Positions 1-64,000 of a stretch of 64,000 bases of DNA are shown piece by piece. The DNA comes from an uncultured Candidatus Saccharibacteria bacterium. Lineage in GTDB: Bacteria; Patescibacteriota; Minisyncoccia; Phycocordibacterales; UBA2100. Position numbers and translations under genes: made by a program. The notes under the pieces are model-generated. The model was not told the DNA's origin. It did not search any database and worked only from the letters and a program-made list of their open reading frames with translations. Within the stretch, counting starts at the first letter, position 1. Every line of letters begins with the position of its first letter. Location of the stretch: NCBI GenBank assembly GCA_964462785.1, contig CAYWZA010000003.1, positions 1 to 64,000 of the forward strand, written 5' to 3'.

Positions 1-50
1 ACACTAGGCTGGTAATGTACAAGGTTGGTGTTCAAAAATATGGGGGAGGG

Positions 51-392
51 TCAAAATTCCTCACCGAAATCCTTCAGAAGTTCGAAGTCGAACTCACCAA
101 GATTCTTGTTAAGTCGTACATTCAGTTCTTTCTCTTTCTCAATGTCAGGGATGTTCACGTAGACCACGGGCATCTCAGTGAAGCCGAGGTCTTTGGCGAC
201 CTTCAATCGGAAGTGTCCGCCGATAACAGTGTTCATCCGCTCCTTTGCGGAGTTACAAATGATAGGGTCAACCAATCCGAATCTAGTAATCGATTCTTTA
301 AGCGCATTAGTTTGCGCTTCATTCCACTTGCGTGGGTTGTATGTACTCGGGTTTAGAGAACCAACGGGTACATATGTAACTTTCATGTCCAT
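51..392 (-). CDS. ParB-like nuclease domain protein (ParB/Srx fold, of the kind often fused to DNA methylases)
   Basis: N-terminal motif KVTYVPVGSLNPSTYNPRKW is typical of ParB-like nuclease domains. It sits in the low-GC island next to the R-M genes. Confidence 0.55.
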   Translation of the reverse strand: MDMKVTYVPVGSLNPSTYNPRKWNEAQTNALKESITRFGLVDPIICNSAKERMNTVIGGHFRLKVAKDLGFTEMPVVYVNIPDIEKEKELNVRLNKNLGEFDFELLKDFGEEF

Positions 393-689
393 ATGTTTTT
401 TGTTGAGTTAAATTCATAAATCCGTTAGTTCTCAATTAGTTAAATAAAAAACGGCGCGCTTGTAGCGACATGAGATTTAGAATCGACCTATCTCAAGTCA
501 CTCAATCAGCTTCACCGTTAGTATCTTCTTTCGAAGTATTTTAAGTATGAGTGATTCTTTTTTTATCCGCAAATAGAGTTTTGCAACGATGGTAAATTAC
601 AAAAATGGCGACGAAATTTTTGCAGAATGCTCACCAAGAATCACCTGCAACTATCGTAAATTGGGGCTGTGGATATCTATGAAGGTTAG

Positions 690-1499
690 CTACCCCCTAA
701 CCTGATTAACAGTTTCAGCAATCACATCTAAAATTTCCTCCATTGTATTCTGTCCACCACTGAGAAAATCCCAAAATTCAGAAGCTATTAAAATTTCATC
801 ATGCGCAAAAAACTTTTTGAATTCGATTAGATAATCAAAAAATCTTGTTTTATCAAAACCTGTTGGTGTTGGAGAAGTGGGGTCAAAAGGAAAACCAACT
901 AAAAATCGTACCCTCTTACCGGAATGCTGTAATTTAAGCGCTGCTTTTCCATATAAAATCTTTTGCTTTTCTCCACGGCCCTCTCCTGAGTTTGGACGGA
1001 CAGACTTTAATTCTATCGCAATGATTTCATCATCCTCTTCAATAAAAGTATCGACAGTAAAAGGGAGAGAGTCAATTTCTGCGTCTTGTGGATCAAATGT
1101 AAGCACCAGATCATCTTCTCGAATCAAATCTGGTAAATGCGTCCCTGCCTTTAGGTCGCGAATAATGTTCTCAATGTGCTCTGCCTGAGTTCTTTTTACC
1201 TTAAGTCTATAAGAGTCTGTAAATTTACGCTTATACCCCCCTGATAAAATATGAGATATATTCTCAAAACCACTACCAAGTGAGGTATTTAGTCCGTGAA
1301 GCCAGCTGGCAATTGCAACAAGATACGGTGTCTCGATATTTAGCGAGCCGAGGCGCTCGTTGAAACATTCAAGAAAAGCCGTATGAAATGGGGCGTTACG
1401 AATTTCTGCACCGACTTCGGGAAAATTTTCTATTCTGCGCAAAAGAATATCTTTTACAACTTCGCTTATTCTATTTTTTTGATCTTGAGTTAAAGCCAT
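690..1499 (-). CDS. Putative Type II restriction endonuclease (PD-(D/E)xK fold)
   Basis: Candidate PD...ExK motif (TVD...IAIELK). It lies immediately downstream of, and on the same strand as, the DNA methyltransferase, with a 3-nt gap. Low GC. Confidence 0.5.
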   Translation of the reverse strand: MALTQDQKNRISEVVKDILLRRIENFPEVGAEIRNAPFHTAFLECFNERLGSLNIETPYLVAIASWLHGLNTSLGSGFENISHILSGGYKRKFTDSYRLKVKRTQAEHIENIIRDLKAGTHLPDLIREDDLVLTFDPQDAEIDSLPFTVDTFIEEDDEIIAIELKSVRPNSGEGRGEKQKILYGKAALKLQHSGKRVRFLVGFPFDPTSPTPTGFDKTRFFDYLIEFKKFFAHDEILIASEFWDFLSGGQNTMEEILDVIAETVNQVRG

Positions 1500-1502
1500 A
1501 AA

Positions 1503-3077
1503 TTATTTTGATTTAAAATGAAAAATTATTTCGGAATATGGATTCCTGTCTCGCTCCGTTCGATTCAAAACGGGTCTTTTAAATTGATTGACAATCTTCA
1601 TCCCAGATTTTTCCGCAATTTCTGGATAGAGATTATATTTATCATTTGCTACAAGGAAAATATCATAATCATCTTTTAGATATTTCTTACAGTTATTTAG
1701 CACATCGGCTATTCCTTGAGAATATGACCTGCGTGCCTCCTGTCCTTGTCCTTTGAAAAGAGGGCCAATTTCTAAATCATCTTTTCTTTTAAATCCTAAC
1801 AAATCGTAAGCATAGGCGTGTTGTTCGTGATAATCTATTTGCCCAACATACGGAGGAGAGCAAAATATACCCGAAATTTTTTGTTTTTTCAGAATCTTTG
1901 CAAATTCATGGTTTTGTTTCTCAACTTTTTCAAAAATATCAACAAACCTTGAGTCGCCAGTAATAGCCGAATAGTGAGCTGGTTTTCGCAACCTTTCAAA
2001 TTCTTTAATTCTTGAAACCGTGTCATATGCATAGCGATTAAGCATTGTTTTTATAGAAAACAACGGCTTGCAAATCTTTTTGTGCTTATAGCAATAATAT
2101 GTAGTTAATTGTGGCTCTTTTAGGGTAGCGAGATCACTGTGTGTCGTGGCTCGGCACGATCTAATTGTTCGACTCAAAATCAGAGCCAAAATCTTTTTTG
2201 TTTTTATGTCTTTTTCTTGTTTTATAGTATTAAAAACATGATCAATTTCTTTTCTCACATTATCCATAAACCAAGTATCTAAAAATGAATCGGTTTTATC
2301 CTGTTTCAGCTTTATTGAATATTTCTTTAGTAATTTCTGGTATATAGGTAAAAACTCTTTCTCTTTTTCAGAAGAGAATATTTTCTCATTAAAATTACCT
2401 TGATTTAATTTATATTTGAAATCTGAGCCGGGAAAATGCTTATTATTAAACTTTGCGAGCTCTGCCAACAGCTCTGTTTCAAATTCTTGAATTTTATTAT
2501 CGTGCTCAAAAGTATCTATTGCCGCGAGCATTTTTTTTATCGCTTTTTGCAGATAATCGTGATCATAGTTTGTTGCTTTGCAACTTGCAATCATGCAATT
2601 AAACTCAGACACATCAATACCAACGGAATGAATACCCATTTCTAGTGCTTGAATAATTGTTGTGCCTGAACCCAGAAAAGGATCAAGAACTATATCGCCA
2701 GTTTTAAAATAAACATCCTTTTTAAAATCATCAGTATGTGAATCAATAAAATATTCGACGAGTTGAGGAATGTATTTTCCTTTATAAGGGTGAAGTCGGT
2801 GGACATGCTTCGTGGTATCTTTCTCACGTAAATTATCAAAGGAAAGCGTCCAGTTTAAATCATTCCCCAAGTTCTTTTTCCAGCTGATTTCGCGTTTCCC
2901 GTTATATGATTCGTAATATTTTTTTAGATCACCCAAATCAACCATCGTGGAGCCATTTTCACCATGTTTTTTTACCTTGCCATATTGCACGAGGTAGGAA
3001 ATATTTGTCGGTGAAACCTCCTTTTCAAGGTAATCAGTAGCCCACTTTGATGCTTCGGGTATTGATACTAGTGACAT
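1503..3077 (-). CDS. DNA methyltransferase, N6-adenine/N4-cytosine family
   Basis: Motif I DPFLGSGTT and motif IV SPPY are present in alpha-class order. Low-GC region. Confidence 0.8.
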   Translation of the reverse strand: MSLVSIPEASKWATDYLEKEVSPTNISYLVQYGKVKKHGENGSTMVDLGDLKKYYESYNGKREISWKKNLGNDLNWTLSFDNLREKDTTKHVHRLHPYKGKYIPQLVEYFIDSHTDDFKKDVYFKTGDIVLDPFLGSGTTIIQALEMGIHSVGIDVSEFNCMIASCKATNYDHDYLQKAIKKMLAAIDTFEHDNKIQEFETELLAELAKFNNKHFPGSDFKYKLNQGNFNEKIFSSEKEKEFLPIYQKLLKKYSIKLKQDKTDSFLDTWFMDNVRKEIDHVFNTIKQEKDIKTKKILALILSRTIRSCRATTHSDLATLKEPQLTTYYCYKHKKICKPLFSIKTMLNRYAYDTVSRIKEFERLRKPAHYSAITGDSRFVDIFEKVEKQNHEFAKILKKQKISGIFCSPPYVGQIDYHEQHAYAYDLLGFKRKDDLEIGPLFKGQGQEARRSYSQGIADVLNNCKKYLKDDYDIFLVANDKYNLYPEIAEKSGMKIVNQFKRPVLNRTERDRNPYSEIIFHFKSK

Positions 3078-3095
3078 AAGTTTATTTTATCAGAT

Positions 3096-3731
3096 TTATT
3101 TGACTATTGGCTTCTTAATTACCTCAACTACTTTTCCATTGACTAAAATATTGTCATCTTCGTGAACAAAAATGGGAGAATATTCTTGTGTTGACTCAGA
3201 CATTAGAAGAATTTGTGAGTTCTTGCTGTCCCAAACATATTTTTTTATGTTTGCCATATTATCAATTATAGAAACAATGTAATCGCCGTCACGGGGCACC
3301 ACAGAACCACTGTCAACAATGACAAAATCTCCTTCCTCAATATTTTTTCCATTGATAGAAGCTTTATTCAAAGAATTTCCCTCGGCTCGAAGTGCAAAGA
3401 GATGTTCCTTTTTAGGTAAAAGTTTCTTAGATATCTTTAAGTACCCCTCTATGTTTTCTTCCGCATATATTGTCCGTGGCCCACAATTAGCTGAACCCAT
3501 AATTGGTACAGATATAAACAAATTTGAACTACTTACTTTGCCACTGACCCTACTTATTAAAGCTTTGTTTTTATCGACAACAATAAAACCCTTCCGTTCA
3601 AGTTGAAAAAGATGATGCTTTATTTTTTGGGGGAGCTTCTCGTCAATAAGTGCTCCTATATCCCGTAAGGTCATGCCACCTATATTTTTTGTCTCGATCA
3701 ATCGCAAGAGTTTTTCTTGTATTGGATGCAT
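3096..3731 (-). CDS. lexA: LexA-like repressor (N-terminal wHTH plus S24 peptidase domain)
   Basis: LexA_DNA_bind-like N-terminus (HLFQLERKGFIVV). S24 motifs GNSL (Ser) and ANIKKY (Lys), with the EGDFVIVD block. Confidence 0.7.
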   Translation of the reverse strand: MHPIQEKLLRLIETKNIGGMTLRDIGALIDEKLPQKIKHHLFQLERKGFIVVDKNKALISRVSGKVSSSNLFISVPIMGSANCGPRTIYAEENIEGYLKISKKLLPKKEHLFALRAEGNSLNKASINGKNIEEGDFVIVDSGSVVPRDGDYIVSIIDNMANIKKYVWDSKNSQILLMSESTQEYSPIFVHEDDNILVNGKVVEVIKKPIVK

Positions 3732-3735
3732 AGGT

Positions 3736-3753
3736 ACAGTATACGTGTTCTGT
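3736..3753. promoter_or_regulatory. Candidate SOS-box-like palindrome ACAG-N10-CTGT just upstream of the lexA-like start
   Basis: ACAGTATACGTGTTCTGT lies 5 nt upstream of the start codon, in the divergent region between the lexA-like and GIY-YIG genes. Confidence 0.25.
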
Positions 3754-3879
3754 CAAAAGTAATCAACAAGTTGTCCACAGATATGACAGAGTTGACAGGA
3801 TATATCTGCAGGTGAGAAAATATAGGCACGTCCTCGGTGTCGACGGGCTCTTAATAATAACGGTAGTCAGAACAACTTC

Positions 3880-4170
3880 ATGGCATTCGTACAACAAGCA
3901 CCAAGACTCTTCACGAAGCAAAACATCGAGGCAATAACCCCAAACCAATACGGTGTGTACGGCATATTCAGCCAAAATCGCTGGATTTACGTTGGTAAGG
4001 GTGATATTCGCACAAGACTCCTCTCTCACCTGAATGGTGATAACCCGCTCATTCTTAGAGCTGGTCCCACACATTGGGTAGATGAGGTTTGTGCAGATCC
4101 GCAGATGAGTGTTCGTGAGAAGCAATTAATACTGGAACTACAGCCAGTCTGTAACCAGAAAGTCGGTTAA
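3880..4170 (+). CDS. GIY-YIG nuclease domain protein
   Basis: Motifs YGVYGIF...IYVGKG...R...H match the GIY/YIG/Arg/His signature. Size is typical of stand-alone GIY-YIG proteins. Confidence 0.65.
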   Translation: MAFVQQAPRLFTKQNIEAITPNQYGVYGIFSQNRWIYVGKGDIRTRLLSHLNGDNPLILRAGPTHWVDEVCADPQMSVREKQLILELQPVCNQKVG

Positions 4171-4195
4171 ATTATTAGCACTAAGCAGTTTTCGC

Positions 4196-4402
4196 ATGGC
4201 AAAATATAATCGCAACGCGGGCAAACACTGGACACCACAAGAAGAGCACAAACTTGTCCAAATGGCTCACGGGAATACCCCAACCCGAGTTATCGGACTT
4301 AAACTTGGAAGACCTGCCGGTGGGGTAACTTCAAAGGCTCAAGAATTGAAAGTGAGTCTCAGACCAGTAAATCAGTCGCCCTACAACCGAAGAAAGAAAT
4401 AA
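4196..4402 (+). CDS. Small basic hypothetical protein
   Basis: 68-aa ORF in the low-GC island, followed by an intrinsic terminator. Confidence 0.3.
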   Translation: MAKYNRNAGKHWTPQEEHKLVQMAHGNTPTRVIGLKLGRPAGGVTSKAQELKVSLRPVNQSPYNRRKK

Positions 4403-4523
4403 CTTTCGTGGGTACTTGGAAAAAGCGACCTAGTAGTTAGAGCTTGATCGCCTGAGGTTGTCGGAATTGTCAAAACGGTAAATTGGCTTGGCTGAGATAG
4501 CGATCGAAAGGCGCACCTTCTCG

Positions 4524-4548
4524 AAACACCCCTTGATGGGGTGTTTTT
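4524..4548 (+). terminator. Rho-independent terminator (AAACACCCC-loop-GGGGTGTTT plus T-run)
   Basis: Perfect 9-bp stem followed by TTTTT, at the island boundary. Confidence 0.55.
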
Positions 4549-4745
4549 CGTTCACTAGACACTTTTCAATCCTTTTATAGTGTCTATCGTGTCTATTGAG
4601 ACCGACCCACATGCCTCAAATTCGCAAGTGGAGAAATCCCTCAAAAACCCTTACAATGATTGGTATGTACGGGCACTTAACCCAAATTCACCGCAGATAG
4701 AAACTTCGAGTTCGGACTGGCTGAACATCTTAAGAAAAAATCACT

Positions 4746-4994
4746 ATGAAATATGTCGCACTGCTGCGGGGTATCAACGTTGGCGGCAACAATATCATCA
4801 AGATGACAGCGCTCAAGGCATGTTTTGAAGACATGGGATTTAGTAATGTCCGGACCGTGATCGCGAGCGGCAATGTTCTTTTTGAATCCCGGGGCAGCGC
4901 CGCGACACTAATACCCGGCACAATATTCACCGTCAGATATACAGCAACTGCGAGCGCGAGCAAGCGGATGATGAAAGACATGTTTTTATCTTAA
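4746..4994 (+). pseudogene. Truncated DUF1697 family gene (N-terminal ~47 aa conserved, remainder lost)
   Basis: MKYVALLRGINVGGNNIIKM...SGNVLFES matches the DUF1697 N-terminus. Full-length members are about 180 aa; this ORF is 82 aa and diverges after residue 47. Confidence 0.45.
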
Positions 4995-5008
4995 CACGAT
5001 GTTATGCT

Positions 5009-5548
5009 GTGTTGATGAAGAAAGTCATTGTCGCAACTGCTGTGTTCATCCTTGTTATCGTCGGGCTCTTTGTGTTTAATGCATATACCTATACTGAAAA
5101 TCCTGCAGATGAGGGTCTTTTCACCGATTACAAAACCGGGCGCTATCTGATAAGTGGCACACCAATGCAACTTGGCATGAATGGCGTACGATATTTTGGT
5201 AACGAAGTACTGGCTGATATCGATAACGACGGGGATCAGGATGTTGCATTTTTAATAACGCAGGAGCGCGGTGAGGATGGGGTGCGCTTTTTCCTTGCGG
5301 GGGCACTTAAGGAGGAGGGTGGGTATCGCGGATCGCAAGCAATGATGATCGGTGACAACATCGCCCCACAAACCACCGAATGGCGCGATGGTTTGGTGCT
5401 TATCAATTTTGCGGAGCGCAGAGCCAATGAACCGCTCACCACGCCGCCACACATGGGCAGAAGCATCTACGCAAAGTACTCCCCCACCGCCAACGACTTT
5501 GGCGAGGTGGTGCAAAATTTCGAGGGCGAATCCGCAAACGGACGGTGA
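5009..5548 (+). CDS. Membrane-anchored hypothetical protein
   Basis: N-terminal TM helix followed by a soluble domain. Confidence 0.45.
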   Translation: MLMKKVIVATAVFILVIVGLFVFNAYTYTENPADEGLFTDYKTGRYLISGTPMQLGMNGVRYFGNEVLADIDNDGDQDVAFLITQERGEDGVRFFLAGALKEEGGYRGSQAMMIGDNIAPQTTEWRDGLVLINFAERRANEPLTTPPHMGRSIYAKYSPTANDFGEVVQNFEGESANGR

Positions 5549-5575
5549 ACACATTCAGACTGGTATCATATACAT

Positions 5576-5902
5576 ATGGATCTTACACAAAAACACTGCG
5601 TGCCATGCGAGGGTGGTGTGATGCCGCTTTTCAAACAGGACGCCGAGGAGATGCTGAAGCAGATACCGGAATGGACGCTCTGGCCTGATGCGAAAACAAT
5701 TTCGCGAGAGTTTTCTTTTAAGGATTTTAAGGGCGCATTTGCGTTTGCGACGAAAGTCGCCGAGCTTGCCGAAGCCGAGGGGCACCACCCCGATATGCTC
5801 ATTTCATGGGGCAAGGTCGGCATTGAGCTTTCGACACACGCGATCGGCGGTCTCTCGGAAAATGATTTCATACTTGCAGCGAAAATAGATGCAGTGGTAT
5901 AG
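5576..5902 (+). CDS. phhB: Pterin-4-alpha-carbinolamine dehydratase
   Basis: Conserved EGHHPD motif and PCD/DCoH-like sequence throughout. Confidence 0.85.
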   Translation: MDLTQKHCVPCEGGVMPLFKQDAEEMLKQIPEWTLWPDAKTISREFSFKDFKGAFAFATKVAELAEAEGHHPDMLISWGKVGIELSTHAIGGLSENDFILAAKIDAVV

Positions 5903-5950
5903 CCGCCGGTGCGGGTAAAAAAATTTTCTATCCACATCCCTCTCTAGCGC

Positions 5951-6250
5951 GTGCATGCAGAGCGCTATACTGAATGCATGATGTATAACAATGATTTCGG
6001 GGGCGGAGCAATGATGGGTCAGGAGGCGTTTAATCTGCCGTTCTTTGATCCGACGTGGTTCATTATTTTCCTGCTCTGGACGCTCGTCTGGAAAGGGCTC
6101 GCGCTCTGGCATGCCGCACAGCGCGAGGATAAGCTCTGGTTCATTGCCCTCCTCGTCATCAATACCGCCGGACTGCTTGAAATTATTTATTTGTTCTTCG
6201 TAGCGAAAAAGAAATTCACCGATTTGTTTCCGGTGGGAGAGATTAAATAG
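5951..6250 (+). CDS. Small two-TM membrane protein (hypothetical)
   Basis: Hydrophobic segments (WFIIFLLWTLVWKGLALW and WFIALLVINTAGLL). The start may be an internal Met. Confidence 0.45.
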   Translation: MHAERYTECMMYNNDFGGGAMMGQEAFNLPFFDPTWFIIFLLWTLVWKGLALWHAAQREDKLWFIALLVINTAGLLEIIYLFFVAKKKFTDLFPVGEIK

Positions 6251-6278
6251 GTACTCCAATTGAAAAACCACCCCATGT

Positions 6279-6821
6279 TCATGGGGTGGTTGGTTTTCTG
6301 CGTTCGCTGTTGTTTCTTCGCCGACTTTTTCGCTCATCTGGTACACTGCCAAGTCCGCCAGACAAATTCACCGGTCGAAAGCCGAGCTCGAGAAGTATCT
6401 CGCATGCGCGCTCACTACGCACACCACCAGCACACATAACCAATACTTCCCCTGTCCTATTTTTTTCCTCAGACACCCATTTGAGCTGCGAAGATGCTTT
6501 CACATCAGTCCGAAATTGCTCCTCGTTTTTATAATCAAACGGAATGTATGCTATGACAGTATTGCCTGAAAATCGCAGCCATACGTCCTGCGTCTCCGCA
6601 TCTGAGCGCACATCGAGTATGCACGGTGAGGAATGCCCATTGAGATACGTTCCCAGCGCGTCTGCTTCACTGCTGGGAAACGGTTTCCGTATTTTCAGGA
6701 CATTAGGGATTTTCGGAATATTGGGAACACGAACCGTGGGTGGCATATTGACACCTTTCCGTGCCATCCAAAGCGCGACACCGACAATGACTATTGTCAC
6801 TAGTGCCGAAACAAGCAGCAT
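6279..6821 (-). CDS. Rhodanese-domain protein (sulfurtransferase-like)
   Basis: Active-site loop CAGGVRS, an N-terminal TM helix and a C-terminal basic tail. Confidence 0.65.
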   Translation of the reverse strand: MLLVSALVTIVIVGVALWMARKGVNMPPTVRVPNIPKIPNVLKIRKPFPSSEADALGTYLNGHSSPCILDVRSDAETQDVWLRFSGNTVIAYIPFDYKNEEQFRTDVKASSQLKWVSEEKNRTGEVLVMCAGGVRSERACEILLELGFRPVNLSGGLGSVPDERKSRRRNNSERRKPTTP

Positions 6822-6905
6822 ATTCGCCTCCCTATGTAACGATCTGTTCCCATCCTAGCAGAACCGCGACTAGTGTACACACTGTGACATTGCTACAATC
6901 CTTCC

Positions 6906-9047
6906 ATGCACACAAGCGATCTGCTGGAGAATCTGTTTCGATTGGCGGCGCCGCAAAGATCGGCGCTGCGTCGACTCGGAATCCTAACGGTGCACGATCT
7001 GCTCTACCATTTCCCTGCGCGTTATGATGCCCCCGGAACGACAGGGACGGTGAGTAATTTGCGGCACGGCGAGAAAGTAACACTCTACGGCACACTCTCG
7101 AAAGTCGAAGCGAAGCGCCTCTGGAAAAGCCGCCGCCCCGCTGCTGAAGGTATGTTCGAAGACGGCACAGGGCGCGTGAAAGTACTGTGGTTCAACCAGC
7201 CCTATCTGGCAAAGATGGTTCCGCAGCAGGTGATGGTGAAGCTCACCGGCACCGTCGCAGGAAACGACCGCCCGTATATCACCAATCCTGAGATCGAGCC
7301 GATCGCGAATAGTGCTATTCCTGAAAGGCTGTTTTCGAGAGATGCGCCGACAAACAGCTCTGAGATCTTTCCGGTGTATCCGGAATCGCACGGCATCACA
7401 AGCCGCTGGATGTATCACGCGCTCAAGAAAATTTTTGAGAGCGGTGTGCTCAACGAGCTCGAGGATCCGCTGCCGGATAGTGCCCGCGAACGCTATCATT
7501 TACCTGATCTGAAGACTGCGCTCGTGTGGGTGCATATGCCTAAATCAAAGCGTGACGCTGAGGCGGCGCGTAAACGATTTTCGTTTGAAGAAATTTTCAC
7601 CATCCAGCTTGCCCGTGCGCTCGAGCGCAAAGAGAATGACACACAATCATCGTTTTCGATCACCGTCGATGATGCGCGTATCCGCGCGTTCATAGAAACA
7701 CTCCCCTTCCCGCTCACCACGGCGCAGGAGCGCGCCATCGCCGATATCCTTGCGGATTTTAAAAAGCCGCACCCGATGGCGCGCCTCCTTGAGGGCGATG
7801 TCGGCTCGGGTAAAACGGTAGTCGCTGCGGTAAGTGCGTACGCCGCCGTCACTTCTCGCCCCAAAAACCGCATGAGCGGCACACTGCAAGTCGCCTACAT
7901 GGCACCGACTGAAATCCTCGCTGCGCAGCACTTTCAATCGTTCATCGAATTCTTTAAGGAGCTCCCGATTAATATCGGGCTCATCACGGGGAGCGGCTGC
8001 TATAAATTTCCTTCGAAAGCCAATCGGGACAAGCCGACACCAATATCACGTGCACAGCTTTTGAAGTGGGTCGCGAACGGTGAAATTGCATTTCTGATCG
8101 GCACGCATGCGCTTATACAGAAAAGTGTGAAATTCGCGCACTTAGCGTACGCGATCGTTGATGAACAGCATCGCTTTGGCACCGCCCAGCGCAAAAAACT
8201 CGCACACAAAGGCGATGCGCCTCCGCATTTTCTTTCAATGACCGCAACACCTATTCCGCGCACGCTCGCGCTCACTATGTACGGCGATTTGGATCTCTCC
8301 ATTCTAGATGAGCTACCGAAAAATCGCGCGGGCGTCGAAACGCTCATTGTCCCCAAGGAGAAGCGCACTGGCGCATACGAAGCAATGCGTGCAGAAATCG
8401 CATCGGGCAGGCAGGCATATGTCATCTGCCCGCGCATTGACGAACCTGATCCGGAAAAAGAACTTGCCCTCCTCGTGAAATCGGCAAAGGCGGAGGCGGC
8501 TCGACTCAAAAAAGAAGTGTTTCCTGAATGTGCTGTCGGGCTCCTCCACGGTAAAATGAATCAGAAAGAAAAAGATGCGGCGATGCATGCGTTTGCATCA
8601 GGTGGCACACACATTCTCGTCGCCACATCGGTCGTCGAGGTCGGCGTAAATGTGCCAAACGCCACTATGATGATCATCGAGGGTGCGGAACGATTTGGAC
8701 TTGCACAGCTGCACCAGCTGCGCGGGCGCATATTGCGCAGTTCGCATCAGGCATATTGCTATCTCTTCCCCACTGGTGCTGCGGGAGTCAAAAATGAGCG
8801 GCTCAAGGCAGTCGCAAAAACACGCGATGGCTTTGCCCTTGCAGAAGCAGATTTGCAATTGCGCGGCGCAGGCGATTTATATGGTCGCGCGCAGTGGGGC
8901 ATGTCGGATCTTGGTATGGAAGCGCTCAAAAACCCTCGTCTCATCGAAGCTGCGCGCGAAACAGCGCAGTCCGTTGCCCAAGGTCCCCTGAATGACTCGC
9001 TGAGAGGACGGCTCGCGCACGTGTTAGAACAACTGCACGCTGAATAG
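6906..9047 (+). CDS. recG: ATP-dependent DNA helicase RecG
   Basis: Walker A GDVGSGKT, DEQH box (VDEQHRFG) and helicase motifs QLRGRILR. Confidence 0.9.
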   Translation: MHTSDLLENLFRLAAPQRSALRRLGILTVHDLLYHFPARYDAPGTTGTVSNLRHGEKVTLYGTLSKVEAKRLWKSRRPAAEGMFEDGTGRVKVLWFNQPYLAKMVPQQVMVKLTGTVAGNDRPYITNPEIEPIANSAIPERLFSRDAPTNSSEIFPVYPESHGITSRWMYHALKKIFESGVLNELEDPLPDSARERYHLPDLKTALVWVHMPKSKRDAEAARKRFSFEEIFTIQLARALERKENDTQSSFSITVDDARIRAFIETLPFPLTTAQERAIADILADFKKPHPMARLLEGDVGSGKTVVAAVSAYAAVTSRPKNRMSGTLQVAYMAPTEILAAQHFQSFIEFFKELPINIGLITGSGCYKFPSKANRDKPTPISRAQLLKWVANGEIAFLIGTHALIQKSVKFAHLAYAIVDEQHRFGTAQRKKLAHKGDAPPHFLSMTATPIPRTLALTMYGDLDLSILDELPKNRAGVETLIVPKEKRTGAYEAMRAEIASGRQAYVICPRIDEPDPEKELALLVKSAKAEAARLKKEVFPECAVGLLHGKMNQKEKDAAMHAFASGGTHILVATSVVEVGVNVPNATMMIIEGAERFGLAQLHQLRGRILRSSHQAYCYLFPTGAAGVKNERLKAVAKTRDGFALAEADLQLRGAGDLYGRAQWGMSDLGMEALKNPRLIEAARETAQSVAQGPLNDSLRGRLAHVLEQLHAE

Positions 9048-9076
9048 CGTTAGAGCCTGTCTAAAGTCTCGTGGTA

Positions 9077-9197
9077 CCCATCCCTGAAAAATGCAGGTTT
9101 TTGAGCGAAAAACGAGTCGGAGCACGAAGTGCAGCCCAAGCTGCATTGAGTGCGAGACGAGGTTTTGCAGCCAAAAACATAGCATTTTCAGGATGGG
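9077..9197. repeat. Long imperfect palindrome / nested hairpin element between convergent genes
   Basis: CCCATCCCTGAAAAATGC ... GCATTTTCAGGATGGG with inner hairpins. It contains the motif CGAGTCGGAGC, shared with the 39.1-kb element. Confidence 0.5.
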
Positions 9198-9220
9198 GGA
9201 AGACTTTGACAGGCTTTAGG

Positions 9221-10765
9221 TCATGGAGAACCGAGGATGGTCACGGAGGCGCTGCGGCTGCTCTGGCTTCCAGCGGGACCATATGTAAGTGTGGCGGAAT
9301 AATTTGCACTCGTCGTGTTTGTTGGGTAGGTGTGTGTGAGCGTTTGACGATCGACGGTTGCCGCGCAACCGCTTCCCTGTGCGCGCGATGCAGGTGTTGA
9401 TCCATCGCCCCAGTTGAATGTGAATGCGGTACACGCATCCGCCAGATCAAACGTTGCGCGCACGCGCTGGAATACGCCATCATACCCAGGAGTTAACACC
9501 AAATTGGGATTTACCGCGGAGCTCGTGGGTGATGAAGCAACAACATTTACACTCGCAGCGGGCGCAGTACTGCCGACACTCGCCGACGGCACCGCATAGA
9601 GGCGCACGGTATACGCACCGGCAGTGGTATATCGATGCGTCAGTGTCGAAGTAATGGCGGTACAAGCATTTGCCGGATAGGTGAGCGGCGCACGCTGACC
9701 ATCACCAAAATCAATCGTATACTCACCGCCTGTGCATGCGTTTCGGCTGTTGATGCGTGTCGTAAATACCACATCAAACGGCACGACACCACTTGCGGGA
9801 TGTGCGCTTACCGAGTCGGAGAGCGCGCTGCTGGTATTCGACTCGGTGTACGTAACACCGCCGACAGAACACGTGCGCGGAGTTGCGTTCGACACCACAC
9901 CGCCCGATGCAACGCATGCGGCAAAGCCGCTGGTCGGCTGCGTGGAGGATGGGTTGGATGAGCCGCTCAATACAGTAATGATGCTCGTTGTGTAGCTGGC
10001 ACCCACGCGCAGTGAGACAGTGTATGTTCCTGGATTGGCGTATACGTGAGGCACTACCTGCTCAAGCTCGGCACAGCGCCCCGCGGGGACTATGAGCGAC
10101 AGCGGTGCGGACCCGTCACCAAAATCAAGTGCGTAGGAACCATATTCACACGATCGAATGGTGTTTACTTTCGCAGTGATCATTGCGGTAAGCGGCGCAG
10201 CGCCAGTCGTTTTATTTACCCGCAATGAGCCACCCACAGATCCCGTTGTCGGTGCAGAGCCGCACCCATTCAAAAGTGCCAGTCGTGTCTTGGGGCCGAT
10301 GCGCCCATACCCCGATGACGCATAATCGCCTGCCGAGACAATTCCGCACGCAATTTGGAATTTTTGTACTGCTGCTTCGGTGAGTGGGCCATAGAAACCC
10401 GTACTCTGACCGTTCGGATATATTGAGGCATCGCGCGCAAGGAAAATCTGGAGCTTCGTCACATCAGCACCACTATCGCCTCGCCCGATATCGCGATCCA
10501 GCTGAAGCCCGCCCGTAAGAACGCTGCCTGTGGTCGCAATAACTGTGTTTGGCGCGGGGGTAGTAGTTGTGTAGGTAGGTGTGGATGCGGATGTTGCCGG
10601 AAGCTGATCGAGCTGCACACGCAGCGCAGCGAGTCGCGCGAGCAAAGCATTCACTTGTGCTTGCAGCTCATCGAGGGTTTGCGCATGCGCAAACATCGGG
10701 GTGCTTATTGAAAAAATTGCAGCAATAGCAAACAACACTCCCACCACTCTTACTGAAACCGCCAT
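9221..10765 (-). CDS. Secreted protein with a peptidoglycan-binding domain and PKD-like repeats
   Basis: Signal peptide, PG_binding_1-like segment (DVTKLQIFLARD...GPLTEAAVQKFQ) and repeated DFGDG-containing PKD-like modules. Confidence 0.55.
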   Translation of the reverse strand: MAVSVRVVGVLFAIAAIFSISTPMFAHAQTLDELQAQVNALLARLAALRVQLDQLPATSASTPTYTTTTPAPNTVIATTGSVLTGGLQLDRDIGRGDSGADVTKLQIFLARDASIYPNGQSTGFYGPLTEAAVQKFQIACGIVSAGDYASSGYGRIGPKTRLALLNGCGSAPTTGSVGGSLRVNKTTGAAPLTAMITAKVNTIRSCEYGSYALDFGDGSAPLSLIVPAGRCAELEQVVPHVYANPGTYTVSLRVGASYTTSIITVLSGSSNPSSTQPTSGFAACVASGGVVSNATPRTCSVGGVTYTESNTSSALSDSVSAHPASGVVPFDVVFTTRINSRNACTGGEYTIDFGDGQRAPLTYPANACTAITSTLTHRYTTAGAYTVRLYAVPSASVGSTAPAASVNVVASSPTSSAVNPNLVLTPGYDGVFQRVRATFDLADACTAFTFNWGDGSTPASRAQGSGCAATVDRQTLTHTYPTNTTSANYSATLTYGPAGSQSSRSASVTILGSP

Positions 10766-10817
10766 GCCTCCATTCTCTCACCCGCCCGCCCGCCCCACAA
10801 CCCGAAATCCCCATAAC

Positions 10818-10846
10818 TTGGGTCAATGCATAAGAGGGATTATAGT
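10818..10846 (+). promoter_or_regulatory. Candidate sigma70 promoter for the tRNA gene (TTGGGT-17-TATAGT)
   Basis: -35/-10 hexamers with 17-nt spacing; the -10 ends 9 nt upstream of the tRNA 5' end. Confidence 0.4.
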
Positions 10847-10855
10847 GAGGAATAC

Positions 10856-10928
10856 CCGCCTGTAGCTCAATGGTTAGAGCACGGAGCTTATACCTCCGGG
10901 GTTCCTGGTTCGAGTCCAGGCAGGCGGA
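10856..10928 (+). tRNA. tRNA-Ile with anticodon UAU (reads AUA)
   Basis: Manual fold: 7-bp acceptor stem CCGCCTG/CAGGCGG, D-arm GCTC/GAGC, anticodon stem CGGAG/CTCCG with loop CTTATAC, T-arm CCTGG-TTCGAGT-CCAGG, discriminator A, no encoded CCA. Confidence 0.75.
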
Positions 10929-10978
10929 CAAATTCGAGCAAAGCGAGAATTTTCCGTCAGGAAAAATACTCGTGACGA

Positions 10979-11671
10979 CTAAGCGTCATCGGCCCGAAAG
11001 GAAAAATAATCAGCCAAAAGATCGTCGATCAATGGGTCGCCCCACGAGTAGTCTCTAATGATTGCTTCCGTTAATTTTGCGAGCTCTTGCTTTGCCGCAT
11101 TGAGCCGGTGAACCTGCTCAGGGTCATACTCCAGATCTTCCACTGCACGTGCGGTAATATCGTATCGTACACGAATTGATTCCCACAGTGTTCTGATCGC
11201 GTCCGAACTGACTCTGTGCTCGTACCCGAAAAAAGTGATCTCCTGCGGCGTGATGAGCAGGCGCAGTTTATTTGGCTGCCCCTGCTCATTACAATAAGCA
11301 ACCGTCATTAAGTCACTGGCAGATGGCGGCGAATGAGTCACCCCTGCAATAATCGGGTGGTTATGCACGCAGTCAGGATGTTTCGATAAGCGTGTGTCTG
11401 CTTCGCCATCGAAATGATGCTTGGATTGTCCCCGCTCGCCGGTGGTCAATACCCACCGCTGTACCCGATCTTCGTAGCTGATCAAAAATTCATACGGCAA
11501 TTGTGCCAACCGCTGTAGCTGCGGGGTGAAATCGGTCATGCTCTCGGGTTTGCGTATGGCGAAACTCTGTGGGGACGCGAGAACACGCCCACCTTGCGCG
11601 AGTAGATGATCAGCGATACTACTCATGGGTACATCGAGTGTACGCGGCGCACTCTCCATACGTGCATGCAT
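10979..11671 (-). CDS. Hypothetical protein with a possible JAMM-like HxH...SxxD motif
   Basis: HNHPIIAGVTHSPPSASD resembles a JAMM/MPN motif, but the spacing is atypical. Confidence 0.35.
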   Translation of the reverse strand: MHARMESAPRTLDVPMSSIADHLLAQGGRVLASPQSFAIRKPESMTDFTPQLQRLAQLPYEFLISYEDRVQRWVLTTGERGQSKHHFDGEADTRLSKHPDCVHNHPIIAGVTHSPPSASDLMTVAYCNEQGQPNKLRLLITPQEITFFGYEHRVSSDAIRTLWESIRVRYDITARAVEDLEYDPEQVHRLNAAKQELAKLTEAIIRDYSWGDPLIDDLLADYFSFRADDA

Positions 11672-11686
11672 GCGATCACTATAGCA

Positions 11687-13639
11687 TTAGACTTGGTGTT
11701 CAATATCCTGCTTCTTTTTAGGAACGATGCTGTGGGCGATGAGAAGGTTTTCGAAATCAGCGCGCTCGATAGTTTCGTTTTCAATAAGCGCACGGGCGAT
11801 GGCGTCGAGCGCATCGCGGTGCTTCTTGATAACCGCCTCCGCTTTTTTATATGCACCATCGATAATATCCTGCACTTCTGCATCAATGCGCCCTGCCACG
11901 TCTTCGGAGTGTTCCCTCCCCTCGATACCCGATCCGAAAAGCGGCTTGCCACCGGAGGATTCAAGCGCGATCGGTCCGAATTTCTCCGACATGCCGAAGC
12001 GCGCAACCATATCACGCGCGAGCGCCGTCAGCACCTGCAAATCGTTTGATGCGCCGGTAGTGAGATCATCGAAGATGAGTTTCTCTGCGATGTAGCCACC
12101 GAGCGATACTGCAATGTCGTCAAGAAACTCTTTCTTGGATTGCATGCGGCGGTCTTCAAATGGAAGCTTCAATGTGTACCCAGCAGCGCGACCGCGCGAA
12201 ATAATCGAGACTTTGTGTACCGGGTCGGCGTACGGGAGTACTGACGCCACAATGGCATGCCCCGCTTCGTGATAGGCGGTGATTTCTTTTTCTTTGCTGT
12301 TCAAAATGTGCGAGCGGCGCTCAGGACCAAGCATGACTTTTTCAATGGAGCGAATGAGGTCGTATTGCGTGATCTCGGTGCGATCTTCACGCGCTGCAAG
12401 AATCGCGCCTTCATTCATGACGTTCGCAATGTCTGCACCGGAAAATCCCGGCGTGCGCTCCGCGATAATCAGCAAATTCACATCTGCGTGAAGCGGCTTC
12501 TTGCGCGCGTGGATCTTGAGAATCTCTTCGCGGTCTGATCTGTCAGGAAGGTCGATCATCACGCGCCTGTCGAAGCGCCCGGGGCGCAAAAGAGCAGGAT
12601 CGAGCACGTCGGGGCGATTCGTTGCCGCCATGACGATCACTTTTTCTGATGGCTCGAAACCATCGAGCTCAACGAGAATTTGATTGAGTGTTTGCTCGCG
12701 CTCATCGTTACCACCACCCACTCCCGTGCCACGTACACGCCCTACCGCATCGATTTCGTCGATGAACACAATGGCGGGCGCTTGGCGCTTTGCCGTCTGG
12801 AACAAATCACGCACGCGTGATGCGCCAACACCGACAAACATCTCAACGAATTCCGAACCGGAGATCGAGAAGAACGGCACCCCCGCCTCGCCTGCTACGG
12901 CGCGCGCAAGCAGCGTCTTTCCCGTGCCCGGTGCGCCCATGAGCATCACCCCCTTGGGGATGCGCGCGCCTATCGCAAGAAACTTTGCGGGATTCTTTAA
13001 GAAGTCGACAATTTCTGAGAGCTCCACTTTTGCCTCCTTCGCTCCGGCAATATCGTCAAACGTAATGCGCTCGGGGCCATCATCAAGCGAGAGCCGCGCG
13101 CGACTCTGCCCAAAGGTGAATGCCTGCATGCCGACGCCCTTCACCTGCCGCGAGAAATACCAGATGATACCGAAGAGAAGGAATATGGGGAGCAACAGCG
13201 GTGCGAGCTGGAAGAACCAGAAGCGGAAGCCACCCGGCTCCTCAATCTTGATTTCCACTTTTGCAAATTGTGCCGGTGTTACGCCGTAATTAAAGAGCGT
13301 TTCCGAAAGCGCAGCCTCAGATTCCTTCTTTGAAATTTTCTCACTCTCGTCTTTGTATATCGCGGTGATGTCGTCCCCGCTCACCACAATTGAGGTGATG
13401 GATCCTTCGGAAATGTCAGTAGCGATTTGTGAGAGCGACACCTCTGTAGTCTTCCCGAGAAATTCATCGGCGACGATGCCATAGCTCGCCAGCAAAAAAA
13501 GCATGATGAAAATCACCATGCCTGCCTGCATCCAGAAACTCATCGGTGCGGCCATCTGCGGCTTGTCTTTCTTGCCGCCCTTGCCATTCTCCTTTTTTTC
13601 ATCGTTCTTCATAGCAACACATCCTATCATCTGTATCAA
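11687..13639 (-). CDS. ftsH: ATP-dependent zinc metalloprotease FtsH
   Basis: Two N-terminal TM helices, AAA Walker A GAPGTGKT, second region of homology, HEAGH zinc motif. Confidence 0.9.
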
Positions 13640-13666
13640 GACGGCGCAATCCTAAGATTGCGCCGT

Positions 13667-14665
13667 CTATTCAACGATACTGACTAGAGCTTCTTGCATC
13701 AGTTGTTTTGCAAACACATACCCCCGCTCGCCCGCTTCTCGCACCACCTGTCGATTCGTAGAGAGATATGAAATATCTTCGTGCACTTCCGGCGCGATGA
13801 TGCACCAGCGGATTTTTTTGCGCTCGCGCGGTGCCGGTCGTGTGGATTTTTTGAAAAGACCAATGAAAAATTCTTTCCACGTAGTTGCCTTGCGACGCGT
13901 GAGCATCTGCAGCTCGTATGCCATCACACTATCCATAGCAGCGGCACGATCACGCAATGAGCGCGGCATGCCGCGCAGCCACATGTACAGACGTCCAAAC
14001 CAAGGAAACAAGTGTAATTCGATCCACCCCATGTGTTCCGGAAGTGGTCGGTTGAAGATGATGAGTATATCAGTCGGTCGATATTTTTTTGCGATGTGTC
14101 TGATGGGAAGCGGCATACCAAATGCGCCATCACAGACCTGCCTGCCATCAATATGCACCGTGCCGGAGCATAAATCAGGAATCATCATCGACGCTTGTAC
14201 TGCTTCCACTGGATCAGCGGCTTGTTTAACGTCAATAGCCAGATATTTTCCGGTACTGAATTCAGTCGCATACACGATGAAGTCGGAGCGGTTGTTACGG
14301 AGCGCAGTGTCACTGATCGCCCGCAGCACTGTGGTGACCTGATCGATATGCATCTTAATGCCCCAGTTTTTTCTTACGATGAAATTGTTCAGCGTAAGAC
14401 TGGCGAAAATAGATCGCGCGAGTTTCGGTCTGCCGCTCATCACGCCAAACTGAACCGCAGCCCCACCGGAGACCGCCGCGCGCGCATCTGGCGCGTCGGG
14501 GGCATGTTCTGCTATTGCTTCAGCAACACCAGCCCCGTGCACGCACGCCATACCCCCGCCAAGCATGAGCTCCACAATTTTAAATGGCGGTTTCTCACCT
14601 CTATCGAGAGCGCGCTGTTGCAGAATGTAATTGACGAGCACTTGTTTGTTACCGAGCACTTGCAT
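13667..14665 (-). CDS. Patatin-like phospholipase
   Basis: GGGxxG-like LGGGMACVHG, serine-motif region VSGGA, DGA(F) Asp motif. The ORF extends upstream to 14875, but the conserved domain starts near the internal Met. Confidence 0.5.
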   Translation of the reverse strand: MQVLGNKQVLVNYILQQRALDRGEKPPFKIVELMLGGGMACVHGAGVAEAIAEHAPDAPDARAAVSGGAAVQFGVMSGRPKLARSIFASLTLNNFIVRKNWGIKMHIDQVTTVLRAISDTALRNNRSDFIVYATEFSTGKYLAIDVKQAADPVEAVQASMMIPDLCSGTVHIDGRQVCDGAFGMPLPIRHIAKKYRPTDILIIFNRPLPEHMGWIELHLFPWFGRLYMWLRGMPRSLRDRAAAMDSVMAYELQMLTRRKATTWKEFFIGLFKKSTRPAPRERKKIRWCIIAPEVHEDISYLSTNRQVVREAGERGYVFAKQLMQEALVSIVE

Positions 14666-14759
14666 CGCTCCCTCCTTTCTTTTTGGGTATGAGTTTTTCC
14701 TTATACACTCTCTCAACTGTAGGGGGACAAGTGACTTATTGCACGGTATAGTTATCCAC

Positions 14760-15197
14760 ATGGTGTTGATAAGAAATAAAAAGGCACATCTGGAGTATGC
14801 TTTTCTTGAGAAATTCGAGGCGGGTTTGGAATTGCTGGGGCTTGAGGTGAAATCACTGCGTGCCGGCAGGGGCAATTTGGAGGGTGCGCGCGTCGTTGCG
14901 CGCGGCGGCGAAGCGTATTTGGTGGGAGCAACTATTCCCCCATATCAGGCAGGAAATACGCCAAAAGAGTACGATCCTGAGCGCACGCGGCGGCTATTGC
15001 TCTCAAAGCAAGAGATCGCGCAGGTGGCTTCCGCTGAGGGCGCAGAGGGCTTGACAGTAGTGCCTATTGCGGTGTATAATAAAGGGAGGAATTTAAAGCT
15101 TGAAGTCGCCATCGCGCGCGGCAAAAAGAAGTATGATAAAAGGCAGGATTTGAAGAAGCGCGACGAAGAGCGGCGTTTCAAGCGGAAAGAATTTTGA
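14760..15197 (+). CDS. smpB: SsrA-binding protein SmpB
   Basis: SmpB-like sequence (KKAHLEYAFLEKFEAGLELLGLEVKSLRAG...). True start is an internal ATG of the listed ORF. ssrA lies downstream. Confidence 0.85.
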   Translation: MVLIRNKKAHLEYAFLEKFEAGLELLGLEVKSLRAGRGNLEGARVVARGGEAYLVGATIPPYQAGNTPKEYDPERTRRLLLSKQEIAQVASAEGAEGLTVVPIAVYNKGRNLKLEVAIARGKKKYDKRQDLKKRDEERRFKRKEF

Positions 15198-15203
15198 AAA
15201 TTA

Positions 15204-15426
15204 ATTGTGAGTTGTGATGGGTCAACCATGGAGAAGATGGCTGGAGTTCCTGTTTATTCTCGGTGTTTTTGCGCTTGGATTTGGCGCAGGTATGATCCAC
15301 GGATTTAATCGTGGATACGACGAGGGTTTAATTGACGGAAAAGCTTCTATCAAACGAAACCCTACGTAGACCCCAGCACGAGCGCTGCTTAACCGCAACG
15401 CTCGCGCCCCCATCACAACTCACAAT
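15204..15426. repeat. Mini-cassette bounded by perfect 18-bp terminal inverted repeats (ATTGTGAGTTGTGATGGG / CCCATCACAACTCACAAT)
   Basis: Perfect inverted repeats seen directly. The left arm begins 7 nt after the smpB stop. Confidence 0.6.
15217..15369 (+). CDS. 50-aa hydrophobic small ORF inside the IR cassette (MGQPWRRWLEFLFILGVFALGFGAGMIHGF...)
   Basis: Manual translation: one predicted TM helix, start within the left IR. Below the ORF-track size cutoff. Confidence 0.3.
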   Translation: MGQPWRRWLEFLFILGVFALGFGAGMIHGFNRGYDEGLIDGKASIKRNPT

Positions 15427-15437
15427 CACAGTACAAA

Positions 15438-15460
15438 ATATCAAGGTTAAACCTTGATAT
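15438..15460. promoter_or_regulatory. Perfect 11-bp-arm palindrome ATATCAAGGTT-A-AACCTTGATAT
   Basis: Seen directly; between the IR cassette and ssrA. Could be an operator or a hairpin. Confidence 0.4.
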
Positions 15461-15915
15461 TAACGAGTGCTTGAGTGTGGCACTGAACTTTTATCACAAG
15501 GATGCCCACGCATGGGCAAAAAAACAGACTCACTAAAACAGTATCGGGAGTACCTTAACTCCCACAACGATCAGCTCGAGAGTTTCGAGCAATTGCATAT
15601 CGAGGCACGCGCAACCGCGCATTGCCGAGGGTCGCCTGAGCCAGAGATCGGTAGGGATGAGCTCTACTACCAAGGAGAGCTCGAATTCACCGATGGTCCC
15701 AGTGGTCCACTCACGCGGGCTTTTCGTTGACACTTCGGTGGGGAGAGCCACAACTCCCCGCCACACTTAAGCACTCGTTATGATGACGAAGGTCCGACCT
15801 TCGTCAGAAAAGCACAGCCAGTCCCCGTGAGATATTAAACATTCAGCAGAGTACACAATTCAGTAATTCAGTTACGAAAGCGACTCGGTAGCAGAAACGA
15901 TTTTGGTATCTCACG

Positions 15916-16302
15916 GGGGGTGACTTGGCTTCGACATTGAGTTACGTGTTTTGAAGTGCATGACAGAAGTGAGCGTCTTCTTAAAAAAGCTCAAAACCTA
16001 AGTGCAAATAAAACAGCACGGGGGATTCTTTCACCTATTCAGATGAAAGATCTCGGCTTCGTTTACGCTACGGCCTAAGCGACCGTGTGCCTGTCTGACA
16101 TCCGATGAGATAGAGCGCACGTCATACACTTCGGATCCGACTTTCTTGCGCACCAAAGAAAGTTTAAAGAAAGAGTGCTCGGCATTGTAGGATCTTGTGT
16201 GTTCCCTACCTACAGCGCTTAAACAAAACATGAACGCACTACGTCATGTAGACAGTTCCTAACATTCCTCTTTGGACTCGGGTTCAATTCCCGACACTTC
16301 CA
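15916..16302 (+). ncRNA. ssrA: tmRNA (ssrA)
   Basis: 5' end GGGGGUGACUUGGCUUCGAC parallels E. coli GGGGCUGAUUCUGGAUUCGAC. 3' tRNA-like end GGACUCGGGUUCAAUUCCCGACACUUCCAC-A with a G3-U70 pair. Candidate resume codon GCA at nt 89 (16004) in the context UAAAAAAGCUCAAAACCUAAGU-GCA. Adjacent smpB. Confidence 0.8.
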
Positions 16303-16304
16303 CA

Positions 16305-16352
16305 GGTAAAACAAAAACGCTGCACTCATTAGTGCAGCGTTTTTGTTTTACC
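16305..16352. terminator. 22-bp perfect palindrome (GGTAAAACAAAAACGCTGCACT-catt-AGTGCAGCGTTTTTGTTTTACC) directly 3' of ssrA
   Basis: Seen directly. Likely a bidirectional terminator. The stop codon of the LAGLIDADG gene lies in the loop. Confidence 0.6.
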
Positions 16353-16781
16353 TGGCTTGATTTGAAGAAACCTTTCTGCAAATTTCAAACGTTGCTTGAG
16401 TAAAGTTGGCGAATATTTGCCATTGCGGGGTGTTAGCGCAACATAACGATTGAGCGCGAACGTAGCCCTTCCCTTTTTATATCCGCGCAAGAAAGGTGTG
16501 ATTTGTCGAAGTACATCCAGGGCTTGTCTGCTGTAAATTTGATATGCAAAGGAAGGTGAGTGCTTATCTTTTGATCTGGTCTTTCTGGTGATTTTTCCCA
16601 CTCCAATGACACGACGTGCGTGTTCCAATAAACCATATTCAGTACTACTGATCGTTACAGCGAGATGCCGTTGGGCATTCTTCTGTTTATAAGTAAGAGT
16701 GATTGTGCCCTCACCATCAACCAACCCCGCCAGATATGCGGCGTCTGTTGTGCTCATATTTTTTGCGATTTTCTTACTCAT
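16329..16781 (-). CDS. LAGLIDADG homing endonuclease (single-motif, free-standing)
   Basis: LAGLVDGEG motif near the N-terminus; 150 aa is typical of homodimeric LAGLIDADG enzymes. Confidence 0.85.
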   Translation of the reverse strand: MSKKIAKNMSTTDAAYLAGLVDGEGTITLTYKQKNAQRHLAVTISSTEYGLLEHARRVIGVGKITRKTRSKDKHSPSFAYQIYSRQALDVLRQITPFLRGYKKGRATFALNRYVALTPRNGKYSPTLLKQRLKFAERFLQIKPGKTKTLH

Positions 16782-16800
16782 GACTACTATTATATAGGAG

Positions 16801-17481
16801 ATGGGGCTATCAGCAACCAGTCCACATCCAGAAAGAAAGGCAACTTCGATGCGCGCAAGCGTTTTTTGTTTGCTGAATTCCGTATTTCAGACTGTTTGTT
16901 TGTTGACACGCGCCTCTTTTTCACCGATGGTGAACGTAGAATATTGGAGAGACCCCATGCACCACGAGACTGATGCTGAGTGGCACCGGCTGGAGTGCCT
17001 GTGTGCAGACTCTTTCGCCGAGTTGGTGGCAATCGCGATTAATGAACTGCATAAATTTCCTACTGGGTGCGAGCTGGTATGCGGTCCCATCACGACCGGC
17101 GGGCGCGGTAGCGTCGCTGAAAATATCGCAGTCTTTAACGCGACCATCCAAGCTCTACAAGCGCAAGGCAGACCTATCTTCAGCCAGCTGCCGTACGAAG
17201 AGCGTATATTCTTCTTTCGAAAGCGCTGGCTCGATGCTGATCCTTTACGCAAGGGGCAATATTACATGCCCATCCTTGAAGATTTTTATCATCCGCTTAT
17301 TAAAACGGGTCATATAAAAAAGGGGTGGTTCATCCCTGGGTGGGAATCGTCGCTTGGCGCCACATGGGAGCGCCAACATCTGACAGAAACTGCTGTAGAA
17401 GTCTGCGATCTCTCCAGCGATTGGGTTGACGAGGTCTTGCGTTCTGCGCAGAGCGACGGCACTGGATACACCCCGCAATAA
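16801..17481 (+). CDS. DUF4406 / nucleoside 2-deoxyribosyltransferase-like domain protein (often phage-associated)
   Basis: LVCGPITTGGRGSVAENIAVFNATIQALQAQG resembles the DUF4406 core. The true start is probably an internal Met. Confidence 0.4.
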   Translation: MGLSATSPHPERKATSMRASVFCLLNSVFQTVCLLTRASFSPMVNVEYWRDPMHHETDAEWHRLECLCADSFAELVAIAINELHKFPTGCELVCGPITTGGRGSVAENIAVFNATIQALQAQGRPIFSQLPYEERIFFFRKRWLDADPLRKGQYYMPILEDFYHPLIKTGHIKKGWFIPGWESSLGATWERQHLTETAVEVCDLSSDWVDEVLRSAQSDGTGYTPQ

Positions 17482-17570
17482 CATGCGGGGTCTTTTTTAC
17501 ACCATTGTTACGCCTTGCACCACCATCGCACCGCTGTACAGTAGAAACAGAACAATCATAGGAGCATAGT

Positions 17571-18164
17571 GTGCAAAATGTCTTCGCGCTCGCGGCAGGC
17601 ATCCTGCTTTTTGTCTCACTGATCATATACATAGTAAGTATCGTGTGCGGCAAGACCGTGCCCACTCGAGGCAGCTGGGTCACATGGGCAACGGTCGATA
17701 CCGCTCTCATCATCGGTATGTATGCCGAGGGTACGGTAAATCCGCAAATCCTCGTCGGCGCGATGGGCACCATCATGGTTGCACTTCTGTCGTTCCGCTA
17801 CGGCACGCCCACCTGGACGTGGCTCGAGAAAACATCACTCAAGATTCTCCCCGTTGGATTATTGCTCTGGGGTGTGAGCGGCAATGCACGTTGGAATATC
17901 TCCATCAGTCTCATCCTCATTACTATTGGCTGCCTGCCCACCTATCAATCGATGTGGGAAAAGCCAGAATTGGAAGATCGTGTGGCGTGGACGACGGCAT
18001 TTGTCTCTTCGATTGCAATGGTGCTTGCGCTTCCCCCGATCACTTTCGCATGGGAGATGATAGAGGTGTCTGCGCAGCCGATCACATTCCTGCTGACACA
18101 GATACCCATCATGTATCTGCTGTGGGTGCGCCCAAAAAAGAAAGGAGCGGAACGATGTCCCTGA
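17571..18164 (+). CDS. Multi-pass membrane protein (paralog 1)
   Basis: Five to six hydrophobic helices. Shares blocks with the next ORF (PTYQSMWEKPE / PTWASAWEDPK; YLLWVRP). Confidence 0.5.
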   Translation: MQNVFALAAGILLFVSLIIYIVSIVCGKTVPTRGSWVTWATVDTALIIGMYAEGTVNPQILVGAMGTIMVALLSFRYGTPTWTWLEKTSLKILPVGLLLWGVSGNARWNISISLILITIGCLPTYQSMWEKPELEDRVAWTTAFVSSIAMVLALPPITFAWEMIEVSAQPITFLLTQIPIMYLLWVRPKKKGAERCP

Positions 18165-18736
18165 CATTTTCTGCATTGGCGGCGATATTTTCGATACTTG
18201 CATCAATCGTATACGTGCACGGTATTTTGTATCGAAATAAGCAGCCTGTTAAAGCAAGCTCTATTCTCGGAAAATTATTTACCATCGCGACATTTATCGG
18301 CATGTGGCAGAAAGATGCTGTGAACGGGCAGATACTTGTTTCAGTGCTGAGCATCTTCGTGAGCACTCCGCTCACATTGCTTTACGGACGACCCGGGTGG
18401 GCACCCATCGATATCGTGTGCTTTACGCTCGGCGTATGTGGATTGTTTGTGTGGACGTTCATACAAACACCTGAAGTAGCAATTTTTGTCGGTCTATTCG
18501 TGCTTTTTATCGGCAGTGCCCCTACATGGGCATCGGCATGGGAAGATCCGAAACGAGAAAACAAAATAAGCGTATCACTCGGTATTGTTGCTTCACTGTG
18601 TGCATTCGCATCTGCGACAGACATGTCGTTTGCACATATTGCGCAGCCGATCGCGTTTCTGATCATGCAATGCATCATGGTGTATCTGTTGTGGGTAAGA
18701 CCGTACTATCTGGCAAAAGGAAAAACCCCGCACTGA
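18155..18736 (+). CDS. Multi-pass membrane protein (paralog 2)
   Basis: Starts at an internal ATG (MSLTFSALAA) of the listed 363-aa ORF, whose first half is out of frame with paralog 1. Conserved C-terminal motif YLLWVRP. Confidence 0.5.
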   Translation: MSLTFSALAAIFSILASIVYVHGILYRNKQPVKASSILGKLFTIATFIGMWQKDAVNGQILVSVLSIFVSTPLTLLYGRPGWAPIDIVCFTLGVCGLFVWTFIQTPEVAIFVGLFVLFIGSAPTWASAWEDPKRENKISVSLGIVASLCAFASATDMSFAHIAQPIAFLIMQCIMVYLLWVRPYYLAKGKTPH

Positions 18737-18757
18737 AACAGTGCGGGGTTGTTTACA

Positions 18758-19888
18758 TTATGCGGGCATCAATACTTTTGCAGAATGTTTGTGCGAAAAG
18801 TATGCCATGCGCCGCGTGTGTTCGTTGAGATACCATTCGGTGTCGACGAATTCAGGCGGTGTTGCGAATCCCTTGGGCTTTCCCCTCACCACGATGTGAT
18901 TGGCAACGAGTGAGATACCGATTGACGTCATGATCTGCATCGCGGTGAAGCCGGTTTCCGGATCCTTGTACATATCATAGCGAATCGGCTCACCCTTATC
19001 GCCCGACACAGCAAGCACGACATGATCGGAGTCACGCTGCAGATTAAACTGCAACTCCGGATCATTGCGCAGCCTATCTGCAAGCTTTTCCGGTTGGCTC
19101 GTATAACGCCACCCTTCTTTTTTGAGTCGCGCTACATGACCCACATACCGCAGCGTCTCGTAGTTGTGCTCCTGCACGCCAAGCGCGAGCAATTGTTCCA
19201 CCATGAATCGCGAGTGATGCGAGGTTGGCGTCGATTCGAATTCATCGTCATTAAACGACGCGATAGTGCCCACGGCTGGTATTTCGACCAACTGTCCGTG
19301 GCGAATCTGCGGGCAAAATCCGGTGTATCCGCTCGCCGTACCTTCAGCGCTGTACATGAGTTTATACATAAGCGGATTCCTTGCCGGATCCGGACGCGGG
19401 TACGGATTGCCACCACAGCGCACATACACCTCTTTGCATCCATCGTGTTTCACTTTGTGCATCGTAGCGATGTTTGCACTGCCTGGTGAGAGACCGCATT
19501 CAGGAGCAATTAATGTTTCAGAGCCGCGAGCAAGCGCTGCTTGCTGCGCCACTACTTCACCACAGCCACCCAAATCGCACAGCGGCACTCTCCACTGCAG
19601 CGCATCTTTCGTGAGCTCGATGTTTTGCGCATGCGGTGCGCATGAAATTGCGACCTCAACACCTTCCCAGGTCAGCACACTTGGCTGTGCAAAATAGTGA
19701 ATCTTTTTTGCCAATTTTTCGCCAAGCAGCTCCTTAAAGCGGCGCATGCTTTCGTCCAGCGCGCTCTGTCTTTCCCAGCGCGGATCGATAGCTTTAACCG
19801 AATCCACCCTGCTGAACATCAGCTCGTTAAAGACAGTTGCTATTCCCATACCACCACCTGCGCCATAGACGGCAACACGATAGGTCAT
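18758..19888 (-). CDS. Saccharopine dehydrogenase-family NAD(P)-binding oxidoreductase
   Basis: N-terminal Rossmann motif VAVYGAGGGMG and overall similarity to saccharopine/carboxynorspermidine dehydrogenases. Start at an internal Met. Confidence 0.5.
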   Translation of the reverse strand: MTYRVAVYGAGGGMGIATVFNELMFSRVDSVKAIDPRWERQSALDESMRRFKELLGEKLAKKIHYFAQPSVLTWEGVEVAISCAPHAQNIELTKDALQWRVPLCDLGGCGEVVAQQAALARGSETLIAPECGLSPGSANIATMHKVKHDGCKEVYVRCGGNPYPRPDPARNPLMYKLMYSAEGTASGYTGFCPQIRHGQLVEIPAVGTIASFNDDEFESTPTSHHSRFMVEQLLALGVQEHNYETLRYVGHVARLKKEGWRYTSQPEKLADRLRNDPELQFNLQRDSDHVVLAVSGDKGEPIRYDMYKDPETGFTAMQIMTSIGISLVANHIVVRGKPKGFATPPEFVDTEWYLNEHTRRMAYFSHKHSAKVLMPA

Positions 19889-19962
19889 GTTTTCTACTCC
19901 TTTGAAAACTGTATGCACACTACACCCGTCAAATCGAGGGTGCAACGCGATATAATAAAAAA

Positions 19963-21240
19963 ATGATCAGCCAGAAATACGCCCTCACAGCGCTGCTGCT
20001 ATGTCTCGTGTGCAATACCCCATCCGCAGAGGCGGGCATCCAAGCCGCAACGGCAGACCAATGCGTCGCCATGATTGCAGCCGGCATCAAAAAAGAGGGC
20101 GAATGCATCGCGGGGAAAACCATCATCGATGACGCGACGGAAGCGCTCATTCACGCAAGCGCGGGAGCAAAATCCCCAGCTGCTTTTTTGGAAGATCACG
20201 CGTGCAAAAATACCCACATAGCGTGCCTTGATCCACAATTTTCAGCACTCGTGCAGCAATTTTATCTCGCTGGAGAAGCGGTGGGAAAACAGGAGGGTTG
20301 GCAAATGCCTCGCCTCACCGACGGTTGGCGATCGCCAGAGAGTCAGTTGAAAGCGGTGGTATCTGGGGCAAGCAAGGTGGGTCCCTGCGGCTCGCCACAC
20401 AATTATGGACTGGCTGTGGACTTTAACGATCCTCCGCTGAATAAAGGCCTCTCGCCGGCAATGAAATGGATGCGTGCGAACGCACGAAATTATGGACTTG
20501 AGGTTATTGGAGAATGGGACCCTGCACACTTTCAAATAAAGGGGTGGGCAAATCGTAGCGTGGCTCGAGGTCAGTGCATCACCGGCTGCACCGCTCCAGC
20601 TTCCGGAAAAATACAAAGCTGCACGGGAGGCGGCGGGGGTGGAGGCATTCTTGCAAACACCGGAAATGCACTCAGTAACGCATTCTCACAACTCACTCGC
20701 CCCTTCAGCAGCATGATGCAGCCAGAACCAGTAATTCCTCCCCCGCCTCCCCCAGCTGCGCTGCCGGTTGCAACAAGCACGATGCTGAAAGACGCGTTTA
20801 GAGCTCCAGCAACGCAATTCCCCACCTCCACATCTGCGCAATTCCCCTCCACACAAAATGCAAAACAGCCCGAGCCCAAAACATCTGAAGATATTTTGAC
20901 GCAGATTGCTGTCGGCAATCCAAATACTCCCCCCACCCCTGCGACGACCACTCGCCCGCTTACTGCGGAAGAACAGCAGCGCCTGCATGATCAGCAGGTA
21001 TTGCTGCAAGCCACCACTCCCGCATCCAACGTGGTGCCGACTTACACTCCCGTCATTCCTCCCGCATCCTCATTTGCCGGCTTCTCTCCTTCGGAATTCG
21101 CCGTCAGTGATATCAGCACTCGCGCGTGGTATGACCTCTATATCACCACGCTCACGCGCGTTGCGCTCGCGATCGGCGAGACAATCCGCATCATGAAGGG
21201 AGAACCGTCATCAAATACTATCGAGGGGTACTACGAATAG
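19963..21240 (+). CDS. Secreted VanY/M15-type D,D-carboxypeptidase-like protein with a Pro/Thr-rich linker and conserved C-terminal motif
   Basis: Signal peptide. SxHxxGxAxD motif (SPHNYGLAVDF) and WDPAHF second-His motif. Poly-Gly and PT-rich low-complexity region. Confidence 0.65.
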   Translation: MISQKYALTALLLCLVCNTPSAEAGIQAATADQCVAMIAAGIKKEGECIAGKTIIDDATEALIHASAGAKSPAAFLEDHACKNTHIACLDPQFSALVQQFYLAGEAVGKQEGWQMPRLTDGWRSPESQLKAVVSGASKVGPCGSPHNYGLAVDFNDPPLNKGLSPAMKWMRANARNYGLEVIGEWDPAHFQIKGWANRSVARGQCITGCTAPASGKIQSCTGGGGGGGILANTGNALSNAFSQLTRPFSSMMQPEPVIPPPPPPAALPVATSTMLKDAFRAPATQFPTSTSAQFPSTQNAKQPEPKTSEDILTQIAVGNPNTPPTPATTTRPLTAEEQQRLHDQQVLLQATTPASNVVPTYTPVIPPASSFAGFSPSEFAVSDISTRAWYDLYITTLTRVALAIGETIRIMKGEPSSNTIEGYYE

Positions 21241-21260
21241 AGGTTGTATAATTAAATGTC

Positions 21261-22595
21261 ATGAGGTTTGGTTTGATACTGAGTATTGTTGTAGTTGCGT
21301 TCACTTCTCCCGTTTACGCCGTTGATTGCCCCGCGGGATCAAGCCCTCCCACTGCAGACGATATCAAGCTCGGCATCGGACGAGAAGGTGGCTGTGTTCC
21401 TGATACTGCGCGCTTAGTCGCGCAGGTGAAAGATGCCTCTGGAGCCATTACATATCTTGAAAGTAAAGTTTGCCCAGGAATGCAGGTTGGCTATGACGCC
21501 AGCATTAACCCTGCAATTCTGAAAGAAACGCGAGTGTATTTTACTGCAGACAACCAATCCATGGATCCAAAATTCGTCGTCTGCGCCGCACGATTTGTGC
21601 AGGAGGCAGAAAAATCATTGCAATTCCCCATCTGTGTAAAAGCTGCCCTGCGAAGCATCGCGCATCAACGTGCCTCATGTTTAGACCCTAGCAATGGTGG
21701 AAAAGTTTGTGGCAACCGCGGTGGATGTAGTAGCTTCGGGCACTGTCCGCACGTAAATGGAGCTGCTCTGGACATCAATCCAACCGGTCACAAGCGTGGT
21801 ACACCAGAAGGCGACAGGAGATACAGGATGATGCATGCATTTGCGCGCACAAATGCATCACTGGGCGTTGCATTCACTGCAATGAACATCGATGATTGGC
21901 CTCATATCGGTCCCAACGGTCAATCAAATTGTTCAGACCCGAATTTTAAAGCGCGCGGTATCAGCGACAGCGACCTCACTCCTCCCGCTTCGCCGAGAGG
22001 CGTTCTGGATCGCATCATGCAACCGCTGCGCGACTTCATAAACCCACCGCAATCAATGATGCCCCCATCGCCAAGTTCCTCACTTCCTCCAGTGACCAAC
22101 ACCGGTACGGTACTGGATTCAATTCCTGCGCCAAAACAAAATCCTCCTCCCGCACAATTTCCTACTACCGATTTCCCGCCCACCTCAATCCCACCAAGAC
22201 CAAAAACTCCCGAAGATGTCTTGCGCGATATTGCCGTAGGCCCGCCAAAGACAAGCCCTGCAACGACAACAGCGACTTCAACACGACCGCTTACGGATGA
22301 AGAAAAAATCCGCCTCGCTGCGCAGCAGGTGGGTATTCCCGCGAATTTTCCAACAAACAACACGCCTCAACCGAGCAATACTGCCCCAACCGCCCCGACT
22401 TCTGAATTTGCCGGATTCAACGGATCGCCAGCGGTAATGCCCAATAACTCTTCAGACGAATTTTTACGCCTTTATGTGCAAACGCTCACACGCGTTGCGC
22501 TTGCTATTAATGAAATAATAAGGATTATGAAGGGTGAACCGAGATTAAACGCAAATATGCAGCCAGAGCAGCGCATTGAACTCTGGGTTGAATAA
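21261..22595 (+). CDS. Secreted VanY/M15-type peptidase paralog
   Basis: HCPHVNGAALDI (HxxGxAxD) and DDWPHI. C-terminal LYVQTLTRVALAINEIIRIMKGEP matches the upstream paralog. Confidence 0.65.
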   Translation: MRFGLILSIVVVAFTSPVYAVDCPAGSSPPTADDIKLGIGREGGCVPDTARLVAQVKDASGAITYLESKVCPGMQVGYDASINPAILKETRVYFTADNQSMDPKFVVCAARFVQEAEKSLQFPICVKAALRSIAHQRASCLDPSNGGKVCGNRGGCSSFGHCPHVNGAALDINPTGHKRGTPEGDRRYRMMHAFARTNASLGVAFTAMNIDDWPHIGPNGQSNCSDPNFKARGISDSDLTPPASPRGVLDRIMQPLRDFINPPQSMMPPSPSSSLPPVTNTGTVLDSIPAPKQNPPPAQFPTTDFPPTSIPPRPKTPEDVLRDIAVGPPKTSPATTTATSTRPLTDEEKIRLAAQQVGIPANFPTNNTPQPSNTAPTAPTSEFAGFNGSPAVMPNNSSDEFLRLYVQTLTRVALAINEIIRIMKGEPRLNANMQPEQRIELWVE

Positions 22596-22612
22596 CTTTA
22601 TTTCTCTTACGT

Positions 22613-23674
22613 ATGACCGACCACATATTTACCCGCGTACAACACCTTTCGTTTTTCGGCTTGCTCGCCGTAGTGACAGCCGGATTCCTCTACCTCATTT
22701 CTGATTTTATTTTGCCGATCATCTGGGCGGTCGTGCTCGCGATCATATTTGCACCCCTCTCATACCTCCTCACCCGCTATTTCGGCGGTCGCGCGACACT
22801 CGCTGCTCTTGCGACCATGCTCATAGCGATCGTGCTCGTCTTTTTGCCTGTCGCTCTCATTGGCGCTTTGCTCGCGTCGGAAACCGCTGATCTGTATCGC
22901 AGCGCCCTTTTTGCCGATCCTGCGGTGTATGATCGCGTCATCGCATCCGTTCCGCTCGCGCAGGAAGCGCTCTCGCTCTCCGGCATAGCGCCAAGCGAAG
23001 TGCATATTAAAATTGCGGAGCTGTTGCGCAACACCGGCGGCAACTTGGCAGCAGGAGCGTTCGAGGCAGGCACGAGCACCATTCGCTTCGTCGCGAAAAC
23101 ACTCGTGATGCTCTATCTACTATTCTTCTTTTTGCGCGACGGTGCACGCATCGGAGCAAAAATCATGCGCGCACTCCCTTTGGGCGATGCGAAAGAAATA
23201 TTTTTGTATGAACGCTTTGCGACAACCGTCCGCGCAACAGTAAAAGGCACGCTGGTGGTTTCAATCGCACAGGGTGCAATCGGCTCAATTCTCTTTGCGC
23301 TCGTCGGCATCCCGAGCCCAATTCTGTGGGGTATGGTGATGGCGCTCGCGGCGCTCGTCCCCGGCGTCGGCCCCGCCATCGTGTGGATCCCAGCGGCTAT
23401 CATCCTCTTTGCAATGGGAGAAAGCATACAGGCGCTTATCGTAGTGCTCGGCGGCGTACTCGTGCTCAGCACTATAGATAACTTCCTGCGCCCGATTCTT
23501 GTGGGGCGCGACACCGACATGCCCGATGCACTCATACTGCTCTCTGTCCTCGGTGGGCTCGGTGCATTTGGCATCTCCGGCATTATCCTTGGTCCCACCC
23601 TTGCGGCATTGTTCCTTGCATCGTGGCAGTTATTTGAAGAAGAATACCGCGTTCAGTTAACTGAACGCGGATAG
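22613..23674 (+). CDS. AI-2E family transporter (PerM/UPF0118)
   Basis: Eight hydrophobic helices and the characteristic ...VVSIAQGAIGSILFALVGIP... region. Confidence 0.75.
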   Translation: MTDHIFTRVQHLSFFGLLAVVTAGFLYLISDFILPIIWAVVLAIIFAPLSYLLTRYFGGRATLAALATMLIAIVLVFLPVALIGALLASETADLYRSALFADPAVYDRVIASVPLAQEALSLSGIAPSEVHIKIAELLRNTGGNLAAGAFEAGTSTIRFVAKTLVMLYLLFFFLRDGARIGAKIMRALPLGDAKEIFLYERFATTVRATVKGTLVVSIAQGAIGSILFALVGIPSPILWGMVMALAALVPGVGPAIVWIPAAIILFAMGESIQALIVVLGGVLVLSTIDNFLRPILVGRDTDMPDALILLSVLGGLGAFGISGIILGPTLAALFLASWQLFEEEYRVQLTERG

Positions 23675-23730
23675 CAGTGCGACAAAACGCATGGTACAGT
23701 AAGTAGGCGCTGAAAAGCGCCCTTTATCCT

Positions 23731-24381
23731 ATGGGATTCACTAAATACACGACTTCAAAAGAAAAGGAGCGCTTGCGCATCAATGATGCTATTCGTGCAC
23801 GCGAATTGCGCGTCGTCGGTCCCGAGGGGGAGAATTTTGGCGTGCTGTCATCCGATGAAGCACTCGCCAAGGCGCGGGAAATGGGGCTCGACCTCATCGA
23901 GGTGTCGGCAAACGCCACCCCCCCTGTCGCCCGCATCGCCGATTTGGGCAAGTATAAGTATGAGATGAAGAAAAAGGCCAAGGAAGTCAAGGCAAAAGCC
24001 CATGTCACCGAAACAAAAACGACGCAGGTCAAAATCGGCACCGGCGAGCGCGATATGCACCTTAAGGCATCTCAAGCGGCTGGCTGGCTCCGCGAGGGGC
24101 ATCGGGTCAAAGTGGATCTCTTTCTGTGGGGGCGATACAAGTACATGGAATTCAACTTCCTCAAGGAACGTCTCGAGCGGTTCCTTGCAATTATCCCAGA
24201 ATCATTTAAAATCGCGGACGACATCAAGAAGAGTCTAAAAGGCCTTTCTGTGGTGGTTGAGCGCGATAAATCGGGCAAAAGATGGGTCCCCAGCGCTCCA
24301 AAAGGTCCCTCGCTTGATGCCCCTCCCGAGGAAGAGGAGATGGCGGCAGAGGAAGAAGAGGCGGGAGACGAGGAAAAATAA
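23731..24381 (+). CDS. infC: Translation initiation factor IF-3 with an acidic C-terminal tail
   Basis: INDAIRARELRVVGPEGENFGVLS...LDLIEVSANATPPVARI is IF-3-like. infC-rpmI-rplT gene order. Confidence 0.85.
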   Translation: MGFTKYTTSKEKERLRINDAIRARELRVVGPEGENFGVLSSDEALAKAREMGLDLIEVSANATPPVARIADLGKYKYEMKKKAKEVKAKAHVTETKTTQVKIGTGERDMHLKASQAAGWLREGHRVKVDLFLWGRYKYMEFNFLKERLERFLAIIPESFKIADDIKKSLKGLSVVVERDKSGKRWVPSAPKGPSLDAPPEEEEMAAEEEEAGDEEK

Positions 24382-24390
24382 AAACATTCT

Positions 24391-24588
24391 ATGAAATCAA
24401 ATAAATCATTTTCTAAGCGCCTGCGCGTCACCCGCAACGGTAAAATCATCGCGCGCGTGCCGGGGCAAAATCATTTCAATGCAAAAGAGGGTCGCCGCCG
24501 CCAGATGCGGAGGCGCCGCATGGTCAGCTTTGGACTTAACAACAAATCCCGCCAGCAATTCTTGCAGGATGCAGGAAGCAAAAAATAA
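24391..24588 (+). CDS. rpmI: 50S ribosomal protein L35
   Basis: 65-aa basic protein in the conserved position between infC and rplT. Confidence 0.7.
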   Translation: MKSNKSFSKRLRVTRNGKIIARVPGQNHFNAKEGRRRQMRRRRMVSFGLNNKSRQQFLQDAGSKK

Positions 24589-24591
24589 TTT

Positions 24592-24939
24592 ATGTCACGC
24601 GTTAAAGGAGGAGTACAAGCACTGAAGCGCCGCCGCAACGTCCTTAAGCAGGTAAAGGGCTACCGCTTCTCACGCTCCACAAAAGAGCGCTCGGCACGCG
24701 ATGCTATCTTTAAGGCAGGTACCTACGCATTCCGCGATCGCCGCAAAAAGAAGAGCGGTTTCCGCGCACTGTGGAACATCCGCATCAATGCTGCCGTACG
24801 CGCAGCCGGCTTCCCTTCGTACAGCCGCTTCATCGACGCACTCAAAAAGCGCAACATCGCCCTCGATCGCAAAATTCTCGCGCAACTCGCAAAAGATCAT
24901 CCTGAGACTTTCAACCGCATCGTTGCGTTGGTGAAGTAG
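24592..24939 (+). CDS. rplT: 50S ribosomal protein L20
   Basis: MSRVKGGVQALKRRRNVLKQVKGYRFSRS... is L20-like. Confidence 0.9.
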   Translation: MSRVKGGVQALKRRRNVLKQVKGYRFSRSTKERSARDAIFKAGTYAFRDRRKKKSGFRALWNIRINAAVRAAGFPSYSRFIDALKKRNIALDRKILAQLAKDHPETFNRIVALVK

Positions 24940-24954
24940 TTTAAACCCAAGCAA

Positions 24955-24988
24955 AAAATGCGCTGAGTATCGATGCTCAGCGCATTTT
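24955..24988 (+). terminator. Rho-independent terminator after rplT (13-bp stem AAAATGCGCTGAG/CTCAGCGCATTTT)
   Basis: Perfect hairpin with U-tract, seen directly. Confidence 0.65.
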
Positions 24989-25006
24989 GCAATAACCTCC
25001 CTGACC

Positions 25007-25273
25007 CTAGCACGGAACAGCCTCAACAAGAGAGCGCTGTTTGATACGCACCCGCCAGTGATCACGCCGGTACGTTTGTATCCGGGCAACGATCGTACCA
25101 GCTTCGTCGGTCAACATATCTTGCGACACATCCTTGATGCGAACCCGCTTCCCCTCTCGTGGAGGCCAATCTTTAAGGGCGTCAGCGATGATAGTCCGCA
25201 CTTTCAAGCTAAGCTCCGGTCCCAGTTCACGCATCTTCATGGGATGCTCCTTGCATTTCCCCGAACTCCACAA
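25007..25273 (-). CDS. Hypothetical protein
   Basis: ORF only. Confidence 0.3.
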   Translation of the reverse strand: MWSSGKCKEHPMKMRELGPELSLKVRTIIADALKDWPPREGKRVRIKDVSQDMLTDEAGTIVARIQTYRRDHWRVRIKQRSLVEAVPC

Positions 25274-25356
25274 TGTACTCTACTACCAATCTACTAAAAA
25301 TAGAGCGAAAAAGAAACCGGCGGCACATGGTGGGCCGCCGGTAGTTTTGGTGGGAG

Positions 25357-25719
25357 TTACTCTACATCATTCCCATGACCTCGCTCGTCAGAGATGGTGT
25401 AGAGCCCATCTTCGTCGCAACACACCGTCGCCGCCTGCTCGCGGTAGAACCGTGCGATTGGGCACGCTTCTCGATGTGCTGCGAACGACACCGCGAAACT
25501 CTCATACGGATCCTCATCTGGACTGATTGCCCAGTCTTGGATACGCCCGAGAGCCTGCATGACTGCTGCCGCAATCGCCCCTGGAGACTCGTTGTGAGAA
25601 TTACCCCACTCGATCTCATTGGCGATTCTGCGGAAACACTCCGCTGCCGCGTGCCGCCCCCCGATGCCTTTCAGCATCAGTTCCCCGATTTCCTCGTGGA
25701 TACTCTTTTCTTTCGTCAT
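25357..25719 (-). CDS. Hypothetical protein
   Basis: ORF only. Confidence 0.3.
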   Translation of the reverse strand: MTKEKSIHEEIGELMLKGIGGRHAAAECFRRIANEIEWGNSHNESPGAIAAAVMQALGRIQDWAISPDEDPYESFAVSFAAHREACPIARFYREQAATVCCDEDGLYTISDERGHGNDVE

Positions 25720-26026
25720 GGGTCTTCCTCCTGCCCTCGGGCGCGGGATTGCGCTTCAAGGTCATATGAAGATTCCGATATATTTATCGGGTCTCCTTTG
25801 CGTTCGTAGTTGACCGAGTTCGGAGTTTTTCCCTGACGTGCCGAAAAGTATTATATGCCTATTTGATGTTCTGTCAAGGCACGAGCGCGCATGAGGTTTA
25901 AGCAAACATCGCGCAGCGCGCTTTCACACGTATGAATACGGCGCAGTAATGCAAACTGTTCATGTATGTTAGTCATCTCGTTTGCGAGAACCTGCATGCT
26001 CGCTCGTGCCGGTGCTGCGAAACTTG

Positions 26027-26674
26027 TCAGTGCATGTTGGCGCGGTCTTCGCCAATCCAGCCGGAGTCGTAATTTCTGTATACTGCGAGCGACTTCTGCT
26101 TGTTCTGCTTCGCCATGTCCATCAGACGCTCGATGAGTGCCTTTGGGTCTTTGTCGATAATCACATTATTCATCGGGCGATGACTCTCGCGCATGATGTG
26201 TTTTAAGACCTCATCGGTGTGCCATGAGCCTTCGAGAATACCAATTGGCTTTTTATCTTCATACGCCACAGTGAATTCGTGGATGGTGCCGACGCGCCCA
26301 CACCCGAGCACGACTGCATCCGCAGAGCGCGTGAGCAATAAATCCCGACCGGGAAACCCGAAGCCGGTGTACACCACAATATCCATGTAATCGAGTGGCA
26401 AACGAAACACTTCTACGTGCTCGCGCTCGCTCGCAGCCGGTGAGAAGCCTACTGAAAATCCACCCTCTTCTTTTGCGCCCACTGCTGCATAGAGCGGAAT
26501 GCCAGTGGTTGCACCAGTGATGAGGACGGCGCCTTGGCGCACTATTTGCCGCCCCATCTCTTTGCTCATTTCGTAGGCATCAAGACCGCAGTGCCCCGTC
26601 TCTGCTGCGCCCGAAACACATATTTTTATTTTCTCGTGCCCATGCTGCGCATGCCCAAAGCGGTTCGCGGGCAT
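26027..26674 (-). CDS. TIGR00725/LOG-like Rossmann-fold nucleotide-binding protein
   Basis: KIKICVSGAAETG...VLITGATTGIPLYAAVGA...GRVGTIHE pattern. Start at an internal Met. Confidence 0.55.
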   Translation of the reverse strand: MPANRFGHAQHGHEKIKICVSGAAETGHCGLDAYEMSKEMGRQIVRQGAVLITGATTGIPLYAAVGAKEEGGFSVGFSPAASEREHVEVFRLPLDYMDIVVYTGFGFPGRDLLLTRSADAVVLGCGRVGTIHEFTVAYEDKKPIGILEGSWHTDEVLKHIMRESHRPMNNVIIDKDPKALIERLMDMAKQNKQKSLAVYRNYDSGWIGEDRANMH

Positions 26675-26798
26675 GCGATCATGCGGATGCGATACGTGCA
26701 AAAAATCCCTCGCAAAAGCGGCGTCATGCGAATTCTGAACGACATCCTCTGGCATTACTTACAGTATACCGTGCTTTTGCAAGTGCCTTTCGCACATA

Positions 26799-28184
26799 TC
26801 ACCAGTCAAGCACAAACGCTTCGTTTGCATCCGGCGCAATCGCGTCAACCCCGAGAAAATCACGCAAACGCTGCGTGAGAAACAGCGCAGAACGCGGCTC
26901 CCCCATAGCCACAAACACCCGCTTGAGCGTTGCTGCAGTCTTTTCTATGAATGCAATGAGTCCGTCACGGTCTTTATGTGCCGAATATCCATGTAACTGC
27001 GCGATTCTAGCGCGCACGCGCACCCATTGCCCGTCAATACGCACCTTCGACGCTCCTTCGGCAAGCCGCCGCCCCAATGAACCGACTGACTGATATCCGG
27101 GAAATAAAATGGTGGTGTGCCGCTCGCTTAAAAACACGCGCTCGTGCGAGCGGATCCGCCCGCCTGATGACATGCCCGAACCGGCGATAATAACTTTTGG
27201 ATTTGGTGAATCATAGATGCCGCGAGAATCCGCCGCGCTCGCTGTTATCGTCAGACCATCAAAAGAAAACGGATCGCCTGACTTCAATTTTTTCTGTACT
27301 TCATCATTCAAATAGCTTGGGTACTTCCTATACACCGCCATCAGCTGGATGGCGAGCGGAGCATCCAGAAAAACTGGTATGGACTTAATAGCGCCGCTCC
27401 CGATCAGTGCGCTTATCTCGTACAGAAGAATTTGCGTCCGCTCGAGTGAGAATGCCGGGATGAGAAGGACGCCCGCGTGCTTGCGGGTGTATTCCACCGC
27501 TTCCTTAAGCGTCTCGCGGCGCGTGTCGGTCCCCTCATGATTGCGGTCTCCATAGACACTTTCCATAACGATGTATGTGGCATCTGAGATTTCTTCCGTC
27601 TTTCGCGCTATGGGTGCGTTGTCGTTTCCTAAATCACCTGTGAAAACAATTTTTTTGCCGCCGCGTGACAATTCCACCATTGCAGAGCCGAGTATGTGCC
27701 CCGCATCGCGTAGTCGCACCTGTACCCCATCAGCTAATTGCAAATCCTCGTGATACTCAATGGTCGACCACAATGACAGCGCGTGTTCGATATCTTCCTC
27801 GGTATAGAGCAGCGGTCGTGGATTTCCACGCTTAGCCAGCTCTTCCTTCAACACTTTGAGTGCATCTGCGAGCATGAGCTCAGTGATGTCTTTCGTGGGC
27901 GGTGTCGAATAGATTTTTCCCCTGAAACCCTGCGCTACTAAACGCGGTATGCGCCCAATATGATCGGTGTGCCCGTGCGTGACGATGAGCACATCAATTG
28001 ATGCGGGATTGTATCCGAAATCCGCCCAGTTTGCTTCAGCGCAAAAATCGCCATTTTGAATAAGACCGCAGTCGATGAGTATCTTTTGCGTGCCGGTTTC
28101 TAAAAGAAAATTGGCGCCGGTTACAGTTCCGGCGCCACTTTTAAAGGTGAGGGTTGCTTTTGTGTCGTCAGCGCGCTCTGCCAT
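26799..28184 (-). CDS. MBL-fold beta-CASP ribonuclease (CPSF/RNase J-like, RMMBL C-terminus)
   Basis: HGHTDH motif, beta-CASP region and C-terminal HGYSAHKDRDGL (RMMBL). Confidence 0.7.
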   Translation of the reverse strand: MAERADDTKATLTFKSGAGTVTGANFLLETGTQKILIDCGLIQNGDFCAEANWADFGYNPASIDVLIVTHGHTDHIGRIPRLVAQGFRGKIYSTPPTKDITELMLADALKVLKEELAKRGNPRPLLYTEEDIEHALSLWSTIEYHEDLQLADGVQVRLRDAGHILGSAMVELSRGGKKIVFTGDLGNDNAPIARKTEEISDATYIVMESVYGDRNHEGTDTRRETLKEAVEYTRKHAGVLLIPAFSLERTQILLYEISALIGSGAIKSIPVFLDAPLAIQLMAVYRKYPSYLNDEVQKKLKSGDPFSFDGLTITASAADSRGIYDSPNPKVIIAGSGMSSGGRIRSHERVFLSERHTTILFPGYQSVGSLGRRLAEGASKVRIDGQWVRVRARIAQLHGYSAHKDRDGLIAFIEKTAATLKRVFVAMGEPRSALFLTQRLRDFLGVDAIAPDANEAFVLDW

Positions 28185-28633
28185 ACCCCATATTGTACCT
28201 TATAGAACACTGCCCAGGCAGTGATTGCTCCCATAAGACCCATCGCCTCATCGAGTATGGTGTCTCCTATGTACCCTACGGGTACAGGGAATTGCAGAAA
28301 GGCAAGTAGAAATACCTCGAGCACTTCCCAGTGTGGAGCAACAATGGCAATGGCAACAAGAGTTACCAGAAACGTCCATAGCTGAAGAATTCGTGGACTA
28401 AACCTGATAGGCTCCATGTCCCGAAAACGAATCGTCAGAGACGACCCGTTTGGTAAAAGCCCCGCAAGTGAGGCGAGCCACAATCCAAAGAAAGCCGTCC
28501 CGACACCTCCAAAATAATGCATGGGTATATCAAACCACCATATTTCGTAGAATCGGTTCACATGCCCATATGTATGGGCTGCGATTGTGGTCCCTAAGAT
28601 TATCACCGCATACAAAAATAACCTTGTTGTCAT
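28121..28633 (-). CDS. Multi-pass membrane protein (hypothetical)
   Basis: Hydrophobic helices. The 3' end overlaps the MBL gene start by about 64 nt. Confidence 0.4.
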   Translation of the reverse strand: MTTRLFLYAVIILGTTIAAHTYGHVNRFYEIWWFDIPMHYFGGVGTAFFGLWLASLAGLLPNGSSLTIRFRDMEPIRFSPRILQLWTFLVTLVAIAIVAPHWEVLEVFLLAFLQFPVPVGYIGDTILDEAMGLMGAITAWAVFYKVQYGVWQSALTTQKQPSPLKVAPEL

Positions 28634-28925
28634 GTGTGCATCCTACCTTATTTTTCTCCTGCGCGCAGGTTACATCAAAAGCGGCTTAAACACAAAGGAC
28701 CCCGCACTCATATGCCTTTTTTAAAGCAGCTGAGTGCGGGGCCCTTCCGGCGCGAGCATGCAAAGCCTGGGAATTGGTCCAGGTGGGTGCCCAGGGTGCA
28801 CGCCAAGGCGTGCATCTTCCGTGATGGCTCCCTTAGTTTGCCAAGCAGGTTTAATGCCCGTGCCTACCGTAAATGATAGCACCTGCGTGTAGAGCGCAAG
28901 TGTGCATAAATAAGAAAATAATGAA

Positions 28926-28959
28926 CCCGACGAGAACGTGTTGTCTCATCGGGTTTTTT
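28926..28959. terminator. Bidirectional intrinsic terminator hairpin (CCCGACGAGA...TCTCATCGGG followed by TTTTTT)
   Basis: Stem of 9/10 bp with T-tracts on both strands, adjacent to the stop of the 28966-29172 gene. Confidence 0.5.
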
Positions 28960-28965
28960 GCTTCT

Positions 28966-29172
28966 CTATTCAGACAGGGTTTTTCGATTACGAAACAAAA
29001 ACGCTGTGCCGGACAGTATTGCACACACATAGCCAAAGCGCACCGCTATCACGCTATCCGCACTAAACATTCCGGCGACGAGTGCTCCGATCGCCAGCCC
29101 GAGTGCCATGACGGCAGCAAGTGCCACAGTGAGCTTCAGTGCTTTCCAAAATTGCGCTGCGATGTGTTCCAC
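28966..29172 (-). CDS. Small membrane protein (hypothetical)
   Basis: 68-aa ORF with two hydrophobic helices. Confidence 0.35.
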   Translation of the reverse strand: MEHIAAQFWKALKLTVALAAVMALGLAIGALVAGMFSADSVIAVRFGYVCAILSGTAFLFRNRKTLSE

Positions 29173-29211
29173 GATACACCTCTCTGGTTCTCTGCTGAAA
29201 ACACTATATCG

Positions 29212-29814
29212 CTACTCAAGTATGCCGTCGAGGTTTACGTCGTAGAGAATTGCCTCGGGAATCAGTCGATAATTGACTATGTCCTCGGCGGTGAGCCATA
29301 AAGCAATTTCGCGCTCTGCGTCCCCCACATTATCCGAACAGTGGATGAGGTTGCGCACCGCGCGGTCGTCCACGGCGGCAATCGCGTACGAATCGAGTGT
29401 GAGATCGCCACGAATGGTTCCCACGTCCGACGTGGAAGGTTCTGTCTCCCCCACCAACTTCTTTACCACCGCGACAGCCTGATTGCCCTGAAACGCCATC
29501 ATGACCGTGGGGCCTGCCATCATAAATTTCACCAGGGCGCGGATAATGTCCTTGCCGTATTCAAGCGGCTCCTTGTCCGCTTCAAGACCGGCTGCTTTTC
29601 TATCTTCAATAATCTTGGTTCCTTTCTTTAAAAACCACGCATCATCTTTGTTGTAGTGTTCCCAGAGCTTTTTCTCATTAAGCATGCCGAATTTCATGCT
29701 GATAAGCTTGAGCCCCGTGCGTTCAAAACGCTTTAAGATTTCACCGACAAGCGAACGCTGCACGCCATCGGGCTTCACGATCACAAATGTTCGTTCAGAT
29801 TTAAAATGAGCCAT
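29212..29814 (-). CDS. ndk: Nucleoside diphosphate kinase (with an insertion)
   Basis: ERTFVIVKPDGVQR and NLIHCSD (NxxHxSD) motifs. Confidence 0.85.
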   Translation of the reverse strand: MAHFKSERTFVIVKPDGVQRSLVGEILKRFERTGLKLISMKFGMLNEKKLWEHYNKDDAWFLKKGTKIIEDRKAAGLEADKEPLEYGKDIIRALVKFMMAGPTVMMAFQGNQAVAVVKKLVGETEPSTSDVGTIRGDLTLDSYAIAAVDDRAVRNLIHCSDNVGDAEREIALWLTAEDIVNYRLIPEAILYDVNLDGILE

Positions 29815-32605
29815 AACTGTTTGCTAAATTATCGGGTGGTAATGCGTTTGTACTATACCGCGCTTTTATCTCCGCCTCAACCTCTTCTCGCGGGCGACCA
29901 TACTGCTCGTACGAGCGTTGTTTGAGGTACTCAATGCGCGTATAGTCTGCGGTGTCTGGTTTGAGCGTCTGCATATTGAATGGCTTCACCGGTTTACCGT
30001 GGACCAAGAGCGACATGTAGGCATTGAAATTATCGAGGTGCATGATGTCGCTCGCGTTGAATTCCGGCATAAACATCTTCTCCAAAAACTCGGCGTCTTT
30101 TTCACCCACACGGAATACGCAGCGCGTACCCACGTTGCCAAACACCGAGTCGCGGATATCGTCGGTGAGCTGATCGATAAATTGATGCGCAATAGTAAGC
30201 ACCAATTTATATTTACGCGCCTCAGAAAGAATGGTGGAAATCGAAGGCGTGGTGAAATTTTGGAATTCATCTATGTAGAGATAGAAGGGATTCATTTCTT
30301 CGCGCCCCACCATATCAACGCGTGAAAATGCCGCATTCAATATCTTGCCGACGAAAATAAGTCCGAGGAGCGATGTGTTCATCTCGCCGAGTTTGCCTTT
30401 CGCAAGATTGATGAGCAAAATCTTCTTCTCATCCATTACCTTTCTGAAATCGAATGCCGAATGTTCCTGCGCAATAATAGGGCGCATAATTTCGTTGGCG
30501 AGAAAGATGTCGAATTTGTTGGTGACATACTGCGCGAAGTTCTCAAGCGACTGCTCGCCCTGCGTCTTGGTCGCAATATCGCGCCAAAACTGCACTAACA
30601 GAGGATTCTGACACTTCGAGAGCTTCAGATCCCGGAACTGCGGGTTTGCAAATATGCGTGTGATGTCCACCATGGTGTTCCCTGACGCAGGATCCTCCAT
30701 GACCAAGAGCGTGGAGTTTCTGAAATACTGCTCAAATGCCGGTCCAACAGCCCCCTCCACATGCCCGTATAACTTTTGGAATATGCCAAACAGCTCATCT
30801 ACGAGAAATGTTTTTTGTTCGGGGAAACGCGTATCGTATTCGAGCATGTTGAGCCCCATGGGGCGCGGATAGTAGCCCGGATCAAAGTAGATAAGATCCT
30901 TTTCCCGCTCGGGCGGTACGGCGGCAAGCACGTCTTGAATGTCAGATCCGTGCGGATCGATGTAGCACACCCCTTTCCCGCTGAGAATATCCTGAATGAT
31001 CATGTTCTTCATGAGCGTGGTCTTACCGGTGCCGGTCTGCCCCACTACATACATGTGACGAAGACGATCTTCTTCTGAAAAGAAGATTTTCTTTTCAGCC
31101 GCGCCAAATCGATTGCTGCCGAGGACGATGCCGTCTTCCGGCATATCCGTCGGCGGCGGTGATTGTTTGGAGCGCGATTGCTTGAGCTCGCGCGATGTGC
31201 GCACGCCTTCGGCAGTAAGATGATAAATGGAGGTGAGCTCGGCAAAATTGAGCGGGAGCGCGCGGGAAGCCTCGGGCAAGCGCATGACGAAATTGTGCAA
31301 TTCGCCCTTCGTCGCCCACCATGATGCTTCCTGAAAGACGATGCTGTTCCCCTGCGGGTCTTCAAACTGATTGAATGTGGAAGCGAGATTGGCGATGATA
31401 TCGCGCGCGCGTTCCTCGTGCCCCGCAGATGCGATGAGGCGGATGTTAACCGGCACAATGCGCGTCTTGAGCTTCTTTTGCACGCGCTCGGTCGCCTCTT
31501 GCTCGGGATTGTGCTCTTCTTTTTTCTTCTCACTCGTGAAGAGTGCTTTTGCAAAGTCATCAGCCACCTCGCCGATGCGACTTTCCGGCACCTTCACCGC
31601 TTTCTTGAACTTCTTTCCTTTGTGCAGCTCCTTGAGAATTTTTTTGTAATGCTTGCTGTACCGCTCCCCTTCGTTGCCAACGATGATCTGAATTGCAGCG
31701 CCTTCGCCATACTTTTTGAGTTTGCCGAATGCCGAAAGCAACACGTTCATCGGATCGTGTTTGAAATCCTCGTAGGTGCGTATGGGGAGCGACGGGTGCT
31801 CAGGTAATGTGGCATACGCAACGGCATGATACCCTTCGTTATTAAAAATATTGTAGTCACCGCGTGTTTCGGTTATTTTTGCATTCGGAAATATGGAGAG
31901 CACGTGCCTCTCAAACAAGTCGCGCTTCTTTGTCGGTACTGCCATGTAGAAAATAGCATCCTCAGTCCCCTGCGGCACGGCAATTTCCAGAGAAAACACA
32001 TTCTGCCTGCTATCGCTATTGCCGCTCGCAATTGCCAAAAGCCCCGCATAGAGCTGCTCCATCGAAGCGAGCAGGTGCTCAAGCCCTTGCTGATCTTCTT
32101 CGCGCTTGAAAGCGCCTTGCGGGTGTACTTCATAGAGCGTCATGTTGAGCGCACGCCATGTCTGACTCGATTCGAGATTGCGTGACACTATATTTCCTCC
32201 GACAGGAAGCCCCTCGGCAATATAGCGCACTAGCGCGCGATGCAGATCATCTTCGATGTGTGGGTTTTCCATTTTTGCGGCAACGGTAAGCGCATTTCTG
32301 ATGCCGCGCTCGGCAACTATCCGCAATAGTGCATCAATCTGCGTATCGTGCTCCTCGGGCTCAAGCCGCAAGGCTTCGCGCATAGCATCATGCTCAGGCA
32401 TCGCCACCGTCTCGTGAAGCACCGTCGTGGGAGACATATCCGCATAGCGCACAATCTCGCGTTTCGCGATACGCTCTTGCTCGAAGTTATTTTCAGGCAG
32501 CGATAGCTCCTTTTCTTTTTCCTCAATCCGCTCGCGCAAATACGCAATTTCCTCCTGCGGTGTGCGGAATTTCTGCGCTTCCGGCGCTCGTGTCCTCGGT
32601 TCCAT
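29801..32605 (-). CDS. VirD4/TraG-like (T4SS DNA-binding / DUF87-type) P-loop ATPase, 934 aa
   Basis: Walker A VGQTGTGKTT, IDPHG, Walker B YIDEFQNF and TIAHQ motifs in the C-terminal half. Long N-terminal extension. Confidence 0.55.
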   Translation of the reverse strand: MEPRTRAPEAQKFRTPQEEIAYLRERIEEKEKELSLPENNFEQERIAKREIVRYADMSPTTVLHETVAMPEHDAMREALRLEPEEHDTQIDALLRIVAERGIRNALTVAAKMENPHIEDDLHRALVRYIAEGLPVGGNIVSRNLESSQTWRALNMTLYEVHPQGAFKREEDQQGLEHLLASMEQLYAGLLAIASGNSDSRQNVFSLEIAVPQGTEDAIFYMAVPTKKRDLFERHVLSIFPNAKITETRGDYNIFNNEGYHAVAYATLPEHPSLPIRTYEDFKHDPMNVLLSAFGKLKKYGEGAAIQIIVGNEGERYSKHYKKILKELHKGKKFKKAVKVPESRIGEVADDFAKALFTSEKKKEEHNPEQEATERVQKKLKTRIVPVNIRLIASAGHEERARDIIANLASTFNQFEDPQGNSIVFQEASWWATKGELHNFVMRLPEASRALPLNFAELTSIYHLTAEGVRTSRELKQSRSKQSPPPTDMPEDGIVLGSNRFGAAEKKIFFSEEDRLRHMYVVGQTGTGKTTLMKNMIIQDILSGKGVCYIDPHGSDIQDVLAAVPPEREKDLIYFDPGYYPRPMGLNMLEYDTRFPEQKTFLVDELFGIFQKLYGHVEGAVGPAFEQYFRNSTLLVMEDPASGNTMVDITRIFANPQFRDLKLSKCQNPLLVQFWRDIATKTQGEQSLENFAQYVTNKFDIFLANEIMRPIIAQEHSAFDFRKVMDEKKILLINLAKGKLGEMNTSLLGLIFVGKILNAAFSRVDMVGREEMNPFYLYIDEFQNFTTPSISTILSEARKYKLVLTIAHQFIDQLTDDIRDSVFGNVGTRCVFRVGEKDAEFLEKMFMPEFNASDIMHLDNFNAYMSLLVHGKPVKPFNMQTLKPDTADYTRIEYLKQRSYEQYGRPREEVEAEIKARYSTNALPPDNLANSYGSF

Positions 32606-32631
32606 GTGATAAGTATAGCGCGAGAATGTGC

Positions 32632-33396
32632 CTATGCGGTCAGTATCTCCGCCCCATTCTTGCCGACAATAACCGTGTGTTCGACATGTACAGATTTTGA
32701 GCCGTCTTTGGTGCGATAAGTGTAACCGTCTTTGTCGAGATATATTTTGTTTCCGCCGAGCATAAACATCGGCTCGATGGCGATGACCATCCCCTCGACA
32801 AGCTCCTCCCCCGTTCCCGCCGGACCAAAATTGGCAATGAACGGCTCCTCATGCACCGCACGTCCAACGCTGTGCCCTCCCAACTCGCGTGGCGCGCCGT
32901 AGCCATACTTTTTCTGCACAGCTTCAATGGCGGCACCGATGTCGCCCACGTGATTCCCCGCTCGCGCAGCACGTATCCCCGCATCAAGCGCTTCATACGC
33001 GACTGCAATCAATTTCTTTTCCTCGACACTTCCCGATCCCGCGATCACACACAGCGCGGCATCGGTGATGAACCCCTGATAGGTAAAACCGCAATCAACA
33101 GACACGACATCTCCTTCCGCAAGGGTGACAGGTTCTTCGTTTGGTATGCCATGCACGATAGCGTCGTTGACTGAAACGCAGAGCGCTGCGGGGTATGGTC
33201 GGCGTGCACCTGCCGGTTTGTAATTGAGAAATGACGGGGTGCCCCCCATCTCTTCGATGAGCCGACGCGCCTCGTCTTCGAGTTCTTGTGTGGAAATGCC
33301 CGGCACCACCATTGCGGCAATCTGTTTTAAAATAGCAGCGTGCTTTTTACCACCCTCGCGGAGTGTTGCGCGCTCACCGTCGTTCTGCACTATCAT
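32632..33396 (-). CDS. map: Methionine aminopeptidase type I
   Basis: Conserved metal-ligand blocks (DAIVHGIP, VSVDCG, HSVG, IEPM). Confidence 0.9.
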   Translation of the reverse strand: MIVQNDGERATLREGGKKHAAILKQIAAMVVPGISTQELEDEARRLIEEMGGTPSFLNYKPAGARRPYPAALCVSVNDAIVHGIPNEEPVTLAEGDVVSVDCGFTYQGFITDAALCVIAGSGSVEEKKLIAVAYEALDAGIRAARAGNHVGDIGAAIEAVQKKYGYGAPRELGGHSVGRAVHEEPFIANFGPAGTGEELVEGMVIAIEPMFMLGGNKIYLDKDGYTYRTKDGSKSVHVEHTVIVGKNGAEILTA

Positions 33397-34013
33397 GAAG
33401 ACAAACCTAACACGGCTAGTATGTTTTTGTGAATCTCTGCGATTGAGGGGTTGCCGTCTACGACGTGAATGGTGCGCCCGCGACGACGCAATTCCTCAAG
33501 CGCCGGCAGTGTTTCAGATTTGTACCACTCGAAGCGTTTTTGGATTTGTTTTTCTGCATCATCATTCCGATGCCGCAGCGCCATGCGCTTGCGCGCCTCG
33601 TCTTCGGTGATGTCGAGCATGATGATGTGATAATCAAGCCGATCGTAAAAAGCGAGGGCATCATCAAGCACCATTGATTGCTCAATTCGGCGTGCTACCC
33701 CATCGAAAATGAGATGCTCACGGCCGGTAAATTCGCCGAGAAAGAATGAGGTGATGATATGTGAGGGGATGAAAGCGGGTAGCAGTGCCCCTGAGTTTAT
33801 GATGTTCCCCACGCGTTTATTTGCCTCGCCCGTCCCCGCCGCGAACCCGCGGAGCCGATCGCCCATTTCGAGCTTCAACACATTCTCATCGCTGTTGCGC
33901 ACCAAAAAATCATCGAGTGCCGCCGCCTGTGCGCCCTTGCCCGAACCCTGTATACCGAAAAAAACGACCGTGATTGGTCGTACCAGCTTCTCATCGAGAG
34001 TTTGTATCATCAC
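33393..34013 (-). CDS. adk: Adenylate kinase-family nucleoside monophosphate kinase
   Basis: P-loop GIQGSGKGAQA, RHRNDD and LID-like region, C-terminal VDGNPSIAEIH. Confidence 0.7.
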   Translation of the reverse strand: MMIQTLDEKLVRPITVVFFGIQGSGKGAQAAALDDFLVRNSDENVLKLEMGDRLRGFAAGTGEANKRVGNIINSGALLPAFIPSHIITSFFLGEFTGREHLIFDGVARRIEQSMVLDDALAFYDRLDYHIIMLDITEDEARKRMALRHRNDDAEKQIQKRFEWYKSETLPALEELRRRGRTIHVVDGNPSIAEIHKNILAVLGLSS

Positions 34014-34627
34014 TCTTGAAGATACCCCTCTTTTCTTAAAATTTCAATCACCTTATCAACCGTCTGCTCAAGCCTCCCCTCCTCGTTTACCACGCGATAA
34101 TCATACAGCGGCGCATCATCGGCAATTTCCCGCCGCGCAACAGTAAGGCGTTTCTCAAGTTCATCATGAGACATACCGGCATTACGCGCGCGAATACGGG
34201 CTTCAAGCGCCTCAAATGCCGGGGGAAGAATAAATATCGCCAGCGTATCGAAATGTGCTTTCAAAAAACGTACGCCTTCGATATTGAGATCACCCATAGC
34301 GATGTCGCCTCGTGCTATGCGCGTAGCTAAATCGGGCATATAGGTGCCGTATCGCGCCCTTGTCGTCGGGTGCACGCGAAATTCAGGAATGGTGCCATTC
34401 GCGACGTGAGTATCAAACTCACTGTCTGACATAAAATGGTAATCAACGCCGTTACGCTCTTGCGGACGTGGTGGGCGCGTTGTTGCGGTAACTATTTCAG
34501 AACACTGCGGGTACTTCGCAATAATGCTGCTGATAATGCTATTCTTGCCAACCCCGCTGGGACCAGCAATGACCACCACCTTACCTTTTGCATCAGAGGG
34601 CATATCCTTCCTCGCGCAGTTTTTCAA
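34010..34627 (-). CDS. gmk: Guanylate kinase
   Basis: GPSGVGKNS P-loop and TTRPPRPQERNGVDYHF motif. Confidence 0.85.
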   Translation of the reverse strand: MKNCARKDMPSDAKGKVVVIAGPSGVGKNSIISSIIAKYPQCSEIVTATTRPPRPQERNGVDYHFMSDSEFDTHVANGTIPEFRVHPTTRARYGTYMPDLATRIARGDIAMGDLNIEGVRFLKAHFDTLAIFILPPAFEALEARIRARNAGMSHDELEKRLTVARREIADDAPLYDYRVVNEEGRLEQTVDKVIEILRKEGYLQE

Positions 34628-35180
34628 TAATTTTTAGGATGGTGTCCGCAAATTCACCGTCATCATTAAACACCACGTAGTCGTAATGATGTTCCGCTTC
34701 GAGCATTTCTTGCGCGGCATTCAGCAATCGCGATATCACTTCGTCCTTCGCAATCGAGGGATCTCGCCTGATGATGCGATCGTACAGTGTGTTCATCGAT
34801 TTTGGTTTGATGAACACGGTAATGGCATCATATTTTTCCTTGAAGAACCGCGCGCCGGCAAGATCGGTGTTTACGATCACCGTCTTTCCCGATTGCAACC
34901 GCTTTTCAAGATCGGGAATATATGTGCCGTAGTGCGCGTCTCGATTCTTCACATACGTGTGCTCCGCGATGTTTCCCGACTGTACTTCCTCAAAAAATTT
35001 CTCTTTCGTCATGAAGTAGTAGTCCTCGCCTTCGCGCTCACCCGACCTCGGCGCACGCGTGGTCGCTGACACAGCGCGCGTGAAATTCGGGTATGCGAGC
35101 ATCAACTCCTCGGTGAATGTAGTTTCCCCCGATCCCGATGGTCCTGCGATGACGACGACTTGGCGTTTCTTCTGCATCAT
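34593..35180 (-). CDS. Guanylate kinase paralog
   Basis: GPSGSGETT P-loop and TTRAPRSGEREGEDYYF motif; tandem to gmk. Confidence 0.75.
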   Translation of the reverse strand: MMQKKRQVVVIAGPSGSGETTFTEELMLAYPNFTRAVSATTRAPRSGEREGEDYYFMTKEKFFEEVQSGNIAEHTYVKNRDAHYGTYIPDLEKRLQSGKTVIVNTDLAGARFFKEKYDAITVFIKPKSMNTLYDRIIRRDPSIAKDEVISRLLNAAQEMLEAEHHYDYVVFNDDGEFADTILKIIEKLREEGYAL

Positions 35181-35199
35181 ATACTAGCCATGATACCAG

Positions 35200-35733
35200 C
35201 TATTTCAGGAGCTCCTCAATTTTTTGCTTTACAGCATCTGCCGGCATAGGGCCATGCTGATGGAATACCACATCGCCCCAGCTGTTGATGAAAAGGGTTT
35301 CGGGCATAGCATACCCGCTCATTTGTTTATACAGCGCATCGTCAGGGTCGAGTAAGAATATGATCTTATTTGCGCCGCGCAGCTTATCAGAGAAAGCGCG
35401 GGCATCGGCATAGGGCTCTGCCCGATTGACCGCTACGATGTGCACATCGTCTCCAAATGTATCTTTCATTTCGGCGAGGCGCTCCAGCTCTGCCGCACAG
35501 TACGGGCACCACGATGCCCATATATACACGAGCAAAACCTTCCGCTTAAATTCGGAGAGTCGCACATCGTTGCCTCCATAATCTTTAAGCGTAATGCCGT
35601 ATTCCTCTTTGAAGGAGCTCTCACCCTGTGGCGTGCGCCAAAAGCCGAAATAGAAATGGAGTATCGCTCCGAGGGCGATCAGACATATCACTCCGCCAAT
35701 GACTATTCTTTTTTCATAAAATATACGCTGCAT
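35200..35733 (-). CDS. TlpA/ResA-like thiol-disulfide oxidoreductase (membrane-anchored thioredoxin fold)
   Basis: N-terminal TM helix and WASWCPYC CxxC motif. Confidence 0.75.
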   Translation of the reverse strand: MQRIFYEKRIVIGGVICLIALGAILHFYFGFWRTPQGESSFKEEYGITLKDYGGNDVRLSEFKRKVLLVYIWASWCPYCAAELERLAEMKDTFGDDVHIVAVNRAEPYADARAFSDKLRGANKIIFLLDPDDALYKQMSGYAMPETLFINSWGDVVFHQHGPMPADAVKQKIEELLK

Positions 35734-35807
35734 AAGTAGTTGGAGTCCCTATTATCTAGGAAAAATAGGTCTTATCAAGGATTCTGGCAACAGCGCTCCG
35801 CCAGCAC

Positions 35808-37583
35808 TTACCCAGTCCAGTTAAATAACAAGATCGAAAAATCCGCCAAATTCACCTTGCCATCTCCACTGAAATCAGCTCCGAGATCGTTCGTGCCCCA
35901 TGAGGACAACATAATTGAGAAGTCAACGAGGTTAACCTTTTGATCACCATTGATGTCGGTTTTGAGAGATGACGCGCTGCGTGCCGCAGATTCCCCAACA
36001 CCGATGAATGTCGGTCCGCTCAATTCGCTTTGCAATTGACTGCTGATAACTGTTCGTGCACGTATGTCGTATGTACCACGTGAGAAATCCTTCCCGTTCA
36101 CGGCAATGACCCAGCTGCCATCCGGCACCTGTGCCCCTCGCCCCTTTGAGGCGGTGGCGGTGAATTTCTTCGCTTCCGCCAAACTACTGCCCTGTCGTCG
36201 TATGAACACCTCGACAGTACTCCCCGGAACACTCTCCCCGACGATATCGAATGATTCTCCGACAGCAAGTGCTGTCTTGCTTGGCGCAAACGTCGGGGCG
36301 AGCACCACATTCGAAATGCTGTTACTCGTACCCGCAGCAATGGCAAGAGTTGAAGAAAACGACGCTGATCGTCGTTTACGCACATCGTCGGCATAGAGCA
36401 TAAATGTATACGTGCCACGCTCTATACTCGGCAATATTGCCTTAAAATTTCCGTCTATGCCTGCCTGTGTGGTCATTTGTATCTTGCCATCTCTCAAAAT
36501 GGTGACGGTGCTGAGTGGCGAGGACCACCCTGACACATTGACGGTAGATAGGTGGAGCAACGAACTCCCGCCCCGAAAGGTGCCAGCGCCACCCGGTCCG
36601 GCACTCGGAAGTGTTACCGAAGAATCAAATTCGGGTGTGGGATTTAACGTAAAAGTAATTGCGTAGTCAGTAGTATTTTTTGTCTGATCAACGGTAATGC
36701 ATCGCACGTAGTAGTTGTAGGTCGTGTTGTTTTGATGGTTGTCGATTGTCTTATGGTGAATGGTTGATGACGAATTGCCAACCGTAAAGGTATTCGTCAT
36801 CGAATCGTAGTCGACGCCGGTTGTCGTCGCGTAACGACACGTGGCTGTATTATCTGTATCGAGAGCAATTTCAATTGAGGGGTGATTGGCTTCGACAGCG
36901 CCGGACGGGCGCCCGTTGGAGCGTACCGGCGCAGTCGATACGATTGTTCCTGTTACGGTCACCTGGCTAATGATTGCAATCATGGCGGTTGCGGTATCTA
37001 TGGTGGCATCCAATTGATCTTTAGTCGCAAGCGCAATGCGATATGAACCAGTCGAAGCGGTGTTCGTAATGTTTTGATCCCCCGCGACTCCCGCTGTCGC
37101 AATAGTCCCCAGCTGTATTTCTACGACACTGCCCGCCCCAATGCCCGTAGTTGCATTGAGCGTGATGGTGATGGATCCGCTGCTGCCTGTCACCACAGCG
37201 ACCCCGTCGTTTGCTGCGCTAGCGCTCGCGGCGAGTGAGCGATCAGAGGATGAGACAGCGAGATCGACATCGGTGTAGTCAAACGCGGATGGAATGGTGA
37301 GCGCACCTGCCGCGGGAGTGATGAGTATTTTCCCCGAAGCGGGAATGGCATTGGTGGCGGTAAATTGAATGGTGTGCATCGTACTGGTTGCTGGAGCTGA
37401 ATTGCCGATCGTATCGCTCACCATGGTGAGTGATGCGGCATGCGTGTATGGAGCCCATGCCAAAAAGCACGCCAGAGAAAAAAGCACGCAACACAATCGT
37501 GCGGTCATCATCATTACTATTATAAGCCTATTATTGATACGGGCTCCGCGCACCTTACCCACGTCGCCGTAAATCAACCGCAA
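35808..37583 (-). CDS. Secreted Ser/Thr/Ala-rich surface protein with a C-terminal dockerin-like domain
   Basis: Signal peptide; the likely start is an internal Met near 37514. C-terminal duplicated DxNxDxxVNxxD repeats (DINGDQKVNLVDFSIML...DFSGDGKVNLADFSILL). Confidence 0.6.
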   Translation of the reverse strand: MRLIYGDVGKVRGARINNRLIIVMMMTARLCCVLFSLACFLAWAPYTHAASLTMVSDTIGNSAPATSTMHTIQFTATNAIPASGKILITPAAGALTIPSAFDYTDVDLAVSSSDRSLAASASAANDGVAVVTGSSGSITITLNATTGIGAGSVVEIQLGTIATAGVAGDQNITNTASTGSYRIALATKDQLDATIDTATAMIAIISQVTVTGTIVSTAPVRSNGRPSGAVEANHPSIEIALDTDNTATCRYATTTGVDYDSMTNTFTVGNSSSTIHHKTIDNHQNNTTYNYYVRCITVDQTKNTTDYAITFTLNPTPEFDSSVTLPSAGPGGAGTFRGGSSLLHLSTVNVSGWSSPLSTVTILRDGKIQMTTQAGIDGNFKAILPSIERGTYTFMLYADDVRKRRSASFSSTLAIAAGTSNSISNVVLAPTFAPSKTALAVGESFDIVGESVPGSTVEVFIRRQGSSLAEAKKFTATASKGRGAQVPDGSWVIAVNGKDFSRGTYDIRARTVISSQLQSELSGPTFIGVGESAARSASSLKTDINGDQKVNLVDFSIMLSSWGTNDLGADFSGDGKVNLADFSILLFNWTG

Positions 37584-38010
37584 ATGTCGCGGCGCTCACA
37601 CTCGCGAATGGAGCGTAACCCCTACGCCAGTCGAGGTAGAAATTTGCCCCCACAAGTGCCGCGAGCACCACGCTCATGGCAAAGCTCGCGAGCGCCAACA
37701 TCTCCGCATTCCTATCTCCACCGGTCATACGTTCCTCAAATGCGCGGACAGCGTCCTCCCTGGCACGAAGTTCTTCTTCTTTTGCTAACAGCTCTACTGC
37801 GGCTGTGTTGTAAGGGTTTGGATCAACCGATGCCGCTACCCCCACCACCGCACTCGCCACCATCGTGTGCGCGGTGCGCGCCAGCGTTTGTGGAGAAACA
37901 CTGGTCACTGCATATCCGAATAGCAATACAGACGCGATAATGCCCACTGCCTGAAAACTATGGCGCCGCGAGACATGTGCTTGTGTGTAGGATCTATGCA
38001 TCGTAATCAA
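37555..38010 (-). CDS. Membrane protein with a coiled-coil segment (hypothetical)
   Basis: Two to three hydrophobic helices. Confidence 0.4.
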   Translation of the reverse strand: MITMHRSYTQAHVSRRHSFQAVGIIASVLLFGYAVTSVSPQTLARTAHTMVASAVVGVAASVDPNPYNTAAVELLAKEEELRAREDAVRAFEERMTGGDRNAEMLALASFAMSVVLAALVGANFYLDWRRGYAPFASVSAATFAVDLRRRG

Positions 38011-38018
38011 TGCGAATA

Positions 38019-39095
38019 CTAAGCAAACAAAAGGAACAGAACGACGAGCAGCGCAACGCAGCAGATAAAGACTGAGAGTGCCACAAATACCAAGCGTGAC
38101 GATGAGCGCTGATATTTCTTTGCGTAGTATTCAGCTCCCCTATCTCCTGGAGTGACCCCCATGTCGGCAAGCTTCTTGCGGATATACAACTTGACTGACA
38201 TGTAGAGCGCGAGCACAACAAGGAGCAATGAACCGAGGGTAATTGCGATCAATTTGAGCGGCAGCACCCAAAACGACGTGCTTGCCGAAATGGTTTTACG
38301 AACTTGATCACCATAGACCAAGCTTGCAATGGCCTGATACCTTCCGAAAGCAAGATCTTCTGATTCCCAGGTGGCAGTATAGGTTCTTTCAGCGGCAGGA
38401 AATACCGCTCCTGCAGTTGCATTTACTTCGATCGAAGCGACCTGCTTCCCAAACATGTCGGTAATTTCAATAAGTCCGTGTGGTCGTAGGAGCACATTCC
38501 CGAGATTTTCAGTTCGCATATTGAATGTGACTGGCGGTGCGCCATACACAAGTCGTTCGGTGGAAAGCTCGCGCAAGCGCATCTCCTCCACTGCATCACC
38601 CGAAATTCTCAAACTTATGATATTACCCACACGAAATCCGACTCCCGCACCACTTTGTGTGAGTTTTGGCGGATCGCTGGCGAGCAGTATGCTGCCGAAA
38701 TGGGATCCTGGAGTCGCATCCGCGGGCACGCGCACAGTGAAAGGAACGGTGGTCTCTTCCCCCGGTTTGAGATTCAATGACCGCTTATTGAATGATATCC
38801 ATGTGCTCATCTCGTAGGGCGTCTTCTCGCCTTCTTCAGAAAATATTGGTCGTCCACCATCGTCAGCGCCCTTAATATCCTGCGCGACCAGATACAATAG
38901 CTTCTCAGTGTCTGCGATATTCCTCACCTGAATCGAGTAGTGGTACGTGCCGCCTGCATCGACTTGATCTTCAATAATCGCCGGTCGTATATCGACACCC
39001 TCACCCTGCTGTGCAAACACAAGCGATGCACTCAAGATCAGAGCAGACAAAAAAATAAAACCCAGTGCACATATCCTGTAAAGGCTTGTGGTCAT
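38019..39095 (-). CDS. Cell-surface protein, signal peptide + beta-sandwich + C-terminal TM anchor (DUF916/DUF3324-like), paralog A
   Basis: Signal peptide; VPFTVRVPADATPGSHFGSILL block shared with paralogs B-D; C-terminal TM followed by a basic tail. Confidence 0.5.
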   Translation of the reverse strand: MTTSLYRICALGFIFLSALILSASLVFAQQGEGVDIRPAIIEDQVDAGGTYHYSIQVRNIADTEKLLYLVAQDIKGADDGGRPIFSEEGEKTPYEMSTWISFNKRSLNLKPGEETTVPFTVRVPADATPGSHFGSILLASDPPKLTQSGAGVGFRVGNIISLRISGDAVEEMRLRELSTERLVYGAPPVTFNMRTENLGNVLLRPHGLIEITDMFGKQVASIEVNATAGAVFPAAERTYTATWESEDLAFGRYQAIASLVYGDQVRKTISASTSFWVLPLKLIAITLGSLLLVVLALYMSVKLYIRKKLADMGVTPGDRGAEYYAKKYQRSSSRLVFVALSVFICCVALLVVLFLLFA

Positions 39096-39131
39096 ATAAA
39101 AACGATAATCTAATAGGTATTTGCACTATAC

Positions 39132-39330
39132 CATACGTATACACCCCCGCACTCTTGCGGGGGTGCAGAGCTTGTTTCGAAACCTGGGTTCCCAAACCGA
39201 GCGGCGTGTGTTCGTCGCCGAGAACCCGAGTCGGAGCCCTCAATGTGCTGGCGGCACATTGAGGGCGAGACTCGTGGTTCACAGGCAGAACACACGCCGC
39301 GTAGGTAGGGAGGGGTTTCGAAACATGCTC
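39132..39330. repeat. Nested perfect-palindrome element (10-, 16/17-, 12- and 13-bp stems)
   Basis: CACCCCCGCA/TGCGGGGGTG; GAGCTTGTTTCGAAACC/GGTTTCGAAACATGCTC; CGGCGTGTGTTC/GAACACACGCCG; GCCCTCAATGTGC/GCACATTGAGGGC. Contains CGAGTCGGAGC. Confidence 0.6.
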
Positions 39331-39356
39331 TGAACCTGTTTCATGCTAAGACCGCT

Positions 39357-40547
39357 TTAGAAGACCGGCGTTGCAACGTAGGTGAGTGTTGCGGTGTAAT
39401 CATCGCCCGCTTCCTGGAAGGCGGTGGTCTGGATTGCATACGCAACTGTTGTCGAACCGATATTGGCAGTGGTGCCGTTTGCCGGTCCCGTGTGGCTGAA
39501 GACTGCGCGAGTTGATGTTGAGAAGTTACCGGCATACCGAGTATCGGAAGTTCCAAATTCATTGGCGTTGATATCGTCATCGCTGGTGAGACCCCAATGA
39601 CCGTAGGTATTCACGCTACCGAAAGTACCTGTTGGTGCCGTCCACGCTGACGGCGTTGTTGTGCCGTTGCCATCAGCGAACACATCAATGGTGTCGCCGT
39701 TCGATGACGTAAGTGTCTGGTCTGCCTTTACGGTCACGGTAAAGCCGTTGGATGCGTTGGTTGTGACGTTAAGGCGCTGACCCACGACTTTCGGCACACC
39801 TGAGGTAAGTGACCCGAATGGTAAGGTCTGCGCGGAGCCTGATGTATCAACCGATGTAGTCGTACCGTTGATACCCACACCTGACGGCAAACCAGCAATC
39901 GCAAAACTGAATGTCGTATCAACAGATGCCGTTACGACAACGTCATCGATGATTGCGACCTGGACATCGATTGTGTCTTTGTCGGTGCCCTGACCCTGGT
40001 CTCTCGATGAGATGTGAATGTCATAGGAGCCAGCAACACTCGGGTTGGTGATTGGGCCGCTGGTAGACGCGATGAAGAATGATACCCCCGCCGTCGAGGT
40101 TGCAATGAAGTTGTTAGCACACAGCGAAAGTGTGAGGAGTTCTGTGGTCGTGGAGACAAGAACTTTATTTGTCGCCGCGCCGCCGAGTGTACAGTTTGAA
40201 ACGACGGTGATGCTCGATGTCGCGCTAAAATCTTCTGCACCTAATTGACCGATTTCGAAACTGTTGCCGGATGGATCGAAATCGAATGCGATGGTGCCCG
40301 TAGCAGTACCACCCGCATTGGTGCTGATTCGACTGGGAACACTGAAGGTGAATGTGTGACCGGAAACCACGGACAAATCAGAATCAGTGAGCGTGTCGCT
40401 AGCATCATAGAAGGATGCCGCCTGGCTGCGATTGAGCATACTTGGTGCACCGGTCGCCCAGAAGAGAATTGAGAGCATGAGAATTGCTGCGAGCTTGCTT
40501 GAGCGTAGCGCGCGGAGCGATACTGTTAGTGCACCAAGTGGATTCAT
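39357..40547 (-). CDS. Secreted WxL-like surface protein 1
   Basis: Signal peptide, Ser/Thr-rich, internal YGHWGLTSDD (W-x-L-like) and C-terminal YTATLTYVATPVF resembling the WxL-domain terminus. Confidence 0.4.
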   Translation of the reverse strand: MNPLGALTVSLRALRSSKLAAILMLSILFWATGAPSMLNRSQAASFYDASDTLTDSDLSVVSGHTFTFSVPSRISTNAGGTATGTIAFDFDPSGNSFEIGQLGAEDFSATSSITVVSNCTLGGAATNKVLVSTTTELLTLSLCANNFIATSTAGVSFFIASTSGPITNPSVAGSYDIHISSRDQGQGTDKDTIDVQVAIIDDVVVTASVDTTFSFAIAGLPSGVGINGTTTSVDTSGSAQTLPFGSLTSGVPKVVGQRLNVTTNASNGFTVTVKADQTLTSSNGDTIDVFADGNGTTTPSAWTAPTGTFGSVNTYGHWGLTSDDDINANEFGTSDTRYAGNFSTSTRAVFSHTGPANGTTANIGSTTVAYAIQTTAFQEAGDDYTATLTYVATPVF

Positions 40548-40729
40548 ACGGTTGGTTAAATGTTTATGTAAATAAATTTATTACTATCGCTGCACATGCC
40601 ACAAGTTTCGACCCTTGCAACAGGTTTCGCAGCTACTATTTCCTATAGCAGAAATTATATAGGACATATTAGGCAACGAACTTCACCTGTTGTGGATAAC
40701 TGACTTCATGTCTCAGAGATTTCCTTATT

Positions 40730-42046
40730 TCACTGCTGATTTTGAGCATTTAGTTTTGCAACATCTTCGTCCGTAATCGGTCTTTCTTCTTGAATTTTCA
40801 CCTCCTTGATTTCAAAGTGCCGCTCGGGCGTAAGCACGCTGCCGAGAAACCACTGTATGCCATATAGAGCTGCACCTACGACTCCGAGAAATAGAAAGAA
40901 TGCGTAATATTTCTTTACAAACATGCCGCCGGTCATCTGCCGCTCGGTCGTAGATGCTCCACTGCCCACCGATGGTTGCTGTTTGGCAACACTGCGTAAG
41001 TCCACTACCCCCTCGCGCAGTGGCTGCATAAACACTGACGCGTACCCTGCCGACATCTTGCTGTGTTCGCCTATGCCTGCGTATTGCCGTTCGAGGACAA
41101 GCGCACGCCTGATGTAGCGCCTGATAAACCACACGATCAGGAGTACGAAGAACGCAATGCTCCCAATCGTGACCGCAACCGGCACGACAGGAACAATCCA
41201 GAAATAGGTTTTAGACGATATATTTTGCCTGCCATTTTCTCCGAACGTCAGTGTCACTTCTGCGCTATAGCGCCCGATATCGAAAATATCCTGCTCACCC
41301 TCCCAAGAAAATTGAAATTTTCTCGTACTCTCGGGAAGCACATTTCCAAAATTGCTCTGTTGATTGATGAGCACCTTGCCGCGCTCCTTTCCCCACATAT
41401 TAAAGAGCGTGATATATCCTTGCGGTTGCAAGTGCGCGTTGCCGGTATTTTCAAAACGCAAAATAAAATCAGCCTGCGGCTCTTGATAGAGTGTCTGCGT
41501 CGTCCTGAATTCCCGAATCCGCGCGCTTTCATACACATCCCCTTTCACCCGCACAAATAAGAGCGATGTGACGAAACTTGAAATGCGCATCGCCGCTCCG
41601 GCCTCGACTGTCTCCGGCGGCTTGGTGCCGACAAGAATCGCTGCATAGTGCCCGCCCGGCGACGCATCAGCTGGAATATGCACCGTGAGAGGAATTTCCC
41701 CGCTCCTCCCCTTCGGAATCGTTATGGGATCTTTTGGAATCTCGATCCATCCGGCGAGTGTGTGCGCACGCGCATCGGCATCATCCGCTGTAAGCGGAAT
41801 GAAAGTGCCCTGCCCCGCCTCGCCTTCTGCTTTGAAGTTAACTACCTCTGCATAATAGGTAACATCGTACGTATTGCTGTTCACCACCTTGAGAGAACTG
41901 TTCCACGTCTCACCTGGAATAATGGAGAGTTGAAAAAGCGGCGGTGTGACAGTCACCGACAGGGTGTCCGGTGCAGCATGTGCTGAGAGAGGCACAGTGG
42001 CAGCGACACCGGCGAGAAAAGCGGCAACTTTGAGAAAAATGCTCAT
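40730..42046 (-). CDS. DUF916/DUF3324-like cell-surface protein, paralog B
   Basis: Signal peptide, IPLTVHIPADASPGGHYAAILVGTKPP block, C-terminal TM segment. Confidence 0.5.
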   Translation of the reverse strand: MSIFLKVAAFLAGVAATVPLSAHAAPDTLSVTVTPPLFQLSIIPGETWNSSLKVVNSNTYDVTYYAEVVNFKAEGEAGQGTFIPLTADDADARAHTLAGWIEIPKDPITIPKGRSGEIPLTVHIPADASPGGHYAAILVGTKPPETVEAGAAMRISSFVTSLLFVRVKGDVYESARIREFRTTQTLYQEPQADFILRFENTGNAHLQPQGYITLFNMWGKERGKVLINQQSNFGNVLPESTRKFQFSWEGEQDIFDIGRYSAEVTLTFGENGRQNISSKTYFWIVPVVPVAVTIGSIAFFVLLIVWFIRRYIRRALVLERQYAGIGEHSKMSAGYASVFMQPLREGVVDLRSVAKQQPSVGSGASTTERQMTGGMFVKKYYAFFLFLGVVGAALYGIQWFLGSVLTPERHFEIKEVKIQEERPITDEDVAKLNAQNQQ

Positions 42047-42050
42047 GGTC

Positions 42051-43538
42051 CTATCTCCGCTTGAGGTTAATTACATGACTGTCAGTGTGCTCGGGGTTGG
42101 CGCGCTGCTGGTGCAGTTTCTTGAGATCAATCGTGCCGCGACGATCGACAATGGGAGACTCCGTGTTGCGCGGAGTATTAACCCGTGGAGCGGCATCGCT
42201 TTCAAACGCATCGCGCAGGCTGCGTGTAGCCGGCTTTGGTGCGGTGGCGGGCGGTGGCACAGGGGCAGCGACACTCTGCACTGCCGGTGGCGCCGCCCGC
42301 CGCGAAAATGAGACGCGCGGTATCATATCGCCGATGAATGTGAACGGGGTTGCAGCAAGCGACGCAAATGCCGCCAATCGTGAAGTGATGCCCGGCGTAT
42401 GCGCATCCACAATCGCGCTGATCTCATGCGGTTGGTGTTTCAGAAACCCTGCGAGTGCAAGCTTGCCCAAATGCCGATCCTCAAACCACTTGTGGAAGTA
42501 GAGCGCGAAGAAAATAATCGCGATCATGCTCACAATAAACAGCGTCAAGAGCTGCTTCCACGGCACTATCCAAAAATAAATCGTGTCTTGCACCGACGCA
42601 CCTTGCCCACGCCCGTAATCGACAGTCAGAAATGCTTTGTACCTGCCAAATCCATCAACCGCGCTCCACACGGAAGCAAGCTGTGCCACTTGATCCGGCG
42701 CATAGGATTTGCCCTCGCCGTTGATGCCCACCGCCGCGACCTCCTCCCCCTTTCTATTATAGATACGGATCTCGCCGCGCGGCGAAAGCTCTTGATTCCC
42801 GATATTTTCAAGCTGGTAATTAAAGAGCACATCGTCGCCCGAAAAATAAAAACTGTCAGTAAAGAATTTGTTGAGCTGCATTACCTCTTTCACATTCGCT
42901 TTAACCTCCACATTCACCATCAGGAATGCGAGCGGCGGACCTGACTCAGCTGCCGAGCGCGAGCTGCCATCCCCAAAGCTGATGCGCGCATGATATGAGC
43001 CGGCAATCGCATTCATATTGACGCGAATGACAAACGGAATAACCTTCTCCTCTCCAGGACCAAGCTCGACAACACCGCGCGATAGCTCGATCCAATTGGC
43101 GAGCGACGCCGCGCGATCACTGGAATCTGTTGCATTCACAAACTCCTGCTTGCCATCTTCGGCGCTCACATTATTGACCGATGGATAGAGCGTCAGTTTG
43201 CGATTACTGGTATTGACCAGCGTGATTGATTCTTTAAGAATGTCGCGCGCCTGTGCCGTTTCATCGATCACGACTGGCTCGATCGAGAGTTCGGCAGATT
43301 GCTGCTCAGCGGCATGCAGGGCAAGCGGTATGCAAAAAATTACAATGAGGTACAGAAGCGCAAATGCAGGTGCGCGCGAGCCTAATGACTTTTGGTCACT
43401 TCGGACTGTATCACCACTGCGCTGGAAAAACACGTGTGCATGCGCGCTGCGCGATGCTCGCTTACACCTCATTTGCGCTTCTGTGTACGCAGCTCGAATG
43501 CTCAGAGTCGAAAATTTTTCGTTCAGCCAATGTCGCAT
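42051..43538 (-). CDS. DUF916/DUF3324-like cell-surface protein, paralog C
   Basis: Start probably at an internal Met near 43472. VIPFVIRVNMNAIAGSYHARISFGDG block and C-terminal TM. Confidence 0.5.
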   Translation of the reverse strand: MRHWLNEKFSTLSIRAAYTEAQMRCKRASRSAHAHVFFQRSGDTVRSDQKSLGSRAPAFALLYLIVIFCIPLALHAAEQQSAELSIEPVVIDETAQARDILKESITLVNTSNRKLTLYPSVNNVSAEDGKQEFVNATDSSDRAASLANWIELSRGVVELGPGEEKVIPFVIRVNMNAIAGSYHARISFGDGSSRSAAESGPPLAFLMVNVEVKANVKEVMQLNKFFTDSFYFSGDDVLFNYQLENIGNQELSPRGEIRIYNRKGEEVAAVGINGEGKSYAPDQVAQLASVWSAVDGFGRYKAFLTVDYGRGQGASVQDTIYFWIVPWKQLLTLFIVSMIAIIFFALYFHKWFEDRHLGKLALAGFLKHQPHEISAIVDAHTPGITSRLAAFASLAATPFTFIGDMIPRVSFSRRAAPPAVQSVAAPVPPPATAPKPATRSLRDAFESDAAPRVNTPRNTESPIVDRRGTIDLKKLHQQRANPEHTDSHVINLKRR

Positions 43539-43558
43539 AAATAAAGTATACCGTTGAA

Positions 43559-44878
43559 TTAAAAGACGGGTGTCACGATATACACGATATTCGTGCTATA
43601 TGAACCGGAGCCCTGCTCATTGTGTGCTTCGACCTTGTAAACAATGTCTGTGGTCTTTTCGGTTGCAGGCCCGCTGTTAAATGCAACTTCTTTGGGGCTT
43701 CCGGTGAACTGTGCATACGTGTCATTTGCGGCAAATCGCGTCGATCCGTTTTCCAGCACGTCCTCACCGGCGTGGTATCCATAGCATCCGTAAGCTCCTC
43801 CCGAACACCCAGTCCCCCACGCAAGCGGACTCTCGTTGGTGCCTGTTACGGGGCTGATTTCAGATGAATCAGCAAGAAGCCCTTGCCGTTGAAATGCATA
43901 TATTTTGTAGCCGGAAACCGAGTTGGCGGAAACGGTGAGCCGGTGAGCCGCCTCAGTCGGCGTACCTATCGCAAGCGTCCCAAATGGGACCGATGTCGAT
44001 GTCGTTTCCACATCGGTCGTCACCCCTTCGGTTGCAGTCGATGCGGCGAGCCCATCTATAGAGAATGAGAGTGCCGCTCCTTCCACCACCAGACTTGGAT
44101 ACGATTCGCCGGTATTGAGCGGCACCGTGCTGCTACTCACGACATCAAAGAGACGGAAGAAATACACGGTGTTAGCGACAGCGCCCGACTGCTTGAGTGT
44201 GAATTCATATTCGGTGATTGCGCTCGCTGTGTGCGTAAAGGTGCTGGTGGTCGTGCCGATTTCATTGTGCGTGCCGCAGCCGTTTCCAATCTGCAACGCA
44301 CACGCATCCGCATCGGAAAGTACTTTCGTGGTGATGGTCACGTTATCAACACCCGCACCGTTTGCATAGCACCAGCCCGAACTGCCAGTGCACTCCCAAT
44401 CGGCGGCAAGTGTGCGCACGTACTCTGAGAAATCAGAGGATGTCGCATACTGCAGACGGAATTTTATGTTGCCGGATCCCACTCCCGCCGTTTCAGCAAC
44501 TGACACGCGCAGCTTGATCGTGTTGAGGTTCGCGATATTAGTTGGTGCAGTGTTTTCAGCCGCAAGCGCAGTACTCGGCGTCACACTATTCTCATCGTCA
44601 TACCAGCGCCAATTTTGCGTCTTCGGCGTGAATGATTCGAAAAACATCTCGCCACCGTTCAAGGTGAAATTGGCGCTGCTCGCCGCTTCATTTGAGATCT
44701 CTCCCCCGCCACTTACATGCGTAAAGTTTGTCGAAGTCGACGTGCCGCCGACGTCATTCGTATTCGGATCTTTCGCGGTAAAATTCGTACTCGTAAAATC
44801 AGCCGCAAACGCAAACGGCGCGAAAATAACACTGACGAGTGTTACCATCACGACGCTGCTTGGTACGACTTTCTGCAT
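43559..44878 (-). CDS. Secreted WxL-like surface protein 2
   Basis: Signal peptide; SPLAWGTGCSGG and C-terminal YSTNIVYIVTPVF, same terminus as protein 1. Confidence 0.4.
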   Translation of the reverse strand: MQKVVPSSVVMVTLVSVIFAPFAFAADFTSTNFTAKDPNTNDVGGTSTSTNFTHVSGGGEISNEAASSANFTLNGGEMFFESFTPKTQNWRWYDDENSVTPSTALAAENTAPTNIANLNTIKLRVSVAETAGVGSGNIKFRLQYATSSDFSEYVRTLAADWECTGSSGWCYANGAGVDNVTITTKVLSDADACALQIGNGCGTHNEIGTTTSTFTHTASAITEYEFTLKQSGAVANTVYFFRLFDVVSSSTVPLNTGESYPSLVVEGAALSFSIDGLAASTATEGVTTDVETTSTSVPFGTLAIGTPTEAAHRLTVSANSVSGYKIYAFQRQGLLADSSEISPVTGTNESPLAWGTGCSGGAYGCYGYHAGEDVLENGSTRFAANDTYAQFTGSPKEVAFNSGPATEKTTDIVYKVEAHNEQGSGSYSTNIVYIVTPVF

Positions 44879-44880
44879 GG

Positions 44881-45345
44881 TTATTGAACTTCGGTTGTAA
44901 TTGGCGCCACCTCGATCAGTTTATTTTGAGCCGGATCATAGAGGTACGCTTTGCGCGCCTGCGTATAAATGAGCACTTTATATCCGACTTTTGCATTCGC
45001 GAAAAATGCTTGATCTTTCAATTTTTCAGGATCGGATACAGTCGCCACGGTCGGCTCCTCGCCTTCTGGGAGCGCAATAAGCCTGCCGACTTTTTCAATG
45101 AGATCTTTTGCCTCAATCGTCGTCTCGACTTCCGGCGTTGCGCTCTTGGTGTCAGTGGAAATTTCTGCTCCGTCTGGTTTGAAAAAGAAAACATACATTG
45201 CCCCGGCGAGTACGGCGAGAGCCACGAGCCCGATCACTGCCGGCGGCACTCGCCTCGGCGCAGGCGGTCGCAGCGCTGGGCTGGGACTCTCTGCCGCCAC
45301 CTTTGCCGGTCGCTTCAAACTCACTATCAGTGATTCGTCGTTCAT
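44881..45345 (-). CDS. Membrane-anchored hypothetical protein
   Basis: N-terminal Pro/Ala-rich region and one TM helix; tight spacing within the operon. Confidence 0.4.
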   Translation of the reverse strand: MNDESLIVSLKRPAKVAAESPSPALRPPAPRRVPPAVIGLVALAVLAGAMYVFFFKPDGAEISTDTKSATPEVETTIEAKDLIEKVGRLIALPEGEEPTVATVSDPEKLKDQAFFANAKVGYKVLIYTQARKAYLYDPAQNKLIEVAPITTEVQ

Positions 45346-45351
45346 ATATTT

Positions 45352-48300
45352 TTATAATTCTGCACTACTAATAGCAGCCGCATCCCCCGTTTCAACCGCG
45401 GTTTCTGATGCCGGTTGTTCGCTTGGTGTTTCTGCTGCCGGTGTCGATTCGACAACCGAATCTTCCGACGCAGGCTCGGGATTTGCAGTTGTCTCCCCGG
45501 CCGGTGATTCTTGCGGCGCAGCCGGCTCACTGCTGCTTTCACCTTCCGCATCCACCGCTGTAACAGACATCATCGATTCATCAGCAGGGGGCATATCGGG
45601 CAGACCGTCTCCGACTACAACGACGCGCGTCACTTCAGCCACATGCCCATCAGAATCGACCGCGCGATACATAATCAAATATTCTGTGGATGAGCTGGTG
45701 TCGAGCATGACATGATCAACTTCCTCGCTATCGACAAACGTATAGATGCCGAGGTTTTGGTCTTTGTCGTCTGTCACGGTTGCGCCCAAGTCTATATACG
45801 TGTCCCCAATACCGATCTGCGCAGGATTGTTTCCGTTGAGCGTAATGACAGGGACTTCAATCGACGTCTTGGGAGCCGACGAATCTATTGTCGCCGTGAG
45901 ATCCTCTGCGCCACACTTCCCGGCAAATGTTTGCAGTATTCCCGAGACAACTTTTGCACAATACGGATCGCCGTTCATATCGTCATACATCGTGATGCCG
46001 GTCGGCTTCTCCGGAGAGCCGACTTCAAGACCGTTCGCCGTAAGCGCACCCGCGAAGAGTGCGTTGCCCAGCGCATCGACAGACACCAAAAGCGCCGCAT
46101 CCGAGCTTGATGCGTTTTCAAAGGTGAGCGTGAGATCATTTTCATTCACTCGTTCAATCAGTAGTCTTCCACCCTCCACGATCCGCATGCGAATATCTTT
46201 CTCGACCGGCTCGATGGCATTTACGACCAGCGTGTCTGCAATCACGCGCGGCGAAATAATTTCAAGTCCTGCCGCAAGACGATCAGTGAATACTTCGGAG
46301 AGCGTAGTTGCGACAGTGATCTCCTTTTTTTCTTGCAGCATGCCAGCAAGAATAATACGCCCGTAATCAAGATCCGACGTAATCACATCCATGTTGATTC
46401 CCGAGTCGCGCAGTGCTACTTTGAGAAGTGCCCCAGTGGAATATGATGTATTCACCATCACCAAGACGCTGCATTTCCCACTGTCGTCGCAGATAGCATC
46501 CTCAAGCGCGTGCCCGACAGTGACACCCGCCTTGGTAGCGCGCATGGCGACGCCCGGCTCGGATGAGACCGTGAGCAGATCCCCTGCTTTAATTTCACCG
46601 TTTTCTTTATTTGCCTTCACGGGCACGCGCCCGGCGAGCGCGATGGCGCGGGGATGCTTTGCTTTGCTGAATATGTCATACCCCATCGTCTCGTACGGCA
46701 CACTTGAAACTACACCGACCGCACTACTACCTTGCGTAGCCTTTTCAAGAACCGACGATTTCTGCAATCCGAGTTTCGAATCATATTCATAAGATGCTGT
46801 ACTGATAGCGACCACATCGCCGTGTTCGACATCATCTTTAGTCTCATACCACTCCGCCAAGTCAGCACCGCTCGATGTGTAGTTCATGGTGACAACGACA
46901 CCCTGTCCACCTTTCCCTCCTTGGGCTGCGGTGGTTGACTCTTCAACAATGCCACCACCCCCCCCTGAGCCATAGGCGAGACCCGCCTCGCCTTGCACTG
47001 ACTGAAGAGCGGCTGTGACGTGCCCGCCAGCCCCTCCCCCTCCCCAATAACTTGCGCCCCCGTTACCGCCAGTTCCCTCACCACCACTCAAGGCATTTGC
47101 TGCGCCGCCATTGCCACCCGCGAGACGGAGCTGCCCGACTGCCGTGGATGTCGCACCACCCGACCCACCCGCCAATCCTTCTGTGGCATTCGTATCGACT
47201 GAACTGTCTCCAAGCCCTCCCTGCCCTGCAAGCGCGACGACAAGCGAACCGAATGATGAATTGTTCCCCGCTGCGCCGGTGCCCGCAACACTCGTGGTGG
47301 CACCACCGTTGCCGACAGTAACCGTTTCAGTTGACCCCATGCTTTCTGCAGGAAGAATCGAAATTGAAGTACCTCCTGAACCCCCGCCTCCAGCGGCATC
47401 TTCACACGTCGTCGTATCTGAACAATCCGCTGCCCCACCCGCGCCACCTCCTGCAGTGACGATTATTTGTGTGAACGACAAGCCCGGATAATCTGCCTTG
47501 GTCCATGTGTCATTTAAAGTGAAGACCTCAACCGTGACTGCATCGACGCCTGTGTCCGAGCCACATACAACGGTGCCATTCGCATCGGTTTCAAGTGCCT
47601 TGGTGCAGTTCGTCAGCCCCGTGAGCTGCATCCGATTCGCTGCGATCCCGCCTGAAAATGTCGACGTCGAGTTTGTTCCTACGACATTCAAGAATCCCTG
47701 CAAGGTGGATGTGCCCGTCGTGCCGCCCTGAATCGTCGTCGTTGCGGTGCGACCGACTGTAATGTAATCGAGCCCGGAGATCGCGGTTGAGGACGCGTTC
47801 GTGATTGCAAGCAGCGCGGGAAGTGAGAGTGTCACCGCTCCCGTCGCGCCTGATGCAGAAATCTGATTCGTCGTACCAGTGATGGAGGTGACCCCACTGT
47901 TGGTTACGGCACCATCTGCATACGTGAGCCCGCCGGAGAAGGTGGTGGTCGCTGTCCATGTTGGTATGCCATTTAATAGTGCGAGTACCTGCCCTGCAGT
48001 GCCCGCCGTTGTCGTCGCAAGTGCGCTCGTGCCGTTACCATAGAGAATCGTGCCCGCGACAACACTCGCCCAGCCGGTGCCGCCATTACTCACACCAAGA
48101 ATACCTGCCACATCATTCGCCAGATCAACGAGCGTTGCCGTCACCACCCCGGCAACTGCTTTCAATATTCCTCCGGCAGTTCCGAAAGTGAATCCGTTTG
48201 AAACGACGAGATTCGAAGTGGAAGCATTGCCAGTAACCGCGAGTGTCGTTGATGTGGCATTGGTAATTGTAGATGTTGAAAACGAGGCACCGGATGCGGA

Positions 48301-48897
48301 GACCGCGCCGGTAAGCGCCATGCTTCCGCCGGAGAGCACAGGAATATTATTGCCCGTCGGTGTTTGTGACGGGGTGAACCCGCCCACAGTGCCCGCGTTG
48401 ATTGCGTACGCGGAAGAGAGGATGCGCTGACGCGGAGAAAGTGTCTCGTATGTTTCGACTCCATCCCCCGTCGCGCATGTCGCGCCCACCTTATCAGCAA
48501 CTTGCACGTTTAAATACACTTCATCGCTGTCTTGAAAATTGTAATCGAGCGTATCACCGCCAACGCTCGTGTCGCCGATGCCGACAGTAAACACTCCATT
48601 GATAACTGATACCGTCGAAGTTGATGGTCCTGAGGATGGCCACAGCTTCACATCACCCCCTCCCACCACCGCATCATCGTAAAGCGAGAAGGTGAAGCAA
48701 TAATCGGTCCCCGCACCACCGAGCAGCGTGCCGCTTTCATCCATGAGCCGCCCTTGATAGTTGAGAATTTTTGGCACACCGGTTGCGGCAAACGCCGGCG
48801 CAACAAAAATCACCATGAACACCACACCAAGGATGAATGCGATCATGCGCGAAGCATGAGCATGGGTGCGGCTACGTCGATACGCGCGTGCATTCAT
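45352..48897 (-). CDS. Giant secreted protein (~1180 aa) with tail-fibre-like repeats, a collagen/Gly-rich tract, a peptidase S74 intramolecular-chaperone domain, Ig-like regions and an acidic tail
   Basis: Signal peptide from the internal Met MNARAY... Gly-rich GGAGG repeats. S74 motif block ADLAEWYETKDDVEHGDVVAIS...AIALAGRVPVKANKENGEIKAGDLLTVSSEPGVAMRATKAG. The ATGA overlap couples its start to the upstream HTH gene stop. Confidence 0.6.
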   Translation of the reverse strand: MNARAYRRSRTHAHASRMIAFILGVVFMVIFVAPAFAATGVPKILNYQGRLMDESGTLLGGAGTDYCFTFSLYDDAVVGGGDVKLWPSSGPSTSTVSVINGVFTVGIGDTSVGGDTLDYNFQDSDEVYLNVQVADKVGATCATGDGVETYETLSPRQRILSSAYAINAGTVGGFTPSQTPTGNNIPVLSGGSMALTGAVSASGASFSTSTITNATSTTLAVTGNASTSNLVVSNGFTFGTAGGILKAVAGVVTATLVDLANDVAGILGVSNGGTGWASVVAGTILYGNGTSALATTTAGTAGQVLALLNGIPTWTATTTFSGGLTYADGAVTNSGVTSITGTTNQISASGATGAVTLSLPALLAITNASSTAISGLDYITVGRTATTTIQGGTTGTSTLQGFLNVVGTNSTSTFSGGIAANRMQLTGLTNCTKALETDANGTVVCGSDTGVDAVTVEVFTLNDTWTKADYPGLSFTQIIVTAGGGAGGAADCSDTTTCEDAAGGGGSGGTSISILPAESMGSTETVTVGNGGATTSVAGTGAAGNNSSFGSLVVALAGQGGLGDSSVDTNATEGLAGGSGGATSTAVGQLRLAGGNGGAANALSGGEGTGGNGGASYWGGGGAGGHVTAALQSVQGEAGLAYGSGGGGGIVEESTTAAQGGKGGQGVVVTMNYTSSGADLAEWYETKDDVEHGDVVAISTASYEYDSKLGLQKSSVLEKATQGSSAVGVVSSVPYETMGYDIFSKAKHPRAIALAGRVPVKANKENGEIKAGDLLTVSSEPGVAMRATKAGVTVGHALEDAICDDSGKCSVLVMVNTSYSTGALLKVALRDSGINMDVITSDLDYGRIILAGMLQEKKEITVATTLSEVFTDRLAAGLEIISPRVIADTLVVNAIEPVEKDIRMRIVEGGRLLIERVNENDLTLTFENASSSDAALLVSVDALGNALFAGALTANGLEVGSPEKPTGITMYDDMNGDPYCAKVVSGILQTFAGKCGAEDLTATIDSSAPKTSIEVPVITLNGNNPAQIGIGDTYIDLGATVTDDKDQNLGIYTFVDSEEVDHVMLDTSSSTEYLIMYRAVDSDGHVAEVTRVVVVGDGLPDMPPADESMMSVTAVDAEGESSSEPAAPQESPAGETTANPEPASEDSVVESTPAAETPSEQPASETAVETGDAAAISSAEL

Positions 48898-49295
48898 ACG
48901 GCTTGTGATCGCAATTCCCATTTTTCGAGATTGTTGCGCTCTATTTTGTGATCCACACTGACCGCAAATATATATCCGAGCATGAGGAGAAATATCGCAA
49001 ACACGCCCACCGCAAACCACACCACAGCCGTATATACCGACGTCATTCCTTCGGCGGAAAACAGCCATGCCGTAAACGATGCTGACTCTTCCTTGGATCC
49101 ATCCTGCCTTTTCTTGTTCTTATCTATATATTCACGAATAGCGCTTTCGGTCGTCACCCACACTACATTTGAAAACACCTGCTTGCCCGACAGCTTCCCC
49201 GCCCTGATAAGCTGCCCAATATAATCAGCGCTGTATCCGGATATCTCGGATGCCTCCTTAAGCGATATATAGTCATTTTCCTTTGTCATAGCCAT
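48894..49295 (-). CDS. Membrane-tethered HTH DNA-binding protein (MerR/excisionase-type HTH plus C-terminal TM)
   Basis: N-terminal SLKEASEISGYSADYIGQLIRAGKL HTH and C-terminal hydrophobic helix VVWFAVGVFAIFLLMLGYIFAV. Confidence 0.5.
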   Translation of the reverse strand: MAMTKENDYISLKEASEISGYSADYIGQLIRAGKLSGKQVFSNVVWVTTESAIREYIDKNKKRQDGSKEESASFTAWLFSAEGMTSVYTAVVWFAVGVFAIFLLMLGYIFAVSVDHKIERNNLEKWELRSQAV

Positions 49296-49303
49296 TTCTC
49301 GAC

Positions 49304-49336
49304 CCCCGAGATTGCCAATATAGGCAATCTCGGGGC
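49304..49336. promoter_or_regulatory. 13-bp perfect palindrome CCCCGAGATTGCC-aatata-GGCAATCTCGGGG immediately 5' of the HTH gene (candidate operator)
   Basis: Seen directly in the divergent intergenic region. Coordinates are approximate (+/-1). Confidence 0.45.
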
Positions 49337-49377
49337 ACGAGATTATTGACTTTCATTATAAGTCTGCTTTACAGAAG

Positions 49378-50241
49378 GTGCGCCAGACCCTGTGGACAAC
49401 TAAAGTGTGTTATGCTCTAGCAATGGCATGGCGTGATTATATCTTCAATATGAAGTATCTGGTCGGGGTTGCTCTTTTTTCAGTCATTCTCCTGCTTGGT
49501 GGTATATATTGGTACTTTTTCTTCGGGAAACCCCATTTTGACGAACTCACGCTGCGGGCTTTCGAGCAAGCACGCCTGATCGAGACATACCGACATGCAG
49601 TGGAGACGGATATAGACATCGCGGGGCGGCATCTGCACATAGCGGGGGTGTATGCGCTTGATCACAAAAAAGGGCACTTTTCCTCCATATCAACAACCAC
49701 GCTCACCATCCCCGATATGCCTGCGGGGAATCGTGAACATTCGTTTACCCTTGAAAACATCGCCGTCGAGCATGACGTGTTCACCCGTATCCAAACCAGC
49801 AGCTCGCACTTCAAAAAAACCATCCCCCATGGAAAGGAGTGGTTGCATTTTACGCCCGGGAATATTCCTGAAGAATTTCAAAACATTGCAGTGCATGGAC
49901 CCATTCTTGATAACCTTGGCTTATTTAGAGACGGTGAGCATCTGCTACTTCCTGCCGGCGCACCACGCGCTGACACACGTGATGGCAAAGCGCTGCAGCA
50001 ATACACATTCACACTGCAAAGCGGTGCTGCGAATAAAGTATCCGGCGCACTTGCGGCGGTGATCGAGCACATCGGCGCGGGCACCGTCAACGCATGGATT
50101 GATCCTGAAAGCGCCCAGCTCTACGCGCTCGCCTTCCACAATGCCACGTACCAATCAAAAACCATCATCATCGCCACCAGCACAGCAATAACAATCGAGC
50201 CTCCCGTTGATTTTGCTATTTCGCAACCTTTTCAACAGTGA
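49378..50241 (+). CDS. Membrane-anchored hypothetical protein
   Basis: N-terminal TM helix (YLVGVALFSVILLLGGIYWYFFF); transcribed divergently from the HTH gene. Confidence 0.4.
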   Translation: MRQTLWTTKVCYALAMAWRDYIFNMKYLVGVALFSVILLLGGIYWYFFFGKPHFDELTLRAFEQARLIETYRHAVETDIDIAGRHLHIAGVYALDHKKGHFSSISTTTLTIPDMPAGNREHSFTLENIAVEHDVFTRIQTSSSHFKKTIPHGKEWLHFTPGNIPEEFQNIAVHGPILDNLGLFRDGEHLLLPAGAPRADTRDGKALQQYTFTLQSGAANKVSGALAAVIEHIGAGTVNAWIDPESAQLYALAFHNATYQSKTIIIATSTAITIEPPVDFAISQPFQQ

Positions 50242-50279
50242 CGTCCTGACGCAGCGCACCCCAATGCTACACTGAATAC

Positions 50280-51008
50280 ATGCGCAGACTGCTGCGGAAA
50301 CACGCCCGAAGAATCACCCCTGGGCACGGCATCATCATTGCTGTGTTTCTCATATCGAGTGTGCTGGTACTTGATCAATCGGGTACTCCTTCCCTCTCAT
50401 TTATTTCTGATCGTCCCTCATTTTCCATCGGTGAAGTCGGAAATGTTGCTGTGCACATTGAAACCCCTACCCCGATAAATGCGACCGGCATGATCATCAC
50501 CTATTCTTCGGAGCTCGTGCGTATCGTCGATATTGAAACGAAAGGGTCATTCATCGATTTGTGGACGCAAGAGCCTATTGTGCGCGCAGATGGTGAGATA
50601 CACCTGAGCGGCGGCACGCTCATCGCGGGCGGACTCACGGGCACAAGCACCGTGCTTGATATTGAAATTGAGGCGAAGCAGGCTGGCACTGCAGTATTTG
50701 CGTTTAAAAACTCGGAAATTATCGCAAGCGACGGCAGCGGCACGGCGCTCAAGCACACTGCAGATCCATTGAGCATCCAGATTGTTGAAAAAAGCGCTGC
50801 ACCTCAGAAGGGCGGAGGGGGAAGCAGCGCAACAGCAACACCCACCACTCCGATATTTGATCTTAACGCCGACGGCAGAGTCACCCTCGTCGACGTCTCG
50901 ATCCTTCTGGTGCATATGTTTGCTGCATACGATCGAGCATACGATTTTGATACCGATGGCTCCATCGGTCTCTCCGATCTCTCCGCTCTGTTGGCGCGTG
51001 TTCAATAG
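50280..51008 (+). CDS. Membrane-anchored protein with a cohesin-like domain and a C-terminal dockerin-like repeat pair (adaptor)
   Basis: N-terminal TM. Cohesin-like block (...GTAVFAFKNSEIIASDGSGTAL...). C-terminal FDLNADGRVTLVDVSILL...DFDTDGSIGLSDLSALL. Confidence 0.5.
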   Translation: MRRLLRKHARRITPGHGIIIAVFLISSVLVLDQSGTPSLSFISDRPSFSIGEVGNVAVHIETPTPINATGMIITYSSELVRIVDIETKGSFIDLWTQEPIVRADGEIHLSGGTLIAGGLTGTSTVLDIEIEAKQAGTAVFAFKNSEIIASDGSGTALKHTADPLSIQIVEKSAAPQKGGGGSSATATPTTPIFDLNADGRVTLVDVSILLVHMFAAYDRAYDFDTDGSIGLSDLSALLARVQ

Positions 51009-51145
51009 ATTGTGCGTGACATCCCACCATCTTAAGTGTGTCTTGAAAATCGATGCAATGCGCGAAGCGGACGAGCACCGAGCCGAGCCGTATTGAATAT
51101 ACGGTGAGGGAGGCGCGGAGTCCGCGACAAAGCAGTGCGCGATTT

Positions 51146-52132
51146 TCAAGACACACTATCCATACGATAGCGGTGCAGCATATAGGCGGCGCCAAATCCT
51201 GCGATGAAGAGCAGCACAAGAAACGGGATAAGTGCTGAGGCGACTCCTGCAATGGACGCAAGCGCGGCGGCTGCTCCTTCGGCACGAATATCAAATTTGA
51301 TGCGTTTGGACGGCTCACTTTCCACGCCACTTGCGTCAACTGCCTGCGCCCAGAGGCGGTAGACGCCCGTCTCAAGATCCATATCAGAGACAAACGTGAA
51401 CGATCCGTCTGCCGCGCTCGTCACGCGTGTCAACACTTTCGGCTCATCGCCCCGTGCGAGCCAGATGTGGATGGCTGCGTCGGGAATCGCTGTCCCACGG
51501 ACTATCACGCGTTCTCCAAGCGGGACCGTCCCAAATGGATACTCCACGAGTGCCGGGGCTGGCGGAAGTGCCGGCTGATCAATTGACGCCCCCAGGACCT
51601 GCCCCTCTTCCACTATCTCTTCTTCAGGTAGTGCTGCAATGACTTGTTTCGGCTCTATGCCATAGATACCTGAGCGCATTGCGGTGATGATATTCGACCC
51701 CTTGCCGTCTGCAGAGAGCAGCGCACCGGAGGTGAGGCGTGCGGTGCTCAACGTGGTTCGTAATGCACGGAACGTGATCGTCGCCAAGAGTCCGTCAGTA
51801 CCGGCATACTTGCTATTCGTCCAACCGGAGAATCGGATCGTGCCTTCTTCATTTGAAAATTTAGGCGGCGTAGGCCAGAGCGAGAGAATCGAGCCGTATG
51901 TCGATACGTCTTCGACAACGAGCTCGTTAGGATCGAATAGGATCTCGGCTTCGGCTGCATTGATCGCAGTATCGCCCGTATCGGCGAGCACCTGCACATC
52001 AAAAAAATCGCCCACCGCGTACGTCCCGCGCTCGGGTGACACGTAAAGAACCGCATCTGCCGCAGCTACAAACGGGAGCGACACACATAACGCGCTGAGA
52101 AAAAATGAGACGCGAACGACGGACCGGTTCAT
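51146..52132 (-). CDS. Cohesin-like domain protein with a C-terminal TM anchor
   Basis: Signal peptide, a cohesin-like region (...ILFDPNELVV...GLLATITFRAL...) and a C-terminal TM helix. Confidence 0.5.
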   Translation of the reverse strand: MNRSVVRVSFFLSALCVSLPFVAAADAVLYVSPERGTYAVGDFFDVQVLADTGDTAINAAEAEILFDPNELVVEDVSTYGSILSLWPTPPKFSNEEGTIRFSGWTNSKYAGTDGLLATITFRALRTTLSTARLTSGALLSADGKGSNIITAMRSGIYGIEPKQVIAALPEEEIVEEGQVLGASIDQPALPPAPALVEYPFGTVPLGERVIVRGTAIPDAAIHIWLARGDEPKVLTRVTSAADGSFTFVSDMDLETGVYRLWAQAVDASGVESEPSKRIKFDIRAEGAAAALASIAGVASALIPFLVLLFIAGFGAAYMLHRYRMDSVS

Positions 52133-53073
52133 GGTGTGGGCGGGTTCTCAACATGTGCAGCGCGCCTATGAAGACCCATACCAATAATGACCAAAAATAC
52201 CAGTAGCACAGCAACGAATGGCGCAAAATCCCAGAGTGTCCATTGACGCGGCGGCGCAGAGCCTTCTTTGTATATCCCCAACCGCTCATTCCCCGCCTTA
52301 TCTATCGCGCGAATGCGAATGTCGGAGAGTGTCTGATCGCGCAGCGCATACGGGCTCGTGATGGTTTTCCATGCGCCGTTTTCACGTATTTCAAAGTGAT
52401 CAATGCCACTTTGCTTATCCTGAGTTGCAAATACCGCATAGTAGCGACCGCTGAAAATGCCGCGCGTCGATTGCACTTCGATTTCAAACGCATCGGGTGA
52501 TGTCTCATCAGACTGCACCTCCGCTATCCAAGGATTCTCCGGCACCGTCGGCTGCGCGGTGGTCATGATGGTGGCACTTCCCGTCTTGATGGCAGCCTGC
52601 GTGCCCAAGCCGTCGTTTACGTATGCGCGTGACGCGTCGGTAATCACAATAGGGGCACTGTGAGCGTCGTCAATGACCATGAAAATGATTCTGCCGAGCG
52701 TGTTGCTGAGTGCAGGATCCCCGTGAATACGTCCGCAGTAGCCTCCCGGCACTCCGCCCGCAAAGGAAACAATTCCTTTTTCTATATCGATCTTCGGCTC
52801 CTCCGCCCACAGGGTGAGGATTGAATTGCCGCGGCTGAAATCCACTGCCTTGAGTACGTCGACGGGATACTGCACCGATACTTGCATCGCATTCAAACAC
52901 TCTTCTTCGTTATCAATACGCACACTCATGATGAAGGTATCCCCCACCCCATAGAGCGCCTCGGATGGATCAAGATACAGATACGCGGCGTGCGCAGAAA
53001 ACGGCGCGAACAATAACACGCATAGGAAAAAACTTCTGGCAAACCACTGCATGTTATTAGTATACATTGTCAT
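52129..53073 (-). CDS. Cohesin-like domain protein with a C-terminal TM anchor (paralog)
   Basis: Signal peptide, a cohesin-like region (...VSVQYPVDVLKAV...GRIIFMVI...) and a C-terminal TM helix. Confidence 0.5.
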   Translation of the reverse strand: MTMYTNNMQWFARSFFLCVLLFAPFSAHAAYLYLDPSEALYGVGDTFIMSVRIDNEEECLNAMQVSVQYPVDVLKAVDFSRGNSILTLWAEEPKIDIEKGIVSFAGGVPGGYCGRIHGDPALSNTLGRIIFMVIDDAHSAPIVITDASRAYVNDGLGTQAAIKTGSATIMTTAQPTVPENPWIAEVQSDETSPDAFEIEVQSTRGIFSGRYYAVFATQDKQSGIDHFEIRENGAWKTITSPYALRDQTLSDIRIRAIDKAGNERLGIYKEGSAPPRQWTLWDFAPFVAVLLVFLVIIGMGLHRRAAHVENPPTP

Positions 53074-53078
53074 ACGCT

Positions 53079-54206
53079 CTAGCCGGTCCAGTTAAAGAGG
53101 AGTATGGAGAAGTCTGCCAAATTCACTGTCCCATCAAGATTAAAGTCATGTTTGATATCCTTACCCCCCCAACTCAAAAGAAAGATCGAGAAGTCCACGA
53201 GATTGACGCGCTTGTCGCCATTCACATCGGCAGAGGAAGCACCTCCGGAGGCAACTCCGTCCCCGATAGTAAAGCTGACCGAGCGTCCGAATCCGCTCTT
53301 CACCGTATCACTCAACTCGAAGAGGGCTTTTGCGGAGTGCGCGCCCGCTGAAAGTGTGGATGTATCGAGACGAAGCGCCCATTTTCCCGAACCGTCCGCT
53401 TGTGCGTTGAGTATCGCCTCAGCTTGCGGGTTTATCTGCGCTTCTATACCTGCGTTTGGCACTGCATATCCCGACACGGTGAGATCATCACCAGGAGCAA
53501 CGGTACGACTGCTCACCGCGGTGGTGGGTGGAAGAAAAATATTTGCGACGGTGGTAACAGCGCTTTGTACAACCTCGAATACCACCGAGTTGATTGTCGA
53601 ATCCGCCCCCGCCGGATCTTTGGCCCACACGCCAAACGTCGCCGTCCCCGGCGTAATATCAGTCGTACTGAAAATAAAATCTGCCTGCGCATCCGCCTTT
53701 GCAGTCCCTTTGAGTTTTCCATCGAGCAGAATGTTGACGGTGCTGTTAGGATACGCCTTGCCGCGCAAAACTACCTTCGTCGCTATCTCAGAGAGGATGG
53801 AGCCGAGCGGCGCACCGGGCACAAACGGTGTGCTCCCCACCGCGGGTGCCCCACCACCACCTGGCGGCACCGGAGTGAGCGGCGTGCACATCACATCGCA
53901 CAGATCCCCTGCTTCATTGTCGCCATCGTCGCATTGCTCGCCAAATCGCACTTGCAACGTGCTGTCGCCGCAGTACGGACCCCAGCTGATACAATCTGCA
54001 GCGCAGATGCGACCTGTTGTCGACGAAGCATACGAGCCGACGTTGTTGCCTGTCCCTAAATCACATATCTCTGTGCCCGTCACCAAACCGTCACCGCATA
54101 CCGCAACGGTCACGAATGGTCGCATCGCAATTGCCTCGACGCGACCGGTGCTATTCCCAATGGCGATCAGTGAAAGCGCTATGAGAATGGACGCGATAAT
54201 CTGCAT
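53079..54206 (-). CDS. Secreted Cys-rich-repeat protein with a C-terminal dockerin-like domain
   Basis: Signal peptide, CGDGxVTGTEICD / CGDSTLQVRFGEQCDDGD Cys-rich repeats, a Pro/Gly linker, and C-terminal DVNGDKRVNLVDFSIFL...DFNLDGTVNLADFSILL. Confidence 0.55.
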   Translation of the reverse strand: MQIIASILIALSLIAIGNSTGRVEAIAMRPFVTVAVCGDGLVTGTEICDLGTGNNVGSYASSTTGRICAADCISWGPYCGDSTLQVRFGEQCDDGDNEAGDLCDVMCTPLTPVPPGGGGAPAVGSTPFVPGAPLGSILSEIATKVVLRGKAYPNSTVNILLDGKLKGTAKADAQADFIFSTTDITPGTATFGVWAKDPAGADSTINSVVFEVVQSAVTTVANIFLPPTTAVSSRTVAPGDDLTVSGYAVPNAGIEAQINPQAEAILNAQADGSGKWALRLDTSTLSAGAHSAKALFELSDTVKSGFGRSVSFTIGDGVASGGASSADVNGDKRVNLVDFSIFLLSWGGKDIKHDFNLDGTVNLADFSILLFNWTG

Positions 54207-54228
54207 GAAGGTATGTACATGAGTGGCG

Positions 54229-55239
54229 TTATAGAAGCTGCGTCGTCTTTGGGTAAACTCGCATGCGAGCGCGCCTACGCCTGCGCACGACCACAGCGCC
54301 GCCCATAGTGCCGACGAGCGCGACCGGCATACCCAGATAGCTCAGTGCTTTCAATTTGTCTTGGAGCGACAGACCGGAGAATCCATACCCCTCGTAGCCG
54401 GCAACAGTGCCCAGAGGATTGATACTCACGGTGATTTGGTTCTGCTGGGCGATCTCATCGCCTCTGTAGATGGTGTATTTCGCTGCGTATCGCCCCGGAG
54501 GGAGGCGGGTCGGCAATTCGGCTATCACTTCTTTTGTGCCGAAGGGCGAAATCCGCTCGATATCATTTGTATTTTCGATGGACTCAAGGAGTGTCTCCAT
54601 TTCGCTGTCATACATATCAAAGGTCACCTTGCTGGGACCATATTCCGTGTTGCCGGTGTTCTCAATTGTCATGAGGAACTTGATTTTCCCGGGGAAGAAG
54701 AGGCCCCAACGCGTACGCCCCTCTTCCAAGTCAAGCACGCCTATTTTGCGCACGCTGAAATCATAGATTTTGTCGACAACGGTCACATCCACATCGATCT
54801 GTGCGCCGAGTGCGATCGATACGCCGCCTGATGGTTGCGGCGAATTGGGTGATGTGCGGACACGAATCGCACCTTTGTATTGCTTATATTCGGCGTCATC
54901 GGGCACGCGCACGGTGACCACCATAGAGATCTGCGACGCACCCTTAGGGATGATAAATTCGCGCCCGCGATCAATAGAGAACCAGCTTTCGATGCCGGGG
55001 ATGTTCATCGTAACCTCCACCTTGAGATCCTCATTCGGATCGGAGCGCACCAAGCCGATGCGCTGCTCGTATACAGTACCGCGCGTGAGACGATCATTGA
55101 AAACATATGGCGGCGTGATGCCGAAACCAGCGTCCGCGACGGGCGCGAATGTGAAAAAAGCCGCTGCAGTGGCAATACCAAATAAAAAATGCCCGTACAA
55201 AATCCTCGTTCTCTCTGTGTTGTTAAGTAAAAATTGCAT
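54229..55239 (-). CDS. DUF916/DUF3324-like cell-surface protein, paralog D
   Basis: Signal peptide, two beta-sandwich-like regions, C-terminal TM plus an Arg-rich tail. Confidence 0.45.
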   Translation of the reverse strand: MQFLLNNTERTRILYGHFLFGIATAAAFFTFAPVADAGFGITPPYVFNDRLTRGTVYEQRIGLVRSDPNEDLKVEVTMNIPGIESWFSIDRGREFIIPKGASQISMVVTVRVPDDAEYKQYKGAIRVRTSPNSPQPSGGVSIALGAQIDVDVTVVDKIYDFSVRKIGVLDLEEGRTRWGLFFPGKIKFLMTIENTGNTEYGPSKVTFDMYDSEMETLLESIENTNDIERISPFGTKEVIAELPTRLPPGRYAAKYTIYRGDEIAQQNQITVSINPLGTVAGYEGYGFSGLSLQDKLKALSYLGMPVALVGTMGGAVVVRRRRRARMRVYPKTTQLL

Positions 55240-55304
55240 ATGCCATGCGGGTAGATTGTATTGTGTCTACTACCCTTTCCATTACGATTCCCACACTCAT
55301 CAGA

Positions 55305-57248
55305 TTACCAGAATGATGAGTTGCTTTTCTTTCCCGTAATGGTGTTTTGTCCGGTGTAGCTGCCGGCAAGCGTGATGGCACTCGGGATGTTGATACCCCA
55401 ATAGTTGTATTTCGTCTGCGGAGAGCTGGTGGAGGTTGTTTTCGGCACGCGAATTTCAAACGATAGTGGCGAGGTGGAGGCGGTAATGGAATATGCCTCG
55501 GCATGGGAGTATGCGACTGATGTGGTAGCAACCTTCTGATTGGAGATCGGGATTTCGCGTGTGGAATCAATACCCCCTGCATCGCACGAATCCGCTACGG
55601 TCCAGTCCGTACACATGGTGTCGCCGTAAATATCTTCATCGAGGCCGACGTTACCCTGCGCGATCAGATCAGACGTGGTGGAAACGGCGAGCTGCTGCCC
55701 CGGCTCCAAGCTGCCGTAGAGAACCGAAGTGCTGGAGACATTGAACGCAAGGAAACTTTCGACGTCTCTGCTGTCGTCGGTGGTATCTGCCGTGAGTGTA
55801 CTCGAAGCGGCGTTGTCATCCTGAATACGCACCGATGCTTCCCATCGCTCGGATGTCCATGGAGTGGAGGCGTCTGTCGGATCGGCAATATACCAGAGCG
55901 GGAATGTACACTCCCAATCCACTGTGGGATCGGAGGCGCCACTGCATGCGCCGGAGCCCGTAGTCGTCGCAGCACAGGTCATGCCCGAGGGAAAACCGGT
56001 AAATAGTGTCGAAGTAGCTGCGTAGCAGTTGTTGGCATTGTATTCAGATGCCGTATCGCATCCGGTTTGCCCAACACCACTGCGATACACGGCGGTCACT
56101 GCAAAGGTCGTCTCGGCGCCGCCTGAGGAATTGAGGCAGCTGTTGTTGTCGGTCGCGGTGAAATGGACACGATACGGGCCCGAGGTGGAGACGGCTTGCC
56201 AGAGCGTGAGGCTGCCACCGGGGACGGGGTTGCTGCTGCTGTAGCTGTCGATAAGGGTGATCGTTGATCCATCAACAGCCGGAGCGACGTTATTGACGGA
56301 GAAGGTTGAATTGGAGCCGTAAATGGTCGATGTCGCCACTAGCCCGTGGCTGTCTATCATATACACGTATGCATTGTAGGATTTATCCTGAAGCGGAGTG
56401 GTGAGTGTGGTCGTTGTCGCTGCGTTTGAGGCAGCGAACGTGGACGTCGCCCATGAGCCACCCGCGCCGCAATAGGTTCCGTTGAAGTCGTTTGATTTAC
56501 AGACGAATAACTGCACCGTATCTGGCGTGCCTGTCGCGTCATTATCATACGCTGTGGATGTCCATGTGACCGTGCCACCCGGATCCTCCGGTCCGTCGTT
56601 AACGACGGCGGAAAATACCGGCGGGTGGTTCATCACGAATGGCGAGAATCTGCCATACGTCGATCTCCCCTGCTTCATTGCTCCGTTGCATCGCGCAAGC
56701 GACGCGTTTGCGTCGCACACATACGCGTACCATGCGTTGCCCTCTTGATCGAATGGAAAATATTCAATAGTGGATGTCGATGCTGTGGCATCTGAAGCGC
56801 TCGTAGTTGTTGCCGAGCGTGCCCAGCGATTTGATACACCACCGCCACACTCAGGTGGTGCATTTGAAGTCGCGGTCGGGGTGCTGCTTGCTTTGCAAAT
56901 CAATAAGAAATAATCGTCGTTGTTGGAATCAGTCGCACGTGCAGTCCATGAGATCGTGGCCCCTGCGTTCGTGGGAGTTGAGGTGGATGACTCTGCGGTT
57001 TCCTCTGCGTCGAGCGTCCATTGCGGCGGTGTGTTGAGCACGGTGACAGAGGTCGATACGTCGTCCGCGCGTGCTTCCGGCACACGCACTTCGAACATCA
57101 CGAAAAATATGAGCGCGGCAAGCGCAGTGGTGCCGAGCACGGTGGCAACGGCAATTTTTCCTGAATTGAAATGTGCATCGGAAAAATCTTCTGTGTCAAA
57201 AAATGAGAGCCGTGCGCGCATAGCAAAAAAGACTTCCCTCAATCTCAT
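55305..57248 (-). CDS. Large Thr/Ser-rich surface protein with repeated Ig/cadherin-like modules (adhesin-like)
   Basis: N-terminal TM/signal anchor. Repeated module starts NTPPQWT / NHPPVFS / NNVAPAV. Confidence 0.5.
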   Translation of the reverse strand: MRLREVFFAMRARLSFFDTEDFSDAHFNSGKIAVATVLGTTALAALIFFVMFEVRVPEARADDVSTSVTVLNTPPQWTLDAEETAESSTSTPTNAGATISWTARATDSNNDDYFLLICKASSTPTATSNAPPECGGGVSNRWARSATTTSASDATASTSTIEYFPFDQEGNAWYAYVCDANASLARCNGAMKQGRSTYGRFSPFVMNHPPVFSAVVNDGPEDPGGTVTWTSTAYDNDATGTPDTVQLFVCKSNDFNGTYCGAGGSWATSTFAASNAATTTTLTTPLQDKSYNAYVYMIDSHGLVATSTIYGSNSTFSVNNVAPAVDGSTITLIDSYSSSNPVPGGSLTLWQAVSTSGPYRVHFTATDNNSCLNSSGGAETTFAVTAVYRSGVGQTGCDTASEYNANNCYAATSTLFTGFPSGMTCAATTTGSGACSGASDPTVDWECTFPLWYIADPTDASTPWTSERWEASVRIQDDNAASSTLTADTTDDSRDVESFLAFNVSSTSVLYGSLEPGQQLAVSTTSDLIAQGNVGLDEDIYGDTMCTDWTVADSCDAGGIDSTREIPISNQKVATTSVAYSHAEAYSITASTSPLSFEIRVPKTTSTSSPQTKYNYWGINIPSAITLAGSYTGQNTITGKKSNSSFW

Positions 57249-57319
57249 ACAGTAAATAGTACCATTGAGCCGATTTTTCAGTTTTCAACACGTGTTGATA
57301 AGTGCTTCGCTCGGGTGTC

Positions 57320-57652
57320 CGCACACCTCTATCGGGGTACGAGTCTCGCCCCAGCGGGGCTCGCTCTGAAGTCTCGGCGCGCGGCCGCCTCTTTCAGGGC
57401 GGACCGTGCCCGCGCACCTGCGAACCCCCCGATAGAGGTGTGCGAACCCCCTCGCTCCGTTCGCCGGAAAGCGAGGGGCGCCCGCATGTATTTTTGAGGA
57501 TTGCGAAAGCGGGCTAGAGATACAAGGTGACGGAGCAGAAAAACTCAACCGTCCAAGCCGGAGGGCGCGTTTTGCGTTTTTCGTCGCGGAGGTGCCTATG
57601 TATCTCAGTACGCGAAGCATTCTCCTCAAAAATGCATGCGGGCGAACCGAGC
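57320..57652. ncRNA. Candidate structured RNA: two domains closed by long-range helices of 17-18 bp and 19 bp (one G-U), plus an outer 12-bp helix
   Basis: GCACACCTCTATCGGGG(57320-57336) pairs with CCCCGATAGAGGTGTGC(57426-57442). CCGCATGTATTTTTGAGGA(57481-57499) pairs with TCCTCAAAAATGCATGCGG(57622-57640). CGCTCCGTTCGC(57452-57463) pairs with GCGAACCGAGCG(57641-57652). Family unassigned. Confidence 0.4.
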
Positions 57653-57656
57653 GACA

Positions 57657-58865
57657 CTATTTGTATCTAATGGCGTCTAGGGGGTTGATTTTAGCGGCGC
57701 GGCGCGCAGGAAAGAGACCGGTGAGAAAGCCAACCCCCGCAGAGAATACTGCAATGAAAGTGATGAATGATAGCGGATATCTGAACAGGCTCACTGCTTC
57801 ACCACCGAAATTGCCTGCGGCAACGGCAAGCAATCCGTTGAGTATCACCCCGATGCCAACCCCGATACCGATACCGACAACACCTCCGAGGAATCCCACA
57901 ATAAGTGCTTCGGAAACGAACAGGATGACGATATCGCGTGACGACGCGCCGATGGTACGCATGACGCCGATTTCCGCAGTACGTTCAAGAAGTGTCACCG
58001 TCATTGTGTTGAACATGCCGATTGCAGAGACGGTAAGCGCGATCCCACCAAAGACCGCGAGCACCGCTTGAATGCCTTGGAAAATTTTGTTTGCTTGCTC
58101 GACTGTTTTTGAAAGCGCGGTCACGACGAATCCCTGTGCGATGATGCTATCTTGCACCGGTACTAATGAGTCGCTATCGAGGACGCGCACCTGCACGCGC
58201 TCATAAAATGGAATCTGGAAGTATGTCGAAAATTCATCGAGCGGAATGATGGATACGAGCGACGCCTCGTCGCTGGTCACCGCTTTAATTTTATATTCTT
58301 TATTGATCGGCACTTCAGTGACATCTTCGCTCCCCTCTTGCTTTACGAACACCCGAAACGTGATGCGTTTACCAATTGCATCTTCGGGATTTTCCAATCC
58401 AAAGAGTTTGAGCATCGCGATGGAGATAATTGCGGTGTCGCGATCTTCGAATGCAGTGTCAATCGAGAATAATTCCCCCGCCGATGCCTTGCCTCCAGTG
58501 TAGAGAAAGTAGGAAGGCTTCATGCCCTGCAGCGTGGTGTTGCCGGTGAGTCCTTCAAACGTCACTAAGGCGGGAAAACTTGCCATAGGCGAGATATCTT
58601 TCACCAACTCATTTGCAGCTATGGCGTCCACGGTCGCCTGGTCAAGCTTCACCGTAAGCGACGGCGGGTTTGCCACATTCAAGCTGAGGAGTGTCTCACC
58701 AAAGACGATGCGCTCAAGGATGATCCCTTGCAAACCAAAGCCCAAACCCACCAACGTGACCACCGCGCCCGTGCCGACGCCCATGCCCAAAATCGTGAGC
58801 CAAGTACGCGACGGGTTTGTCTTAAACATGCGCGTCGAGAGCATCAAAATATCCTTCATTTGCAT
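57657..58865 (-). CDS. ABC transporter permease, FtsX/MacB-like
   Basis: N-terminal TM, large extracytoplasmic domain and three C-terminal TM helices with the FtsX-like pattern. Confidence 0.75.
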   Translation of the reverse strand: MQMKDILMLSTRMFKTNPSRTWLTILGMGVGTGAVVTLVGLGFGLQGIILERIVFGETLLSLNVANPPSLTVKLDQATVDAIAANELVKDISPMASFPALVTFEGLTGNTTLQGMKPSYFLYTGGKASAGELFSIDTAFEDRDTAIISIAMLKLFGLENPEDAIGKRITFRVFVKQEGSEDVTEVPINKEYKIKAVTSDEASLVSIIPLDEFSTYFQIPFYERVQVRVLDSDSLVPVQDSIIAQGFVVTALSKTVEQANKIFQGIQAVLAVFGGIALTVSAIGMFNTMTVTLLERTAEIGVMRTIGASSRDIVILFVSEALIVGFLGGVVGIGIGVGIGVILNGLLAVAAGNFGGEAVSLFRYPLSFITFIAVFSAGVGFLTGLFPARRAAKINPLDAIRYK

Positions 58866-58871
58866 ACTGTT

Positions 58872-60218
58872 TTACGAATGAGCGCCCAAGAGTTCGTTAG
58901 GCTTAATGACATATCCTCCCTGCGCAATTAATTTCTCAAGATATCGGGAAATGAGGTACGCCTTATCGGTATCGAACGCCATGCCGCCCAAATGGAGCGG
59001 GAGTGAGAGCCGCCTTTCAAAATCGTCCCCCGTGATGATGCCGCCGACGCGCTCAGCAACGCTCTCCTGCAAGACCTTAAGCTGATCCGCGGATGCATGT
59101 AATTCAATTTCCCCTTTGATATACGTTAAAACGCTTTCAATAAATTTCTGTTGATGCAGAAACATATCGTCGTGGTGCATTTCCTCGCGAAACTTTGCGA
59201 CATCGCGCGAGTAATTCACCAACGTAAAAAGATTTTTTGCGATGCGACTCACCTCTTCCGCATGCATACCCACTCCCCCGTTCACGATAGGTTTCAACAA
59301 ATATTCTGCAAACATCTCCTCATCCATAGTGCCTTTGATAACTTCAAGCACTGCTTTTTCGAGCCGCTCGATTTGCGTGAAGCCAATACTCTGCGTCGCA
59401 AAGTTCACCAAACTTTTCACTTTGAGTTCAATCGGCTCGGCATAGGGATAGAGACGTGCGAGCTGTTCAATCTCAGTAACGATGGTCTCGCCGGGCTTTA
59501 CGCGTTTGATCTGCGGCTTTTCCGGATTCACCACAATGCGACGCAACACCCCATCGCGCATATAAAAGACGCGGTGTGCATACGGCAAATATTTGGCATC
59601 GTGCGTGACGAGAATCACCGTCTTTCTATCTTTCTCGTTAATCTCCTCGAAACTGTCCATAACGTGCTCGGCGGAGATACTGTCGAGGTTTCCCACCGGC
59701 TCATCAGCAAGCAAAATCTCGGGGTCGTTCACCAACGCGCGCGCCACGGCGACGCGCTGCTGCTGCCCACCGGACATGAGGATGGGAAGCTTCTTTTCGA
59801 GCATGTCATTGATGCCAAAACGCCGCAGCAATACCCGCGCGCGATCATTACGCTCCGCAACGGTTTTGTTCAAAAACACCATGGGGAGCGCCACGTTGTC
59901 GAGCACGGTGATTGAGGAAATGAGGTTGAACTGCTGGTACACGATGCCGATAGTGGTTTGCTGGTAGGCGTTCATTTCTGCGGGCGTATAGCGATAAATA
60001 TCTTCGCCGCGCACCAGCATGCGCCCATCCGCAGGCGGCACACCACCAAGAATCGTATAGAGCAGTGTCGATTTCCCACAGCCTGAGGGACCGAACAGAA
60101 TAATGTATTCGCGCGGATAAATTTCTACATTGATATTCTTGAGTGCATTGAATTCATTCGCCAAACCCTTGTTGTAGGTGATGAACATTTTATCCGTCTG
60201 CACTGATGTCTTCGACAT
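58872..60218 (-). CDS. ABC transporter ATP-binding protein (MacB-type) with a ~220-aa C-terminal extension
   Basis: Walker A GPSGCGKSTLL, signature LSGGQQQRVAVARAL, Walker B LLADEP. Start at an internal Met. Confidence 0.8.
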   Translation of the reverse strand: MSKTSVQTDKMFITYNKGLANEFNALKNINVEIYPREYIILFGPSGCGKSTLLYTILGGVPPADGRMLVRGEDIYRYTPAEMNAYQQTTIGIVYQQFNLISSITVLDNVALPMVFLNKTVAERNDRARVLLRRFGINDMLEKKLPILMSGGQQQRVAVARALVNDPEILLADEPVGNLDSISAEHVMDSFEEINEKDRKTVILVTHDAKYLPYAHRVFYMRDGVLRRIVVNPEKPQIKRVKPGETIVTEIEQLARLYPYAEPIELKVKSLVNFATQSIGFTQIERLEKAVLEVIKGTMDEEMFAEYLLKPIVNGGVGMHAEEVSRIAKNLFTLVNYSRDVAKFREEMHHDDMFLHQQKFIESVLTYIKGEIELHASADQLKVLQESVAERVGGIITGDDFERRLSLPLHLGGMAFDTDKAYLISRYLEKLIAQGGYVIKPNELLGAHS

Positions 60219-60252
60219 ACATACAGTGTAGCAAACCAAATGCTCTGCATGA

Positions 60253-61194
60253 TTATGTTATTCGTATGCCGCTCGTACTCGGCACCACAGTCACTTCTTC
60301 GGTGAGTGTAATTCCATCTGTGGCTTCCACCGCCCTCTTAGAGAGCCGCGCGAGCTCGCACACGTGCGCCGCTGTTGCACCGCCGGTATTCAAAAAATAA
60401 TTTGCATGGTGCATGCTTGATTGCGCTCCGCCGACATGCATCCCGCGCACATTGGCACGATCCAAAAGCCATCCTGCCGGCACGCGACCCTCACGACTCG
60501 TCTGCCCTTCACGCTCATACACCGCACGTATCTGATCGGGCACAACTGGATTCACAAAAAATGATCCGGCGCTTTGTATGTCTTGTATATGCTTGCGCTC
60601 GCGCGCAGCGATGGTTTCCGCAGCGATGCGTTCTATCTCAGGAGCAGAGCCGTGCGTAAGACGCAATGTCACTTGTGTAATGACCCATTCGGGATGCGCC
60701 TTGAATATACTTTCCCGATACCCGAATGCGCATGCCGCTGTATTGAACATGCGCTCAGTGTTCGCAGCCCCATCATAGACGCGCACCGACTCCACAATAT
60801 CTTTCATTTCGATGCCAAATGCGCCAGCATTGCCGCGCACTGCGCCGCCGATTGATCCGGGTATGCCCGCGAATTTCTCGAGCCCAGATAGACCAGCGGC
60901 CGCAGACGCTTCTACGACTCGCATAAGCGGGGCGCCTGCAGCGCTCGTGATTGTTTCGCCCTGCGTGCTGACGCGATCGTCCTTCATGAGAACAACCAGT
61001 CCGTTAAAACCCTCATCGGGAAACAGCGTATTGCTTCCGCCTCCGAGCACAAAACTCTCAATGCCGCGTTCGTGCGCGAACCGCAGCGCGGCAATGAGTT
61101 CATCTTCGTTGCTCACCTCGGCAAGCCACTGTGCTGCACCGCCGATATTGAACGTCGTGAGTGGAGCCAGCGCTACGTGTTCTCGTATCTGCAT
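60253..61194 (-). CDS. murB: UDP-N-acetylenolpyruvoylglucosamine reductase
   Basis: FAD-binding N-terminus (TTFNIGGAAQWLAEV) and MurB C-terminal domain. Confidence 0.85.
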   Translation of the reverse strand: MQIREHVALAPLTTFNIGGAAQWLAEVSNEDELIAALRFAHERGIESFVLGGGSNTLFPDEGFNGLVVLMKDDRVSTQGETITSAAGAPLMRVVEASAAAGLSGLEKFAGIPGSIGGAVRGNAGAFGIEMKDIVESVRVYDGAANTERMFNTAACAFGYRESIFKAHPEWVITQVTLRLTHGSAPEIERIAAETIAARERKHIQDIQSAGSFFVNPVVPDQIRAVYEREGQTSREGRVPAGWLLDRANVRGMHVGGAQSSMHHANYFLNTGGATAAHVCELARLSKRAVEATDGITLTEEVTVVPSTSGIRIT

Positions 61195-61201
61195 GAGTAT
61201 G

Positions 61202-62500
61202 TTATTCGTACTCTTCTATATGAGCACCGAGCTCTTTGAGCCGCTCATGTAAATTCTCATAGCCGCGATTGATGAGATACGTATTACGCAAATGCGATTC
61301 GCCCTTTGCGGCGAGCATGCCAATGAGGAGCATCGAGGCGGGGCGTAGCGCGGGCGGCGAATCGATATGCGCGGGGCGTAGCGGCGTCGGCCCGCGCACT
61401 GAGACGCGATGCGGGTCATAGAGTGTTATGTTTGCTCCCAGTTTGTTCATCTCCGTAAAATACAGCGCACGATTTTCATACACCCAATCGTGAATGAGTG
61501 TTTTGCCATCAGCCTGCGTCGCGACTGGCACAAAGAGCGGTAGATTATCAATATTGAGTCCCGGATACGGCATGGGGGCAATTTTTTCGTCTACCGCAAC
61601 GAGCGCTGATGGCTTCACGGTGATATCGACGAGCTGCACGCGACCATTGTTGCCAGTACTCCGTTCAGTACGGGAAAAGGCGAGCCCCATTTTAGCGAGT
61701 CGCACAAGCTCGAGATCGAGAAAATCTATCGGCGCGCGGCGAATCGTTATTTCTGCGCCGGCGGTCGCCGCAAGCGAAAGGAAAAACATCGCCTCAATAG
61801 GATCTTCGCTAGGCTCTCCTTCTGCGCGCATATCTATATGATCAACGCCGCGCACAATGAGTGTGGACGTACCAATACCCTCAATGCGTACACCGAGTTT
61901 TTCTAAAAACACACACAGATCCTGCACCATGTAATTCGCCGAAGCGAAACGAATGGTCGTGACGCCGGGAATAAGCGCCGCTGCCATGAGTGCATTTTCA
62001 ACACCGGTGTCACTCGCCTCATACATCACGATATCTGCGGGATGTTTTTTCTTTGCCTCAACATACCAGCCTTCTTTCGTGCCGCGCATCTCAATACCAA
62101 GCGCTTTGAGTGCATCGATGTGCGCTGTGAGTGAACGATTGCCCAATACGCATCCTCCGGGAACCGGTACCACAAAACTTTCTTCCCAATGCGAAAGCGC
62201 CCCCACGAGCATGGCAATAGAGCGTGTGCGTCCCGCGGCCTTTTTATCGATGCGATCAAGCCGCAATCGCTCCGGCGGCGTGATGGTGAGTGTATTATGC
62301 CTCCCCCACTTCACCGATACGCCAATGCTGCGCAGTACTTCGATAAGGCGATTCACTTCTTCGATGCGCGGCATGCGCATGAGTGTGGTCGTACCACGAT
62401 TCAAGAGCGATGCGCACAGGAGCGCCACCGCAGCATTTTTAGAAGTATTCACGGCAATCGAGCCGCTCAATTTTCTGCCGCCGTGTACTTTGTAGTTCAT
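61202..62500 (-). CDS. murA: UDP-N-acetylglucosamine 1-carboxyvinyltransferase
   Basis: MurA-like throughout. The start is set at the internal MNYKVHGGRKLSG, because the listed ORF extends over the adjacent tRNA-Leu gene. Confidence 0.85.
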   Translation of the reverse strand: MNYKVHGGRKLSGSIAVNTSKNAAVALLCASLLNRGTTTLMRMPRIEEVNRLIEVLRSIGVSVKWGRHNTLTITPPERLRLDRIDKKAAGRTRSIAMLVGALSHWEESFVVPVPGGCVLGNRSLTAHIDALKALGIEMRGTKEGWYVEAKKKHPADIVMYEASDTGVENALMAAALIPGVTTIRFASANYMVQDLCVFLEKLGVRIEGIGTSTLIVRGVDHIDMRAEGEPSEDPIEAMFFLSLAATAGAEITIRRAPIDFLDLELVRLAKMGLAFSRTERSTGNNGRVQLVDITVKPSALVAVDEKIAPMPYPGLNIDNLPLFVPVATQADGKTLIHDWVYENRALYFTEMNKLGANITLYDPHRVSVRGPTPLRPAHIDSPPALRPASMLLIGMLAAKGESHLRNTYLINRGYENLHERLKELGAHIEEYE

Positions 62501-62518
62501 GGTTTGTGCATTTTTGTG

Positions 62519-62602
62519 TGGGCACGAGAAGACTCGAACTTCCAAGAGGTTGCCCTCACTAGCTCCTGAAGCTAGCGCGTCTACCAATTCCGCCACGTGC
62601 CC
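62519..62602 (-). tRNA. tRNA-Leu (anticodon CAG)
   Basis: Manual fold of the reverse complement: acceptor GGGCACG/CGTGCCC, anticodon stem CTAGC/GCTAG with loop TTCAGGA, long variable arm, T-loop TTCGAGT. Confidence 0.8.
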
Positions 62603-62631
62603 TTACTTCTGCATTGTATATGCTGGCAACG

Positions 62632-62659
62632 AAAAAGAGGAGGGCTTGTGACCCTCCTC
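62632..62659 (-). terminator. Rho-independent terminator downstream of the cold-shock gene (GAGGAGGG/CCCTCCTC stem plus T5 on the minus strand)
   Basis: Seen directly. Confidence 0.6.
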
Positions 62660-62680
62660 CAGTAATGTCCGCTTGTGGAC

Positions 62681-62950
62681 CTAAGCGAGGACGACTTTCG
62701 TCGCCTTGAGTCCCGGCTTACCCGTCTTCGGGTTGACATCCTCTTCGAACGCCACCTGGACTTTCTGCCCCACCTTTAGAGGCTCGACGCCGAGGGTCGG
62801 TCCGTGTGCGAACACGTCCTTCCCGCCAACGTCGATAAAGCCCCAACTGTACGAGCCCTTCTCGCTCGTACCGCTGTTCCACTTCTTGACTGTCCCCGGC
62901 GCCATCTTGGGTGCAGTTTCGGTCGTAGCGGTTTTATTACGTCCAAACAT
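62681..62950 (-). CDS. Cold-shock domain protein (CspA family) with a short N-terminal extension
   Basis: GTVKKWNSGTSEKGYSWGFIDVGGKDVFAH matches the CSD RNP motifs. The true start may be Met-16. Confidence 0.8.
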   Translation of the reverse strand: MFGRNKTATTETAPKMAPGTVKKWNSGTSEKGSYSWGFIDVGGKDVFAHGPTLGVEPLKVGQKVQVAFEEDVNPKTGKPGLKATKVVLA

Positions 62951-62998
62951 TCTTTTCTTCCTTTTTCAATTACCGTCAATCTATTCGACGGCATCAAT

Positions 62999-63027
62999 AT
63001 TATATCACATTCAAACTTTTGTGCAAA
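62999..63027 (-). promoter_or_regulatory. Sigma70 promoter for csp: -35 TTTGCA, 17-nt spacer with TG, -10 TATAAT
   Basis: Read on the minus strand as GATTTGCACAAAAGTTTGAATGTGATATAAT. Implies a long 5' UTR, typical of csp genes. Confidence 0.6.
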
Positions 63028-63083
63028 TCGCTCTGTGGGTCTTTGTTTTGTGCCTGTGAAATAAGAGTTGGTACCGCCCTGCG

Positions 63084-63157
63084 TGCGCGTGATAGGACTC
63101 GAACCTATGACCTCGTCATTATCAGTGACGTGCTCTAACCAGCTGAGCTACACGCGC
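63084..63157 (-). tRNA. tRNA-Ile (anticodon GAU)
   Basis: Manual fold of the reverse complement: acceptor GCGCGTG/CACGCGC, D-arm GCTC-AGCTGGTTA-GAGC, anticodon stem CGTCA/TGACG with loop CTGATAA, T-arm ATAGG-TTCGAGT-CCTAT. Confidence 0.8.
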
Positions 63158-63220
63158 ACGCAAAGTACTACAAAGACTCTTATTCTCCCCCGAGCGACAG
63201 GTTTATATGCTGCGCATATT

Positions 63221-63258
63221 CAGTGACGTGCTCTAACCAGCTGAGCTACACACGCAGC
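63221..63258 (-). pseudogene. Duplicated 5' half of tRNA-Ile(GAU) (acceptor through the start of the anticodon loop), 32 nt identical
   Basis: GTGTAGCTCAGCTGGTTAGAGCACGTCACTGA is repeated about 65 nt upstream (in tRNA orientation) of the intact gene. Confidence 0.6.
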
Positions 63259-63334
63259 TTCTGCAATATAGCAAAAACTCTTGCATTTGTGTAGTTTTTG
63301 TCCTCCCTACACTTTTTGCCTTATGCGGTAAAAA

Positions 63335-63955
63335 GTGTGCGGGCGTGTACCTGACGCAGAGCTGCTGTACACTATAGACGTGGCTTTGTACGAAAAAATT
63401 CCCGCATGGGCATATGCAACCGGCATTGCAGGTGTGTTTGTGGTGCTGGTGGGAAGTATGTACGCAATGGGTCATGTACCGATATGCAAATGCGGATACA
63501 TAAAACTGTGGCATGGGATTGTGGTGAGCTCGGAGAATTCGCAGCATATCTCCGATTGGTATTCTTTCTCGCACATCATCCATGGATTTATTTTTTACTG
63601 GATCGCATGGCTTCTCTTTCCAAAATCTCCAGTGCTCTTTCGCCTGTTACTCGCACTGTCCGTCGAAGTGGCGTGGGAATTGTTTGAAAACACTGATTTC
63701 ATCATCAATCGCTACCGTGAAGCAACCATCTCGCTCGATTACTACGGTGACAGCATCATCAATTCAGTGATGGACACCGCATTTGCGCTGCTGGGTTTTC
63801 TGATGGCGTGGCGGCTGCCGATCGTAATCACGATAGCGCTCATGCTCGCGATGGAAATATGTGTCGGCTGGTATATCCACGACAACCTGCTGCTCAACAT
63901 CATTATGCTCATCCATCCGTTTCAATTTATCCTAGATTGGCAAGCGAGCACCTGA
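63335..63955 (+). CDS. UPF0314/DUF2585-like multi-pass membrane protein
   Basis: Four to five TM helices with conserved-looking blocks KCGYIKLWHGIVVSSENSQHISDWYSFSHIIHGFIFYW. Confidence 0.45.
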   Translation: MCGRVPDAELLYTIDVALYEKIPAWAYATGIAGVFVVLVGSMYAMGHVPICKCGYIKLWHGIVVSSENSQHISDWYSFSHIIHGFIFYWIAWLLFPKSPVLFRLLLALSVEVAWELFENTDFIINRYREATISLDYYGDSIINSVMDTAFALLGFLMAWRLPIVITIALMLAMEICVGWYIHDNLLLNIIMLIHPFQFILDWQAST

Positions 63956-64000
63956 ATTCAACTTCGAAGTGCAACACTCCATGCTTGTAATGGCGTCTTA

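Follow-up and report, generated by a model that had tools for sequence, protein, structure and literature searches.

Introduction

Type II restriction-modification (R-M) systems such as PvuII, BamHI and Esp1396I are regulated by C (controller) proteins, and the methyltransferases M.SsoII, M.EcoRII and M.MspI carry an N-terminal HTH with which they repress their own promoter. Type I systems undergo restriction alleviation after DNA damage, a process dependent on degradation of HsdR by ClpXP. In Patescibacteria, LexA is said to bind a direct repeat, reportedly a finding of Sanchez-Osuna et al. from 2017. The C-protein-regulated systems are reviewed in PMC3874152, which also covers induction of the SOS response by unbalanced Type II R-M activity, and passages in PMC7739468 and PMC8565304 cite Patescibacteria LexA as recognising a direct repeat. 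We found no description of a LexA-headed R-M arrangement in the accessible literature.

Here we analyze such an arrangement at positions 393-3860 of a 64-kb stretch of DNA (the window), which is nearly the entire 64,003-bp contig, so that the left edge of the region is out of view. We propose, with a probability of roughly 0.6, that these positions hold a mobile Type II R-M cassette with a LexA-type self-cleaving head gene, in which an autorepressed and probably leaderless operon of lexA, methyltransferase (M) and restriction endonuclease (R) would be derepressed by LexA self-cleavage after DNA damage, the regulatory steps being deduced from sequence.

As in the C-protein systems, a DNA-binding regulator, here presumed to act in autoregulation and timing, stands at the head of the R-M transcription unit, and in 3 of the 69 metagenome loci carrying relatives of M a 68-70 aa HTH_3 protein fills the exact slot of LexA. 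Unlike the small C proteins, the LexA-type regulator in the window has an S24 self-cleavage domain and no HTH_3, and it precedes M rather than R; many LexA-headed relatives add a separate 73-aa HTH_3 C protein before R. Control exerted at M, by way of a DNA-binding domain physically tied to the methylase, recalls M.SsoII, M.EcoRII and M.MspI, of which the LexA-methyltransferase fusions described below are the direct analogue. What binds DNA in the fusions, however, is an entire LexA (winged helix, cleavage site, Ser/Lys protease), so that repression could be lifted irreversibly through self-cleavage, and in the window the genes are separate.

Composition of the region

In 1-kb windows, GC content is 0.33-0.40 across positions 1-4000, corresponding to z values of -5.1 to -7.5 against the mean of 0.526 (sd 0.025) for the 59 windows of 5001-64000. 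The strong drop is confined to the genes of the LexA-like protein, the methyltransferase and the TdeIII-family endonuclease, at ~393-3860, and is thus narrower than the AT-rich island of ~4.6 kb (1-4600) proposed in the initial annotation. These three genes lie on one strand, with intergenic gaps of 18 nt (lexA-M) and 3 nt (M stop to R start codon), and have a common foreign base composition, M having a GC3 of 0.30 and the other two similar values (Table 1), compared to 0.55-0.62 in host genes. The GC3 of the ParB ORF is host-like, while those of the GIY-YIG ORF (0.44) and the 68-aa ORF (0.41) are intermediate. The supposed island is three pieces: the low-GC lexA-M-R genes, the ParB ORF and the GIY-YIG/68-aa module. 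What holds of the island is that lexA-M-R is compositionally foreign and, from the comparison of loci, horizontally moving; its unity does not hold, since the ParB ORF is probably a methyltransferase fragment and the GIY-YIG/68-aa pair is a separate module of intermediate GC.

Table 1. Features at the left end of the window (positions on the forward strand).
Feature	Position	Strand	Evidence or remark
ParB_N-domain ORF, 113 aa	51-392	-	Pfam ParB_N E=1e-9; GC3 0.53
R, Type II restriction endonuclease, TdeIII family, 269 aa	690-1499	-	Pfam RE_TdeIII E=1.7e-48; PADLOC REase_II E=3.3e-66; GC3 0.29
M, DNA methyltransferase, N6_N4 family, 524 aa	1503-3077	-	Pfam N6_N4_Mtase E=1e-17; PADLOC MTase_II E=1.7e-231
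Candidate M promoter, extended -10, TGATAAAAT	3084-3092	-	sequence reading; 6 nt 5' of M ATG
LexA-type S24 autoprotease/repressor, 211 aa	3096-3731	-	Pfam Peptidase_S24 E=2e-18; GC3 0.31
Putative lexA promoter: -35 TTGATT (3761-3766), 17-nt spacer, -10 TATACT (3738-3743)	3738-3766	-	promoter scan
TTGACA element inside promoter spacer, candidate operator half-site	3751-3756	-	alignment of lexA upstream regions
DnaA-box-like motif TGTGGACAAC, family consensus TGTGGAWAAC	3770-3779	-	just 5' of lexA -35
Direct repeat TGTCAA-N3-TGTCAT, candidate LexA operator	3783-3797	-	alignment; motif counts
Putative divergent promoter TTGACA, 18-nt spacer, TG-extended GAAAAT, toward GIY-YIG gene	3792-3821	+	promoter scan, 10/12 positions, TG present
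Probable GIY-YIG nuclease, 96 aa	3880-4170	+	divergent from lexA
Basic protein, 68 aa, weak Myb/SANT-like match	4196-4402	+	Pfam Myb_DNA-binding E=0.031; downstream of GIY-YIG gene
Intrinsic-terminator-like hairpin and U-run, end of GIY-YIG/68-aa unit	4524-4551	+	RNA fold of 4505-4562: dG -19.6, z -3.09
Truncated DUF1697 gene, host-side debris, outside cassette	4746-4994	+	Pfam DUF1697 positions 1-56 of 137

The repressor and the R-M pair

The Pfam and PADLOC matches bear out the earlier reading of an endonuclease directly downstream of a DPFLGSGTT/SPPY methyltransferase, in which motif I (DPFLGSGTT) precedes motif IV (SPPY). M belongs to a 90%-identity cluster of 58 members and has more than 561 relatives in metagenome contigs.

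The S24 protein, annotated earlier as a full-length LexA/CI-like repressor, is indeed full-length: its family profile aligns with PDB LexA over the whole length (E ~3e-8), and the best Foldseek matches of its predicted fold are full-length LexA (E ~1e-8). It has an N-terminal winged helix, a candidate cleavage site at C83-G84 and a Ser120/Lys163 dyad; the ANCGP motif of this site, S120 and K163 are invariant in the family. In alignment, fold, cleavage site and dyad it resembles the SOS repressor LexA (TIGR00498; structures from E. coli, Thermotoga and Mycobacterium), as it does in the conserved repeat that its promoter carries and in having related clades in chromosomal neighbourhoods or beside recA. 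It differs in that its clade travels inside R-M cassettes and in that its score against NCBIfam lexA, 93.7 bits, is under the curated cutoff of 110.95, a result that we count against our reading together with the absence of recA from the 64-kb window.

Promoters and candidate operators

The spacing of TTGnnn, TATAAT and ATG in the putative lexA promoter is kept in 27 aligned loci and, because the ATG follows only 6 nt beyond the -10, the lexA mRNA is probably leaderless. The TTGACA element in the spacer (T105-A110 in the alignment) is invariant or nearly so, and has the opposite orientation to the GTCAA repeats upstream of it. GTCAA-N3/4-GTCAA occurs in 34 of 77 lexA upstream regions as compared to 7 times elsewhere in 762 kb, and the single exact match to this direct-repeat motif in the 64-kb window is at the lexA upstream region; no SOS genes bearing a GTCAA-type repeat were found in the window. 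The palindrome at 3736-3753, previously put forward as the operator, is not conserved in relatives and is the overlap of the TTGACA element with the -10 box; what is conserved instead are the GTCAA repeats. The DnaA-box-like core TGTGGAWAA is present in 58 of the 77 regions, against 28 matches in the remaining ~742 kb of the loci, and the motif is also found 5' of other LexA lineages and of both fusions in locus L185.

The distal copy of TGTCAA-N3-TGTCAT, read on the opposite strand, coincides with the divergent promoter's -35, and the counterpart of that promoter in relatives is TTGACA-17-TAAAAT. As this promoter overlaps the same repeats as lexA, the GIY-YIG/68-aa unit is probably co-regulated. 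Divergent promoters with common repeats resemble an immunity switch, and they combine with an S24 repressor in CI/SetR-type systems of prophages and SXT-family ICEs to make a mobile element damage-responsive, as the region here might be. S24 repressors being typical of prophages and ICEs, and a TraD-like protein being encoded elsewhere in the window, the region could be taken for a decayed prophage or integrative element in which the S24 protein is an immunity repressor of CI/SetR type and R and M are cargo. We hold this to be very improbable: the protein begins with a winged helix of LexA type and not with a CI-type HTH, the conserved unit spans just ~2.8-3.5 kb and has no integration, replication or transfer genes, and neither in the window nor in 27 other loci were integrase, phage or transfer genes found beside the cassette, ordinary host genes lying within 1-3 kb. 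Close relatives are also rare in viral contigs, with only 4 full-length ones in IMG/VR (38-45% identity).

M appears to have a promoter of its own, with TGATAAAAT as the candidate -10, located inside the portable M-R module. Of 25 LexA-linked loci, 19 have a -10-like hexamer no more than 22 nt from the M start, versus 26% of other ORFs (p=4e-7), and 11 have the extended TGn form, versus 5.4%. Coupling of M to the lexA promoter could therefore be weak, which counts against our reading.

Recurrence and mobility

Among 76 species-representative loci, 27 have a LexA of this family directly 5' of, and co-oriented with, a Pfam-confirmed DNA methyltransferase from one of four families (C5, 12; N6_N4, 10; Eco57I-type, 3; D12, 2). 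The gap is at most 56 nt in 26 of them; the exception, L022, has a 367-nt gap with a Vsr-like ORF. None of the 24 Paceibacteria-clade loci with conserved housekeeping neighbours has a methyltransferase directly downstream of LexA. In neighbour-joining analysis the R-M-linked LexAs group as a single clade, recovered in 83 of 100 bootstraps; a recA-linked Chitinophagaceae subclade is nested within it, a point against our reading.

Seen from the side of M, an S24/LexA gene ends 4-71 nt before it in 36 of the 69 metagenome loci that have at least 700 nt upstream, and all 35 of those scanned against Pfam match Peptidase_S24. At least three other LexA lineages head the window's M-R module elsewhere. 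Some 30 of the 69 have no upstream regulator gene, so LexA is dispensable, which again counts against our reading. Moreover, L185 contains two LexA-methyltransferase fusion ORFs, confirmed as uninterrupted, with different DNA-binding domains and within 8 kb of one contig; full-length fusions account for ~21 (clusters) of the best 120 matches to one of them, and an HTH_3-methyltransferase fusion (P0331) is also among the matches. The idea that LexA replaces the usual C-protein control thus has strong comparative support in the 27 of 76 loci, the slot shared with other LexA lineages or HTH_3 and the fusions, but fails as a general rule because many relatives carry both regulators. The recurrence of this layout in many uncultured bacteria, fusions included, suggests defence systems wired to the DNA-damage alarm.

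Loci L012 and L017, whose flanks are unrelated, are 84.6% identical over 2.78 kb that begin ~146 nt 5' of lexA and stop where R ends; judging by this alignment, promoter, LexA, M and R move as a ~2.8-kb unit. The M-R core is swapped between L008 and L016, and likewise between L059 and L061, with LexA and the C gene conserved. DNA homology between metagenome loci and the M-R module of the window stops at 691 and extends to ~3092. The LexA module and the M-R module (691-3092) can each move without the other.

If LexA were the global SOS repressor of the host, the site downstream of it could be a hotspot for R-M insertion, with no dedicated regulatory link. The family does include chromosomal members in conserved housekeeping neighbourhoods, the recA-linked Chitinophagaceae LexAs have the same upstream repeat as the R-M-linked ones, and the apparent promoter of M fits this explanation too. 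So does the fact that none of the 80 retained loci share a genome; no second family member was found among these loci in any genome having an R-M-linked LexA, so that this LexA may also be, or only be, the SOS regulator of the cell. We nevertheless consider a hotspot unlikely, given the foreign GC3 that LexA shares with M and R, transfer as one unit between unrelated flanks, the adjacency and co-orientation of M in 27 of 27 loci as against the variable orientation of R, the four LexA lineages heading the same M-R module, and the fusions, two of them with different DNA-binding domains so close together.

Proposed regulation

In the cassette that we favour, LexA would bind the GTCAA-type repeats around its own promoter and thereby repress the lexA-M-R transcript, while the extended -10 before M would supply basal methylase. 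On entry into a naive cell, where repressor is absent, the operon would fire and then be throttled while LexA builds up, with the same timing logic as for a C protein. The SOS signal would stem from repair synthesis or from cutting of the cell's own DNA where sites are unmethylated, with single-stranded DNA and RecA filaments promoting LexA self-cleavage at C83-G84 through the dyad. Renewed transcription would restore methylation and, in this window, raise R too. The outcome would be akin to restriction alleviation in a Type II setting, sharing with the Type I process the proposed purpose of preventing self-restriction at unmodified sites that arise through repair or recombination, but differing in that a hypothetical transcriptional derepression of M via a cleavable repressor would take the place of proteolysis of the nuclease.

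Co-transcription of R with M means that induction would raise the toxin along with the antidote, which counts against self-protection and is what one would expect if the SOS wiring served mainly defence, with phage attack or breakdown of phage DNA activating RecA, LexA being cleaved and R-M output rising as induced immunity. The small nuclease genes adjoining the cassette, the defence island with AbiE and NERD in which the L185 relatives sit, and the Shedu-type gene that follows a LexA of the same family in L023 agree with such a role. Most relatives, however, have a convergent R, often with its own C protein, in which case LexA could raise M alone and would protect incoming DNA, and in the fusions it is the methylase, rather than the nuclease, that is joined to LexA. 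We therefore judge induced immunity to be an improbable main purpose.

Flanking genes

The ParB ORF had been described as a stand-alone ParB-like nuclease. Its residues 3-103 correspond to positions 8-110 of 436 in the PADLOC Type II MTase_II profile PDLC03229 and its stop codon is 50 nt from the contig end, and it is more likely, from these matches, the N-terminal part of a ParB domain protein fused to a methyltransferase, and lies outside the low-GC cassette.

On the other side, the divergently transcribed GIY-YIG protein is present as annotated. The single sequence matches GIY-YIG under the Pfam cutoff (E=0.018), and the family profile matches the PDB UvrC GIY-YIG domain with the catalytic residues aligned (E=0.0039); Y27, Y37, G39, R46, E80 and N92 are invariant in the family, and some of its 234 homologues (63-81% identity) are labelled GIY-YIG by their source. 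In L170, a different LexA-M-R cassette is preceded by a divergently oriented homologue of the 68-aa protein (77% identity). The region ends, as first read, at a terminator and a truncated gene: the hairpin proper spans 4524-4546 and is followed by the U-run, and the DUF1697 gene is considered truncated from the limited extent of its Pfam match. It faces a holin-like N-terminal fragment at 4730-4981 on the minus strand.

Composition and gene content of the left end

The left end of the contig is AT-rich, as the initial annotation had proposed, with a GC content of 0.33–0.40 in each of the four 1-kb windows of the first 4 kb (z −5.1 to −7.5) against a mean of 0.526 (sd 0.025) over the 59 1-kb windows of positions 5001–64000. 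By third-position GC, three parts can be told apart: R, M and LexA (0.29, 0.30 and 0.31), the ParB ORF (0.53, close to the 0.55–0.62 of host genes), and the GIY-YIG and 68-aa ORFs, which are intermediate (0.44 and 0.41). All of the ORFs named in that annotation were found by ORF calling, Pfam and PADLOC, and the terminator and truncated gene that it placed at the right end are present as a hairpin with a U-run and a partial DUF1697 gene. Within 4730–4994, two N-terminal fragments face each other, DUF1697 (+) and a weakly matched, holin-family-like membrane protein (−, E = 0.011), which suggests a deletion that took both 3′ ends; the island junction is not here.

The ParB-like protein, described earlier as a stand-alone nuclease, does have a ParB_N domain, but we read it as a putative piece of a ParB-methylase fusion, because it aligns to the first 110 of the 436 positions of a Type II methyltransferase profile (PADLOC) and ends 50 nt before the contig end. 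An exact-protein look-up with this ORF gave no match. Since the window spans practically all of the 64,003-bp contig, the left edge of the island lies out of reach; L001, the sole other contig with the window's LexA, breaks at the same point. Clustering at 90% identity left the window's host proteins as singletons, NCBIfam named FtsH alone among eight large ORFs, and an Rfam scan returned a tmRNA and tRNAs, and nothing else.

Features of the lexA-M-R region and of the fusion-bearing contig L185
Feature	Position	Strand	Basis or remark
ParB_N ORF	51–392	−	Pfam ParB_N
TdeIII-family endonuclease R	690–1499	−	RE_TdeIII; PADLOC REase_II
N6_N4 methyltransferase M, 524 aa	1503–3077	−	DPFLGSGTT precedes SPPY
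S24/LexA-like protein, 211 aa	3096–3731	−	Peptidase_S24
lexA −10, TATACT	3738–3743	−	promoter scan
TTGACA, nearly invariant, in spacer	3751–3756	−	27-locus alignment
lexA −35, TTGATT	3761–3766	−	promoter scan
DnaA-box-like motif TGTGGACAAC (= TGTGGATAAC box)	3770–3779	−	just upstream of −35
TGTCAA-N3-TGTCAT	3783–3797	−	27-locus alignment
TG-extended divergent promoter toward GIY-YIG gene	3792–3821	+	distal repeat serves as −35
96-aa ORF (probable GIY-YIG)	3880–4170	+	weak Pfam; family profile
68-aa ORF	4196–4402	+	weakly Myb-like, basic
Hairpin and U-run	4524–4551	n/a	RNA fold
Truncated DUF1697 gene	4746–4994	+	profile positions 1–56 of 137
LexA-methyltransferase fusion, L185	1842–3692	+	uninterrupted ORF; 4.4 kb from the other
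LexA-methyltransferase fusion, L185	8109–9632	−	uninterrupted ORF

A predicted Type II module headed by a LexA-like protein

The translation of M holds DPFLGSGTT, of the AdoMet-binding FxGxG type, and SPPY, of the catalytic (S/D)PP(Y/F) type, and matches N6_N4_Mtase (Pfam) and MTase_II (PADLOC, E = 1.7e-231). R, separated from M by 3 nt, covers positions 2–240 of the 242-position RE_TdeIII profile (E = 1.7e-48) and also matches REase_II (PADLOC, E = 3.3e-66). By motif and family, M and the adjoining R are a predicted Type II restriction-modification (R-M) system, in line with the pair recognized in the initial annotation. No HTH_3 controller ORF of ~70–100 aa was found upstream of R in 393–3860. 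M is common, with 58 members in its 90%-identity cluster and more than 561 relatives in metagenome contigs, and homology to many metagenome loci delimits the M-R module at 691–3092.

The window's LexA has more than 1,500 homologues, of which the best 120 are all ~210 aa long and 65–91% identical, those with a source name being from CPR/Patescibacteria metagenome bins. The protein carries an S24 domain (Peptidase_S24, E = 2e-18) with a predicted Ser/Lys dyad: all 23 sequences compared have S120 (GNSL) and K163 (IKKY), which align with the UmuD/LexA motifs GDSM and VKKL, and the model of the C-domain has a TM score of 0.79 to both Mycobacterium tuberculosis LexA and UmuD. The family-wide invariant A81-N82-C83-G84-P85 in the linker is a candidate cleavage site; UmuD uses a Cys-Gly site. 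In the AlphaFold model (pLDDT 64 overall, below 50 for linker residues 64–108), the N-domain is a helix-helix-helix-strand-strand winged helix (pLDDT 79–92), and the best Foldseek matches are full-length LexA proteins. The Pfam LexA_DNA_bind score of 18.8 bits lies under the 23.7 cutoff, and TIGR00498, the lexA equivalog model, scored 93.7 bits without reaching the NCBI curated cutoff of 110.95. With a family profile, residues 22–207 align to residues 28–198 of LexA in solved structures (E ~ 3e-8), UmuD′ being matched as well. No PADLOC defense model matches LexA, the GIY-YIG ORF or the 68-aa protein, and neither a recA gene nor a second copy of the lexA-upstream repeat occurs in the 64-kb window.

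Candidate regulatory DNA upstream of lexA and M

The upstream regions of lexA from 27 loci align across ~90 nt. Of 77 lexA upstream regions, 34 contain GTCAA-N3/4-GTCAA and 58 contain TGTGGAWAA; elsewhere, the first was counted 7 times in 762 kb and the second 28 times in ~742 kb. The GTCAA repeats together with TTGACA, which show both conservation and specificity for the DNA ahead of lexA, form a candidate autoregulatory operator. Patescibacteria LexA is cited as binding a direct repeat (PMC7739468), with which the predicted direct-repeat operator agrees. The lexA mRNA is predicted to be leaderless because the ATG lies 6 nt after the −10 box. TTGACA was rejected as the lexA −35 because it lies too near the −10 box, at 7 nt, and TTGATT was taken instead. 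The palindrome at 3736–3753, previously put forward as the LexA site, was abandoned too: relatives do not keep it, and it is the product of the TTGACA element and the −10 box.

Where M follows LexA, a −10-like hexamer lies within 22 nt of the M start in 19 of 25 cases, versus 26% of other ORFs (p = 4e-7); the window's own element is TGATAAAAT at 3084–3092. M probably has its own basal promoter.

A DnaA-box motif, TGTGGATAA (the reverse complement of TTATCCACA), is found in perfect or near-perfect form just upstream of the lexA −35. Its sites are 3770–3779(−) in the window, the lexA upstream regions of loci L007–L086, loci L103–L181, and L185:1788 and L185:9718; it recurs across several unrelated lineages of LexA, and each L185 fusion gene has it upstream. 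This is the motif counted above in 58 of 77 upstream regions. DnaA or another shared factor may control lexA in these bacteria.

Genomic contexts of the LexA family

A scan of one genome per species yielded 331 relatives, from which 80 loci were kept, or 76 after dropping duplicates of earlier loci. Calling, clustering and annotating their neighbors gave three main contexts, with ~19 loci in none. In context (a), a co-oriented, Pfam-confirmed DNA methyltransferase is the next gene (27/76 loci; C5 12, N6_N4 10, Eco57I-type 3, D12 2); L054 and L072, where the gene downstream of LexA has no Pfam match, were left out of this count. The gap between lexA and the methyltransferase gene is at most 56 nt in 26 of the 27, a Vsr-like ORF intervening in L022. 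Endonuclease partners include LlaMI, Alw26I and PvuII-like types, and R is mostly convergent, often with a 73-aa HTH_3 C protein ahead of it (c9, HTH_3 E = 2e-14). Context (b) comprises 24 Paceibacteria loci with acetate kinase and phosphoketolase on one side and MscL and a P-type ATPase on the other, and a methylase at none of the 24. Context (c) comprises seven Chitinophagaceae loci, with recA adjacent and divergent in all six that have a visible upstream gene; among the loci compared, recA adjoins lexA in the Chitinophagaceae relatives only. Neighbor-joining placed the window's LexA and the other R-M-linked ones in a single clade, within which context (c) is nested; this split was recovered in 83 of 100 bootstraps. 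Genomes with the R-M-linked form showed just one LexA of this family among the 80 loci kept, so this LexA might double as the SOS regulator.

The Chitinophagaceae bins (L024, L026–L030, L036) carry a CPR-type LexA with 59–65% identity to the window's and have a TTGACA-N3-TTGACA repeat in common. Since published Bacteroidetes SOS regulators belong to a different, non-canonical family (PMC8565304), this LexA looks like a horizontal acquisition. In a Bacteroidota bin, a Shedu-type (SduA_C) nuclease gene (L023:6795–7574(+)), with no methylase, follows a LexA of the same clade; LexA-headed layouts may extend to other defense systems.

Cassette mobility and exchange of modules

Four loci (L012, L017, L018 and L019) share 82–89% DNA identity over a block that starts ~146 nt upstream of lexA and ends with R, and no homology was found in the flanks of this block. 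In two further pairs, L008/L016 and L059/L061, homology runs to the LexA stop codon and resumes in the C gene; because the M-R core alone differs, LexA and C appear as conserved bookends of swappable specificity modules. By sequence comparison, the cassette moves as a discrete unit, and its modules are exchangeable. A hairpin ~105–135 nt upstream of lexA (L008/L016, L012/L017 and others) lies where conservation of the cassette stops on the left. At some loci it forms a terminator-like, bidirectional stem bordered by A and T runs; stem sequences change from locus to locus, with complementarity kept.

Head genes were surveyed in 69 loci whose methylase is 70–95% identical to the window's and which have at least 700 nt of upstream sequence. 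An S24 gene ends 4–71 nt before M in 36 of them; Peptidase_S24 was matched in all 35 of these S24 genes that were scanned with Pfam, and LexA_DNA_bind also in 32 of 39 proteins in the same scan. A 68–70-aa HTH_3 protein occupies the slot in three loci and no regulator precedes M in ~30, so that many copies of the M-R module can do without LexA. The S24 head genes belong to at least three lineages besides the window's: a canonical LexA of 202 aa with just 23% identity to it, a chimera in L120 that has the S24 domain in common with the window's LexA but not the DNA-binding domain, and a third LexA type in L170. A decayed remnant of the canonical LexA persists in L092 and L093.

These arrangements could also arise if the site downstream of the host's lexA were simply a hotspot for R-M insertion. 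The composition of the region, the mobility of the unit, the strict orientation, the multiple LexA lineages and the fusions described below all argue against such a hotspot. A prophage or ICE remnant is a second alternative explanation of the region; integrase, phage and transfer genes are absent from 1–9000 and from the flanks of related loci, and close relatives are scarce in viral contigs. Prophage origin was discarded after the scan of IMG/VR viral contigs gave distant relatives only.

LexA-methyltransferase fusions

Contig L185 (523 kb), which came up when relatives of the GIY-YIG ORF were sought, has two ORFs of 616 and 507 aa that each join LexA_DNA_bind, Peptidase_S24 and an N6_N4 methylase, with an MwoI/SfiI-like endonuclease encoded after one of the two. 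Their DNA-binding helices differ, and so two fusion regulators can coexist within 8 kb. The fusions sit in a defense island with AbiE, NERD and small HNH and GIY-YIG genes. When the 616-aa fusion was used as the query, the best 120 matches included ~21 full-length fusion clusters. Fusion proteins span 507–642 aa (including the database matches P0263, P0271, P0284, P0339 and P0344), and some, from Patescibacteria and Omnitrophica, bear the NCBI name 'transcriptional repressor LexA'. Gene fusion provides independent evidence for joint action of the LexA module and the methylase.

A possible LexA-type controller of R-M systems

The avoidance of self-killing by R-M systems, during establishment or after repair, has been attributed to C proteins, to autoregulation by the methylase and to antisense RNAs, and for Type I systems to proteolytic restriction alleviation. 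CPR/Patescibacteria are reported to lean heavily on R-M for defense. We suggest, with a probability of roughly one in three, that self-cleaving LexA repressors are a widespread and hitherto unrecognized third class of R-M controller, which as the head gene of a mobile lexA-M(-R) cassette or as a methylase fusion would provide a damage-triggered boost of methylation and a built-in brake on autoimmunity for Type II systems. Such a controller would stand beside C proteins and HTH-bearing methylases. No controller of LexA type appears in a review of R-M regulation from 2014 (PMC3874152), and in the literature covered, which excludes one Patescibacteria paper that might mention lexA-methylase operons, we found no account of LexA-headed R-M cassettes or LexA-methyltransferase fusions.

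In the proposed mechanism, a leaderless lexA-M-R transcript would be autorepressed by LexA, with a floor of methylase kept by the internal promoter, and in a naive cell the operon would fire ahead of repressor build-up. DNA damage, which would include breaks made by the cassette's own nuclease, would then stimulate LexA self-cleavage through RecA, lifting repression and raising the methylase, and in the window the nuclease too. SOS induction by self-inflicted R-M breaks is known (PMC3874152). Self-cleavage of a fusion protein would free its methylase from the promoter-bound repressor domain. Most relatives could induce M only and the fusions involve M, two points that speak for a brake on autoimmunity rather than induced defense as the main benefit.

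If this is true, a cleavable LexA heading Type II cassettes would link the supply of methylase directly to the DNA-damage signal, and the ~3-kb cassette, with its defined promoter elements and predicted catalytic residues, is amenable to testing. The label 'transcriptional repressor LexA' in such genomes can hide methyltransferase fusions or cassette regulators rather than an SOS master regulator.

Divergent neighbors and other features of the contig

The GIY-YIG protein was correctly placed as divergent from lexA, and its family assignment is mixed: the Pfam score (15.8 bits) is under the 22.6 cutoff, and the family profile matches the GIY-YIG domain of UvrC (PDB) with E = 0.0039, the family-invariant Y27, Y37, G39, R46, E80 and N92 aligning to that domain. 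Comparison by hhalign with a Pfam-positive 94-aa GIY-YIG neighbor protein gave no match, and no LexA motifs were found upstream of GIY-YIG homologues elsewhere. The 68-aa protein has a 77%-identical homologue at L170:3787–3996(−), in the same relative position beside a LexA cassette of different lineage, where it is again the second gene divergent from LexA. The divergent neighbor of R-M-linked lexA is often small, at ~100 aa (L004–L006, L008, L013, L014, L016, L022, L054, L061), and of HNH, DUF3892 or, in the window, GIY-YIG type; it has its regulatory region in common with lexA and may be a damage-inducible small nuclease.

Elsewhere in the contig, 26799–28184(−) encodes a 461-aa metallo-beta-lactamase/beta-CASP nuclease resembling archaeal aCPSF1-type RNases, which matches the type VII CRISPR Cas14 model with E = 4e-114, well under that model's cutoff. 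The 934-aa protein at 29801–32605(−) weakly matches TraD/coupling proteins (E = 2e-14) and is a possible transfer or type IV secretion component. Besides tRNA-Ile(GAU) at 63083–63157, the contig has a tRNA-Ile with anticodon UAU at 10856–10929(+), of the AUA-reading kind that is uncommon in bacteria.

Follow-up and report, generated by a model that had tools for sequence, protein, structure and literature searches.

The window, the whole 64-kb stretch of DNA that was analysed, contains smpB and, downstream on the same strand, the tmRNA gene ssrA. The spacer between them is 718 nt long and consists of five modules: cassette 1, palindrome P1, cassette 2, palindrome P2 and a leader hairpin. The features of the region, in window coordinates, are as follows.

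14760-15197, + strand: smpB (145 aa), from the open reading frame list; Pfam SmpB, E 2.4e-45
15051-15080, + strand: putative promoter inside smpB, TTGACA-18-TATAAT, a 12/12 match to the sigma-70 consensus
15204-15221, + strand: left arm of cassette 1, ATTGTGAGTTGTGATGGG, paired with the right arm in both the MFE and the centroid fold
15217-15369, + strand: ORF1, 50 codons with an ATG start inside the left arm, MGQPWRRWLEFLFILGVFALGFGAGMIHGFNRGYDEGLIDGKASIKRNPT
15222-15416, - strand: antisense ORF of 64 codons with a GTG start, from the open reading frame list
15376-15407, + strand: GC-rich inner hairpin of cassette 1, from the RNA fold, abutting the right arm
15409-15426, + strand: right arm of cassette 1, CCCATCACAACTCACAAT, the exact reverse complement of ATTGTGAGTTGTGATGGG, paired in the fold
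15437-15461, + strand: palindrome P1, perfect and AT-rich, just before cassette 2, with 12-bp arms around a 1-nt loop
15461-15481, + strand: left arm of cassette 2, TAACGAGTGCTTGAGTGTGGC, 21 nt and 95% complementary, the single mismatch being a G-U on the + strand
15512-15730, + strand: ORF2, 72 aa, with the Shine-Dalgarno (SD) sequence AAGGA upstream; homologue and purifying selection
15740-15759, + strand: inner hairpin of cassette 2, GGGGAG-AGCCACAA-CTCCCC, from the fold
15760-15780, + strand: right arm of cassette 2, GCCACACTTAAGCACTCGTTA, from the inverted-repeat search, the fold and comparison
15784-15806, + strand: palindrome P2, perfect, with 11-bp arms and a 1-nt loop, from the inverted-repeat search
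15810-15931, + strand: pre-tmRNA leader hairpin, with arms at 15810-15839 and 15902-15931 and a core at 15823-15834 and 15907-15918
15916-16303, + strand: tmRNA gene (ssrA), from ARAGORN and Rfam (RF00023, 112 bits)

Cassette 1 comprises 223 bp between smpB and the tmRNA gene, with perfect 18-bp inverted repeat arms around an interior of 187 bp. The first-pass annotation of this DNA had placed such a repeat-bounded segment just past the smpB stop codon, between smpB and ssrA, and its description is borne out: the arms are exact, the Pfam, ARAGORN and Rfam assignments identify the flanking genes as described, and the gap between the stop codon TGA (15195-15197) and the left arm measures 6 nt. 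The 50-codon and 64-codon reading frames on the two strands are likewise both present. For the palindrome that follows, the annotation was correct as to its existence but too small in its dimensions, giving 11-bp arms over 15438-15460 for what is P1. When up to three mismatches are permitted, the two arms of cassette 1 are the only copies of this sequence in the window; a chance inverted repeat was rejected as an explanation, two arm matches being obtained in 0/100 shuffles. The cassette is flanked by AAAATTA on the left and CACAGT on the right, with no target-site duplication. In the predicted RNA fold of 15185-15470 both arms pair (MFE -111.8 kcal/mol, z = -8.4 against shuffles). No complementarity longer than 7 nt exists between the arms and the tmRNA. 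Within 14000-17500, Rfam at E <= 1 recognized no RNA family other than tmRNA, and at E <= 0.1 over eight related loci it again gave only tmRNA, apart from sub-threshold, chance-level matches in both searches.

ORF1 contains a hydrophobic stretch, WLEFLFILGVFALGFGAGMIHGF, which is called by inspection as one transmembrane helix, as had been annotated; the product of the cassette would be a 50-aa single-pass membrane peptide. It also carries a GYDEGLIDG motif, which recurs in real proteins. There is no SD sequence for ORF1; the arm and the next ATG are separated by TCAACC alone. The frame is called as a gene in the Logan assembly of the same organism, and exact-protein look-ups returned matches from that organism alone (L081, 100% identical). 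HMMER comparison with 1.84 billion representatives revealed no homologue except ORF1 itself, the other matches being repeat proteins with the common GYxxGxxDG (Yae1_N) motif. Pfam at E <= 1 gave weak matches to DUF4516 and Yae1_N (E 0.05) and no more. Matches to PHROGs are weak, and include phrog_33993 (small phage proteins) at E 5e-4; tblastn against phages gave no match, and the one match in IMG/VR is to the motif only, in a 196-aa repeat protein. With neither an SD nor homologues, actual translation of ORF1 is predicted with slightly less than even confidence. Because the SD is lacking and the ATG lies inside the arm, any translation would require the helix to be opened, most simply by ribosomes that terminate at the smpB stop codon 19 nt upstream.

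The architecture of cassette 1 is repeated 35 nt downstream, in cassette 2 (15461-15780), which is of arm type B, as defined below. The first-pass annotation had overlooked this second cassette, together with the recurrence of the arrangement across the lineage. The left arm of cassette 2 is kept in the related loci L082, L122-L125, L130, L132 and L023, and a homologous inner hairpin, GGAGGAGCCGCCACARCTCCTCC, is kept throughout the type B cassettes, even in L123, where the cassette is empty. ORF2 has a homologue, P0002, in L082/L083, which is 67% identical; comparison of the window sequence with L082 gives a pN of 0.20 and a pS of 0.76. By this comparison ORF2 is a genuine gene under purifying selection, and cassette cargo is therefore real coding sequence where it can be tested. 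No match to ORF2 was found in viral contigs. P1-like palindromes of other sequences lie beside type B cassettes in L130, L132, L082 and L124, and from its position before cassette 2 P1 may be described as a 'punctuation' hairpin. Each module of the spacer folds on itself as RNA (z = -8.4, -9.0), and the whole spacer gives z = -14.0. None of the closing arms or palindromes of the spacer forms a terminator-like site, and no U-tract follows any of them; the sole terminator-like match on the + strand (15466-15484) is a local hairpin within the left arm of cassette 2. The last module, the leader hairpin, takes the first 16 nt of the tmRNA into its 3' arm.

The putative promoter within smpB is conserved. 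The same site matches the consensus at 12/12 positions in 52/57 Parcubacteria loci and at 11/12 or more in 57/57, with a mean of 8.5/12 in 23 loci outside this core group. Spacer GC content ranges from 31 to 59% across the genomes with the conserved site. Identity at synonymous positions across genomes of such diverse GC content argues for a functional promoter. It would drive ssrA, and the cassettes would then lie in the 5' leader of the pre-tmRNA. A leader hairpin that pairs with the 5' end of the tmRNA, with varied sequence, is predicted in 16 of 17 related loci with a spacer of 43-155 nt, and also in several longer spacers. A leader hairpin of varying sequence must act in RNA. On the minus strand, a consensus scan of 14500-16500, which cannot exclude a promoter, found no sigma-70-like site.

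SmpB places the window in the Parcubacteria, under the labels Kaiserbacteria and Paceibacterota, the best species-level relative being 72% identical. Among 40 related loci with tmRNA downstream, the smpB-ssrA spacer ranges from 4 to 1411 nt, a range for which the cassettes would account in the annotation of this group, and exceeds 200 nt in 16. Most of the long spacers contain ORFs enclosed by inverted repeats, the arms of which group into sequence families. The type A arm is ATTGAGTATCGGAATGTGG and the type B arm, to which cassette 2 belongs, is AACGAGTGCTTGAGTGTGG. In the related loci both motifs occur as inverted pairs in the spacer only, and no type A pair was found in the flanking sequence, of up to 3 kb on either side, at the 57 core-group loci. 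Arm sequence, beyond the pairing, is conserved between species in which SmpB is only 60-70% identical. In the window, near-matches to the arm motifs at 42467 and 44187 have no partner, the latter lying inside a 439-aa ORF.

A metagenome scan for a single type A arm gave 33 loci. Seventeen of these have an inverted partner, and in all 17 smpB and/or tmRNA is found beside the pair; in a further two the contig breaks off next to smpB. The other 14 arms have neither partner nor smpB, which is about the number expected by chance on our own estimate. The four matches to a type A arm in viral contigs are also single and partnerless, and are taken as chance. The arm family is confined to the smpB-ssrA spacer and always has one polarity. 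The family is apparently undescribed, present in dozens of related genomes and found at this spot alone; the literature that was searched describes neither these cassettes nor an smpB-internal promoter, and a 2025 paper on a tmRNA database mentions nothing like them (PMC11915505).

The anatomy of the type A cassettes is highly regular. In 23 distinct examples the left arm is followed by 6-10 nt, AAAGGAGG, a start codon (often as CCACATG), an ORF of 33-220 aa, a strong hairpin and the right arm, in this order. The SD and start lie on the smpB strand in 22/23, the exception being an empty cassette of 67 nt, and in these 22, as in L121, AAGGAGG precedes the start by 5-10 nt. In 23/23 the hairpin lies directly against the right arm; its predicted energy is between -6 and -26 kcal/mol, and at least as strong as -12 in each of the 22 cassettes that carry cargo. 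All type B cassettes share the same polarity. The type A arms covary, with 96.6% of cells paired and double changes in 4/19 pairs; the covariation score is reached by 0/500 shuffles. Mismatches in the arms, by our own count, comprise about 13 G-U and 10 A-C on the + strand, which is no clear G-U bias. An alternative local hairpin, between ATGTGG at the 3' end of the arm and CCACAT before the start, covaries in L005 and L088 and not in L097, and is noted as a lead only. No target-site duplication is consistent across the 23 cassettes.

The cargo falls, by inspection, into at least ten unrelated groups, among them peptides with a hydrophobic segment and acidic proteins. Small peptides of the former kind were read from the translations of L011, L016, L017, L088, L096, L100, L116 and L121; in most sister cassettes the ORF encodes an acidic, soluble protein, the largest being of about 220 aa, and its SD is strong and exposed. 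Apart from the weak PHROG matches of ORF1, no cargo protein matched Pfam, PHROGs or PADLOC. GIY-YIG-like ORFs, recognized by eye, are present at the locus in L021, L029 and L040. Among the neighbouring ORFs of the window that were scanned there is a LAGLIDADG ORF, along with a patatin, SmpB and unannotated ORFs. These neighbours include no recombinase, integrase or transposase, and ten further window ORFs include no recombinase or RNase III.

SmpB (79-87% identity) and the homologue of ORF2 served to identify closer relatives. Cassette 1 is absent from all seven with a readable spacer (L082, L122, L123, L124, L125, L130 and L132; SmpB identity 79-86%). Six of these, all except L123, have a type B cassette without cassette 1, and L126 and L128 have the same SmpB and gene layout as L125. 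In L132 the smpB end of the window, GAATTTTGAAAATTA, is followed by a linker, a palindrome and the type B arm. Read against L132, 15204-15426 appears to be an indel whose limits coincide with the arms, give or take a few nucleotides, and no target is duplicated relative to this empty site. The annotation of an inserted cassette, for which it had proposed a comparison of spacers among relatives, is thus upheld.

The closest relative, L121 (87% SmpB identity), also carries a cassette in this position, in which a hydrophobic ORF follows a strong SD. Its arm, ATTGTAAGTTTCGGTGGGG, matches the window arm at about 14/18 positions in a manual alignment and is visibly related to type A. From its architecture, its position and this chain of arm similarity through L121, cassette 1 may be classed as a divergent type A member. 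Empty cassettes occur in L123 (type B, 58 nt, arms and inner hairpin alone), L113 (67 nt) and L001. L082 has its arms, its inner hairpin and its 5' UTR through ATGGCCAA in common with L124, yet the 72-aa proteins of the two are unrelated; cargo therefore turns over inside a fixed frame. As judged from these spacers, the cassettes are gained or lost as arm-bounded units.

A moderately probable reading is that cassette 1 is a stem-closed mini-gene in the transcribed spacer of Kaiserbacteria-like Parcubacteria, a divergent member of a lineage-wide, locus-specific family, and a passenger on the pre-tmRNA. The conserved promoter inside smpB would produce a pre-tmRNA with a long leader, on which the cassettes would ride as promoterless passengers, heavily transcribed. 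As RNA, the arms would form a helix of 18-21 bp that closes the insert into its own domain and leaves the leader hairpin and the tmRNA free to fold and be processed. The same helix would offer a double-stranded site of the length used by RNase III, and a cut there would free a small mRNA, its ends paired, in the way that 16S and 23S rRNA are freed from their precursor. In the predicted folds, a closing helix of about two turns, kept by compensatory change, fits what is expected of an RNase III stalk. The cassette is probably best read as a stem-insulated mini-mRNA module that is carried on tmRNA transcription and excised by RNase III. For the cassette locus we infer the transcription start, co-transcription and cleavage. 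Spread from strain to strain would most simply occur by homologous recombination through the very conserved flanks, possibly helped by the homing-endonuclease genes seen at the locus. The conservation of arm sequence among species with SmpB only 60-70% identical is not accounted for by a plain RNase III stem. More tentatively, the pre-tmRNA leader of Parcubacteria may be a platform for swappable mini-genes, the hairpin frame acting as both an RNA-processing and an exchange signal.

Two further readings concern cassette 1 alone, and both are compatible with the stem-closed mini-gene. Cassette 1 may be a decaying relic, in which the frame persists, the SD has been lost and the 50-codon ORF is unexpressed. 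This would fit TCAACC at the point where nearly all type A cassettes (22/23) and L121 have AAGGAGG, the orphan state of ORF1, and the empty frames, which show that cargo may decay with the arms persisting. However, the arms are still perfect at 18/18 positions and the ORF is intact, with a clean transmembrane helix, a GYDEGLIDG motif known from real proteins and the weak match to the small phage proteins of phrog_33993 (E 5e-4); reinitiation after the smpB stop codon, 19 nt upstream, also requires no SD. A relic is rather unlikely. Less probable again is a type I toxin-like module, encoding a membrane-damaging peptide silenced, as in hok, by a 5'-3' fold-back that buries the start. Most sister cassettes have strong, exposed SDs and soluble, acidic products (up to about 220 aa), no toxin family was matched in Pfam at E <= 1 or in PADLOC, no promoter-like site was found on the minus strand by the consensus scan, and conservation of ORF1 cannot be judged as it lacks homologues. 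Such a module would nevertheless account for a single-helix ORF of 50 aa with its ATG inside an 18-bp arm and no SD, and eight loci carry small peptides with a hydrophobic stretch.

The remaining readings place the function of the repeats in DNA or in the control of transcription. The arms and inner hairpin might be recombination signals for a site-specific enzyme or a hairpin-targeting mechanism by which cargo is inserted and swapped at this one locus, as in an integron that has no integrase beside it, RNA pairing being a by-product. Conservation of arm sequence far past the needs of pairing points in this direction, as do the constant position of cargo between left arm and inner hairpin, the empty frames, the unrelated ORFs within identical frames, the coincidence of indel boundaries with the arms, and the homing-endonuclease genes at the locus (GIY-YIG-like in L021, L029 and L040, LAGLIDADG in the window). 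The arm mismatches have no clear G-U bias, so that a role as recombination site, hairpin or cruciform in DNA may be entertained. It is nonetheless fairly improbable: the scanned neighbouring ORFs include no recombinase, integrase or transposase, there are neither R''/R' core sites of integrons nor target duplications, strict co-orientation with transcription and the strong SD in 22/23 fit an expression module, and the conserved flanks permit ordinary homologous exchange with no dedicated enzyme. The first-pass annotation had also suggested a MITE-like element, and a MITE or fold-back transposon landed by chance would share the perfect terminal repeats, the small size, the lack of a transposase and the presence/absence polymorphism among relatives. 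Further copies of the 18-bp repeat, a search for which it had proposed, were not found, either in the 64-kb window or, as pairs, in the metagenome collection (0 matches to the paired cassette 1 arms); with no target duplication, and a related arm family that is strictly locus-specific and of fixed polarity, this reading is largely refuted and very improbable. An invertible segment, or the terminator or attenuator hairpin coupling smpB and ssrA expression that had also been proposed, is slightly less probable still. Inverted repeats around a 187-bp segment between two functionally linked genes, and a very stable predicted structure, could suggest either, but the polarity of the interior is the same in 22/23 cassettes and the inner hairpin is right-hand in 23/23, against inversion. 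Attenuation is opposed by the absence of a U-tract after the arms, by close relatives that keep smpB and ssrA without cassette 1, and by the conserved internal promoter, which is available for ssrA and probably drives it.

CPR bacteria have tiny, streamlined genomes, and a hypervariable accessory-gene site between two core translation-rescue genes is unexpected in them. The tmRNA is among the most strongly transcribed RNAs of the cell. If the stem-closed mini-gene reading is correct, it describes a new route by which promoterless genes could be acquired and expressed on the pre-tmRNA while structurally insulated from it. It would also imply a mode of tmRNA expression that has gone unrecognized, with a promoter in smpB, a long processed leader and a hairpin pairing with the 5' end of the tmRNA, and a pool of at least ten unrelated, uncharacterized small-protein families, with a turnover among close relatives that is characteristic of genes for conflict or host interaction. 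If the platform reading also holds, the locus would be an integron-like diversity hotspot, with no integrase, supplying small membrane and acidic proteins to minimal genomes. The arrangement may also offer a natural design for self-contained expression modules.

Several known systems resemble the cassettes in part. The RNase III stalks of rRNA and the intervening sequences (IVS) of 23S rRNA also have a long-range helix around an RNA domain in a strongly transcribed precursor; the helix insulates and is of RNase III length, and inserts are tolerated and looped out. The cassettes differ in enclosing a protein-coding message with its own SD, in their presumed precursor, a pre-tmRNA, and in arm sequences that are conserved across species; cleavage here is predicted only. 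Cassette 1 taken alone resembles the hok/sok mRNAs, with a small hydrophobic ORF and long-distance paired ends that bury the translation start. However, it has no sequence homology to them and lacks a mok-like leader ORF, nothing points to an antisense RNA, and the proteins of most sister cassettes are non-hydrophobic, with SDs that are accessible.

Integron arrays resemble the cassettes in that small ORFs, promoterless, co-oriented, highly diverse and for the most part orphans, are stacked behind a strong promoter at a single chromosomal site, with an imperfect palindrome per unit and 'empty' units. In the cassettes, by contrast, the repeats flank the ORF, there is no 3' attC, and RYYYAAC/GTTRRRY cores are lacking; the outer ends, ATTGTGA/TCACAAT (ATTGAGT/ACTCAAT in type A), do not fit these cores in sequence or order. 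No integrase or attI lies nearby, and the arrays are short (1-3 units). Transcribed MITEs, such as the Correia elements of Neisseria and the ERIC elements, are also small inverted-repeat elements in transcribed intergenic regions, and their RNA hairpins, to which those of the cassettes may be likened, are nuclease substrates. Those elements have tens to hundreds of dispersed copies, target duplications and no SD-ORF, whereas the cassettes occur at a single locus. Free-standing homing-endonuclease genes of the T4 seg/mob type are, like the cassettes, variable insertions between two very conserved sequences, and GIY-YIG-like and LAGLIDADG ORFs lie at or beside the locus in some genomes; cassette 1 and most other cassettes, however, encode no nuclease, and conserved closing arms are foreign to homing-endonuclease genes. 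The parts of the cassettes thus resemble rRNA processing stalks, the hok fold-back and integron arrays, but their combination and their locus match none of these systems.

The smpB-ssrA region of the window contains the following features.

15051-15080, forward strand: perfect sigma-70 consensus promoter (TTGACA-18-TATAAT) embedded in the smpB reading frame
15437-15461 and 15784-15806: AT-rich perfect palindromes between modules
15461-15780: second cassette, type B (a family defined by arm sequence), with a 72-aa ORF as cargo
15810-15931: leader hairpin of the tmRNA gene, predicted pairing (core 15823-15834 with 15907-15918)
16303-16354: perfect 24-bp inverted repeat with a 4-nt loop, across the junction between the tmRNA gene and the following ORF
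16329-16781, reverse strand: LAGLIDADG homing-endonuclease ORF (150 aa), convergent with the tmRNA 3' end

The sigma-70 site within smpB matches the consensus at all 12 positions in 52 of 57 Parcubacteria loci, and the mean match at the same site in 23 loci outside this core group is 8.5 of 12. It is probably the promoter of ssrA. Upstream of smpB itself, no Shine-Dalgarno (SD) sequence is present in 14724-14760, and from the appearance of this stretch the gene looks leaderless. A -10-like TATAGT lies at 14747-14752, 7 nt ahead of the smpB ATG (14760).

The 72-aa ORF of the type B cassette is under purifying selection (pN 0.20, pS 0.76; window compared with the related locus L082). The same type B frame carries unrelated cargo in five other loci (L122, L124, L125, L130 and L132). 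In L123 the frame contains no cargo. AT-rich perfect palindromes also punctuate the modules in L082, L124, L130, L132, L013 and L027. In the window and these six loci, the palindromes have 10-12-bp arms and 1-5-nt loops, and their perfect symmetry is retained although the sequence varies from genome to genome.

In the predicted leader hairpin, the first 16 nt of the tmRNA, which form one strand of the acceptor stem, pair with upstream sequence. Of the 17 related loci whose spacer is 43-155 nt long, 16 have a predicted counterpart of this hairpin with a different sequence, as do several loci with longer spacers. The loop is enlarged to 62-78 nt, and conserved, in the clade of the window.

The 24-bp inverted repeat overlaps both the tmRNA 3' end and the final 26 nt of the LAGLIDADG ORF, and has the appearance of a terminator shared by the two. 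In three relatives the smpB-ssrA spacer is taken up by small GIY-YIG-like ORFs, judged as such by eye from a ...YILYS...LYVGCT... motif.

L021, 952-1230
L029, about 4400-4652
L040, 3457-3717

Their presence suggests that the locus is targeted by free-standing homing endonucleases. Within the tmRNA gene of L083 there is an 81-nt insertion (811-891) relative to L082 (97% identical); it is hairpin-rich and includes a perfect palindrome with 13-bp arms. The window also has a tRNA gene.

10856-10929: tRNA-Ile, anticodon UAU

Many related loci (L024, L026, L037, L039, L040 and others) have the same tRNA gene no more than about 3 kb from smpB.

In type A cassettes (L003-L118), the left arm has ATGTGG at its 3' end, able to base-pair with the pre-start sequence CCACATG and place the SD sequence in the loop.

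L005, 3444-3490: pairing covaries (GGTGG/CCACC)
L088, 6153-6190: pairing covaries (GTGA/TCAC)

No covariation of these two segments is seen in L097. The pairing may represent an alternative fold controlling translation.

ORF1, the 50-codon ORF of the first cassette, carries a C-terminal motif.

15292-15345: GFNRGYDEGLIDG, a single copy of a GX3-type repeat unit (Pfam Yae1_N)

Tandem copies of this repeat, including those at L133 (2620-3210), are present in large surface-type proteins and a phage protein of 196 aa.

Follow-up and report, generated by a model that had tools for sequence, protein, structure and literature searches.

The window, i.e., the whole 64,000-nucleotide stretch of DNA analysed here, carries an ssrA gene for tmRNA (15916..16305, plus strand), which was predicted by ARAGORN (end at 16303/16305) and matched over its full length by the Rfam model RF00023 (112 bits). 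The gene is of the standard one-piece form without an intron, and an HMM built from related tmRNA introns found no match in the window. The T-arm (TCGGG TTCAATT CCCGA, 16278-16294, plus strand) and the 3' strand of the acceptor (16295-16301, plus strand) were read from the sequence, with the discriminator A at 16302 and, by the same reading, no encoded CCA. The DNA of the tmRNA T-arm is itself near-palindromic.

At the end of ssrA, a repeat search and folding revealed a perfect palindrome of 24 bp with a 4-nt loop (16303..16354). Its arms (16303-16326 and 16331-16354, 24 nt each) are 100% complementary, and none of 200 shuffled sequences folded as well (-39.6 kcal/mol, z = -9.6). A LAGLIDADG homing endonuclease gene (16329..16781, minus strand) runs into this palindrome from the opposite side: its stop codon TAA (16329-16331) is located in the loop, and the right arm codes for the last eight codons of the ORF. 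The palindrome can act as a bidirectional intrinsic terminator common to ssrA and the converging gene. Coordinates and palindrome bear out the initial annotation of a free-standing, antisense LAGLIDADG gene with its stop codon in the ssrA terminator.

The endonuclease gene and its product

The gene lies outside the tmRNA gene, neither in an intron nor in an intein, and encodes an intact protein of 150 aa that was recognised by Pfam (LAGLIDADG_1 with 30.1 vs. 23.1 bits required for gathering, and LAGLIDADG_3, likewise above gathering), PHROG (phrog_5046, E = 3.5e-21) and PADLOC (label HEase). The single motif, LAGLVDGEG, is of the I-CreI type, with the catalytic acid E24 within DGEG. Of 681 homologs, the best 120 are 51-67% identical when the window's own protein is left out, the nearest among the matches listed reaching 67%. 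An alignment of 30 diverse family members has 30 invariant columns, including D22, G23, E24 and G25, and the family shares an additional invariant C-terminal motif, LTPRNGKY. The window ORF is not truncated and has every one of these 30 residues; its sole change is a C-terminus that is 6-8 codons longer and reaches into the terminator arm.

Among solved structures, a profile search matched I-MsoI (8e-11) and I-CreI, with the LAGLIDADG maturase bI3 (2ab5) as second-best hit. The AlphaFold2 model (pLDDT 93.4) has the topology alpha-beta-beta-alpha-beta-beta-alpha, and the best Foldseek matches, over the full length, were I-CreI, I-MsoI and I-CvuI (TM ~0.7, E ~3e-8). Values of dN/dS between 0.05 and 0.23 (17 pairs with usable dS), which describe the family as a whole and not the window copy, as the latter has no close cassette-bearing relative, point to strong purifying selection on the family. 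From sequence and model, the protein looks like a working enzyme, with nuclease activity presumed.

In the upstream region (16782..16857, minus strand), a TATAAT-like hexamer (complement of 16789-16794) was spotted by eye 7 nt 5' of the ATG; a consensus scan called no promoter for the gene. The same region contains TCCACATCCAG (16821-16831), possibly a decayed copy of the tmRNA acceptor end. Its local alignment with the tmRNA 3' end and terminator scored 29, a value also attained in 16 of 1000 shuffled sequences and in 10 of 350 genomic windows (p ~0.02-0.03); it weakly suggests a flanking tmRNA-end repeat in the window.

An endonuclease that was once mobile and is now fixed and silent, with too little time elapsed for decay, would be in line with the result of the promoter scan and with a T-arm that is the same as in an endonuclease-less relative (see below); furthermore, with the nearest homolog at 67% identity, there is no close cassette-bearing relative for measuring selection on the window copy. 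Such an inactive hitch-hiker is, however, quite improbable in view of the full-length ORF with all family-invariant residues, the strong constraint on the family overall, the restriction of changes to the C-terminal extension of 6-8 codons and the TATAAT-like box.

Genes downstream of ssrA

The endonuclease gene is followed by a DUF4406-like gene (16957..17481, plus strand). Its assignment in the initial annotation holds for the family, of which 13 of 32 members match DUF4406 (best E = 3e-8), but not for the window copy itself, which stays below the Pfam threshold (E = 0.28, 12 vs. 22 bits). The ideas of a gene common in phages and of phage cargo found no backing for this branch: searches gave no PHROG match and no relative in viral contigs, and in other Paceibacterota (L094, L096) the gene is located directly 3' of tmRNA without an endonuclease. 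Judged by these matches, the family is restricted to the CPR, often a neighbour of ssrA with or without the endonuclease, and outside the mobile cassette described below.

Next come two tandem membrane protein genes, correctly recognised before as paralogs and, at 29% identity (E = 7e-27), old ones. Paralog 1 (17571..18164, plus strand) is lineage-specific; it is absent from the closest relatives, to whose single membrane gene it is 30-33% identical, and no homolog was found in any other endonuclease-bearing locus. Paralog 2 (18161..18736, plus strand) has an ortholog in relatives, as does the adjoining gene (18758..19945, minus strand), whose annotation as a member of the saccharopine dehydrogenase family was confirmed (Sacchrp_dh_C, E = 4e-13). 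Both orthologs adjoin tmRNA in L087-L091, with 54-63% and 51-54% identity, respectively, and with order and orientation kept. These relatives have the order tmRNA, one membrane gene, saccharopine dehydrogenase and a 425-aa gene, with no endonuclease, and paralog 2, the dehydrogenase, the 425-aa gene and an AI-2E gene are syntenic in all relatives. By this conserved order, paralog 2 and the dehydrogenase gene are ancestral synteny and part of no island.

The initial annotation had regarded 16305-19945 as a possible ssrA-targeted island. On this reading, the region would be what is left of an integrase-type element that entered the ssrA 3' end site-specifically and later lost integrase and att repeats; besides the endonuclease, its cargo would comprise the DUF4406-like gene, both membrane genes and the dehydrogenase gene. 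The ssrA 3' end is indeed a classic integration site (PMC11915505), and compared with L091 the window has an extra 1.9 kb comprising the endonuclease gene, the DUF4406-like gene and paralog 1. L097, another Kaiserbacteria genome, has a different insert of ~630 bp with flanking direct repeats at the same position, so the site sees traffic. Nevertheless, we consider a decayed island of 3.6 kb highly improbable: the conserved order of the distal genes already contradicts it, and the DUF4406-like gene adjoins tmRNA without the endonuclease elsewhere. As noted before, there is no integrase, none having been found among the scanned ORFs between 16305 and 23674, and no significant direct repeat of the ssrA 3' end; the best candidate beyond 19.9 kb, at ~20815 within a coding region, scored 24 against a shuffle maximum of 25, and no significant repeat bounds the 3.6 kb. 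An integrase-type mechanism is thus left with neither enzyme nor att-like repeats. GC content dips over the cassette and again over paralog 2 (0.465-0.485 at 17900-18800, unexplained, as this gene is ancestral), and the DUF4406-like gene, paralog 1 and the dehydrogenase gene are at background, so that a 3.6-kb island is not marked by composition.

Borders of the insertion

The comparison of ssrA flanks with relatives, which the initial annotation had proposed, gave a divided picture, as the distal genes proved ancestral whereas the endonuclease is missing and gene content differs. In the closest relatives found (L087-L093, SmpB 79-83% identical), the endonuclease is absent at the same site. 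Window and endonuclease-less L091 are 91.6% identical over 15915-16320, where homology ends. The segments 16308-16321 and 16858-16871, separated by 536 nt, are nonetheless 86% complementary, and the latter, AGCGTTTTTTGTTT (plus strand), also a direct repeat of 16336-16349, probably represents the displaced right arm of the ancestral ssrA terminator. Being short, it is not beyond chance by itself, but both its location and the point at which homology with L091 ends add weight to this reading. A cassette of ~537 bp (~16321..16857), made up of a new right terminator arm, the antisense endonuclease gene and its upstream region, would accordingly sit between the two arms of the ancestral terminator. 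GC content is 0.44-0.46 over the cassette vs. 0.50-0.55 in its surroundings.

The closest relatives, whose SmpB identity is only ~80%, also lack the DUF4406-like gene and paralog 1, so that the window-specific indel amounts to 1.9 kb and not 0.54 kb. A second comparison concerns another pair of genomes: between tmRNA and the DUF4406-like gene, the endonuclease is absent from L094 (and L096) and present in L007, and the flanks of L094 and L007 are 93% and 88% identical. Here, L007 has an equivalent cassette of 541 bp in place of 19 nt at the tmRNA end and terminator of L094, and the T-arm, 17 nt long, holds 5 of the 11 mismatches between the two tmRNAs (Fisher p = 0.002). In both filled-vs.-empty comparisons within the CPR, the insertion junctions are located in the terminator and not in the T-loop. 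Taken together, these comparisons support the ~537-bp endonuclease cassette as the mobile unit, inserted in linkage with ssrA. Of the earlier proposals, it is hence the fallback, an endonuclease that may mobilise independently, that the evidence favours: the gene is absent from L087-L093, L094 and L096 and linked to tmRNA in most loci of its family.

Occurrence of the endonuclease family

A family profile recovered 80 species-level loci from several phyla. Sequence derived from tmRNA adjoins the endonuclease gene in 74 of them; in five of the remaining six, the contig ends 53-415 nt away. Thioalkalivibrio, Parahaliea and one CPR contig show this adjacency as well. At one locus, L023, no tmRNA could be recognised beside the gene. 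The family is therefore widespread, and its linkage to tmRNA near-obligate. We found no paper on a tmRNA-adjacent family of free-standing endonucleases, which apparently is undescribed so far.

In 62 of the 80 loci, the tmRNA contains a homologous group I intron in the T-loop (intron HMM E 1e-10 to 1e-66; Rfam Intron_gpI 43 and 34 bits, below gathering), bordered by U(-1) and a terminal G at loop position 6/7. In 61 of these 62 loci, the endonuclease gene is outside the intron and follows the 3' exon and the terminator; across the 62, a median of 75 nt separates it from the CCA end of the tmRNA. The sole exception is L082 (Fraserbacteria), where the gene lies within the intron, in the stretch that leads from the 5' splice site to the internal guide sequence. 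Twelve loci are intronless, six with the gene on the same strand and six, all CPR like the window, with a convergent gene. Relics of the last 17-29 nt of mature tmRNA, with 5' ends in the T-loop or T-stem, occur just beyond the gene in nine proteobacterial and other loci as well as in L015 and L006; another locus (L054) shows intron, 3' exon, endonuclease gene and relic, but the tmRNA body is missing.

This distribution bears on the question whether the protein has been domesticated, i.e., took on a host role at the tmRNA locus and is no longer spread by homing; it might then assist the T-loop intron as a maturase or chaperone, or bind DNA or RNA to regulate ssrA. Low dN/dS, a tree that largely tracks host clades, constant adjacency to tmRNA with an ORF-less intron nearby in 62 of 80 loci, and the bI3 maturase as second-best sequence match among solved structures would all suit such a role, and bifunctional endonuclease/maturases, e.g., I-AniI, exist. 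Pure maturases such as bI3, however, have lost the catalytic acid of the motif, which is invariant here, and in the 12 intronless loci and the window there is no intron to mature. Occurrence is also patchy, the gene being missing from the nearest relatives at the same site, and cassette-like junctions, displaced terminator arms and relic tmRNA 3' ends look like footprints of insertion. On balance, we regard domestication as rather unlikely.

Proposed homing of the cassette

The reading we hold to be probable is that of a free-standing LAGLIDADG homing endonuclease cassette of ~0.54 kb in the ssrA terminator, belonging to a family that targets the ssrA 3' domain; for this reading we infer nuclease activity, the identity of the target site and the repair pathway. 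The homodimeric, I-CreI-type enzyme of this conserved, tmRNA-locus-dedicated family would cut cassette-free ssrA alleles, probably within the conserved tRNA-like 3' domain (T-arm, acceptor) or close to it, and double-strand-break repair would copy the cassette from a cassette-bearing allele as template. One homology arm would be the tmRNA gene, the other the downstream flank or, in several other genomes, the copy of the tmRNA 3' end that was kept there. The ORF-less T-loop intron of most other lineages, with the gene ~75 nt 3' of the tmRNA gene, is the arrangement expected for collaborative (trans) homing, where the intron confers immunity on the host allele. The gene of the window and of other CPR genomes instead converges on an intronless ssrA, with a bidirectional terminator common to both. 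Intronless and collaborative homing by free-standing endonucleases is established in phages (PMC3984707, PMC2790892, PMC6083498).

It counts against this proposal that T-arm and acceptor of the window (16267-16303) are identical to those of endonuclease-less L091: this sequence may not be the target, both alleles may be resistant, or the window may encode an inactive or tolerated enzyme. T-arms in the CPR vary both with and without the endonuclease gene, so there is no clean resistance signature. Moreover, a tree largely congruent with the host clades and strong purifying selection are, taken together, also what one would see after long vertical retention or with a host function. The junctions in the terminator, the weakness of the flanking repeat in the window, the 1.9-kb size of the window-specific indel and the loci L023 and L054 likewise count against the proposal.

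Comparison with known systems

With I-CreI, I-MsoI and I-CvuI, the family shares a length of ~150 aa, one LAGLIDADG motif with a conserved acidic residue and a predicted fold that superposes over the full length (TM ~0.7); by analogy, its enzyme would be a homodimer cutting a pseudo-palindromic site of ~22 bp. These enzymes are, however, encoded within group I introns of organellar 23S rRNA genes and only ~20-25% identical, whereas the window's gene is free-standing on a bacterial chromosome beside ssrA, and its family, with target and activity predicted, has LTPRNGKY in addition.

Integrase-borne islands and prophages at the ssrA 3' end occupy the same chromosomal address, and several family loci likewise have a duplicated tmRNA 3' end, so that the gene stays intact and the old end is displaced. 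In contrast to these elements of 5-100 kb, the family element measures ~0.5 kb and comes without tyrosine or serine recombinase; the window, in addition, shows no att-like repeat of significance and has ancestral genes as neighbours.

The family has host gene, intron site (T-loop position 7) and superfamily in common with the LAGLIDADG genes encoded in tmRNA introns. A tmRNA database paper counted such genes in no more than 36 of 883 intron forms, where they are placed after P9 or in P7.1, and makes no mention of endonuclease genes outside the tmRNA gene (PMC11915505). The intron-embedded member L082 resembles them, although its gene lies between 5' splice site and internal guide sequence; the present family otherwise resides outside the intron (61 of 62 intron loci) or, as in the window, next to an intronless tmRNA.

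Intronless or collaborative (trans) homing is known from F-CphI beside the psbA intron of cyanophage S-PM2 and from T4 mobE with I-TevIII/nrdB (PMC3984707, PMC2790892, PMC6083498). There, as here, a free-standing endonuclease gene adjoins a conserved gene, and in most members of our family the presumed target site is taken up by an ORF-less intron. Free-standing forms are found alongside intron-embedded ones, as predicted by the "endonuclease invades intron" model (PMC3984707, PMC2790892, PMC6083498). The phage enzymes are of the HNH or Endo VII type, and their cleavage is proven experimentally, whereas the ssrA family, known from sequence and model, comprises LAGLIDADG proteins with an RNA gene as presumed target on cellular chromosomes of several phyla. 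Some of its loci add the duplicated gene 3' end, which could serve as a portable homology arm.

An intact endonuclease gene in the ssrA terminator

The window carries an SmpB gene (14763-15197) and a tmRNA gene of standard form (15916-16305; ARAGORN, and Rfam at 112 bits), followed 24 nt past its 3' end by a free-standing ORF of 150 aa on the opposite strand (16329-16781), which matches the Pfam families LAGLIDADG_1 (30.1 bits vs. a cutoff of 23.1) and LAGLIDADG_3 above gathering. The window tmRNA is uninterrupted: ARAGORN, Rfam and an intron HMM revealed no intron, i.e., the window holds no trans-homing pair. A perfect 24-bp palindrome (16303-16326/16331-16354; fold energy -39.6 kcal/mol, z = -9.6) starts at the final bases of the tmRNA gene, holds the endonuclease stop codon in its 4-nt loop and can terminate both the tmRNA and the endonuclease transcript. 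ORF, Pfam, repeat and folding analyses agree in this respect with the initial annotation, which had described an antisense LAGLIDADG gene outside any intron or intein with its stop codon inside the ssrA terminator palindrome.

The LAGLVDGEG motif occupies residues 17-25 of the protein, and 30 diverse family members share 30 invariant columns, including D22, G23, E24, G25 and the C-terminal LTPRNGKY. The AF2 model (pLDDT 93.4) contains an I-CreI-type core in the order alpha-beta-beta-alpha-beta-beta-alpha within one domain of ~150 aa, and the top 40 Foldseek matches are I-CreI, I-MsoI and I-CvuI, with full-length superposition (TM 0.65-0.72 over ~150 columns). Searched against solved structures, the family profile matches I-MsoI, the bI3 maturase and I-CreI. 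The protein collection contains 681 homologs, the best 120 of which (own protein aside) show 51-67% identity, measure about 140-240 aa (mostly ~145) and belong to Gammaproteobacteria, Nitrospira and CPR lineages, while dN/dS amounts to 0.05-0.23 in family pairs with unsaturated synonymous divergence. Based on the homologs, the invariant residues, the profile and model matches and dN/dS, the window endonuclease is therefore an intact and constrained LAGLIDADG protein of the I-CreI type. Judged from its sequence, it is probably active as a nuclease, and its size and fold suggest a homodimer, as formed by I-CreI, I-MsoI and I-CvuI, which it resembles in fold at a TM of about 0.7. Set beside this constraint, a reading of the gene as an inactive remnant that has become fixed appears quite improbable.

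Association of the family with tmRNA genes

A tmRNA adjoins the endonuclease gene in the first four homolog contexts (a Thioalkalivibrio locus in two copies, Parahaliea and a CPR contig). Scanning one genome per species with a family profile gave 465 candidate stretches encoding relatives, a count that includes more distant LAGLIDADG relatives, and the best 80 of these were inspected. Their hosts comprise Gammaproteobacteria, Betaproteobacteria, Nitrospirota, at least six CPR lineages, Anaerolineae, Limisphaerales and Fraserbacteria. By combining a tmRNA nhmmer profile, Rfam, a 3'-exon pattern and an intron HMM, we found tmRNA-derived sequence next to the endonuclease gene in 74 of the 80 loci; among the six in which none was seen, the contig stops 53-415 nt from the gene in five and one, L023, has full flanks. 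The latter (L023:2995-3620; Candidatus Parcubacteria MAG) is the sole full-flank exception to the tmRNA linkage among the 80 loci: it encodes an intact family member with its stop codon in a bidirectional terminator like that of the window, and Rfam and nhmmer recognised no tmRNA nearby, where only vague tmRNA-like strings occur. The MAG loci L075, L078 and L054 are possibly mis-binned or mis-assembled.

Most loci (60/80) feature a T-loop intron with the endonuclease gene downstream on the same strand, in the layout TTCGAT, intron of about 250-320 nt, 3' exon TCCCGCC...CCACCA, terminator and gene, the last lying a median of 75 nt further on, past the 3' exon and terminator. One locus each has the gene convergent to an intron-bearing tmRNA (L060) or inside the intron (L082), and a group I intron is present at the presumed target in 62 of the 80 loci. 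An intronless tmRNA is accompanied by a same-strand gene in six loci (a Halieaceae clade, one Nitrospira and one gammaproteobacterium) and by a convergent gene within about 25-45 nt in six more, all of them CPR and arranged as in the window; six loci are uninformative (the five truncated ones and L023). The T-loop introns are homologous to each other (E down to 1e-66 with the intron HMM), score 43 and 34 bits against Rfam Intron_gpI, i.e., under the gathering score of 50, and occupy the main tmRNA intron site described previously (PMC11915505). These split genes are also of relevance for annotation: ARAGORN called a tmRNA in 11 of 86 related loci and missed all intron-split genes, because most tmRNA genes there are intron-split or have odd T-loops, the Rfam matches of split genes stop at the T-loop, and many metagenome contigs break there.

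Carriage by phages or plasmids was considered and rejected, with best identities of 39% on viral contigs and at most 35% in GenBank phages, and the family was not found on plasmids. A domesticated function, e.g., as intron maturase or ssrA regulator, would fit the constraint and the host-congruent phylogeny; arguments against it are that the catalytic acid is invariant, that some loci have no intron and that the family is patchily distributed, and we regard this explanation as unlikely.

Empty sites and boundaries of the presumed cassette

The nearest relatives of the window, found via SmpB (L087-L093; 79-83% identity), have no endonuclease gene at the site. Their gene order is patatin, SmpB, tmRNA, one membrane gene, saccharopine dehydrogenase, a 425-aa gene and an AI-2E transporter, with tmRNA and the membrane gene just 110-180 nt apart, the latter being the ortholog of the second of the two membrane paralogs of the window (54-63% identity). 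DNA homology between the window and one of these relatives, L091, covers 15915-16320 at 91.6% and is back at 18245; the window therefore has 1.9 kb extra, comprising the endonuclease gene, a DUF4406-like gene and membrane paralog 1. The three genes do not necessarily form one unit and appear separable when the related loci are compared. In a closely related pair of CPR loci, L094 (empty) and L007 (filled), the flanks are 93% and 88% identical, and a 541-bp cassette in L007 takes the place of 19 nt from the end of tmRNA and the left arm of the terminator. Presence and absence at one site with discrete junctions is thus found in related genomes (L087-L093; L094 vs. L007; window vs. L091), the empty-site relatives being only moderately close to the window.

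In the window, the last stretch common with L091 (16308-16321) is 86% complementary to 16858-16871, located 536 nt off, which also repeats the new right arm (16336-16349) in direct orientation. The simplest reading would be a cassette of ~537 bp (16321-16857) in the loop of the ancestral ssrA terminator. Taken alone, the cassette-flanking repeat, a 14-nt terminator-arm repeat, is weak (p about 0.02-0.03), and the reading is supported by the L091 homology boundary and by the matching cassette size in L007. The GC content is 0.44-0.46 over the cassette vs. 0.50-0.55 outside.

A different insert of ~630 bp lies at the same spot, between tmRNA and DUF4406-like gene, in Candidatus Kaiserbacteria CP070993 (L097:2819-3500), which makes the ssrA terminator of CPR genomes look like a hotspot for small cassettes. 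This insert contains a small ORF of ~70 aa and a T-arm-like fragment, GGTCGATTCCCGCC, and is flanked by direct repeats of the terminator 3' half plus ~35 nt, TTCTAATA[T/C]TCGTTGAAA...GGAATCGAAA.

Neighbouring genes and the proposed 3.6-kb island

The initial annotation had proposed an ssrA-targeted island at 16305-19945, including a phage-type DUF4406 gene. For this gene (16957-17481), the evidence on the family assignment is mixed: a DUF4406 match is present in 13 of 32 full-length homologs (best E = 3e-8), but the window copy remains below the Pfam threshold (PF14359; 12 bits vs. a cutoff of 22, E = 0.28). Its AF2 model (pLDDT 92.8) gave no significant PDB match, the weak structure matches including the nucleoside-deoxyribosyltransferase-like BlsM and MilB (TM ~0.4). 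The family search found DUF4406-like members in CPR lineages only, and neither viral contigs nor PHROGs contain relatives; a phage origin was accordingly rejected, and the label "phage-type" is not supported. The gene adjoins tmRNA in L094, L096 and L097, is 2.5 kb away in L099 and lies elsewhere in L095 and L098. In L096 and L094, homologs with 58-63% identity are located directly 3' of tmRNA without an endonuclease gene, and in L007 the endonuclease gene is situated between tmRNA and the DUF4406-like gene.

The two tandem membrane genes (17571-18164 and 18161-18736) are indeed paralogs, as previously noted, and old ones at 29% identity; paralog 1 occurs in no other endonuclease-bearing locus among those compared. 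Likewise, the last gene of the proposed island was correctly taken for a saccharopine dehydrogenase, as it contains a Sacchrp_dh_C domain. Paralog 2 and the dehydrogenase have the same order in L087-L093, and the endonuclease gene and paralog 1 alone are specific to the window. Comparison of the flanks hence places the distal genes in ancestral order in relatives from which the endonuclease is absent. Defence-system models (PADLOC) returned a generic "HEase" for the endonuclease only, and the cassette neighbours had no match. On the evidence of these neighbours (the DUF4406-like gene, the paralogs and the lack of a defence match), the 3.6-kb stretch is not one element: its distal genes are syntenic and its DUF4406-like gene is independent. 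The claim for the window is a selfish cassette of 0.54 kb within neighbours of ordinary synteny.

A decayed integrase island would be the classical explanation at this position; we consider it very improbable, as no integrase or recombinase domain was found in any ORF scanned (16305-23674), no significant att repeat lies at the far boundary and the distal genes are ancestral. The ORF scan and a repeat search also agree with the earlier remark that neither an integrase gene nor a repeated ssrA 3' end had been spotted. The best candidate for such a duplicate beyond the island, at ~20815, scored 24 (shuffle mean 19.3, max 25) and was rejected as an att repeat, lying inside a coding region conserved with its paralog.

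Insertion footprints in other genomes

Just beyond the endonuclease gene, nine non-CPR loci and the CPR loci L015 and L006 have kept a second copy of the mature tmRNA 3' end (its final 17-29 nt), which is free of the intron. These relics begin within the T-loop or 5' T-stem, and some of them are followed by the same terminator. Such a pattern is expected if a block was inserted at the T-arm of an intronless gene and pushed the former 3' end outwards. The entering block would consist of (the intron,) a new tmRNA 3' end, the terminator and the endonuclease gene, and the relic may act as right-hand homology arm in later repair.

Further loci show more complex arrangements. Two to three partial tmRNA 3'-end copies surround the endonuclease gene in L057:2760-3510, L074:2769-2930 and L026:2835-2853, and partial copies of the tmRNA 5' part do so in L018:1675-1824, which suggests repeated insertion or conversion at the locus. 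The locus of a gammaproteobacterial MAG (L054:2600-3500) combines an intron, a 3' exon, an endonuclease gene and a tmRNA 3'-end relic; its 5' exon is reduced to "TCGAT" abutting an unrelated gene, and the tmRNA body is absent. It represents either a chimeric contig or a copy that was rearranged or lies ectopically. In Candidatus Fraserbacteria (L082:2972-3699), the family gene lies inside the T-loop intron of tmRNA, with the 5' splice site on one side and the guide sequence on the other, and the insertion is closed by a 10-bp GAGGTTATGG/CCATAACCTC stem. This location differs from the P7.1 and after-P9 locations reported for other intron-borne genes (PMC11915505).

A striking share of the metagenome contigs starts inside the tmRNA or intron, 50-600 nt upstream of the gene (L010, L012, L028, L031, L035, L048, L061, L062, L064, L066, L067 and L083). 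A break at the 5' end of tmRNA also occurs in the Logan assembly of the window's sample (L001, L101), and L101, from this second assembly, stops there, short of the cassette site. Co-existing alleles, or conserved sequence common to several genomes in the assembly graph, are possible causes of such breaks.

Presumed target site and mode of spread

Taken together, the window gene is probably part of a cassette with a free-standing homing endonuclease that is specialised for ssrA. Established in this respect are the fold, the conserved active-site residue, purifying selection and near-obligate tmRNA linkage, as well as presence and absence at the same site, discrete junctions, intron association and relics. 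The enzyme would cut ssrA alleles without the cassette within their 3' tRNA-like domain, where near-palindromic T-arm DNA would suit a homodimer, and an allele with the cassette would serve as template for repair of the break. In lineages with an intron, the latter could confer immunity and be co-converted, i.e., collaborative homing as described elsewhere (PMC3984707). Indirect hints of such homing are the relic boundaries in the T-arm, the T-loop intron of 62 of the 80 loci and the divergence of the T-arm between L007 and L094.

The evidence for the T-arm (intronless T-arm/acceptor consensus GGACGCGGGTTCGATTCCCGCCGCCTCCACCA) as target points in two directions. In favour, the tmRNAs of L007 and L094 differ at 11 positions, five of which lie within the T-arm of 17 nt (p = 0.002; about 0.03 when each compensatory pair is treated as one event). 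On the other hand, T-arm and acceptor of the window are identical to those of the endonuclease-less L091, and the CPR junctions lie in the terminator. T-loops of intronless endonuclease loci are often off the consensus TTCGATT, e.g., TTCGAAA/TTCGAGA in Halieaceae or the 6-nt TTCGCC in L006, but CPR T-arms without endonuclease vary as much as those with it. The apparent 6-nt T-loop of this CPR contig (L006:4456-4490; canonical length 7 nt), at which ARAGORN fails, could be a scar left by repair, or a change in the presumed target that confers resistance.

Rather more tentatively, the family may constitute a mobility engine that drives the tmRNA T-loop group I introns from outside, through collaborative homing on bacterial chromosomes; it would span all proposed stages of mobile-intron origin and have a portable homology arm. 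Its members are found free-standing beside an intronless target (window, other CPR genomes, Halieaceae), free-standing beside an ORF-less intron (most Gammaproteobacteria, Nitrospira) and embedded in the intron (Fraserbacteria L082). A cassette able to carry a spare tmRNA 3' end would find both homology arms inside tmRNA, a universally conserved gene, and could on this account spread even among hosts that are only distantly related.

Relation to known systems

Introns in tmRNA genes are known from 21 phyla, only about 4% of them with an endonuclease gene; LAGLIDADG genes were reported inside 36 of 883 intron forms, and genes outside tmRNA are unmentioned (PMC11915505). No endonuclease genes beside ssrA turned up in full-text literature searches on LAGLIDADG/homing endonucleases and tmRNA/ssrA or on collaborative homing, although tmRNA papers from 2002/2003 may mention them. 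The window contains an ordinary member of an interesting and apparently undescribed family. Free-standing collaborative or intronless homing is established for two phage systems (PMC2790892, PMC6083498), and collaborative homing together with the "endonuclease invades intron" model is documented in only two phage systems (PMC3984707). While these systems reside in phage genomes, the present family is located on cellular chromosomes of several phyla and would therefore offer a multi-phylum chromosomal example of collaborative homing. An endonuclease parked just outside the tmRNA gene could explain how tmRNA introns move. Should their recognition sequence be the near-universal tmRNA T-arm, the enzymes would represent compact meganucleases with a conserved bacterial target, and a possible tool.

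Further observations on the locus

Beyond the dehydrogenase, the window encodes two tandem paralogous secreted proteins of 425 and 444 aa with Pro/Thr-rich linkers (19963-22595), the first with weak PHROG matches to endolysin and peptidase (E = 3e-6); in relatives, this position is taken by one or two copies. Upstream of smpB and ssrA, a tRNA-Ile gene with anticodon UAU adjoins ftsH both in the window (10856-10929) and in a related CPR contig (L006:7972-8045), so that tRNA-Ile(UAU), FtsH, SmpB and tmRNA form a conserved local synteny. A patatin-like ORF (13667-14875; 402 aa) and the SmpB ORF (14631-15197; 188 aa) overlap head to head by ~245 nt. The corresponding genes of relatives are shorter (patatin 328-338 aa, SmpB 145-152 aa), and the real starts of both are therefore probably internal. 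The first 34-44 residues of the patatin frame are nevertheless 68-76% conserved in relatives, because they are antisense to the conserved SmpB N-terminus.
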